This document shows, in pieces, positions 1 to 37,801 of a DNA stretch of 37,801 nucleotides. The notes under the pieces are model-generated. The model was not told the origin of the DNA, made no database searches, and saw nothing but the letters and a program-made list of their open reading frames with translations. The stretch comes from Macrostomum lignano (taxonomy: Eukaryota). The stretch spans positions 1-37,801 of the forward strand of contig NIVC01004696.1 of assembly GCA_002269645.1 (NCBI GenBank), read 5' to 3'. Each line of letters begins with the position of its first letter. Within the stretch, counting starts at the first letter, position 1. A program made the translations under genes and the position numbers.

Positions 1-1
1 T

Positions 2-2109
2 AAAATGACGTTTTAGAAACTGTTCCATCGGTTCGAAATGCTACTGCGACATGAACGGTCAATTGTGGCTGACAGAAGACGGTCGACCAGTAAAGAAGCG
101 AGTTCGATTCGAGCCAGATGAGGACTATTCTTTACTGTGGCTGGCTCTGTGTCACACAATTCGAGTTGAGGTGCCAAAAAGTTTGGTCGCGGAGGCCGCG
201 AGATCAACGAGCGCCTGTACACTGCGGAGGAAGCGCAAACCTACACGTACCAGGCCAGCTCTCCGGACGAGAAAGCCTTTGTTGAGGCCTGTCGCAATTT
301 CGGAATCATATTTCACGGCACAGAAGAGGGCGTGAGCATTATCAGCTACAAGAACGTAATCCACAAATACCGCGTCATGGAAGTTCTAGAATTCGACTCT
401 GACAGAAAGTGCATGTCGGTGATTCTTCGTCGAGAGAACGGCAGCTACTGGCTGTTGACGAAGGGGCCGAGAGTTCCATGCTGGACAAGTGCTCCTCAGG
501 CGATAAAGAATCGATAATCGAACGATCGGCAGAGTTCGCTCGTTGGGTCTCCGAGTGCTAGTGATTGCTCATCGCCAGCTATCCGAAGATGAGTTCAAGA
601 CAATGCAAGATGCTCTACTCGAGGCCAATCAGGATGTTGCCAACAGGGAGAAGCGAACTGTAGAGGCGTACAAGAGCATCGAGCAAAATCTGGCGGCCAT
701 CGGTTGCACAGCCATCGAGGACGAGCTTCAAGCCGGTGTCAAAGAGACAATCACAGACCTGAGATCAGCTGGAATCCAGGTGTGGATCCTGACCGGTGAC
801 AAGCGAGAAACCGCCGAGAACATCAGCCTCTCGGCCGGTCACTTCACGGAGTCCATGACGCGCATTCGGATAGTGGAGAAAACGGACATCGAATCTTGCT
901 CTCAGGAGGTTTTCCGAGGACTCGAGGAAATCTCAGTTGCGTCTATTCCAGTCAGTACTGCGTTGTGGTTGACGGACAGTCTCTGCAGTATCTGGTCGCC
1001 GAGGACAAGGAAGCCGAAGATTTGAAGTGGCGATTTCTCGAGCTTTGCCGCAAGACGGCAGCCGTCCTGTGCTGTCGTTGCACTCCTCTGCAGAAGGCCA
1101 GAGTAGTTGCCATGGTGAAGAGCGGCATCAAGCCTATGCCCGTCACCTGCTCGATTGGGGACGGAGCCAATGACGTCTCGATGATCCGCGAGGCGCATGT
1201 CGGTGTCGGGCTATTCGGCAAGGAAGGCCGTGCAGCCGCGCTGAACTCCGACTTCGCGTTGGCCAGGTTCAAATTCCTGCGCAAGACACTGCTGTTCCAC
1301 GGCCACCTGTACTACATCCGACTGGCAATAATGCTGCAGTACTTCTTCTACAAGAACGTGGCTTTTGTAGGCGCGCAACTGTTCTACACTTTCTTCTCCG
1401 GTTTCAGCGCTCAGTCAATGTACGATTCCGTGTTTCTGAGCATCTATAATTTAACTATGACGTCTCTGCCAATTCTAATTTACGGTTTGTTTGAGCAGCA
1501 CGTGAGCCGCTCTAGGCTGAATGAAGAACCTGAACTCTACAAGAAAATTGCTCACAATCGCGTGCTGCTGTGGTCAAAACTGCTGGTGTGGTCCGGTCTG
1601 GGCTTCTGGCATTCGGCTTGCTGCTTCTTCTTATTTGTCGGAATTCTGCTTTACAACTCAACTTTTGGGACCTATTTATACGACATTTATAGCTTCGGCT
1701 CCGTTGTTGTCGAGTTTATTCTGATCTGCGTAACACTCAGACTGGTTATTTTTACATACAGCTTTCAGGTAAGTCGTCTGTAATCCCATTGCAAAGCTAT
1801 GCAACAGACAATTAATTTCTGTTCACGTTTCAAACCTCTCAGGTTCCGTTTGTCATCGGAATCGTTGTGACTGTCCTCGGGTTTGCTGGCCTGCTGTCGC
1901 TGTACAACTATCTGACGCTGCCGTTATTCGGCAACAATCTTGACTTTCTGTGGGTGTACTTTGACATCTGCCAGCAGCCGATAGTGTGGGCCCTGATGCC
2001 GCTGGTTGCTGCTATGGCACTGTTCCCAGATATCCTCATTCGTGTCATGCAGGACACCAAGGAGATGCGAATCATTAGGCAGAGACATTTGGCCAAGTCT
2101 CGATTCGAG
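2..2109 (+). CDS. ATP11: P4-type ATPase (phospholipid flippase), ATP11-like; 5'-truncated by the window edge; exons <2-1768 and 1843-2109; about five 1-nt frameshifts
   Basis: Motifs across frames: LALCHT, YQASSPDEKAFVEA, FDSDRKCMSV, GLRVLVIAHR, IEDELQAGV, VWILTGDKRETAENI, CCRCTPLQKA, SIGDGANDVSMI, HGHLYYIRLAIMLQYFFYKN. Phase-0 intron 1769-1842 (GTAAGT...CTCTCAG) joins FQ to VPFVIG in frame; next donor GTGAGA at 2110. The P4 family call is firm; the ATP11 subfamily call rests on the HGHxYY..QYFFYKN segment. Confidence 0.9.
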
Positions 2110-2379
2110 GTGAGAACATGCACATGTAATTTAACGCCACTGTGGGACGAAATCACAAGATTTGCATTTCTAAATAAAACACCAGAACTTTCAAGAGCCT
2201 CAAAGGCACTCGGCGTACAACTTGCACTACCGTAGTGATAATTTACTAGCTCGTATAATACTGCAGAAAATATCTATGTTGGAAATATGGAGGGTCAGAG
2301 CAGTGGCGATTACCCAAACTTTAATTGCAAGGCCCGTTTCCCTAAAGGTCACCAGTATTTGTTGTCTTGGTGTGCGCCC

Positions 2380-2897
2380 GGCCCTGTCTCTTCGTGGGTG
2401 CCCCCGTCTCTTGGTGGGTAAACCTGTCTTTTAGTTGGCGTCCCTGTCTCTTGGTGGGCGCCCCTGTCTCTTGGTTGGCGTCCCTGTCTCTTGGTGGGCG
2501 CCCCTGTCTCTTGGTGGGCGCCCTGTCTCTTGGTTGGCGTCCCTGTCTCTTGGTGGGTGTCCCTGTCTCTTGGTGGGCGCCCTTGTCTCTTGGTGGGCGT
2601 CCTTGTCTCTTGATTGGCGCCCCTGTCTCTTGGTGGGCGTCCCTGTCTCTTGATTGGCGCCCCTGTCTCTTGGTGGGCGTCCTTGTCTCTTGGTGGGTGT
2701 CCCTGTCTCTTGATTGGCGCCCCTGTCTCTTGGTGGGCGTCCTTGTCTCTTGGTGGGTGTCCCTGTCTCTTGATTGGCGTCCCTGTCTCTTGGTGGGTGT
2801 CCCTGTCTCTTGATTGGCGCCCCTGTCTCTTGGTGGGCGTCCTTGTCTCTTGATTTGCGCCCCTGTCTCTTGGTGGGCGTCATTGTCTCTTGATTGG
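2380..2897. repeat. ~20-bp minisatellite (CCCTGTCTCTTGGTGGGCGY) with a local 60-bp higher-order unit
   Basis: Directly visible; 2641-2700 and 2701-2760 are identical 3-unit blocks. Confidence 0.95.
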
Positions 2898-3445
<548 letters not shown>

Positions 3446-3894
3446 CTTATTTATTTGTTTACTTACTTTTGAGATTTAACCTAAAATGTAAAAATACTGT
3501 GTCGGACGTATGGAGCCACAGTGTGAATTTGAAATTCAAAATACTTTTATTTTGACTGATATTCATGTTCCATTGCCGTTTCTAAGCAACGATCAGTGCT
3601 TAATATGATCGTAGAAGCAGAAGTCTGCTTCTCCGTTTGCTTCTATTTCTTTTTTTTGTTTCTGCTGAAGGAGCAGCTGCACAGGAAGTCTTGCATCCTG
3701 AAGGCTGCAGCTGCAACTCCTTGTCTTTCTCACTGTCTTTAAAAAGCTTCCAAACAGGCCGTAGTTGCATGCTCAGCACTCTCAACATCGTTTGCCTTCC
3801 ACTCTTTCTCGCTTGTTTCCTGTTGAGCACACAAGCAGCTGCAGTCAGGCATCCAGCTCCACTCACTAATGCCCAGTCTCGCATCTATTGTCAG

Positions 3895-4891
3895 CAGCCC
3901 CCCAGAACGGAAGAGGACAGCCGTGGTACCGTCGGGGTGAGCGCAATTCCACTCTCCCAGTTTTCCACTTCACTTTTCTGGTCTCTTTCTCCGTTTTGCT
4001 CGAAGTATCCCGCCAAGCTTGGGTTAGACTCTGTAAGCTGCTACTGTCAGTTAAAAGCCTCTGTAGGCATCATACTACTTGTGTATAAGTGCATTGCTGC
4101 CTTCTGCATTTGCATTAGTAGTTAAAATGTTTGCATGTCTATACGTGCATTTAATGTCAGTCTGGACAATTGCGATAAACAAATTATTTGCCTGATTAGC
4201 AAACGCAAATGGGCAAAATGCAAATGCGAAATTCGCATAATAAATAAATCTATTTCCGGAAAACCCCGGGGTTAATACCATAGACTGTAGCTTCTGCAAC
4301 TCTCAAGCATTAGCACATAAAGGAAAGCACTTGAAAAGCATTTTTTGAATCTGACTGACATGGCCGCGGTGCTGTGGCTACTAAATAATCAGGAGTAGTG
4401 GAATCAATCCATTCCTGAAGGATCTCCACTTGCTGTGGTCCCGGGGTTTTGGATCCTCTGAGACGGCTCATATCGTACACTATACTATAGTCTATGGCCA
4501 GTCCTGCAGACACACTTCGACACGAACGGAATTTGTTTTTTTGCAGACTTCTGTATGAACATGTTTAAAAATGATACCCATGGAAAATATTGTCAATTGT
4601 GTACGAGAATTAACTTGACTTTCTCTCAAACTAACTCGCCCGCAGGATTTGAAGCTTTCAGCTGCAGCCGATTATGGAGTCAACAAGCAGAAAGAGACAG
4701 TCCTGTCCACAGACCATGGCTTGAGTAGTGATGCAGAGAAGCAGCAACAACAGCCGCAGGTGATTTTAAAGTTCCGAGTCAACCAGAAGGCCAATAATGC
4801 CTATCAGAATTCGGCGTTCAACGCGCAGGAAGAACCGGCGCCTGGCGAAGCCGGCGAGCGGTACGAAACGTCCGATGCTACAGCTGGATGA
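3895..4891 (+). CDS. Probable terminal exons of the P4-ATPase C-terminal tail (3895-3936, 4646-4759, 4829-4891)
   Basis: Each segment has an AG acceptor and the first two have GT donors (GTGAGC 3937, GTGATT 4760). A CTAAC branch-like site lies at 4631. All junctions are phase 0, matching the phase-0 donor at 2110, and the chain ends in TGA at 4889-4891. The peptide is low-complexity, so there is no homology support. Confidence 0.45.
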
Positions 4892-6365
4892 CAGACACCT
4901 CCCTAGCGACTAGCACTGCATTCAACTCCCAGTTTGCTCTGACAGACAAGCCTTTAGTGAACGGAGCCGCTGCCCCCCTCTGTTGAATCCTCTCTCTCTC
5001 TCTTCTCCTCTCCTCCCCTCGCGGCGGGAAGGCAAACAGAAATGCGGGATAGAATTTCTGGTAAGGGCGCTGCATTTTGCCCACGGTCTGCTGGCAGAGC
5101 GCCTTCTCCTATACAGCCCTGGCTCCCCTCTTCTCTGCAAGCGCATTTTAATTCAGCTATAAAAAATTAATGACTCCCAAGCATGCTGAGCGTCAGATTT
5201 GCATCTGTCAAACATGCAATCATATCGTGTGCAGCATTTGGAGTGAGTTATTTCAACGCGTAAACTTTTTTCTACGGTTTCCATGACGACGAATGCAGCA
5301 GCAGAGAATCTGGGAGAGTCTGAGTTGGATGCAGACTAGGGGTTCCTGTTGGCGGGGGAGACAGGTGCACTGAAACACCGTTCACATTAACTATTCGCAT
5401 CTACTTGTGCCATCTTCACGTGTTGTTAAGACAAAAAACTTTTTTCCATTTCCTCGTTGACCCAGTGATGCTTTGCTTTGAGCATTATCCGAGTTCAGTT
5501 CCGCCAAAGAGAAATGCACAGATTAAACTCTGCAACAATTTAACGATTGACTTTTCGGCACAGAGCCTTTAATCTTGACAATTTAATTTAGATTTATTTT
5601 TGTCTTGGCCTTCATAAATCAAACTTTATTTTTTTTTATAACAAAACTGTAATCTTGAGCCAAATCGCTGATCTTACTTTTCTGTCTGCAATTTTACACT
5701 TTGATTGCTCTTCTCCAGCTCGTGTGCCTTAGATACTACTTTCAGCGCTCTTTCGAGCATGATTTTTTTTCAAAAGAAGCTTGAGGAGCCTTGAATCGTA
5801 TATTTACTACTTATAATATATTTCAATAGATATGGTCATTGATCTTGTGTGATCAGAGCGTCGTTTTGCTATGAACTGAATATACTAAACAGTCATGCTT
5901 ATTCACTGAAATACAACGTTGGGCCATGAAAAGCCTATTGCGTTAGTCTCTGTTAATTAAAGACCAGTCAAAGAGTTTTAAGAGACTGGGTAGGGTCTAA
6001 AAAATACTCTTCACAAGTAGCAACGTCGCCATAGGCACCAAATTGGACAATTTAAAAGCCCAAACTGCACACACAGTAAGCCACACTATGGAAATAAGAT
6101 TGAATGAACGCTTTGTGTGCACTTAGCCTACTGAGAGACTACAGACCCTGTAGACTCTCGTCTCTACCCCCATCTCTTGGCAAACACGCGGCTGCTTAGA
6201 GAGACACGCCTTTTGTGGCCAAATGCTCTACTGTGCAGGTGAGCGGGGGAGAGACAGGAGGAGACAGCAATGCATTAAAGAAGAACGGCGCAATAGCCAA
6301 CTGGCAAATGCCACTCACTGGCTACCGCGTCTTTGGAGAGCAAGCTCAGGCCAACAGTAGCAACA

Positions 6366-9081
6366 ATGTCTGTGAGTAAATTATCCAATTTTCGAAACTA
6401 TAAATCATAAATCATAAATAAACTATAAATCAAACTATGAAACTATGCATCGGCATATAAGTATATAAATATTAAATTCTTAAGCATAATTGGATCATAA
6501 TTAATAATCTCAGCTAAAATAGACACGCTTGTACAGATGCTTAGGGGCCGTAGCAACTCAGAGCTCGGCCAATCTCCCAGGCTTAAAGCATGGGAGGACA
6601 TAAGGGGGGACAGAGCCAAAAATGAACATGTAAATTATTTCAAGACAAATAGTGTTGTTGGTACTCATTTTGGCGCCACAGGCACTCATTTTTGCGCCTC
6701 AAGCAGGCACTCATTTTGGCGCCTCAAGAAGGCACTCATTTTGGCGCCTCAAGCAGGCACTCATTTTGGCGCCTCAAGAAGGCACTCATTTTGGCGCCTC
6801 AAGCAGGCACTCATTTTGGCGCCGCAGGCAGGCACTCATTTTGGCGCCTCAAGAAGGCACTCATTTTGGCGCCTCAAGCAGGCACTCATTTTGGCGCCTC
6901 AAGCAGGCACTCATTTTGGCGCCGCAGGCAGGCACTCATTTTGGCGCCTCAAGCAGGCACTCATTTTGGCGCCGCAGGAAAGCACTCATTTTGGCGCCTC
7001 AAGAAGGCACTCATTTTGGCGCCTCAAGCAGGCACTCATTTTGGCGCCGCAGGCAGGCACTCATTTTGGCGCCTCAAGAAGGCACTCATTTTGGCGCCTC
7101 AAGCAGGCACTCATTTTGGCGCCTCAAGCAGGCACTCATTTTGGCGCCTCAAGCAGGCACTCATTTTGGCGCCGCAGGCAGGCACTCAGTTTGGCGCCGC
7201 AGGCAGGCACTCAGTTTGGCGCCGCAGGCAGGCACTCAGTTTGGCGCCGCAAGCAGGCACTCAGTTTGGCGCCGCAGGCAGGCACTCAGTTTGGCGCCGC
7301 AGGCAGGCTTTCTTGCTCTCAAAACCAAGGAACTTAATTTAAAATTACAGGATGCGGAGGAGGGCAACGCGGAGGAGGTCCTGGAGCTGACTCTGCAAGA
7401 AGAGAAACGTGAGCAATTAACAAAATGATTATCATAACATAAGAATGTTAATCAACAACACAGCTACTCAAGCCGATTCCATTCGTTAACCTCTAGTGTT
7501 CCGCGAGACCTACAACGCGTTGAGCAAAGGCCGGGGCGACCTGCCGGTCAACCTGATCGGCCAGGCCCTGCGGATGAACAACCAGTGCCCCACCGAGGCT
7601 GAGCTACAGAAAATCATCGAGGATCACCGCGATGAGGATGCCGTGGATCCAGGTAAAGTTCCTGTGGTTGATTATTGTCAAAACAATCTTAAATCTTAAA
7701 TGCTCACTTTTTAAACCAAGGGGCCGGCTAACTCCCGCCCAGGGGCCACATGCGGCCCGTGAGGCCTCTCTAACCGGCCTTCGGGTCCTTTGAAACTTCA
7801 AATAGGTTTGTGTCTCTTCTCAGCTCTCTCAGCTCTCAGCTCTCTCTCCTCTCCCCTCTCCTCGCTTTCTTCCTCTCCCCTCTCCTCTCTCCTCTCCTTT
7901 CCCCTCTCTTCTCTCCCCTCTGCTCTCTCCCCTCCTCTCCCCTCTCCTTTCTCCCCTCTGCTCTCTCCCCTCCTCTCCCCTCTCCCTCTCCTCTCTCCCC
8001 TCTGCTCTCTCCTCTCCTCTCCCCTCTCCTCTCCCCTCTCCTCTCCCCTCTCCTCTCCCCTCTCCTTTCCCGTCTCCTCTCCCCTTTCCTCTCCCCTCTC
8101 CTCTCCCCTCTCCTCTCTCCCCTCTCCCCTCTCCTTTCTCTCCTCCTCTCCCCTCTCCTCTCTCCCCTCTCCCCTCTCCCCTCTCCTTTCTCCCCTCCTC
8201 TCCCCTCTCCTCTCCCCTCTCTTTTCCTTTCTCCCCTATTCCCTCTAGTCTCTTCTTCCGTGGAAAATCTGGCCCTTTAAGTTAAAAAAATTTCCAGACC
8301 CCAGTTTCAAACCCACGACTTTGTTGCAGGTGTTGACTTTAAATTCCTAAAAGATTGAAGTACCTTAGTACTTGGCTGAAAATTGAACGTATGCATTTCA
8401 AACAGAATGAGTTACTGAAAACCTATGCTATCCTTGTTGAACTCTGCTTAATAACAGACGAAATGCCCAAAGTGGACTTTGAAGAGTTCTGCACCATCAT
8501 GAAAGAAAACTGGAAGACGCGCGACCAGCTGGAAGACCAGCTGAAGGCCGCTTTTGCCACCTTCGACAAGGCTGAGAGCGGCATCATCGAGGCCGAGGAC
8601 TTCAAGAACTGGATGATGACACTCGGCGAGGTGTTGGAAGAGGGCGAAATCAATGAACTGCTAAAAGATGCTGGCACTCTCGATGGAAAAGTTCCTTACG
8701 ATCGTGAGTTTGAAGTATTGTTATTTGATAAGTTATTTGAATCTCAATAACTAACAGTGGAGTACTATTGCAATGGGAAGTTACGGGGAGTCATAAGCTG
8801 ATGTTGTTGACTATTGCAAGGATCTGTCAGGTACGAGCTAGATAATGACCGATGAATCATGCAGAATCACGTACTCTCCCCCCTCGTCTCCCCTCTCCTC
8901 TCCCCTCTCCTCTCTCCCCTCTTCCCTCTCTTATTTATGAAGAGTTATTTTTCAAATCTCTTCAGAATTCGTTCCGCACCTGCTCGACGCCTACGGTCGT
9001 CCGGCCTCTAAAAAGCCGAAGGGCTCTGCCAAAAAAGGTGGCAAAAAGTCAGCTGCAAGTTCCGGCAAAGGAAAAAAGTAG
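6366..9081 (+). CDS. Calmodulin/myosin-light-chain-like EF-hand protein, 193 aa, with acidic N-terminus and Lys-rich C-terminal tail; exons 6366-6371, 7351-7408, 7497-7652, 8458-8703, 8966-9081
   Basis: All four introns are GT-AG with consistent phases, and the exons sum to 582 nt. The product contains [73 protein letters not shown] and GKVPYDQFV, collinear with calmodulin. The 6-nt first exon (ATG TCT|GTGAGT) is the least certain part. Confidence 0.85.
6660..7308. repeat. 25-bp minisatellite (GGCACTCATTTTGGCGCCTCAAGCA and variants), ~26 copies, in intron 1 of the EF-hand gene
   Basis: Directly visible tandem array; 3' copies shift to CAGTTT/CGCAGG variants. Confidence 0.95.
7717..8304. mobile_element. 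Degenerate non-autonomous hAT-like element (MITE) carrying a CT-rich low-complexity interior
   Basis: The ends CAAGGGGCCGGCTAAC...GGGCCACATGCGGCCCG and GGCCC...AAAAAAATTTCCAGACCCCAG resemble hAT/Charlie termini. The 8-bp flanks TTTTAAAC (7709-7716) and TTTCAAAC (8305-8312) match at 7/8, the hAT TSD length. Confidence 0.55.
7820..8245. repeat. CT-rich polypyrimidine low-complexity tract
   Basis: Directly visible CTCTCCC-type repeats; a shorter tract lies at ~8878-8932. Confidence 0.95.
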
Positions 9082-9379
9082 CTGTTGCACTGGAGAAAGA
9101 ACACTTATGTCAATGCATAAGAGCATTGATATGTCTAAGAACTTTCCCACTTGATGTTTTGTAATTTCAACAAACAATATCCTTGCTAATATTTGCGTAC
9201 TGCATTCAAATAAACACTGCCGATCAAAAAGTAATATTTTTATAAACGTATTTTTGGTCGCCAACGACGAGTACACTACGATATCGAAGCCTCAGTTTTT
9301 TTAATGCACCAGAAGATTTTGTTTGACTCAGCGAGTTTCTCAGTCTCGTAGATTTTATGTAGTCACCAAGTTTCCACGG

Positions 9380-9865
9380 GTTTCAGTGGGTTTCATTGCC
9401 GTGGGATTCATTTGGTTTCATTGGGTTTCCGTGGGTTTCAGTGAGTTTCAGTGTGTTTCATTGGGTTTTCGTGGGATTCCTTGGGTTTCAGTGGGTTTCA
9501 GTGAGTTTCAGTGAGCTTCAGTAGATTTCAGTGAGTCTTCAGTGAGTTTCACTGAGTTTGAGTGAGTTTGAGTGAGTTTGAGTGAGTTTCTGTGAGATTT
9601 ACAGAGTTTCAGTGAGTTTCGATGAGCTTCAGTGAGTTTCAGAGGGCATCAGTGAGTTTCAGAGGGCATCAGTGAGTTTCAGAGGGCATCAGTGAGTTTC
9701 AGAGGGCATCAGTGAGTTTCAGAGGGCATCAGTGAGTTTCAGAGGGCATCAGTGAGTTTCAGAGGGCATCAGTGAGTTTCAGAGGGCATCAGTGAGTTTC
9801 AGAGGGCATCAGTGAGTTTCAGAGGGCATCAGTGAGTTTCAGAGGGCATCAGTGAGTTTCAGAGG
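9380..9865. repeat. Degenerate 10-mer (CAGTGRGTTT) array grading into a homogeneous 20-mer (AGTGAGTTTCAGAGGGCATC) array
   Basis: Directly visible; about 11-12 near-identical 20-mers from ~9631. Confidence 0.95.
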
Positions 9866-9880
9866 ACATCCCTGGATTTT

Positions 9881-10005
9881 ACTGACTGGGACTCCACTGC
9901 CTGTGATGGCATTCCACTGACTGGGATTCTACTGCCTGTGATGGCATTCCACTGACTGGGACTCCACTGCCTGTGATGGCATTCCACTGACTGGGATTCT
10001 ACTGA
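9881..10005. repeat. 35-bp tandem repeat, ~3.5 copies
   Basis: ACTGACTGGG starts at 9881, 9916, 9951 and 9986. Confidence 0.95.
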
Positions 10006-10561
10006 GGTGTCCCCGAGCAGCGGTGTGTCACCTTGTTTTTGCATGCAGTCAGAGAGAGCACCGAATCAAGATAGACAGCGGAGTTTTTTTACAACAGTTG
10101 CGTCAGTTGCCTTTCCTATTGGCGGTGAAGCAAGTCATGCATGTGTGCTGATATCACATAGTCAATTTTTTATCCTGTGCAAACATAAACTCATGCACCC
10201 TGTTTGCACTGCGAGAATGCTGCATCGCTTACACAAGCCGAGTGAGTGCTTCCCTGATCATGTTTGTCCAGCAGGCACTCATGGTCTGATCCGCGCAAGA
10301 GGATCACGCCAGTCAGTGCCAGTGTAGGTGGATGGTGGAATGATTAGACGTACTACTGTTAAAGAACATTTGTCTGGAATGGATCACGCCATATTCTCTC
10401 TCATAATTCTTGCAAAACTCTATAGCTTACAACATTAGCTGCTATGATATAATTTCGAGTGAAGATATATATAATTACTCATTCGTTTGATCAAACTGAA
10501 ACCAAGCTACATATGAGCATAATTCTCTTAAAATTGGTCTATTTTTCAAGACGAAAAAAGT

Positions 10562-10830
10562 TGATTGTAGCCGAGTGGTAAGAGCGTTAGACTCATGACT
10601 TGAAAGTTGGGGGTTCTATTACCGATCCCTCTGGAAAAATTTGTGTCCTTTAGCAAGACACTTAACTCTGCATTGCTTCAGTTCACCCAGCTGTAAAATG
10701 GGTGCCAGCATTAGCTGAGGTAATTGAGGGTGTGTGTGACAATCCCCCAGTCCTTGGACTAAACAACAATAGCTGCGGCTGAGCTGTCGGTTGAACATCT
10801 GGCCCAACTGGGGCAGGTGTAATCAATTAT
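10562..10830 (+). mobile_element. tRNA-derived CORE-type SINE
   Basis: A-box TAGCCGAGTGG (10568), degenerate B-box GGTTCTATTACC (~10612), then TGTGTCCTTTAGCAAGACACTTAAC...CAGTT...CTGTAAAATGGG resembling the MIR/CORE domain; AT-rich tail. The 3' boundary is approximate. Confidence 0.7.
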
Positions 10831-10994
10831 TAATTATTAAAATTTGTAGATTTGGTGTAACAAGTTTAGAGTTGTGACAAAAATTCAGTGATTGAAAGCG
10901 TTCGATAGACAGTTTTTTACATTTGTAGTTCAAGCCGAACTTTTAATTAGCCGTAAATACGTGTTACTTTAAAGGCCTGTCTGGTCGCGCCCTC

Positions 10995-11052
10995 ATTGGT
11001 CCTTATAACCAATCACGTGTGGGGAAGAAGATCACGTTTGCCCAAGATGGAG
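10995..11052 (+). promoter_or_regulatory. Possible promoter motifs upstream of GPCR1
   Basis: ATTGG/CCAAT boxes, an adjacent CACGTG E-box and a YY1-like CAAGATGG 120-170 bp upstream of the ATG. These short motifs could be chance. Confidence 0.25.
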
Positions 11053-11167
11053 GAGAAGTCGGGCCAGCGAGTCAACAATGATAGAGTCGTCTGACCAAAA
11101 ATGATAAATTAGGTAGTATCGATGCTTGTTTTAATTCGCTGCAACTTACGACTCGACTACGACTCGT

Positions 11168-12142
11168 ATGGCTATTGAGGATTACTTCCGTTTCGCACTC
11201 ATTAGCATCTTGGGCCTGTCGATGGTGCTCAACTGCGTGTTCATCGCCTTCACTGTGCGAAGAAAGATCGGCACCCGACTTTGCAACATCCTGCTGCGCT
11301 CTCAAGCTTTTATCGACCTACTTCTCATGTGCGCAAACATTTGCGTCATACAGCTGCGGAGCTATCTGCCAGAGTTGAGCCAGTCCTTGCCAGATTTTGT
11401 TTGGCATGTCTATTGCAAGCTGTATATCAGTCATGTTCTATACTGGAGCCTCGTCTGCATGAGCGTTTACAATATTCTCTGCATCTCTATAGAGCGCTGC
11501 ATCTGCATCTGTTGCCCGTTCTGGTACCGAGTGAACAAGCGCAAGCTGCTAGCGATCCTGGCTCTTATCATTGCCGCTGCTCCACTTCTTGTTGAAGGGC
11601 CATACTGTTTGATTTCAGTAAATATTGTCTTAAGTCAAGTAGATAATGACACATTTAAAAAGAAGTGCTTGTACACTTTCTACGACCAGCCAGCAGAAAA
11701 ACTTGTTGCCATCGCATATGTGACGCTATTCTATGTCTTGCCATTCTTTATAATCGTTGCGCTGTACTTGTGCATCCTTTGTCGCTTTCGACGATCAGCA
11801 AATCTGCGGGAGACGTCGGCTGGAGGTGGCGGGAGGGGCATCAGCGCTGCGGCAAAAAAATTGACTCTGACTATTGGCGTCACTGCGACAGCTTTTATAC
11901 TGCTATTTTCCTTGGATAGTGTCACCTTCTTTCTGTATAACGTTGGAACTGGAATCGATCTGGGACCATTCTTTGGCCAGTTGGATTCATTTTTGGTGAG
12001 CATGAATAGCGCGGTAAATCCACTAATCTACCTGGTCTTCATGCCGGAATTTCGGCGCTTTCTGACGCGTCGGGATTGTCGAAGCTCAGCAGCTCAGAGA
12101 AACGGAGGGAGCGCTCCGGGGATTCCGGAATGTCTAACCTAG
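11168..12142 (+). CDS. Intronless class A (rhodopsin-like) GPCR, paralogue 1, 324 aa
   Basis: Seven hydrophobic segments, SIERC (DRY equivalent), NSAVNPLIY (NPxxY), and a Cys in TM3 plus a Cys in ECL2. Confidence 0.92.
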   Translation: MAIEDYFRFALISILGLSMVLNCVFIAFTVRRKIGTRLCNILLRSQAFIDLLLMCANICVIQLRSYLPELSQSLPDFVWHVYCKLYISHVLYWSLVCMSVYNILCISIERCICICCPFWYRVNKRKLLAILALIIAAAPLLVEGPYCLISVNIVLSQVDNDTFKKKCLYTFYDQPAEKLVAIAYVTLFYVLPFFIIVALYLCILCRFRRSANLRETSAGGGGRGISAAAKKLTLTIGVTATAFILLFSLDSVTFFLYNVGTGIDLGPFFGQLDSFLVSMNSAVNPLIYLVFMPEFRRFLTRRDCRSSAAQRNGGSAPGIPECLT

Positions 12143-12959
12143 GCTTTGATTTACCGACTGGAAGTGAACTATGCAAAAAGATTATTGTCTTAGAGATTTT
12201 TTGGCAAGTTTTTAAGTTGAACACGAAACTACGGCTTTCTGCGACAAACAAAGTTTATAAAGTGTCTTAGTAAATATTCTGACTAAGAAAATTTTTTTAG
12301 CGGAGCTTGTCTTTTAATTGATCAAGCGTTTAGAAAGTAAAAGTAAGTTCTTATTCTCTTTCAGCTTCTTTTCTCGTTAGATCTTTCTGGTTAGACATTC
12401 AATTATTATAATATTACTGTACCTGCTATACTGAATATCACGTGTTTGTTAAGTGATAGTTACGAAGTAAATCATTTCTACTTGTAAGTGATAATTACTT
12501 CTGCCTGATATCTACACGTTGTCAGTTTGTTTTACCAGTTTGTATACGTTCGTAAATGAAGGAGATAACCAGCATGTTTTCAATGCCAATGCATTTCATC
12601 CACAATGGACATCGTCAGGGCTTACTAAATTTATTAAAGGAAGTGAAAGTTTTTGCTCTTATATATTGACTTGAACAATTGTAATATTTGACATAGGATT
12701 AAAAACTAAGTACAAAACTGGGTACACAAGTTTGGGTGAAAGGCTTTTACATATCAAAACAGTCCAGTCCGGTTATTGAGCGAACTAAAAAAAGTTAAAG
12801 TTGACGGCTAGCACCTCCCATGGCAAGCTGATTGTTCAGAGTAGTTTGTTGGGCCTTAATGTGCATAGCGTCTAATAAGCTAAGTTTGTTATCGTTCTTA
12901 CAAAATTCTATAGTCAATCATTTCGTATGGTTCAGTGTCACAGCAGCTCTTGCAGGTGA

Positions 12960-13300
12960 GCAAATGTTCATTAATGGCAGATTTTTTAGCCGGTGTTCTC
13001 TAACCCTCGTGTACAGGTGTCGTTTGGTCTTTCCTATATAGGAAATGCTCTTGTCATCAGAGCAATTAAATTTGTAAACAAAACCTGCAGCGAGAGGTCG
13101 GGGAACACTGGATTTCAGATTGTTCTGTTTGAGCCATAGAATTCTAGATAATATGGAAGTGAAGGCTTTTAAAAAGGGTTTGAAAATTTTACATAACCGG
13201 GCCGACTGTTTTTTCTTATTCCGTCTGACAAAACTGGGCCGTTGCTTCCCATAAAAGGGGTGTTGAGTGAGGGCCAATGAAATTTGGATGCTTGAATAGG
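12960..13300 (-). mobile_element. Penelope-like element fragment (GIY-YIG endonuclease region)
   Basis: VYKFNCSDDKSISYIGKTKRHLYTRVREH matches the PLE GIY-YIG pattern, preceded by an LxxPFYGK segment typical of the PLE linker. No clear RT core is visible; boundaries are approximate. Confidence 0.65.
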
Positions 13301-15545
13301 AGCACTGGGCCGTTGTACATAAGTCCGAAACAATTTTTTAGGGTTATGGGAATGCGCTTTGTAGAGATAGAGATAACTGCCATTTGAGTGCACGGGTGAG
13401 GGCTGTATAAATGTGCTTAAGGAAGGGGATTCGAAAAGGAACATTTCTATAAATAGTTCACTGTACTCGCTACCCTCTGCAAAAGGAGCACGGGACCATG
13501 GTGGGACAGGATATGATGCGGGTAAGAGAAAGAAACTGTACATTTATATGCGCAAGTCTTTGTTGTGTTGGTAAGATATAAGAAAACTTACAGAGGAGTT
13601 GCCAGAGGAAAAGAGCAGCTCTGCTTTTTCCACAGCAGGTTTCAGTCACACCAAGAGCTTCAAAATCTACCAGGCTTCCTTGCAGATTGCAAACGCTGGT
13701 TCGGACGGTACCGTGGCGTTAAGCCTCCTTGGTTATTCTTTCGCAGGAACGTAGAAGGGGCTTCGTTCACGTATCGTTCATCGTCAACAGCAACCAGCAG
13801 TTCGTCACAGGCTCGACAGTTTTTTGCACTAAAATCGACTTGGCGGAACTTGCCTGCGACGTAGAAAGTGACGACGTGATGTCATCAGCATCGCCTATTT
13901 CTCCCACTGCCTCCAGTTCGAGCTCAGTTTCATTGACTTCTTAATCTAGGCCTCAGGTGCTGCTTGATGATTTCGCTGCAAGGTAATGAATCTCCTGAGG
14001 CGCAACTGGCTGAACTTCAGAAGCGACACTGAGCGGATGGCTTTCTCGCTTAGGCCCTTTCTTTTACAGATTTTCCAGTCGCGCACGTTTTTTACACCAG
14101 TAAGATAGTAGAGCTGTCAGTCTATTATCCGATCTGAGACTGGATCTCGGCTGCAATCTCTCTTGTGCCTACCGATTGTGCTCGACTGCTCGCCCTCACG
14201 CTATGAATATGCCAGAGCGGAACAATAGATTGAACAAAAATTCCTGTCTCATTTCACTGCTTGCCCTGATTTTCAGAATTATATTCAAGCGCCCTGGCGG
14301 TTTACGAGCTAGGTGACTTTTTTGAATGCTCTTTGGATCAATCACGCTGAAAGTCAACTTTAAAGCCAGCTTTAAAGGCTTTTGCTTTTCAATGTTCACA
14401 GATTAACCGAGGAGGCTAAAAGGTACAGTCAGAACCAGCGTTTGCAATCTGTAAGAAAGCCTGGCAGATTTTGAAGCTCCAGAGCAGTAGCAGGCTTTTA
14501 AATTCACAGCACAGGCACACCATTCTGTTTGAGTCAGCATGCTCACTGCTCAGCTATAGCCTATATTCGAAAATCTACCAAAATGCAATTCCAAACGCAT
14601 TCTTAAAGATCAGCAAAAGTCAGCATATTATTTTGCAACTGATCTGCCGCAAAATGTTTAACGCAGCTGCTAAAGCTGGACTCGGCGACTATTAAGCCAA
14701 CCAGCTAGCTCTACCAGGAAATTATTGCGAAGTGAATTTATTGCTGCTTTTTCTATTGGACTTAATCATCAAAATAGAATTTTAACTATATTAACAAAGT
14801 AAAATAATTGTAATGATGATTGAATGAATTGAATTTCTTAATTTGAACTCAAATTTATTTCTTGATCAGAAACAGAAAAATCATTGTTGGAATGAGATTC
14901 AATGGGAATCCTACACTCACGTATTTTCAAGTCGGCCCGGTTATGTAAAGATCCAAAAAGCCTTCACTTCCATATTATCTAGAATTCTATGGTTTGAGCT
15001 AAGTGATTTATACGAGCCATAAAGTTAAAGCCACCAAATGTTAGCTAAAGAAGGGATTTTTTCAGTACAGTTGGAAGAAAAATAGTCAATACAGAAGTCA
15101 AAAAGCCTGCAGTAAGTATAGCTTTTTAGCTGGATAAAGCTCGTTTAACGTTTCTAGAGACAAAGGATTTATTGTAGAGAAAGTTTCAGATGGATCAGAT
15201 CAAAGGACGGCACTTTTGAGTTTATTTACGAAGAAGTCTTTGTTAGGCCCCGGATTTTCGGACCAATCAAAGCAGTTTGGAAATGTTTTTCGATCAAATT
15301 CCTAAACAGAAACCTATTAAGACACGCTAATTGGCCTCATTTTAGCATTGAGATGCAGAACTGAATTTAAAAAATCATTGCCCACAACTATGAGCTCGTT
15401 ATTGAAAGAATTCACAGATCTAAAAGGTCTGCCACGCCCAAAAATCGATCGATTCATTAATTGCACAGCAAACAAAGAACCGGAAATAGGGTATAAAAAT
15501 CTCAAGTATCGCCAAAAATTTTCCCCAGCACTGAAACACTCGAAG

Positions 15546-16554
15546 ATGTCACTCGCAGACGACTTTCGCATCGCCCTCATTGCCATCCTGGCCATGTCTA
15601 TTGTATTCAACGCATTATTTGTCGTCTTTACCGTGCGCCGGAAGATCGGGAGTCGACTCTGCACCATCCTGCTGCGCTCTCAAGCGGTCATTGATCTGCT
15701 TCTCATGAGCGCCAACATTCTGGTCATTCAGTTTCGTACATACGTACCTGCGCCTAGCCAGTCAGCGTCTGATGTTGCCTGGCTGATCTACTGCAAACTT
15801 TACCCTAGTCAAGTGATTTACTGGAGCCTGGTCTGCATGAGCGTCTACAACATTCTCTGCGTTTCAATTGAGCGTTGTATTTGTCTTTGCTGCCCATTCT
15901 GGTACAGATTGAACAAGCGAAGGCTCCTTACCATTCTCGCCATTGTCATTGCAGTTTCCCCATTCCTGGTAGAAGCCCCGTACTGTCTAGTTACGAGAAA
16001 CGTGGTCTACACTGACAATGGAAATGGAACAGTATTGAAGAGTTGTATTTACAACTTTATCAATGCGCAAGGAGAAAAAATAGTTGGTATATTGTACGTG
16101 ACGCTGTTCTGGATTGTTCCATTCTGCGCTATCGTGGTCCTGTATTTATGCATCATCCACCGAATTCGTCAGTCATCTAGCATGAGAGTGATTTCAGCTG
16201 GTGGTAGTAGCGGCAACGTGAGTACGGCGGCCAAGAAGCTGACCTTGACAACTGGGGTCACGGCAGCAGCTTTTGTGCTGCTATTCGACAGCGTCAGTGG
16301 ACAGCGTCACATTTCTGCTGGGCAACATCGAAATTCGAATCGTATTATCCCCCTTCTTTGACCAGCTTGACTCGTTTCTGGTTAGCATGAATAGCGCAGT
16401 GAATCCGCTGATCTACCTGATCTTCATGCCGGAGTTTCGCAACTTTCTTCTATGCTCAAGTCGCTCAACAAAGGCATCCGAGACTGACAAAACCCGAAAC
16501 AAGCCGGTGGTTGCAAACTCCGCCACAGAGATGACGCAGATCTCTCCTGGTTGA
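15546..16554 (+). pseudogene. Class A GPCR paralogue 2, frameshifted in TM6 by a 7-nt insertion (16287-16293)
   Basis: Collinear with paralogues 1 and 3 from MSLADDF through SIERC. Removing GACAGCG restores LLFSVDSVTFLL...NSAVNPLIY. Confidence 0.85.
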
Positions 16555-17523
16555 TCTAGCTAAGCTGCGTATAACAATTTCTGAACCGAAAGTAGCAACC
16601 AAAAGTAGCACGGATTTTTTATAGTACATAAGTCTTCTTCTATGTACTCGTAGGTTTAGCTGACTAACTATCTGAATACATATTTTTGACTACATTAAAC
16701 TTGTGTGTAGCTAGTACTAAATAAAAGATCTCGAACTGGTTTCGAAGGTAACTGACAAAACACTCGTGTAGACATTGTATTTTACTGACTTTGAGACTCT
16801 TTTAGAAGTGATTTTGTAAACTTTAAAAATTAGTTTGAATTGAGAATCTGTATGCATAACATCAGTGCGATAAATTATGGGAAACCTTTGAGGCAAAACC
16901 AACGATACTACTGGTGAATAGAAACAGCATGCAGCAATAAAGTCAACATTTTTGGATATTGTAAAAATGGTATCTAGCAAGAACGTAGATTATTGATTTG
17001 CCAACTAAGATATTCTCACCCTCGCCGAATCTTCGTGAAAATTTCCTGTCTATAGAACTGAGTGAGGCCGTGTCTTGACAGCACATTCTCTCAATCCGAC
17101 AAGACATCAGGAGTAGCATTGTGAAGTACAAGTGGAAACATAGCTAGAGTGGATTGTTTGTCACTCAGCCGATATGATATACAAAACTGCAATTCTTCAG
17201 GGTAGCCAGTACTACAAAACTCTATCAAATATTGAACCTATTCCTCTCATAAGTACAAGCCATAGGTGGATCAGTGGATGATGGATAAGCAAATAGGATC
17301 GATTAGAAACAGAAAAGGGTAACTCAGCAAACATAAAAAATTGCTTCCTTTTGACTAAAGTGGAATATGGAAACGCAAATAAGTATCGCTGTATCCTATA
17401 AGTATCCGTTATTAAAGTACCTTGCGATCTCACTCTCCCCACAACAGATACATATATATACGAAAATGTACAATTGTATTCATGTACTACCATGAAAACC
17501 TAGGAAACAGAAAAAAGTGTACA

Positions 17524-18465
17524 ATGTCAATTGAAAACGGATTTCGCATTGCATTAGTCACTCTATTGTGCGTTTCGTTTCTCCTCAACACCGTATTCGT
17601 TGGCTTCACAGTGCGACGCAAGATCGGCACCCGTCTCTGCACCGCCCTGCTGCGCAGTCAATCAGTCATCGACCTGCTGCTCATGGCGGCAAACTTACTG
17701 ATCATGCAGTTCAACAGTTACTTGCCGGAGCTCAGCCAATCGATTGCAGATGTTTGGTGGCAGATCTACTGCAAATTGTTTGCTAGCAGAGTTATTTATT
17801 GGAGCCTGGTCAGCATGAGCGTCTACAATCTTCTCGGCATCGCCGTTAAGCGCTGCGTTTGCCTCTGCTGTCCATTTTTGTACCGCGTGAACAAACGCAA
17901 GCTGCTAATAGGGATTTCAGTCACCATCGCAGTTTCGCCGCTTCTTGTTGAGGCACCTTACTGTCTGCTTTCAACAATGCTTAGTTATCAGGAAGTGAAC
18001 AATGGAACCAGCCACAAAAGCTGCATCTATGAACTCGATCGTCAGGCGGAACTAGGCTTCAGTGTTGCCTACGTGACATTGTTCTGGATTCTACCGTTCT
18101 GCGCAATCCTGCTGCTCTACCTGTGCATCATTATTCGAATTCGACGTTCAGTCAGCATGAGAGAGGACTCGGACGCTGGCTGCAGAGTTGGCAGAGCCGC
18201 TAGAAAACTTACCTTGACGACGGGCGTCACCGCCATTGCTTTCGTTTTCCTGTTTGCAATGGACAGCGTCACCTTTCTGCTTTATACTCTTGGCACCGGA
18301 TTTGTTCTACCGAAGTTTCTGGCCGAACTGGACTCGTTCCTGGTGAGCATGAACAGCGCGGTTAATCCGCTTATCTACTTGATCTTCCTGCCCGAGTTTC
18401 GTCACTTTATGCTCTGCTTTCGAAGTTCAGGAAGTGCAGAAGGTTCAGGTATCCCACGCACCTAA
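17524..18465 (+). CDS. Intronless class A GPCR paralogue 3, 313 aa
   Basis: Aligns end to end with paralogue 1; AVKRC at the DRY position and NSAVNPLIY. ATG chosen by alignment to the paralogue N-termini. Confidence 0.92.
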   Translation: MSIENGFRIALVTLLCVSFLLNTVFVGFTVRRKIGTRLCTALLRSQSVIDLLLMAANLLIMQFNSYLPELSQSIADVWWQIYCKLFASRVIYWSLVSMSVYNLLGIAVKRCVCLCCPFLYRVNKRKLLIGISVTIAVSPLLVEAPYCLLSTMLSYQEVNNGTSHKSCIYELDRQAELGFSVAYVTLFWILPFCAILLLYLCIIIRIRRSVSMREDSDAGCRVGRAARKLTLTTGVTAIAFVFLFAMDSVTFLLYTLGTGFVLPKFLAELDSFLVSMNSAVNPLIYLIFLPEFRHFMLCFRSSGSAEGSGIPRT

Positions 18466-20599
18466 TTGGAATGCTGAATATGCTTTTTAGTTGCAATCCG
18501 ATTTTTGTTCGTTGCTTTTTATTTACGCCTTAAATCGCCTTCAAATAAGCGACTGGAACTTTAACTGGAACTCTATTTTCCTTGAGTCTGTGCTGAGCTA
18601 GAAACACACCAGATTTATTGATAAAGCCGTGATATATAACTCTGGTAATGCTGATACAACAGTCTTTTATGTATTCAATTATCCCCTTTCACTGTCATGT
18701 TAATTTTATTGTACTGCTTCAATTATTCTTCGCTTGCTGTATTCTACTGAAAGAAAACTATTTGGAAATTTCGGAGTTTGGTGAATTTTTTTGCAAAAAT
18801 GATAAAGTCATCAAGTTTAGCATCGATAAAACAGAATTTCGAGCGCTAAGAGCAAAGATTGGTAAATATAATCAGCAACATTAAAAAGTCGCCACTCTAT
18901 GCGCCACTACGCCAGTGAGCGATTTCTCTTTGGACTATTCTGAAATAAAGGATGCAATGAAAACTGATCGGGGTAGCTTTAATCCGTCCAATCCTCGCAC
19001 ACCACTTCATTCCTCAACTCAAGTCTGCCAACTCTGCAAACTCTCAACTCGATGTTGCTGAGTATATTTTTCTGTCAGCAAAGTGATCTTTGAACTTTTA
19101 ATCTTTGAAAACTTCAGTTAATAAATGAAGCAACACTTAAATAAATCTTTATTTATCATTAAATATATGATTAAGCTTTTCTTGACTAGTCTACTATGCC
19201 AACATATCCGTTCCCGACGGCTTGGACCGAAATCGTGCCAAACTCAAACCCAAATTGCTTATAGCTCGTAGATCACTAGTGATAGCTCAGACTAGATAGA
19301 AAGTACTCAATAAAAGCTATGCTAGCTGGTACTATGAAACTTAACAAAATATAGGTTAGGAAACGATGAAAATTGAGCCAAAGGCACTATAGAGTATCAC
19401 TTATTAACAAAATGCTACTATGAGTAGAGTAACGTATAAACTCGCAGTAAAATTGAAACTATGAACTATGTTAAGCATTATAACGAAAAAATGAATCATT
19501 TTACCATTTATAACACAAAAATAAACCATGATCCTTCTGTGATGTATGTGTTACGCGTATTTGATTATCGAGAGCAGCGTTGTTATCGGCCGTTATTGAT
19601 CTATTAATTTCTGTTGAATTATTGAATTAAAGGCCTCCATATTCCTAAGGGATTGAATTGAATTGTCCTAATCTAAATTTGCTCTCATATACTACCGCCG
19701 TCAGAATTGAAGAGGAAACAACCAAGCGCGGAAGAACCTACACTACGAGAAGAAGAGCCCACAACAATACGTGTTTAGTAAAGTTACGAGTAGTTTCCAG
19801 ACTTCAGTCAGGAAGTGAGAATTCGTGCATTTAGGCACTATACATAATCCTCCCTCGCTAAAGCGAACTCTCCAGCATATTTCTATATTAATTGGTAACA
19901 GAAATTTTTCAGAAAAGCTTCGCTGAACCGACTTTCCCATGCTTATTACCCTAGTATGCGAATTGACACACATCGGCTAGACTAGGTGAAGCTCATTCTA
20001 ATCACAGATTAACCCTTTCAGCTTTGGAAACGAAAATCTTTATTTGCCGAAGCGCAGACTAAATCGAGAGGCCGTTTGTCAACAATAGTCTCGTACAAAA
20101 ATGGGGGCTACATCGGATTGTTCGCCCATTAGCTTACACGTATTTTATAGTTTTTTTAAGCTGAGCTGACTAGCAGAGCTGTGAATTATTCGAGTCACCA
20201 AGCTAATTGGAATTATCCGAAAAGTTTTATAAATAAAGCTTGGCTGACTGCAGTTCAGGATGCGCTCGCTTCTGCATAGGACGCCTAAAATGCCGCCAAA
20301 GTAAATACGTCAAAATTATCATTTTCATGCGTTGTATAAAAACGTTTATTGAAAAGCCTCTGCAGCCTTTTACGACTATTAAAACATTGAACCTTCACGA
20401 TTGATTTAGCGTGGATCAAAATTTTTTTATTACTAAGGCTTAAAATCTACAGGTATTCGACTAAAACTTTTTGTTCGGACAAGTTTCAGAATGATCATTT
20501 TTTCAAATCTCATAAGTCAGTATAGCTTAAAGGTAAGTATTGAAATAATAAAAGCAACCAAACACTCTGTCAGTCATTTCCCCAAAACATCAGTGTCAC

Positions 20600-21200
20600 A
20601 GAACGCTTCCAAGAGCCTGAGTGCGAAAATCGCCGCTAATCGAATAATCGCCGAATCGTCGCCGCCGCCGGAAAGTCGACAGAATTCCGATTGCGCACCT
20701 GCTCTCTTCGGTAGGGTGCCTGCAGCGTTAGCAGCAGCGCCTTTTTGTACCGTCTGTGGGCAGTACTACTCGGCATGGATGATATGGCCTACCAGCTGGA
20801 GGCAGATCGCTTGGACGGACCCAGCTAGCGCGGTGATACAGTGCCGCGTCGAAAACTCGCTCGTCGTCGAGTTTAAAGGCGTCGCAAAGCAGACCAGTGT
20901 GCGCCACGTCAACTTATTATTCGAGAGAGTCAGTCGGGATTCAGATCTCGGCGTTGTAAAGCATGATTGTCTTGAGTACCGCCTGAAACAATGATGCTTT
21001 CTGGCGGTCGGGTAGAGCCCCAGACAGCAGAAATTCCCTCACAGAACGAAAGGCAGCGCAGGCAAGCCCAAGGCGACGCCGCAGATTCTCGCAGATGTCG
21101 GAAAACAGACCACCGAACTAGACAAACTTCTGCTGACATAGCGGTAATTGCCCAGAAGCACCTCGGCACAAATAGCGACCGACGATGTCGGTCAATGATC
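20600..21200 (-). mobile_element. Degenerate RTE-like non-LTR retrotransposon 3' fragment (RT thumb region)
   Basis: A minus frame with stops reads QKFV*FGG...DICENLRRRLGLACAAFRSVREFLLSGALPDRQKASLFQAVLKTIMLYNAEI*IPTDSLE**VDVAHTGLL. This matches the LINE FxYLG...RIxxAxxAF...KxxLFxAxVxxxLLYxxExW pattern. Confidence 0.75.
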
Positions 21201-21617
21201 AATGTCGACCGACACGCAGACGATATAAGGCTACTTGTGCATCTTGTTCCGCATTCGTTAGTCGTTAGACCTGCGTGAGGGGGAGCGACGCGGGCCTAGG
21301 TTCGATTACAAGTGCAGTCACAATAATTTAGAGCTAAATTGGAATCTTGGCTTGAGGCTTGAGTCTGCTCGTGCAATTAAAGCTTTTATAAGGGTCAACT
21401 CACAAGGCACAGTGAAATGTACATGCCTAAATAAAAAAAAACGAAGTTAAGGTCGCTGTACACCTGTGTGTGCCCGTGTGCATGACTGCATACGTATCTG
21501 TACGCTTGTGTGCCTTCTCAGGAAAGTCAGTAAGCCCCCAATTGGAATTGGCAGTAAGCCCCCACAGCCCCCTACCTCTAATAAAAAAGAACTACCTGAG
21601 ACTTCGGCAAGTGGCCG

Positions 21618-21794
21618 AAGAAGCTAAAATTGACTTTGGACAGCTGCACCTTTCTGTTGTATGTTGGCGAGGGCATCATCACCATGCTTCTATTCTCGGA
21701 CAAAATGGACCCGTTTTTGGTCAGTCTTAGTAGTGCGGTGAATCCGCTGACATACCTTATTGTTATGAAAACATTTCGAAAGTTCTTTTCCTGA
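21618..21794 (+). pseudogene. Relic fourth GPCR paralogue (TM6-TM7 only, internal deletion)
   Basis: Reads KKLKLT-LDSCTFLLYVGEG...DPFLVSLSSAVNPLTYLIVMKTFRKF*, versus KKLTLT...LDSVTFFLY...DSFLVSMNSAVNPLIYLVFMPEFRRF in paralogue 1. This frame is not in the ORF track. Confidence 0.8.
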
Positions 21795-23842
21795 TGAGGT
21801 TTAGCAAGACCAGAAACCATGTACCAGTCTGTTTGGGAAGATGGTAGCTCAGTAAAAGTGATTCGTATGCAGGACGTGACTGTTCTTTGAAATGGAATCG
21901 ATTGGCAAGCAAACTTTTAATATTAAGATACATGTAACATTATTCAATATTTTGGCTACTCTTCACCTGTGAGTTTGTTTGAATAAACAGAAGTAATATG
22001 CTTCTTATCTACGTACTCGTACTCTCCTATGTGGATCCATGCGCAAGAGGCGAAAAATTAATCGAGCTGGTTACCATTCATTTAGTTTATTCTTGCTAAT
22101 TACGAGCTAGTTCTGGCCCAAAGCGGCTGGAGCAACCCCCCGCAGCTCAGAACTTTGCAAGCTTTCAAGTCCAGCTAGACCACGCTAGCTGCTCTGCCCT
22201 GGATTTCCACACGTATTTGGTCACGTTTCATCTTGACTTATACAGTTAATTAGGTATTCTCTCATTCTTAGGATTCAATAGTAGTCACCACGTAGATAGT
22301 AATATTTACAGGATGGAGGGATGAAAACAATTGAACGAAACGAGGTTCAGCGACATTGTCTCACAACCAGCGCTGACTCCTGAGTACATAGAAGGGCGCC
22401 AATACTGTACGCTGGCATGCACTCATACAGACCCTCACACAGGGTGTACACTGGCCCTGACTTTCTTATCATCAGACAGGTACAATATCTGGTGCCTAGT
22501 GAGTTGGCCCTCATGGGACTAGCCGATTTTCGTGCACAAGCTCAAAATTAATGTGGCGCACTCTGTACGCTCGTAGAGTCGTAGTCTAATTTTTTTCACG
22601 CGAGGTTTGTAATATTCGGTTTTTGATGGCCTCTGATGTAAAGGTTGCGATGACATTCACCATTTTGAGTTTTCCAAAAGTTGGGTTCCCTATATAAAAT
22701 CGATATGCGCTTGGCGGGCCAGCGACTGCCCGCTTCGCATTAAATAAACGCCACCCAAACCGAGGGCACGTGACATAGCTAGGCCAGGCCCACCACCCCC
22801 GCACCAACGCACAAGAGCCACGCCCCACTGTTTTAACACCCAACAAAGCTACGCTCGGTCGGACCAAAAAAACTGATAAACTTCAATCTCGTTGAGGCCT
22901 TTAGAGGAAAAAATCGGCCTCCAGTAAAATTTCTTCTTAGTTGGTTGCCAATTCACTTAACTGTGCATTTTATTTTATACATGTATAACGAGTCGAAGTT
23001 CTGAAATAAAAATTCTAAGCCATATAAAAGATAAAAAACATGAAGATCAGGAACGAACCGCAATCAAAGAGTTAAGAGTTAAAGACGTTTTCTGTGATAA
23101 TATCTTTAAAAAATCAGTCACGATTTCACATAGTTTCAGGTTCTCTAGGATAAGTGTAAAAACCAAACTTAAGAAGTAAGTCTGGCCCGCTAAATGGAAG
23201 AGTTGTACATCTTCCAAAGATCAAACCCACGGGGTGTTAAGGAAAATGTTAAGGAAAGCACAGTTTGAATTGTACAGCAAATTTTAACAAATTGACCAAG
23301 CTGGTACGAAAAAAGAACTTATATGCTAATTGGTTTGATAAAGTCTATGAAATCTACAAAATACCGGAAATAAAATATTGGGTTCTGTTTGCAGCCACAT
23401 ATGATTATCACTGAGCAACTATGGCTAACTGAATTTTAAGATCTAGGGTAGAATGAGTAGTCTGTAAAATTAAAAAAGATGACAGTACAATACACAAAAC
23501 TGAAGCGAAACAAATAAAATTCGAACATAGCTTATTGATTAGTTACGTTCAGTAACCATATGAAATGAAATATATCACCATTCACTTCGTCTTGTGCGAA
23601 TTCGCCGAATAGACTTCAATTCAGTTTCTGTTAAGAGACTATGAAGTTTGAACACCAGCACTACCGGTTGAGAAGAGGACAACTTCTGAAACTGCACTAC
23701 TTTGAGCCAAAACAGCGTGCGTAACACTAGGGATGTTGGTACTCAATTGAATTGATGCCAATAGCTTTTTATCATGCTTCACTGAAATAAGAAATAAAAT
23801 TGTATTATGACCAAATTGCCAGTCACAGGCCTATGAAATATT

Positions 23843-24262
23843 TCATTCAATCATTCCATCGCTATGCTTACATTCGAAAATTGTATCCTTTATGTCACCC
23901 TGAGCAAAGTGCTCGCCGAGATTTATCACAGCCTTGCAGAAAGGCGCCTTCAATGGCGAACTATCCGAGCCGCAAAGGCGAATCGCTATATGCAGCTCTT
24001 TGTCGGGCAATTTCTGAAAGCTGTAGTTAAATGTTGCCATGTAGTTGAACTGGATTTCGATTTCGTCGCCACTGCGCTTGCACTTGCTAGAATTCGACAA
24101 TTCTACTTTTGGTGAGTCGTTCCAGTTCCAGTCAGAATTCATACTAAATCCGACGGAACAGTTCGTTGCATCTAAAGGGAGAATTTCCTTCTGAAACTTT
24201 ACGCTGATGATATTCAATTTGCAAGTCTTTGTTCGGGCAGCTCGTATGTAGAGCTGCATCAT
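23843..24262 (-). CDS. Host ORF or exon, possibly a C2-like beta-sandwich (NT-C2/PACS-like); ATG 17 bp from the Polinton end
   Basis: Alternating hydrophobic strand pattern and KAVINLGEHF, resembling the xAxINLAEY motif of NT-C2 domains. Weak, by-eye recognition. Confidence 0.35.
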   Translation of the reverse strand: MMQLYIRAARTKTCKLNIISVKFQKEILPLDATNCSVGFSMNSDWNWNDSPKVELSNSSKCKRSGDEIEIQFNYMATFNYSFQKLPDKELHIAIRLCGSDSSPLKAPFCKAVINLGEHFAQGDIKDTIFECKHSDGMIE

Positions 24263-24278
24263 TTCATTCGTGACGCTA

Positions 24279-24546
24279 AGTAGTATATAAAAAGACGCTT
24301 CTAGACCCAGAGCACTTTTTTAATGACCGTTTTAAGGGTCTAGAGGGGGGACACGGGGGGTAAATAAAAAAACACATCTAAACACCCTTAACACATCTAA
24401 TCACCCATAATCACCCCTAACAATAAAAATCACTTCCCAACACTTCCAAACACTCCCCAACACCCCCCTCGCGTCCCCCCTCTTAAGACCTTACAAACGG
24501 CCATTAAAATAAGGTCTGATCTAGAAGCGTCTTTTTCTATACTACT
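24279..24546. repeat. Terminal fold-back: ~82-bp imperfect inverted repeats (24279-24360 / 24463-24546) around a C/A-rich spacer
   Basis: AGTAGTATATAAAAAGACGCTTCTAG... versus ...CTAGAAGCGTCTTTTTCTATACTACT; the arms align throughout with scattered mismatches. Confidence 0.92.
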
Positions 24547-24603
24547 ACTCTATAACCCCTTGCCCGCGCCGCAGGCGCGAAGGGTCTTTTTCTGTTACTA
24601 AAA

Positions 24604-24918
24604 ATGACCCGAGTTTACACCTTTTCTGTTAGTGATACTTTTGAGACTGTTGCTAAAAATGCAGAGATAATAAAACAACATATTTTGAATGGAATAATTG
24701 ATGAAGTTTATTTAAAATATGACGACAAGCACGACCTAAAACTTTATCCATTAGAGCTAGATGAGATGTATGATTTAGAACAAGAGGGTGAGTTAATATT
24801 TCAACTTGGAGATTATTTAAATTCGGATGATTGGGAGGTTAGATCAACAGATTCCGAATCAACAAATAGTTCATATGAAACCAGTGATTCAGAGAATGAA
24901 AGTGAAATTTTTATGTGA
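24604..24918 (+). CDS. Polinton hypothetical acidic protein, 104 aa
   Basis: ATG in TAAAATG context; acidic C-terminus; no recognised domain. Confidence 0.55.
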   Translation: MTRVYTFSVSDTFETVAKNAEIIKQHILNGIIDEVYLKYDDKHDLKLYPLELDEMYDLEQEGELIFQLGDYLNSDDWEVRSTDSESTNSSYETSDSENESEIFM

Positions 24919-24934
24919 AAAAAATATTTAAAAA

Positions 24935-25159
24935 ATGAACTATTATTCTATAACAGAAACGACATTTATTGTGAAAAATATATATAAAAAAATGAAGGTA
25001 AACTATTCCTACATCGGAAATGTGCCGATTAATGAACTTAATGAAAATTTAAGTTTGATAACAGTTGAACAAATGTCAATAATAATATTAGTAACAATTA
25101 TAGTAATAATATTGTTTTTGTTTGTTATAAAAAATTTACTACCATGTTGTCTCAAGTAA
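24935..25159 (+). CDS. Polinton small membrane protein, 74 aa
   Basis: AAAAATG start; one hydrophobic helix (IIILVTIIVIILFLFVI). Confidence 0.45.
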   Translation: MNYYSITETTFIVKNIYKKMKVNYSYIGNVPINELNENLSLITVEQMSIIILVTIIVIILFLFVIKNLLPCCLK

Positions 25160-25169
25160 TTGTTCGAAC

Positions 25170-26771
25170 TTAGTTCGCTGATATTAGTTGGTTCTCATAA
25201 AACGAACCCAATATTTCTTCACCGTCCTTATCAGCAATTATATAGGTTGTAGGATTGGTATTTAAAACTTTACTGATAGTAAATTTCTCACTTATCTTCC
25301 AATATCCTTTTCTTCCTTTTTCAAACTTATCTTTCCATTTATAGATATAAACAGAATCACCAACCTTAAAAGATTTCTTTTTATTTTTTTCAAATTTTCC
25401 AAAAGTAACTTTAACGTTTTCAGGATTGTTATAAGCTTGTTGAGGAGTCATCTTTATCGCCGAATGATATGAATTGTTATAATCTTTCACTACGTCTGGT
25501 AATATTTTTACCCATTTTTGGTTACCATTAAGACTAAACTGAAACCATAATTTCTTACCTAAAGTTCTATTAAATCTTTCTATTAATGCGTTTTTACTCT
25601 CTCCATAAATAGAATAAATTTTATTAATATACTCCCCATTCGCGTCTTTTTTCCTTTCTTGTCCTTTTTCAAAATGATATAATTTATACATATGAGGATT
25701 GTAAAATTCTTTTCCTTCGTCAACACACAAACGTTCGCTTTTTTCTCCAAGACTTCTAAAAGCAGCAGCAACCTCCTCTCCCTTTTTGGATTTTAAAGGA
25801 ACAGCCCACGCGTATCGAGTAAAACCATCTAATATGGTTAAGATATATTTATATCCCAGATCTTTCGGCATCGACATTAAATCAGCATACCAAATTTCAT
25901 TCTTTTTGAAGTTCATGATTTTTCTATAAAATTTAGGTTTTCGATATTCTTTATGAAGAATCTTTGCCTCATCAGAACTTAACCCACTGCCACTTAATAG
26001 TAAACACTCAACACAATTATTTCCATGTTGATTATAATTAATTCCCAAACCAAATTTAACTTTAGACTGCAAAATCTTTTTAACCATCCACCTAGTTAAT
26101 CTCTGACCTACTGATAATCCCTGCAAGTTATCTAATCCTTGAATCATTTTTTGATCGGCTTCATGTTTTAATCTTAATGCTTCCTCGGGTGAGTTCTTAT
26201 CAGCATCTCTGTATGCTAAGTCATGATAGTATGCTAACCAATCAATACCGTTAATGGGAATTGAATCGGCTTTTGGAGTATTATCAGGATTTAATCGGAG
26301 ATCGAGTCGAGTCAACCCGGCCTTTATACCTTTGCTTTCACAAAGGAGTAGACTGTGTCTTAAGCTATCATAAGGATTGACTAAGTCCTTCAAGCCCACC
26401 AGCGTACAGTCGTTGCATCTCAACCATACTCAAGTCATATGAGGTTAGGTTTTCGATTCACTCTTGCCCATATATTTATCTTCAAGCTTGTTACCGTTGG
26501 GAAGAGGAGTTACCTCTGTTCCTTTGTAATCTTTCGAAAACAAAGTGGTACTTGAAGCTTTAGGGATTGAGTGAGCGGCTGGTGTTGCCACTAATAGTGA
26601 CTAGCAGTAGCTTTGCATCTACCACTCGGGCACAGCTCGAGCTCCACCCGCGAAGTTGTAAGATGGGATGTGTAATTCATTTGTATACCTTCCAGTAGTA
26701 AAGATTGGTGGTAAGCTTGTTAATCCTTTTTGAACATCTAACAATCCTCCTTCAAACACTATTTGGCTCAT
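25170..26771 (-). CDS. PLA2-like domain fused to an rve/DDE integrase; two exons (26771-26646 and ~26321-25170) split by a group I intron; ~425 aa
   Basis: Exon 1 ends ELHIPSYNFAG. Exon 2 continues TRLDLRL...PINGIDWLAYYHDLAY...HEAD...KVKFGLG (parvovirus/adintovirus-type PLA2 with HD dyad), then WYADL, YILTILDGFTRYAWAVPLKSK, LCVDEGKEF, IERFNRT, YNNSYHSAIKMTP and KVGDSV without a stop. Confidence 0.88.
26322..26645 (-). ncRNA. Group I intron (IC-like, with P5abc), ORF-less, ~324 nt
   Basis: P1: exon CGGGU pairs with GCCCG, with the U-G wobble at the 5' splice site. P3: CACCAGC/GCUGGUG. P4: UCACUC/GAGUGA. A-rich bulge GGUAACAAGCU. P6a/b: CCUAAC-CUCA..UGAG-UAUGG. R: CAACGACUG and S: AAGACACAGUCU (P7 GACUG/CAGUC). 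P9: CCUUUGU-GAAA-GCAAAGG. Terminal G. The 3' splice site is uncertain by a few nt. Confidence 0.88.
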
Positions 26772-27369
26772 TTTTAATAGCCTTAAAAATACATGAAAGC
26801 ACCAATTGTTTTGCAAATTCTTCTATGGTTGGTTGTTTATCATTTTTTGAAATATTATCTACAGCAACTAAGTATCTTTTATTTCTCCAATTTTCAGACT
26901 TTTTAATTTGTTCTTCATCGCGATAATCAAAAGATGAAGCAGGAATAAAATGGTCAACATGCAAAACACCAATATAATCTTTTGGCACATAATAATGTTT
27001 TGTGAAATTTAACCAATCAGTAAAGAATTCAATTGAGCAACCAAGGTAATCAACAGTATGATTATTTTTTCGAGCATTATTAGATTTTAGAAGAGAATAT
27101 ATTCTATTTCGTGTGTTTAAAATAAGTTTGTAATTTTCATCAGTTAATCTTCTTTCATTTTGATATTTTCTGCGCCTTTCTATATTATTTTTATCATATT
27201 CTTTTTTCCATTGAAGCTTATATTCACGATTTTTCTCATACCATTCTTTATCATACTTTCTCTCACAAGGTTTGCAAATACTATAATATCTATTTTGATC
27301 TCTACGAAATCTAAAATAATCCAAAATTTTCTCTTCTTTACATTTATTACAAATTTTTGTTTCATCCAT
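26752..27369 (-). CDS. Free-standing HNH-family endonuclease with N-terminal CxxC...CxxC zinc finger, 205 aa
   Basis: KICNKC...ICKPC, basic helical linker, YLGCSIE, HVDHFIP...WRN...DNISKNDK. TATAAAATG start; overlaps the PLA2 start by 20 nt. Confidence 0.75.
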   Translation of the reverse strand: MDETKICNKCKEEKILDYFRFRRDQNRYYSICKPCERKYDKEWYEKNREYKLQWKKEYDKNNIERRRKYQNERRLTDENYKLILNTRNRIYSLLKSNNARKNNHTVDYLGCSIEFFTDWLNFTKHYYVPKDYIGVLHVDHFIPASSFDYRDEEQIKKSENWRNKRYLVAVDNISKNDKQPTIEEFAKQLVLSCIFKAIKNEPNSV

Positions 27370-27396
27370 TTTATAAAAAATAAATTTAACAATTAA

Positions 27397-28062
27397 TTAA
27401 ACACCAGTATGTCCAGCAGCTTTCGCAGCAGCTAAAACAAGTTTTCTAGGAGTTTTAAATCCATCACCAACAGCTGGTTTGTTATTTATAGAATTAACAA
27501 TCCTTTTATACAAGCTGGTATTTTTAACAGCTCCTCCTAACTCATCATAAAAAATTCTAGCACTTATTAATTCATCCCTAGTATATAAATCAGGGTTAAA
27601 CTTTACCCTAGGGTTCATAACAATATTATATGCTCCACCCAATTCTCTATATAGTTCATTTCGATTTTTATCAACTCCACCAATTCGATAATTATTATTA
27701 CCTAAATCTGTCGCAGCAATACTAGCTGGTACTCTTGGATATTGTTCCCGATCGCCCCGCTCTGCACGTCTAATCTCTGCAATTCTCAATTGTGCTTGAT
27801 CAACATCATAAGCAGGCGGCTCATCCAAAATTTCATCCTCTTTTGGCTCCGTATTTTTAGCAATTTTTTCCAGAAGATCTTTATCTGTTTTTTCTAGTTC
27901 ACTAATTTTCCCAGTAATAGGATTAACAAAAGGAGCAGCAAATCTTTCACCCGCTAATTGTATTCCTAACTTTCTTTTTTGTAAATTTCTAACAAAATCA
28001 GAATATCTTTGCTTCTCTTTATAAATCGCTAACTCTCCATCAACGTCCATAAATTGACTCAT
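27397..28062 (-). CDS. Polinton conserved core-like protein (PZ-like?), 221 aa
   Basis: Intact ORF with TAAAAAATG start, divergent from the MCP gene. N-terminal APFVNPIT and C-terminal LVLAAAKAAGHT loosely recall Polinton PZ/core proteins. Confidence 0.55.
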   Translation of the reverse strand: MSQFMDVDGELAIYKEKQRYSDFVRNLQKRKLGIQLAGERFAAPFVNPITGKISELEKTDKDLLEKIAKNTEPKEDEILDEPPAYDVDQAQLRIAEIRRAERGDREQYPRVPASIAATDLGNNNYRIGGVDKNRNELYRELGGAYNIVMNPRVKFNPDLYTRDELISARIFYDELGGAVKNTSLYKRIVNSINNKPAVGDGFKTPRKLVLAAAKAAGHTGV

Positions 28063-28096
28063 TTTTTAACATAAAAAACTTTTTTAACTTAAAAAA

Positions 28097-29569
28097 ATGG
28101 CTGAAACAAAAACTATGTGGAGTGATAAATTTCATTTCAAAAAGCACCGACAGTATATTAATGAGGTCAGAGCAAGAGATTTAAATTATACCCTACCAAC
28201 AAGTGATAATTCAAATAACTTTACTACTGGAACGGTAACTTTTGACATCGGCGCAACCAACACTATATTGGATATGAAAAATGCGTTTTTCCGCGTTAGA
28301 TGGTTGTATACTAGAAATGATGGAACTGCTCTTGCAGCCGGAGATATCGCAGATCGATCCGGAATAATAATAGAAAATGATTGGTTTTATAAATGTTTTT
28401 CCCAAGCTCAACTAACTGTTAATGGTGCTGAGGTTGAGACATCATCAAACCCCGCAGAGATTAATGGAGTTTTGAAACATTTAAATTATACTTATTTATC
28501 AAAACAAGTTGGTGATAATGTTGGGTGGATGCCGGATAAAGGTAACGGTCAAGCAGTAGTTTTCCCTAATGTACAAAACGCAGCCGGTGCAGATACTGCA
28601 GCGCTAATTGTTTACCTTAATACAAACATAGTTCCAGTTGTAACCACTATGACTAATACAAAAGATATTAATACTGGTTTTATAGATCGTCAGAAAAAAT
28701 TCCCAGTCGCGGTTTTAACCACAGCAACAGCATATGAGCAGGACTTTTCAATCTTTCCACTATTTGGGTTTTTCTCACCAAATCGGGTATGGAAAGGATT
28801 AAAATTTGGGATACAGTTGCAAATATCTGGTGGATATCAGCCTAGGATACTTTATGGAACCTCAATTTCAACCGATATAGCAGTTCGTATAGATTCAATT
28901 CAATTAGTCGTACCAACTATTGAGGTAACAGCCCCACTTTTAAAACACATCGATAATCAGTTAACGCATGATCAGGAAATATTTTATTTGAATCGTCGAC
29001 ATTTTATGCGAACCATTAATAATAACCAGGATTCATTCCAGTGGCAAATACTGACATCAAAACGTCGGGTGAGATATATTTTTGTTTGGTTTAAGATAAC
29101 AAATAGAAGGAGTAAAAGAGCAAATGGGGATTTATATTGGCTTCAATCCGGTGCCATAGCAGAACAAGCAGCCACCGCAACAGACAATGCGGCTGCAGCT
29201 ATTAACGAGTTTAATGTTCAGAATATCCGCCTGCAGGTTGATGATCAATATTATCCGGTTAAAGACCCCCTAAATTTAAATATAGCAAATAATAATGTTA
29301 ATGATTTTATAAAATATTATCAAGATTATGCTAAAAATGAAGCGTATGCCGTCCCTCAGTACACACCCACAGAGTTTCTAAACATTCATCCAGTGGTTGT
29401 TTATGATCTAACGGCACAGAAAGAAAACGTAGCCAATATTGGACTTAATTATATGTTAGAGATTAATAAAACTGGTAATCAGGCACTTGACGCCCACGTA
29501 TTGTTTCTAGAGGAATATATGTCAATTGCTAAAGCTGATGGCACGATTGTTCGGGACGCCCCGCTGTAA
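28097..29569 (+). CDS. Major capsid protein (double jelly-roll, Polinton PY type), 490 aa
   Basis: FSQAQLTVNGAEVETSSNP, VRYIFVWF, NIRLQVDDQYYP and PVVVYDLTAQ; size and position upstream of the ATPase and penton genes. Confidence 0.85.
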   Translation: MAETKTMWSDKFHFKKHRQYINEVRARDLNYTLPTSDNSNNFTTGTVTFDIGATNTILDMKNAFFRVRWLYTRNDGTALAAGDIADRSGIIIENDWFYKCFSQAQLTVNGAEVETSSNPAEINGVLKHLNYTYLSKQVGDNVGWMPDKGNGQAVVFPNVQNAAGADTAALIVYLNTNIVPVVTTMTNTKDINTGFIDRQKKFPVAVLTTATAYEQDFSIFPLFGFFSPNRVWKGLKFGIQLQISGGYQPRILYGTSISTDIAVRIDSIQLVVPTIEVTAPLLKHIDNQLTHDQEIFYLNRRHFMRTINNNQDSFQWQILTSKRRVRYIFVWFKITNRRSKRANGDLYWLQSGAIAEQAATATDNAAAAINEFNVQNIRLQVDDQYYPVKDPLNLNIANNNVNDFIKYYQDYAKNEAYAVPQYTPTEFLNIHPVVVYDLTAQKENVANIGLNYMLEINKTGNQALDAHVLFLEEYMSIAKADGTIVRDAPL

Positions 29570-29618
29570 GCGGCGCAGGTCTCCGACCGTCGCGCCTATT
29601 TAAATTATTTCTTTAAAA

Positions 29619-30413
29619 ATGGTAAAGGCAAAACACGATAAGATATTTCCAAATGATCCTTTTCTTTGTTTAGTAATTGGTGGGTCGGGTAAAGGAAAAA
29701 CACACTTTGTTTACGATTTATTAACAACAGATGGAATGTTAGACTATAATAATTTAATAATTTATACTAATAAACCTAGAATAAAATATTATGAATTTCT
29801 TAAACATGGATTAAAAAACAAATTAAAAAAAGATGTCTTGTTTAGAATGTTAAGAGCATATGAGCAATATGAGGATGATGACGAACCGCGATTTACACTC
29901 GATGACATTGAGGATTTATGTAAAACAATGGCACAACAGCCAGAAAACATCACCGATCGCCCCGAAGGGTCGCGGACTTCGTCCGATCGAGCCCCAACTG
30001 TTAGAGTATCAACCCGATTAGCCTATGATCAAATTCCAAAACATGATAAAACACTAATTATTTTTGATGATTGTATTAATGACGGCGATCAAGAATTGCA
30101 AAAGGAAATTTTTGTTAGTGGTAGAGGAGATGGAATTGGAGCTTTTTATCTTACTCAATCCTTTAGAGAATTAGAATCGATTATAAAAAAGAATGCAAGT
30201 TGTTGTGTAATGTTTGATTTAGATAATTATGATTTACAAAATATACACGCTAGATTTAATCCCGGGTTGGATGCAAAACCATTTAAAAGTATGTGTAAAA
30301 AAATTTGGGATGATAGCCAATACAAACATATTTATATCAATCCGAGGTTAGAAAGGAAACATAGAATTTTAACAAATTTGATAAAAGAAGATAATGAGGA
30401 AGAAGAGACTTAG
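29619..30413 (+). CDS. A32-like genome-packaging ATPase, 264 aa
   Basis: Walker A LVIGGSGKGKT, Walker B LIIFDD and GR..IGAFYLTQSF. Confidence 0.92.
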   Translation: MVKAKHDKIFPNDPFLCLVIGGSGKGKTHFVYDLLTTDGMLDYNNLIIYTNKPRIKYYEFLKHGLKNKLKKDVLFRMLRAYEQYEDDDEPRFTLDDIEDLCKTMAQQPENITDRPEGSRTSSDRAPTVRVSTRLAYDQIPKHDKTLIIFDDCINDGDQELQKEIFVSGRGDGIGAFYLTQSFRELESIIKKNASCCVMFDLDNYDLQNIHARFNPGLDAKPFKSMCKKIWDDSQYKHIYINPRLERKHRILTNLIKEDNEEEET

Positions 30414-30477
30414 TTCGTGCCTATGGCACGATCGGACGGAGTCCGCGAACCAAAGGTTCGATTTCCCCACTATAAAA

Positions 30478-31263
30478 ATGACTACAAATTTAGATACTAT
30501 AAAACAATTGGTAGATCGAACTAATTCAAAATTTAGTACAACATTACAGTTTATAATGACAACCAGCGAGCAACGGATTCAATTGCGCGATCCATTACAA
30601 CTTGATCAAAGTCTAAGTTATCAAATAGGTTTGATACTATTTTCGGTTTTCAACATGCCTCAATTAATTAATGCAACAAATAATCAATTTAGATATTCTA
30701 AAGATTCCGGAGCCAATTGGACAACATTTAGCGTTAACCCAGGAGCGTATAGCTATACTGATTTGAATGCTTATATAGAAGGAGAATTAACATCTAACGG
30801 CGATTGGGTAGCAGGAGCAATTGTTATAGGTGTTGATTTACCATCTGGCAGATTCACACTATCACTAGGATCCGGATATCAGGTTGATTTCACAATTGCA
30901 AATTCACTCAGAACCATACTTGGATTTAATTCCCGAATAGTTACCACATCAAGCACCGGTGATACAGTTGGAAATATAGAGGGTGGAGTAAATACAATTA
31001 ATATAACAACCGACATTTCAAACGGTGGTTATATAACAGATAATAATGGAGTTTTGGTTCAACGTGGAATTATTTATTCAATCCCATTTCTTGCTGTTCC
31101 AATTGGAGAGAAAATGATTGTTTCACCTCAAACCCCAATATATTACCCATTAAATCAATATAATGTTCAATCAATTTATATTAGGATTGTAGATGAAAGC
31201 GATAGATTAATAAGTTTTGGTGGGCAATCAATAACAGTAATTTTACGTATAAAACAGGTTTAA
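30478..31263 (+). CDS. Minor capsid protein (penton, Polinton PX type), 261 aa
   Basis: VNPGAYSYTDLNAYI, SLRTILGF, PQTPIYYPL and IYIRIVDESDRLISFGGQSITVILRI. ATG at 30478 in TATAAAAATG context. Confidence 0.85.
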   Translation: MTTNLDTIKQLVDRTNSKFSTTLQFIMTTSEQRIQLRDPLQLDQSLSYQIGLILFSVFNMPQLINATNNQFRYSKDSGANWTTFSVNPGAYSYTDLNAYIEGELTSNGDWVAGAIVIGVDLPSGRFTLSLGSGYQVDFTIANSLRTILGFNSRIVTTSSTGDTVGNIEGGVNTINITTDISNGGYITDNNGVLVQRGIIYSIPFLAVPIGEKMIVSPQTPIYYPLNQYNVQSIYIRIVDESDRLISFGGQSITVILRIKQV

Positions 31264-31307
31264 TAGAACCGAAGGTTCGCGGACTTTGTCCGTTTCCTAT
31301 AGTAAAA

Positions 31308-31517
31308 ATGGGTAATCGAACAACATGTTCGCGTGCAAAGCACGATAATAATAATAATTTACTAAAAAAACAATCAGAAAAAGTTAAAAAAGCTGAAGAT
31401 AATTACGAACTAGAACTAGCAAAATTAAGGCAGTTACAAGCTGATAAAATAAGAAAGGAATTGTTAAAACCCACACCTACTAAACTAACTAAAACCAAAA
31501 GTTTTTCAGGAACATAA
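31308..31517 (+). CDS. Small basic Polinton protein, 69 aa
   Basis: TAAAAATG start; stop immediately before the protease ATG. Confidence 0.45.
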   Translation: MGNRTTCSRAKHDNNNNLLKKQSEKVKKAEDNYELELAKLRQLQADKIRKELLKPTPTKLTKTKSFSGT

Positions 31518-31518
31518 A

Positions 31519-31989
31519 ATGACCATGACGTGGGATGATTTTAAACAAAGATATGGAACAGACACAACAAGCAATATCGAATTAACAAATTGGGCGCGGC
31601 AGTTAAAAATAAAACCATTTAGATGTGTTATGCGAGATGAGATAAAAGACTTACCACAATATGGATGTTTCATTGTTAATATTGAAACAACAAAAGAAAA
31701 TGGTGTTCATTGGTCAGCAGTTTATTCAAAACCAAAACTTGTTTATTTTTTTGATTCATACGCGCTTCCTCCGTTACAGGAAATAAAAGATAAATTTAAT
31801 CATACTAAAAATCGTTTATGTGGAGATTATCACGAACAATTTCAAACATTTGATAAAAGTTATTGCGGGCAAGCGGCGTTGTATTTTTTATATCGACTTT
31901 CGAATGAAGCTCGTGTAAACCCCGAAGTATTTAAGATGATCATGCAAAGCATGCGTGCCGATGGCACGATTTTAGACTCTATAAAATAG
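31519..31989 (+). CDS. Adenain-like cysteine (maturation) protease, 156 aa
   Basis: GVHW (His), FFDSY (Asp) and FQ...YCG (Gln/Cys) catalytic motifs. Confidence 0.92.
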   Translation: MTMTWDDFKQRYGTDTTSNIELTNWARQLKIKPFRCVMRDEIKDLPQYGCFIVNIETTKENGVHWSAVYSKPKLVYFFDSYALPPLQEIKDKFNHTKNRLCGDYHEQFQTFDKSYCGQAALYFLYRLSNEARVNPEVFKMIMQSMRADGTILDSIK

Positions 31990-31999
31990 ACAGTAAAAA

Positions 32000-34047
32000 A
32001 TGATATTTTCTGGAACACCCTCATGGAACGGAACATCAAGTACTGGTGGTGGTGGTACTTCTGGTGGAATAAGTGTTACATTCGGAGATAATCGATATAT
32101 TAATGAAGATGAAGGTTATAAAAAAAGTGAAGTTGATACTAAACTAAATTTAAAAGGAATGTTGCAGATTCCTATACCAAAACTCAAATAGATAATTCCC
32201 TAAATTTAAAACGGAACGTAGCCGATTCATATACAAAAACAGAGGTTGACAATGGGTTAAATTTAAAAAGAGATATAACTGATTCTTATTCTCGAACTCA
32301 AATAGATGATTCATTAAATTTAAAACGCAATACGGCCGATTCTTATAGCAAAACTGAAGTTGATAATTCCCTAAATTTAAAAAGAGATATAACTGATTCT
32401 TATAGCAAAACTGAAGTTGATAATTCCCTAAATTTAAAAAGAGATATAACTGATTCTTATAGCAAAACTGAAGTTGATAATTCCCTAAATTTAAAAAGAG
32501 ATATAACTGATTCTTATAGCAAAACTGAAGTTGATAATTCCCTAAATTTAAAAAGAGATATAACTGATTCCTATACCAAAACGGAGGTTGATAATTTAGT
32601 TGGGGGTGGAGCCTTAAAGCAGGATCGATTCCAAACGGTTGAAACTGGTCACATACCTACCATGGCAGATTGGAGTGGAAATGGTTTTGCAATAACCGCA
32701 AGCACTGCATTTAATACAACTGATTTTGCAAGTTGGAAAGCGTTTGATGGAAATGATTCAACAGATTGGGCAACAAATAATACTCAAACCGATTATTGGA
32801 TTCAAGTCCAATGCCCTTCCGCAATAATGTGTTATAAAATTGATTTACGTGGTAGGCCATCACCTTCAACCGAGCACCCAGCATCATGGCGATTTGAGGG
32901 AAGTAATGACAATACAAGTTGGGACGTATTAATACCTGCGGATAGTTCTGTAGCAATAAATAACTCAACTCAAACAATTAATGTCACACAAAATTTTGAT
33001 AAAACATATTCATATTTCAGATTGTTCTGTCTTACATCAACTTCGGGTTCAACCAACCCGGGTCTGTCAACCTTCCAGATTTATAGACAGACGTTTACAA
33101 TTCTTGATTTAAATTTGGGAGTGGTTAATCAATCAATTGATATGGGAGGTAATACAATTACTAATATCTCTACTATAAACAATAACAGTTCTGTTGTTAC
33201 TAAAGGTTATGTTGATACGCGAGTAACACAAACGGCGGATGGCCGAATGTCTTTTAACGATAAAATAAAATTGGATGGAATACCTGCAATCGATGCCGCT
33301 TTGTACGAGCCTGTAATTTGCAATTGGACTGGATATCAAAACCCAACCACAGCCGGTGATATTTTTCCAACTGGAAGTTTTGTTGGCAGCGCTACTTATA
33401 TTGATTATCAAAATGGAGTTAGAATTACTGATGAAGCAAGTGGTCAGTCTGGAGCGTTGCAATTTAATTTCACCCATTTTCGTAATATCTCCGCCTCCTT
33501 CTATTTCCGAGTTGCTAATGCTACAGGAGATGGAGCTGACGCTGTTTGGTTTTATGCATATTGTCACGAACGTCCAACAAGTGAATTTGGATCCGGGTTA
33601 ACAACCCGCGCCGGCTTGATTGTGTTTGCGAGTGAATGGCATGATAGAGTTGGGGTTGTTTGGAGCAATATAAAATCAGACGGAGCAACAGTTCGTAATG
33701 ATGTTCTTAATGACGCAGATCAAACTATAACCTATGCTAATATTGATAACGGCGATTGGCATCTTTTTGAAATTAATATTTTAAATCAAAGAGTTTGGTA
33801 TCAAATAAGCACATACAATGTATCAGCTAATACATATACGCTAATTGGGCAAAACTTTTTTACATATGATAGTGGAACTTGGGGAACTTTAGATAAAACG
33901 GGAACTCTTATGGGTTTTGGTGCTCGAACTGGAGGATCGGATGCTGCACATTTTATTCGTGGTGCAGCCGTTTGTGGTAGCACATCAGCAGGATATGATT
34001 TTGCTGCGACCGCATATTTGGAACGGCCACAAACCGAAATAACTTAA
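32000..34047 (+). CDS. Fibre/receptor-binding protein: 19-aa stalk repeats, discoidin (F5/8 type C)-like domain, neck motif, legume-lectin-like domain; one 1-nt frameshift at ~32153; ~682 aa if repaired
   Basis: Adding one A to the run at 32152-32155 joins ORF 32000 to the frame of ORF 32662 with no stop. Motifs: SYSKTEVDNSLNLKRDITD repeats; WKAFDG...WIQV...WRFEGSND...YFRL; IDMGGNTITN...VVTKGYVD; GQSGAL...GADAVWF...GFGARTGG...H. Confidence 0.8.
32140..32597 (+). repeat. 57-bp coding tandem repeat, 8 copies
   Basis: AAATTTAAAA recurs at 32146, 32202, 32259, 32316, 32373, 32430, 32487 and 32544; the last four units are nearly identical. Confidence 0.95.
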
Positions 34048-34100
34048 ATCAGCTAATGCTGCGACCCTATGGGGCGATAACATAAATATTTCTATATAAA

Positions 34101-34427
34101 ATGGCTTTTAGTAGAACTCCATCGATGCGGCAAAATAATGTTATTATTCCTATTCCTAAACAAGAATCAAATATAAAAACATTCAAATCTCATACCAAAT
34201 TTTTATTTAGTACTGTAAATGTTCAGGATAATAAGAAGCTTCAAGAATTAATTAAGTTATTAAAAAATCATATTATACTTCAAGAGTTTTGGAAAATAGG
34301 ATTTAAATGGGAGAAAAAAGAAAGAATCACTCCAATACAATACCTATTGAGCTCGGGACAAATCCCCAAAGAGCGTGGGGAATTCATTTTGGTGCTATTA
34401 AAAATAGACGAGAATGTCGGTATCTGA
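34101..34427 (+). CDS. Polinton hypothetical protein, 108 aa
   Basis: TATAAAATG start; overlaps the next ORF. Confidence 0.55.
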   Translation: MAFSRTPSMRQNNVIIPIPKQESNIKTFKSHTKFLFSTVNVQDNKKLQELIKLLKNHIILQEFWKIGFKWEKKERITPIQYLLSSGQIPKERGEFILVLLKIDENVGI

Positions 34428-35057
34428 AGCAGATAAATGGGAACGCGACCGGTTCAACCAACGTAAAGGTCAGATGTTGAGTAATGTTGATCGAATAAAT
34501 TATGATTATGATTTATATACTAAAAAAGTAAGAAGAATTTCAAATCATATCAGAAATATGGACTTTTTCAATATTGGATTTGGAAGCTTATCAATGTTAT
34601 GTGTAATCGTTTTAGGTATTTTACAATCTATTCCAACTCTTAATTTATCTCAATTATTTTTAGGTATTTCAATTGGCTCAATATCAGGTTTTGAATTGAT
34701 CAGAACTTATCAATACTTTTAGCAATTAAATTATATCTTAAAAAAAGAAAGGAAAAATATAAATCATTAAGAGATGTTGCAAAACAATATAAAAATCAAT
34801 TATATTTATATGTGCAAAAAATATTGGATGACGGAGAGATAACGATTCATGAATTATCAACCGCGGTTGAATTATATGAAAAATATTTAAAAGATAGAAA
34901 TAGAATTTTAGATGTTGAAACTTTTACCGATATGGAATTAAAAGAGTTGAGACTCGATAAACCCAAAGCTCCACCTATAGAAACATTAGGTATTTACGAA
35001 CCTGAAACTATTGCTACTGGGCACAAAGCCGCGGTCAGGAAGTGCTGTAGAACTTAA
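34414..35057 (+). CDS. Putative membrane-active protein (resembles the adintovirus 'GasderminX'-type ORF), frameshift near 34695
   Basis: Two hydrophobic helices, then in the shifted frame KLYLKKRKEKY...KILDDGEITIHEL...YEKY, a pattern I associate with this Polinton ORF family. Recalled from memory, not searched. Confidence 0.45.
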
Positions 35058-35167
35058 GGTTGTTTAGTTTTTCTAATGCATATGTTATATATTCTTCCCA
35101 AAGTGGTAACTCTCTTCTGATCTAGGTTTAAATTTTTTATCAATACATAAAAATTCCAATGACTTTT

Positions 35168-35530
35168 TCATAACATTTCGTTAGGTATGTTACCTATCCT
35201 TATAAACTTTGTATTCTCTCGAATAAGAAAATTGAAATAATATCCAACTAAAATTAAAATCCTTTCAGAGTCTTTCGAACTTAATCCCTTTCCTTTATTT
35301 AAATGGAAAAAGTTATTATATAAATAAACATTATTTCCGGGAATTAAAATTGGATCAGAAATGTCTCTTGTAAGATTTCTTAAAATTGTGTTTTTAAAAT
35401 AGTAATATGAGTTTTCAATCTTTTTTGTTTTTTCAAATTGATATATTTTAGAACATGAATAACACATATGATATATATCTCCGTTTGCTGTTTGCCCTCT
35501 GTGCATAGTCACATTACATTTATTACACAT
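35168..35530 (-). CDS. Hypothetical protein with N-terminal CxxC/CxxC zinc ribbon, 120 aa
   Basis: CNKC...CYSC. Confidence 0.45.
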   Translation of the reverse strand: MCNKCNVTMHRGQTANGDIYHMCYSCSKIYQFEKTKKIENSYYYFKNTILRNLTRDISDPILIPGNNVYLYNNFFHLNKGKGLSSKDSERILILVGYYFNFLIRENTKFIRIGNIPNEML

Positions 35531-35569
35531 AAATGTCTTTCATTTTTTTGTTATTTTTTTAGATTAAAA

Positions 35570-35902
35570 ATGGAGAGCTGGTTCAAAACCGATTCTAATG
35601 TGATTAATTATCTCACACCCAATATGTTGGAGAATAAAGAATATAATATTATATGTTTGAGACAGGTTAAATTTATTGGGCTTCAATCAATATTTTTACA
35701 ATTAGATGGGCAAAAAATTTTATGTCTAAGCGGAGATGATGTTAAAAATTTTCCTGTTTTAGTTATTAATAAACCTAAAGCGTTTGTTATGAAATACAGC
35801 AACGAGGGTGGATTGCAATTTAAACTAAAACAAACAAATAATAAAAAGAGTGATAGGACTGTAAAATTGGCTTCGGTTTGGGAGGATGACGACGAAGACT
35901 AA
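35570..35902 (+). CDS. Hypothetical beta-rich protein with acidic tail (possible OB-fold ssDNA-binding protein), 110 aa
   Basis: TTAAAAATG start; ends WEDDDED. The function is inference only. Confidence 0.45.
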   Translation: MESWFKTDSNVINYLTPNMLENKEYNIICLRQVKFIGLQSIFLQLDGQKILCLSGDDVKNFPVLVINKPKAFVMKYSNEGGLQFKLKQTNNKKSDRTVKLASVWEDDDED

Positions 35903-35917
35903 ATTTTTTATAAGAAA

Positions 35918-36277
35918 ATGGATACGATAAAAATCCTTATCACTAAAGAGCGTGAACTTAATGATATTAATAAAAAAATAAATATAATTATATCTCAGAA
36001 ATATCATGAGTATGGGGACGATATGTTTCCCATCCGATATGAGATAGATAAAAGAAAACGTTTTTTAAGACAAGATATTGTTTATGCTGAAATAGTAATT
36101 GAAATTGAAATAGATAGATTGGTTAGAAAAATAAAAAAACTTAGGAAAAAAATAAAGGATTGTTTAAGTTACCCTGCCGACTGTGAGGATAATTGGTGCT
36201 CAATAATATATGAAATTGAAGTTAATGATTTGCTCAAACAATTACATGCTTTAGTTTTTTACAGACCCGATAAGTAA
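35918..36277 (+). CDS. Polinton hypothetical protein, 119 aa
   Basis: AAAATG start; coiled-coil-like composition; converges on the pPolB 3' end. Confidence 0.45.
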   Translation: MDTIKILITKERELNDINKKINIIISQKYHEYGDDMFPIRYEIDKRKRFLRQDIVYAEIVIEIEIDRLVRKIKKLRKKIKDCLSYPADCEDNWCSIIYEIEVNDLLKQLHALVFYRPDK

Positions 36278-37801
36278 TTTTTCTGTTAATCTCTTCCAGT
36301 TATTCAAGACTTTTTCCTTATTTAATTTTTTAAGTTCTTTTGGAAATGTTGAATAATAATTATCTATATCTTTTTCATATTCTAGAAATGTATTATATTC
36401 ACAATCACATTCGTATTCACAATCACAATCGTAATAATAATTATTTATTGCCGCTTTGTATTCATTATATTTACTTATTATATCTTCTTTTTGTTTTTTA
36501 TCTTTTATCATATTTTTTATCTCTTCTTTTAAACCAAATGGATATGTTTTAATTTTATCATCTAAATATCTTTTATCATCAAATGGACTTAATGTTTTTT
36601 ATCTGTCTCGATGACAAACATCTGATGCTTATCTGAATTTAATCGATATTGTGGAGCATGATAATTTTCAATTGTATTAAGGTAATCTAAAAGTACGTTT
36701 TTATAATCATCAAATGTTATCTTTTTACTGCTGCTCTTGATACCCCTTTTATTTTTTTTACCTCTCCCTCCTGTCCTAAAACCTTAAATGCATAGCATTT
36801 TGATCTTATTGCTATAAACTCGGTTATGATTTTGCTATTTAATTCATCTTTCATTTTAAGTACAACTTTTTTATTTTGATCTGATTTTAAAGGATGGTTA
36901 TCCGGATAGTCGGAGGTATCCAATGTATCCTTAATTTTTTCCATATCTTTATAGACATCGAACCTTTGGTTCGCGGACTCCGTCCGGTCATCTGTTTCAA
37001 CCTTAAATTCCAAACTGTCGGTGTCTGCATATATTGGATAGTTATCTGGCCATGTTTTATTTATAACATCATAATAGTATTCATACATTACTAGCTTTGC
37101 AAAATCTAAAACAAACCATTCCAATAAATATTGGTTTAAGAAATTTTGTTGTTTTATTTCTCATATGAATACCCATAAAGTTATCATCAAATTTTATAAA
37201 GTCTTTAAAGTTAGGTTTTGAGAAATATTTCTTTGCTTTATCAATATCCTTTTCTAAATGGAATTGGGTTCTATCTCTAATATTTTCAACCGTTTTTCCA
37301 TAAAAAGCATTATTCATTAATTTCCAATAATCTTTCTCAAAATTTGTTTTTGACATCTGTCTCTGATTTGAATTAAAGTCAATTATTTAGCTAACCAATC
37401 TTCCTCAATAAACGATATTGTTCGATGTACTTTAGACACTTTTAATCCCTGCTTTTCATAAAATTGTAGAAGCTTATAATGCACTACATAGTTTTTCTTA
37501 TCATGTAAATTTAATATTAATTTTTGTTGCTAGATGTTTTGCATTATCTACTTTAAGATAATCTTTTTGTGTTTGTGATAAATCATCTTCATTAACTGAA
37601 CAATGCTCTGGAGCTAAAGGATATTTATATGTTTTGCTTTTGCTTCCGAGTATATTGCAAATCCACTTCTACGATACAGCCCCTTCCTTCGGGAATATTT
37701 TTGTAATAATCGGGGTCATCTTCCATTGGAAATCAGCTATTGCGTAATTTTTGTTTCATACAACCACCGTATAAATTGTTTGCATCTAGATATAATACAT
37801 A
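36251..37801 (-). CDS. Protein-primed family B DNA polymerase, C-terminal part, at least five frameshifts
   Basis: Across frames: YLDANNLYG (motif A, at the window end), YPLAPE, LILNLHDKKNYVVHY, KLMNNAFYGKTVEN (motif B), IYADTDS (motif C), KCYAF, KIKGVS and LSPFDDKRY. The last frame runs into ORF 36251-36511. Confidence 0.95.

Follow-up and report, generated by a model that had tools for sequence, protein, structure and literature searches.

Sequence comparison confirmed that the segment 26645–26322 is a group I intron in the PLA2-integrase gene of a Polinton integrated in an animal genome. It lies in the window, the stretch of 37,801 nucleotides analysed here, which is an entire contig (NIVC01004696.1) of a 764-Mb assembly of Macrostomum lignano. 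To an earlier note on this DNA, which had proposed such an intron at 26322..26645, we add two further versions of the intron at this site, an allele that lacks it, an associated nuclease and the avoidance of the word GGNCC. The reading that we favor, and hold to be rather probable, is that the group I intron of this Polinton lineage is tied to a restriction-type nuclease with a short site, and that the intron removes a cut site that the element cannot avoid.

Results

The element and its genomic setting

The left part of the window is host DNA with three rhodopsin-type GPCR genes, a P4-ATPase and an EF-hand gene. The GPCR reading frames (11135–18465) are long, single-frame and in tandem, the P4-ATPase lies at about 170–2235, and the EF-hand gene occupies 8343–8750; the nearest clusters of one of the GPCRs come from animal phyla throughout. 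A let-7 match below cut-off (E 7.8e-5) hints weakly at a bilaterian host, and a mir-124 search gave no match. From about position 24279 onward the DNA is a Polinton, comprising a terminal repeat, the PLA2-integrase, an A32 ATPase, a structural block and a family B DNA polymerase in pieces (Table 1). Two hallmarks of such elements, an rve integrase (below cut-off) and an A32-like ATPase (above it), are thus both present, and the terminal repeat is seen at the left end only, the right end lying outside the window. The PF08398 cut-off is passed by an intron-less copy of the element, L059. The capsid and protease labels in the structural block are presumptive, drawn from gene order, and the frames at the contig end are taken to be polymerase from their motifs; library searches with these polymerase pieces and the capsid ORFs of the window gave no match.

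The fibre-like ORF, which also holds an F5/8 type C domain, starts with 57-nt tandem repeats (32143–32653). An imperfect palindromic repeat of 33–38 nt, possibly a small mobile element, recurs in Polinton ORFs at 29956–29993, 30430–30465, 31263–31295 and 36954–36989. A contaminant virus contig was ruled out, as host GPCR genes lie within 6 kb of the left end and further copies sit on contigs of up to 2.4 Mb.

Table 1. Features of the Polinton and its intron in window coordinates
Feature	Position	Strand	Remarks
Probable left terminal repeat of the Polinton	24279..24546		begins AGTAGT; inverted arms of 27 nt; right end outside the window
Exon 2: remainder of PLA2-like domain and rve integrase	25170..26321	-	PF00665 E 1.3e-6, PF08398 E 0.02, both below cut-off
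Start of exon 2 with two P10 partner segments (26321-26314, 26311-26304), 9 nt apart	26304..26321	-	invariant in 23/23 type A copies aligned
Group I intron, type A, 324 nt	26322..26645	-	interrupts the PLA2-integrase frame after YNFAG
P8, 3' strand of P7 (26355-26350), P9 with GAAA loop	26329..26396	-	from Rfam match, helix extraction and folding
P3, P4, P5abc, P6, 5' strand of P7	26397..26584	-	P5abc as in sister introns; P4, P6, J3/4 and J6/7 wholly different
P2 and P2.1 hairpins	26587..26626	-	in-frame stop inside; common to type B
P1 with internal guide 26631-26627 and U-G wobble	26627..26650	-	intron nt 2-11 also in P10
PLA2-integrase exon 1, 42 codons	26646..26771	-	ends YNFAG; agrees with the start of the uninterrupted frame of L059
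Nuclease slot overlapping the PLA2 start	26752..27369	-	window ORF is HNH/endonuclease VII-like (phrog_1035, E 1.7e-11)
Polinton structural block	28088..34047	+	major capsid (probable), A32-like ATPase, minor capsid (probable), protease-like ORF and an F5/8-containing fibre-like ORF; capsid and protease labels presumed
A32-like ATPase	29604-30413	+	PF04665, above cut-off
Family B DNA polymerase (presumed), several frames	36589..37801	-	broken or mis-assembled at the contig end

Structure of the window intron

The intron of the window, here called type A, contains the pairings of a group I core. A base-by-base check placed exon nucleotides 26650–26646 opposite 26631–26627, with a U-G wobble at the 5' splice site, and scripted strand extraction gave 7/7 pairs for P3 (26584–26578/26403–26397), 6/6 for P4 (26574–26569/26463–26458), 3/3 for P6 and 6/6 for P7, the last with a bulged C26412 and a G-C guanosine site. 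Both the P3–P7 pseudoknot and the P4–P6 stack are present, and the segment folds with z = -2.67 against 100 shuffles of it. All the helices that the earlier note had named (P1, P3, P4, P5abc, P6, P7, P8 and P9) pair as it described, and the in-frame stop that it had located at 26619–26621 is indeed a TAG (26621–26619).

A periphery of P2/P2.1 and P5abc is a feature of subgroup IC1; type A has both, and P9.1/P9.2 are absent. The A-rich bulge of its P5abc is, we presume, near the Tetrahymena sequence. The core is atypical: J3/4-P4 and J6/7 read CGC, UCACUC/GAGUGA and GCA, and not the AAAUUGCGG-type J3/4-P4 with UCA J6/7 of the Rfam consensus, both of which are present in the sister introns described below. 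Owing to this P4/P6 core the window intron scored only 32.1 bits against RF00028 (E 1.7e-6 in a 471-nt scan), so that the covariance-model check suggested in the earlier note yielded a match, albeit one below the gathering score of 50, which introns at the same site exceed. A scan of the whole window against Rfam gave no match, and four other type A copies (L002, L017, L023 and L024) had no Rfam match at E ≤ 1 in multi-locus scans.

The window intron is 1 base shorter, in a P5 homopolymer at 26562, than the other 22 aligned type A copies and than contigs from three sequencing runs; the missing base is probably an assembly error. In the type A copy L024, P8 is interrupted at 1891–2719 by an insert of 829 nt; it has TG...CA termini and a 4-nt duplication, and resembles a solo LTR.

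An allele series at one site

Intron junctions at this site are numerous in the assembly, amounting to about 170: 24 of type A and 145 of a second kind, with 0 for both control patterns. The second kind combines type B, found in the same Polinton family as type A (family 1), with the introns of a second Polinton family (family 2), whose structural proteins are 23–33% identical to those of family 1. Type B is an ORF-less intron in at least 40 copies and scored 59.8–65.8 bits on RF00028 in 9 of the 10 copies tried. Family-2 introns bear an ORF and, among the matches listed, scored 72.7–91 bits in 28/28 copies, all above cut-off; a metagenome contig (L080) has, at the same codon, an ORF-bearing intron that scored 80.6 bits. 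The survey for similar introns that the earlier note advised thus turned up 145 sister junctions, two Polinton families and one metagenome contig.

Its other suggestion, a search for intron-less Polinton copies, also bore fruit: L059, of family 1, has no intron and reads YNFAGPGTRLD, which fixes the insertion site. The search pattern was suited to family 1, empty alleles of family 2 being outside its reach, and no intron-less type A junction was found in the assembly. Uninterrupted homologous loops numbered 65 among the 120 proteins listed. At its empty site (about position 1510) L059 has a C where the intron copies examined have the splice-wobble U, and it is therefore not the product of plain intron loss from any of these copies. 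These data, together with the covariation described below, ruled out ordinary coding or UTR sequence, while an assembly artefact was ruled out by the 24 type A copies and by the presence of the intron in four sequencing runs.

Several variations accompany the series. Type B ends in A, not in the usual terminal G, in 8/19 copies (L029, L067, L070, L073, L076, L079 and others); in these copies P7 retains its G-C guanosine site. Loops of family-2 introns are filled by sequence similar to the 33–38 nt palindromic repeat of the Polinton, and a long family-2 hairpin of about 100 nt (L147, 980–1097) has sub-threshold matches to several miRNA models.

Covariation and an apparently mosaic core

Between intron types, both sides of pairs in P1, P3, P4, P6 and P7 change. 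P4, P6 and P7 are fully paired in each type with different sequences (70/74 loci read), and the exon base at -4, a synonymous position, follows its guide partner: among 24 type A copies the pair is G/C in 23, with 1 unread, and among 48 others it is A/U in 47, again with 1 unread. Because the copies are related, these changes represent few independent covariation events.

Type A agrees with type B in P2 and P5abc and with L080 in P5, P8, P9 and the 5' strand of P7, while its J3/4, P4, P6 and J6/7 are replaced. As judged from its sequence, type A thus looks like a mosaic, and like a natural chimeric ribozyme. In a search for donors, type A core patterns had 0 matches in viral contigs and none in phages, and the 12 matches in prokaryote genomes fall within the chance estimate of about 30. 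A 16-mer of P5abc matched viral sequences 41 times, with an intron context in none by eye.

Splice sites and predicted product

The 5' splice site lies after 26646, and the 3' end is most likely 26322. Where the earlier note could identify no convincing P10, we found two registers: the first 14 nt of the intron pair with exon 2 segments 9 nt apart, and both registers preserve the frame. The register from 26321 (exon +1) has 8 pairs at -9.8 kcal/mol, a strength reached by 1 of 1082 control 9-mers, and that from 26312 has -9.2 kcal/mol, reached by 3 of 1082. At 26322 type A shows no clear P9.0, and the P10 for 26313 is equally strong. In L080 P9 is followed by the same 7-nt tail as in type A, and the last base of this tail is the G that corresponds to 26322, which favors 26322 as the 3' site. 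Hence, of the sites that the earlier note had weighed, the in-frame AAAG|GCC (26322) is preferred on P10 and on the L080 tail, with 26321, 26316 and 26313 as the alternative ends considered.

A join of 26646 to 26321 would give F-A-G-A-G-L-T, one residue more than homologs have, at a junction free of GGNCC. In 65/65 homologous loops exactly two residues separate G from T, with Ala in place of Pro in 5/65, and single-step splicing of type A never yields a two-residue loop. Because no homolog has the type A loop length, a working PLA2 from type A is uncertain, and the integrase could instead be supplied from a downstream in-frame ATG or from the 145 sister alleles. Overall, we give the 26646–26321 join a little better than an even chance for type A; little or no splicing is unlikely, use of 26313 somewhat more so, and any other or two-step route has the smallest share.

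None of the sequencing runs listed as containing the sequence was labelled RNA, and 14 were only guessed to be RNA; four of these, from four studies, were examined as contigs. Unspliced type A contigs span both junctions in these runs, which indicates presence only, since contig depth cannot rank the forms; on the same footing of presence, no spliced type A joint occurs in the contigs of the four runs. A single joint appeared (X3, depth 3.2); its sequence is that of L059, the intron-less allele, and it is therefore not a splice product. Splicing of type A RNA, and with it the dependence of the integrase on a ribozyme that the earlier note had envisaged, are candidate properties.

Avoidance of GGNCC

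A Gly codon followed by a Pro codon always spells GGNCC. In the PLA2 calcium loop the intron separates the Gly codon from the Pro codon; it enters between bases 3 and 4 of this word and therefore splits GGNCC in the DNA. In both families the word is otherwise avoided: it occurs 0 times in 21 kb, with about 20 expected. The window from 24279 to 37801 has 0 against 15.3, 11.5 and 8.4 expected (Markov orders 1, 2 and 3), a family-2 copy of 7701 nt has 0 against 8.4, and GGNCC ranks lowest of the 256 abNcd words in each. The controls were limited to the host flank and 11 IMG/VR loci; the flank has 28 against 21–22 expected, and the word is not depleted in 11/11 loci.

The same pattern extends across loci. 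L059 has a single GGNCC in 3023 nt, namely the empty site. The word is absent from 26/29 family-1 loci (L024, with its foreign insert, has 6) and from 7/7 nuclease-bearing family-1 loci checked, and from the PLA2 start onward in 24/28 family-2 loci. Gly-Pro likewise occurs 0 times in 2961 and 2303 residues of protein from the window and the family-2 copy, against 5.2 and 5.5 expected; when the encoded proteins are kept constant, GGNCC is only modestly depleted (0 against 4.0, P 0.02; 0 against 3.4, P 0.03). The scarcity of Gly-Pro in homologous integrases (7 against 60) was dropped as support, other Polinton integrases being alike (4 against 25). Two further words, CTNAG and CANTG, are likewise scarce between 24279 and 37801 of the window, where they reach about 40–50% of expectation and are not absent; in family 2 CANTG shows no such shortage. 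The Polinton family of the window may be subject to other nucleases as well.

A restriction-like nuclease

Sister copies carry a gene for a predicted nuclease with a PD-(D/E)xK fold and its catalytic residues. In family 2 and L080 the intron itself houses the gene; certain family-1 copies have it as a free-standing ORF directly upstream of the PLA2-integrase, 60–64% identical to the family-2 intron ORF. This free-standing, Eco47II-like ORF occupies that slot at 6 of the family-1 loci with a readable ORF there, all 6 of type A. Most other family-1 loci, including the window and L059, have an HNH/endonuclease VII-like ORF in that slot, and the window copy itself thus carries the HNH-like ORF and not the Eco47II-like nuclease. 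The slot is exchangeable: across the window and L001–L029 it holds two HNH-like variants, the Eco47II-like gene and, in L021, an unrelated ORF.

Against PF09553 (Eco47II) the nuclease gave E values of 1.4e-5 and 1.1e-3, with scores (25.2 and 19.1) below the cut-off of 25.9, and it also matches phage and bacterial restriction-like clusters. A structure model (pLDDT 73.9; residues 169–233 unreliable) found its best fold match in EcoO109I (Z 9.3, rmsd 4.0, 162 aligned), the only chain with Z ≥ 8 among 48,161. Residues E49, D65, E76 and K78 are invariant in 11/11 sequences, and the protein, of about 165 residues, shows no evident additional domain for DNA binding. EcoO109I cuts RGGNCCY. An Eco47II homolog has been linked to GGNCC in the accessible part of one report (PMC10305163). 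Judging by these relatives, the nuclease of these elements probably cuts GGNCC, and the word-avoidance data suggest that its target is a short site.

Among 157 nuclease relatives inspected, 8 end in a translated intron core (a ninth, matching in one motif, was set aside as a chance hit), and the nuclease-in-intron arrangement therefore occurs in other assemblies too. The nuclease was not found in viral contigs, and no partner methylase was found among the window ORFs scanned, which belong to an incomplete element.

Discussion

Our preferred explanation proposes that the nuclease cuts GGNCC and that intron-less rivals would therefore be cut at the PLA2 site, and would then either perish or, by homing, be repaired from a copy that bears the intron. 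The nuclease would thereby spread or enforce the intron, which would in turn act as methylase-free protection of the one site that the element cannot easily mutate away. RNA splicing would follow the usual two-step guanosine pathway, type A joining 26646 to 26321. In its strongest form, which we put forward tentatively and with less confidence than the link itself, animal Polintons would contain a methylase-free restriction system in which a GGNCC cutter of bacterial type is directed at rival viral DNA, the word is purged from the element and the intron hides the essential Gly-Pro site. Host DNA is rich in GGNCC and would have to escape the enzyme; as a guess, expression confined to a lytic phase or to a compartment outside the nucleus might suffice.

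The intron might instead be an ordinary selfish one that homed into a conserved loop by means of a conventional homing endonuclease with a long target, the lack of GGNCC arising from another nuclease (of the host or a helper virus) or from composition. Nucleases both intron-encoded and adjacent form a known homing pattern, namely collaborative homing (PMC11296320, as far as the available text goes); type A sits on several exon and upstream-gene backgrounds with the first 18 nt of exon 2 invariant, as homing predicts, and CTNAG and CANTG are low in the window as well. We nevertheless regard this account as unlikely, for the small nuclease has no evident extra DNA-binding domain, and the absent word is the very word that is linked to the Pfam family of the nuclease and split by the intron, in two families.

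Somewhat less probable again is that type A is decayed or splices poorly and makes no working PLA2, the protein coming from type B copies or from an internal integrase start. The mosaic core with its 32 bits, a loop length matching no homolog, the lack of a clear P9.0 and the unspliced contigs across both junctions (a sign of presence only) would fit such decay. It is at odds with core helices that pair fully in 21/23 readable copies, with P5b differences that are paired changes, with variation at 38/325 sites in the intron compared to 25/90 in exon 1, and with a frame 3' of the intron that is full length in 18/24 copies. A very improbable variant preserves function by another path: after a 26646–26320 join, re-binding on the repeated CGGGU six bases on, together with the second P10, would excise two more nucleotides and leave a two-residue loop. 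The guide pairs equally well with both CGGGU words, the second P10 register reaches -9.2 to -10.8 kcal/mol, and this is the sole route to the spacing of 65/65 homologs; yet it requires an unusual re-binding step, no product of it was seen, and the L080 tail length favors 26322, not 26321.

On our preferred explanation, a restriction-like nuclease and the avoidance of its likely site give the intron a concrete job, and the free-standing and intron-captured states of one nuclease stand side by side in one genome. It also becomes testable whether animal pre-mRNA allows a group I ribozyme to function. If the restriction system proposed above is real, the intron would be a part of immunity and not a parasite, and one genome would display its stages: empty site, bare intron, adjacent nuclease, captured nuclease and a re-cored intron with a site-less junction.

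Relation to known systems

Yamada reportedly described group I introns from viruses of eukaryotes in 1994, to go by the title. Our literature search, in which subscription journals were thinly covered, found no group I intron in an animal Polinton and no such nuclease link; the accessible parts of 10.1101/2023.08.22.554363, PMC11296320, PMC8502044, PMC3424549 and 10.64898/2026.10.13.758929 likewise contain no animal Polinton group I intron. The earlier note had judged the intron unusual, and the setting in a nuclear, virus-like element of an animal is indeed unreported in the literature searched, but its novelty is narrower than the note implied because group I introns have been published in protist Polinton-like viruses (PMC12220804). 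According to the accessible text of that report, these are likewise RF00028 introns, of about 310–380 nt, in integrated multicopy Polinton-type elements; the hosts are Rhodomonas, Paulinella and Desmodesmus, the intron lies in a short ORF upstream of the capsid gene, and, unlike here, that text describes no nuclease link or site avoidance.

Reviews portray nuclear group I introns as nearly absent from animals. Animal group I introns are known only from sponges, cnidarians and placozoans, where they are mostly mitochondrial and of subgroup IB4 (PMC11835236), and from five shark species (PMC10964413), as far as the available portions of these sources show; those described here differ in being nuclear, in a viral protein gene and in about 170 copies. 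In structure they resemble the nuclear IC1/IE rDNA introns of the Tetrahymena type, which have P2/P2.1 and a P5abc with GAAA loop, as here, and which the available text of PMC8395846 describes as restricted to the rDNA of microbial eukaryotes, whereas ours occupy a protein gene of an animal element. In P4 the sister introns also follow the AAAUUGCG type found in the Rfam consensus, like nuclear IC1/IE rDNA introns, whereas type A differs from the latter in its P4/P6 core and in having no P9.1/P9.2.

The nuclease has precedents as well. I-Ssp6803I, a PD-(D/E)xK homing endonuclease with a 17-bp target, likewise places a restriction fold inside a group I intron (PMC3424549, in the part available), whereas our data suggest a 5-bp site that is avoided element-wide. 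Eco47II and EcoO109I have the same restriction fold, the difference being that no partner methylase was present among the ORFs scanned here. Collaborative homing, as outlined in the accessible text of PMC11296320, pairs a free-standing nuclease with an adjacent ORF-less intron, an arrangement that also occurs in some family-1 copies. Finally, gp210 of phage PhiPA3 is, in the portion of PMC11620839 available, an intron nuclease used by one co-infecting virus against another; it is of the HNH type and has a single target, in the rival phage. The enzyme described here differs in that it is restriction-like, belongs to an animal element and occurs both free and inside an intron within one genome.

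Follow-up and report, generated by a model that had tools for sequence, protein, structure and literature searches.

The window, that is, the entire stretch of 37,801 nucleotides that we analyzed, consists of host DNA followed by a copy of a Polinton. The host DNA makes up the first 24.3 kb; its genes, among them flippase, EF-hand and rhodopsin-family GPCR genes, point to an animal-type eukaryote. A cluster at 11168-18465 comprises three GPCR genes of the rhodopsin family, each with a single exon and similar to one another, two of them confirmed by Pfam, and the host ORFs at 2431-2883 and 6537-7337 derive from tandem-array repeats. The Polinton (24279..37801, no strand assigned) begins with an AGTAGT-type motif at 24279, which we take to be its terminus, and reaches the contig end; genome G000 contains many copies of it.

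In the window Polinton, Pfam recognizes rve integrase, A32 ATPase (29619-30413) and F5/8-domain genes. A capsid-like gene lies at 28097-29569, the ORF at 31519-31989 is presumably a protease, judging from its motif, and fragments near 36717-37356 carry motifs that we take to be those of PolB; in the scan of the Polinton ORFs, PolB and protease had no Pfam matches. Full copies additionally encode Adeno_PX, a double jelly-roll (DJR) capsid in family 2, and an EndoVII domain in a PolB-like ORF. Over the copies scanned, rve, A32, DJR (family 2), Adeno_PX and PLA2 were recognized. Family 1 is that of the window copy; its PLA2-integrase is ∼60% identical to that of family 2 and its capsid ∼24% identical to the family 2 DJR capsid. 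The Endonuclease VII domain of the PolB-like ORF occurs in both families (L157:6716-9181; L196:8574-9941), as has been reported for some nematode and oomycete Polintons; for nematode Polinton PolB, the accessible text of bioRxiv 2023.08.22.554363 describes HNH/VSR domains. Family 2 also encodes a primase-D5 helicase (e.g. L196).

Between a 221-aa gene whose family we did not recognize (27397..28062, minus strand) and the PLA2-integrase gene lies a variable slot. In the window it is occupied by a free-standing HNH/endonuclease-VII-type gene (26752-27369, minus strand; 205 aa), one of several alternative tenants. The preliminary description had reported a free-standing HNH nuclease adjoining an ORF-less group I intron, and this layout is confirmed: the HNH gene shares 20 nt with the start of the interrupted gene, and its end lies 106 nt upstream of the 5′ splice site, close to the 105 bp originally estimated.

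The PLA2-integrase gene and its intron

Exon 1 of the PLA2-integrase gene (26646..26771, minus strand) starts with an ATG at 26771 and ends in the glycine codon of the PLA2 motif. There a group I intron of about 325 nt, which we call type A (26321..26645, minus strand), interrupts the sequence Gly|Pro, corresponding to GGN|CC, and exon 2 (25170..26320, minus strand) encodes the remainder of the PLA2 domain and then the rve integrase. The intron contains no ATG-initiated ORF of 80 aa or more. Its 5′ splice site follows position 26646, at a U.G pair in P1, and P1, P3, P4, P6, P7 and P9 all pair, with helix strings chosen by hand. An Rfam scan of the whole window at E≤0.1 missed the intron; a local scan recovers Intron_gpI at 26329-26629 (minus strand) with 43.5 bits (E 8e-10), short of the gathering score of 50. 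Same-site introns of other copies score 61, 85 and 81 bits, above this threshold. The intron-less family-1 copies L035, L104 and L111 show that the insertion separates the Gly of the PLA2 motif from its Pro, and in L160 Pfam matches Phospholip_A2_4 above its cut-off, fused to rve. The PLA2 domain and the rve integrase (25170-26771 in the window) are fused in frame in intron-less copies of both families (L160:7869-9140; L164:4863-6221) and apparently also in L171 and L339.

The 3′ end of the intron is approximate, since candidate terminal Gs lie at 26316-26322. In all type A copies read, exon 2 starts two bases longer than in intron-less copies; a terminal G homologous to that of the other introns would leave the reading frame shifted, and other Gs near the 3′ end pair comparably with the guide sequence. 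A second type, B, differs from type A in P1, P3, P4, P6 and P7, and the peripheral sequence is common to both. Comparison of the window intron (26321-26645) with L063 shows a common P2 and P5 extension and catalytic cores that differ by compensatory pairs, as if the core had been swapped by recombination. Terminal A is rare in group I introns, with a precedent in coral mitochondria. Most type B introns (e.g. L063, L031) appear to terminate in A, not G: of 109 sequences, 73 have A, 25 have G and 11 are out of register.

Some copies show further changes. At 26562, a base that near-identical copies and contigs of three runs contain is missing from the window intron, through either a copy-specific loss or an assembly error. 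In L020, a host-like element of ∼830 nt with terminal repeats, itself carrying six GGNCC, sits inside P8 of a type A intron, and in L148-L150 remnants of PLA2 accompany a decayed type-A-like intron that lies away from any recognizable intact Polinton. In contigs of four runs that we guessed to be RNA, none of the joints listed lies at the type A intron, a result neutral on splicing; one contig of depth 3.2 from these runs matches the intron-less allele found in the genome (L035 type) better than a spliced product.

The tenants of the slot

The HNH protein has an N-terminal CxxC...CxxC segment, a helical linker and a D-H...N...N core. It matches phrog_1035 endonuclease VII with an E-value of 1.7e-11, and its family numbers at least 3385 proteins. 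The catalytic residues are intact: D139, H140, N163 and N172 are invariant in an alignment of 91 sequences (87 database proteins and four local alleles). Pfam gave no HNH match for the window protein and weak ones for four of the 91 homologs, and PDB sequence searches yielded weak matches only. The structure check of the fold was poor and uninformative (model pLDDT 60, core <50), with a match to Hpy99I at E 1.0 over no more than 40 columns.

Relatives of this protein lie in or next to group I introns of giant viruses, so a homing-type enzyme, as the preliminary description proposed, is credible. One relative (31% identity over 179 aa) is encoded inside a group I intron of a giant-virus Rpb2 gene (L335), a motif scan found the same arrangement in L217, and in L330 and L333 relatives follow immediately downstream of group I-like introns. 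Like the window protein, the intron-encoded phrog_1035-type proteins of L335 and L217 have the D-H...N...N core; the window gene differs from them in being free-standing and in having mosaic alleles, which diverge to ∼52% identity within one Polinton family. A loose search for the P1 pattern returned mostly chance matches, with only L217 and L259 being relevant. In the giant-virus contigs L330, L331, L333 and L334, ubiquitin genes are split by related group I introns, and some of these genes are directly followed by a free-standing HNH gene of the window family; from their sequence layout, they are better candidates than the window for collaborative homing in the strict sense. The giant-virus contigs L335 and L338 hold, within 16 kb, four and two Rfam group I introns, respectively.

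The alternative slot gene, not present in the window copy, encodes a 167-aa PD-(D/E)xK nuclease of the Eco47II family. EcoO109I cleaves RGGNCCY and AvaII GGWCC. The Pfam family RE_Eco47II (PF09553) is matched by L063 with E 3.8e-4, by L147 above the cut-off, and by 90 of 99 aligned Eco-like homologs. For the structure model (pLDDT 95.6), the top fold was EcoO109I (Z 9.5, rmsd 3.9, 166 residues aligned; next fold Z 6.1), and Foldseek placed DdmD at rank 1 and EcoO109I and AvaII at ranks 2-6. Sequence identity to characterized GGNCC enzymes is low, at 13% for EcoO109I. Eco47II itself is associated with GGNCC (PMC10305163, accessible part).

A third tenant is an acidic protein of 153-155 aa (L021:1031-1489; L086:1365-1829; L191, L192), of which the 155-aa form had no Atlas or Pfam matches. 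Partial relatives of its gene adjoin HNH in L104 and L111 and the Eco-like gene in L191 and L192.

We surveyed slot and intron in 30 loci, the first to be collected and chosen by likeness to the window, and in 120 of 124 further listed regions, leaving out four family-2 places. The underlying search scored 150 of 510 candidates, so all counts are lower bounds, and they come from recombinant copies that are not independent of one another. Both exons are present in 136 of L001-L141 (L030, L101, L106, L134 and L136 were dropped). Among these 136 copies listed, the slot holds HNH in 97, the Eco-like gene in 37 and the 155-aa gene in 2, and the intron is present in 133. HNH accompanies type B introns in 78 copies, type A in 16 and no intron in 3; the corresponding numbers for the Eco-like gene are 30, 7 and 0. 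The absence of the latter from intron-less family-1 copies (0/37 vs. 3/97, p 0.56) is not significant on its own.

The co-occurrence of HNH and intron, which the preliminary description proposed to check, is incomplete: 39 of the 136 copies listed have the intron without HNH, and all three intron-less copies carry HNH. A pattern search for intron-less junctions returned these three, L035, L104 and L111, and one place of another family. Their HNH genes, full-length with the motif in L035 and L104, stand beside an intact site, which had been named as an observation against the partnership; it is made here in part, on three copies whose HNH is not the allele of the window. HNH and intron are decoupled and their partnership is weak.

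The evidence on joint inheritance of HNH and intron is divided. In L001-L009, HNH, exon 1 and intron form a block of 98.4-100% identity with outer flank blocks of 89-100%, which favors the preliminary description, and the copies nearest the window allele have type A introns in 13 of 17 cases and are never intron-less (0/17). Against this, every block tested is mosaic and recombines freely, and one identical type A intron occurs in six window-allele, four Eco-like and two other-HNH backgrounds. The exon-1 codons just upstream of the site vary with the slot tenant, being of GYS type in 4 of 94 copies with HNH and in 15 of 37 with the Eco-like gene (p 9e-7, inflated by kinship). ORFs are intact in 70 of 91 cases for HNH and in 96 of 128 for the integrase, and dN/dS values estimated on hand-picked intact alleles (Eco-like 0.28, HNH 0.46, integrase 0.11) show both nuclease genes to be under purifying selection.

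In family 2, the Eco-like gene has a different location. Six of the seven intron-bearing junctions read (L147, L195, L197, L198, L205, L209) contain the Eco-like ORF within an intron at the same site; the seventh, L206, has a decayed gap of 735 nt and no Eco-like gene. Inspection of family-2 places by eye found the gene within ∼1 kb in 21 of 23 split and in none of 15 intron-less ones. This is the pattern of a mobile intron: the nuclease ORF lies in the intron, and alleles without the intron are also without the gene. L171, an independent contig from a metagenome, likewise has the Eco-like gene inside an intron at the same site of a PLA2 gene, and many database homologs have tails that read through intron core sequence. 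In a midpoint-rooted tree the free-standing Eco-like clade is sister to the family-2 intronic ORFs (support 97/86; enclosing node 89/83) among intron-tailed clades, most 'intronic' labels coming from protein tails and not from DNA. Because of this nested position an exit of the nuclease from the intron is favored, and the tree suggests that the gene moved from an intronic to a free-standing state. In the viral contigs and plasmids searched we found neither PLA2-integrase relatives nor a close Eco-like gene.

Avoidance of GGNCC

Codons for the dipeptide Gly-Pro always contain GGNCC. The window Polinton has no GGNCC over its whole span, against 13.6-14.1 expected, and the host part has 45 against 45.7. 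In four intron-bearing family-1 copies, observed and expected numbers are 0/13.6, 0/17.1, 1/19.5 and 0/17.9, in three family-2 copies 0/16.8, 0/15.7 and 0/15.7, and in two intron-less copies 2/16.2 and 1/13.4, one site in each of the latter being the junction itself. The redundant set of copy loci, 368 kb in total, contains nine sites where ∼447 are expected: three at intron-less junctions and six in the host-like insertion of L020. The purge is also visible in the proteins: the ORFs scanned in seven intron-bearing copies encode no Gly-Pro, where 5-8 are expected per copy, and those of each intron-less copy encode one. A third Polinton has 7 sites against 12.5 expected and two Gly-Pro.

In a ranking of gapped dinucleotide pairs by depletion, made for two copies, GGNCC came first. 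Exceptions are four sites near the F5/8 gene of L152 and three in L161, besides the junction, in the gap between the capsid and ATPase matches. The contigs of distant Eco-like homologs (27-34% identity) are depleted inconsistently. The longer RGGNCCY was ruled out as the target: several intron-less junctions (L035, family 2) do not fit it, and all GGNCC are purged. No second purged motif could be attributed to HNH; CTNAG is low, but it is low in host DNA too. CCGG is also under-used in family 2, with 3-5 per 13-15 kb compared to 17-22 in family 1. No methyltransferase family was found in 43 of the 67 ORFs listed for family-1 and family-2 copies (duplicates and nested frames left out) or in 16 window ORFs.

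Interpretation and comparison with known systems

The idea of a homing-type module with a free-standing nuclease is upheld, probably with a different enzyme in the main role: HNH is probably not the partner of the intron, and the Eco47II-like nuclease fits the site, the same-site intron and the purge. We consider it probable that this nuclease, with a presumed GGNCC specificity, is the cognate enzyme of the intron in a methylase-free system of homing and competition in which the intron would confer immunity.

Under this proposal, the Polinton lineage has purged GGNCC everywhere, Gly-Pro dipeptides included, save for the conserved Gly-Pro of the PLA2 motif. At that point the site is interrupted in the DNA by the group I intron, which is presumably spliced from the RNA. 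A genome with nuclease and intron would therefore be immune without a methylase, because the site is purged elsewhere and the intron breaks the remaining one. An intron-less relative would be cut at the insertion site and repaired from an intron-bearing copy, which amounts to homing, and unrelated DNA sharing the compartment would be cut widely. Family 2 would retain the state in which the nuclease is still intronic, and in family 1 it would have been relocated upstream as a free-standing gene. Near fixation of the intron (133/136 copies listed) would leave the nuclease few targets among its kin, and an HNH homing endonuclease may then have taken the slot in most copies, probably cutting a different target nearby, perhaps in the slot or in exon 1, whose codons vary with the tenant. 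A point against the proposal is the toxicity that an enzyme cutting GGNCC should have for host chromatin, where the density of sites is normal; our guess is that the host genome would be spared by expression limited to the productive phase or taking place outside chromatin.

In the original alternative, HNH itself would act in collaborative homing, cutting the PLA2 site of intron-less copies and spreading together with the ORF-less intron, perhaps in the case of the window allele only. This alternative draws on the 106 nt adjacency, the intact catalytic residues, the intron-encoded giant-virus relatives, the near-identical block of L001-L009 and the prevalence of type A introns around the window allele. 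We nevertheless regard it as unlikely, as HNH is present, in other alleles, in each of the three intron-less copies and absent from 39 that have the intron, the identical type A intron is found with three kinds of slot background, all blocks are mosaic, the first 30 loci were selected for likeness to the window, and the GGNCC purge would be left unexplained. That HNH is an accessory viral nuclease, serving genome processing or attack on host or competitor DNA, and that slot exchange reflects ordinary hotspot recombination without HNH homing, appears quite improbable. A gene under purifying selection, with a fraction of intact ORFs akin to that of the integrase and surrounded by freely recombining blocks, would be compatible with such a role, and packaging or restriction functions have been proposed for HNH genes of PLVs (PMC12220804, in the text accessible); yet the gene is dispensable, being missing from 39 of the 136 copies listed, it is mutually exclusive with another nuclease and has relatives located inside group I introns, and the exon-1 codons track the slot tenant, though linkage alone could suffice for the latter.

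Finally, the Eco-like ORF could be a conventional PD-(D/E)xK homing endonuclease with a long site, or now inactive, and the purge the relic of another enzyme, from a symbiont or helper virus. Homing enzymes of this fold with long sites exist, I-Ssp6803I being an example, the nearest fold, EcoO109I, has a longer site, and toxicity to host DNA would be avoided. This explanation is improbable in our view: the purge is near-total whatever the flanks in two families of ∼60% protein identity, it reaches the protein level and spares the third Polinton and the host, the L035 and family-2 junctions misfit RGGNCCY, and the purged sequence agrees with the specificity of the nuclease family whose gene is carried by the intron there.

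The Eco47II-like module has several partial counterparts. Collaborative homing has been defined, with endonuclease turnover raised as an origin of such loci (PMC10448857), and is mentioned for a poxvirus helicase (PMC11296320); cases described in the accessible parts of these sources are F-CphI and the psbA intron of cyanophage S-PM2, T3/T7-like phages and the ICP1 terminase. Like them, the window has a free-standing nuclease gene beside a group I intron that lacks an ORF and interrupts a conserved motif. It differs in its carrier, a virus-like element integrated in a eukaryotic genome, in the alternation of two unrelated nucleases in the slot, in the occurrence of HNH beside intact sites, in a site-matching enzyme of restriction type with a presumed 5-bp site, and in the move from intron to free-standing gene that the tree suggests. 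With PD-(D/E)xK mobile introns such as that of I-Ssp6803I, the system has in common a restriction-fold nuclease encoded in the intron (family 2, L171) and coexisting intron-plus and intron-minus alleles; here, however, the enzyme is of the Eco47II family and the uniqueness of the target seemingly comes from the genome purge, not from a long site. Giant-virus restriction-modification systems are methylase-paired, as far as the accessible text of PMC7253447 describes them. With these systems and the type II restriction enzymes Eco47II, EcoO109I and AvaII, the Eco-like nuclease shares its family and fold and a plausible role against co-infecting DNA, whereas we found no cognate methyltransferase in the ORFs scanned, and self-protection would rest on site avoidance and a presumably self-splicing intron. 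Closest in setting are PLVs of a few protist groups, for which the text available to us reports ORF-less group I introns of 309-376 nt in small genes, with no endonuclease assigned, and free-standing HNH and GIY-YIG genes (PMC12220804); Supplementary Tables S11-S12 of that study may list related introns. Our case differs by its animal-type host, the PLA2-integrase gene and the identification of a candidate enzyme and target. In the accessible literature, which included few subscription papers, we found neither an intron enzyme of the Eco47II family nor a purge of GGNCC described, nor any group I introns from Polintons of animals.

We judge the chances to be somewhat better than even that a short-site (GGNCC) restriction enzyme here acts both as homing endonuclease and as weapon, that the intron shields an indispensable Gly-Pro, that the enzyme left the intron for the slot and is now being replaced by HNH, and that all stages coexist in the nuclear genome of a single animal. 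In the sources available, nuclear group I introns are described as confined to the rDNA of microbial eukaryotes; here more than 130 copies lie in a protein-coding gene of an element that has integrated into a genome of animal type. The system suggests that self can be told from non-self in a third way, in addition to methylation and long sites, namely by purging the site and splicing around the one that cannot be lost. A genome in which a putative homing nuclease is found inside the intron, free-standing and replaced would allow a direct test of the origins of collaborative-homing loci. A frequent cutter under purifying selection would imply that these Polintons replicate and compete away from host chromatin, or at its expense, and this bears on the question of whether animal Polintons are active viruses.
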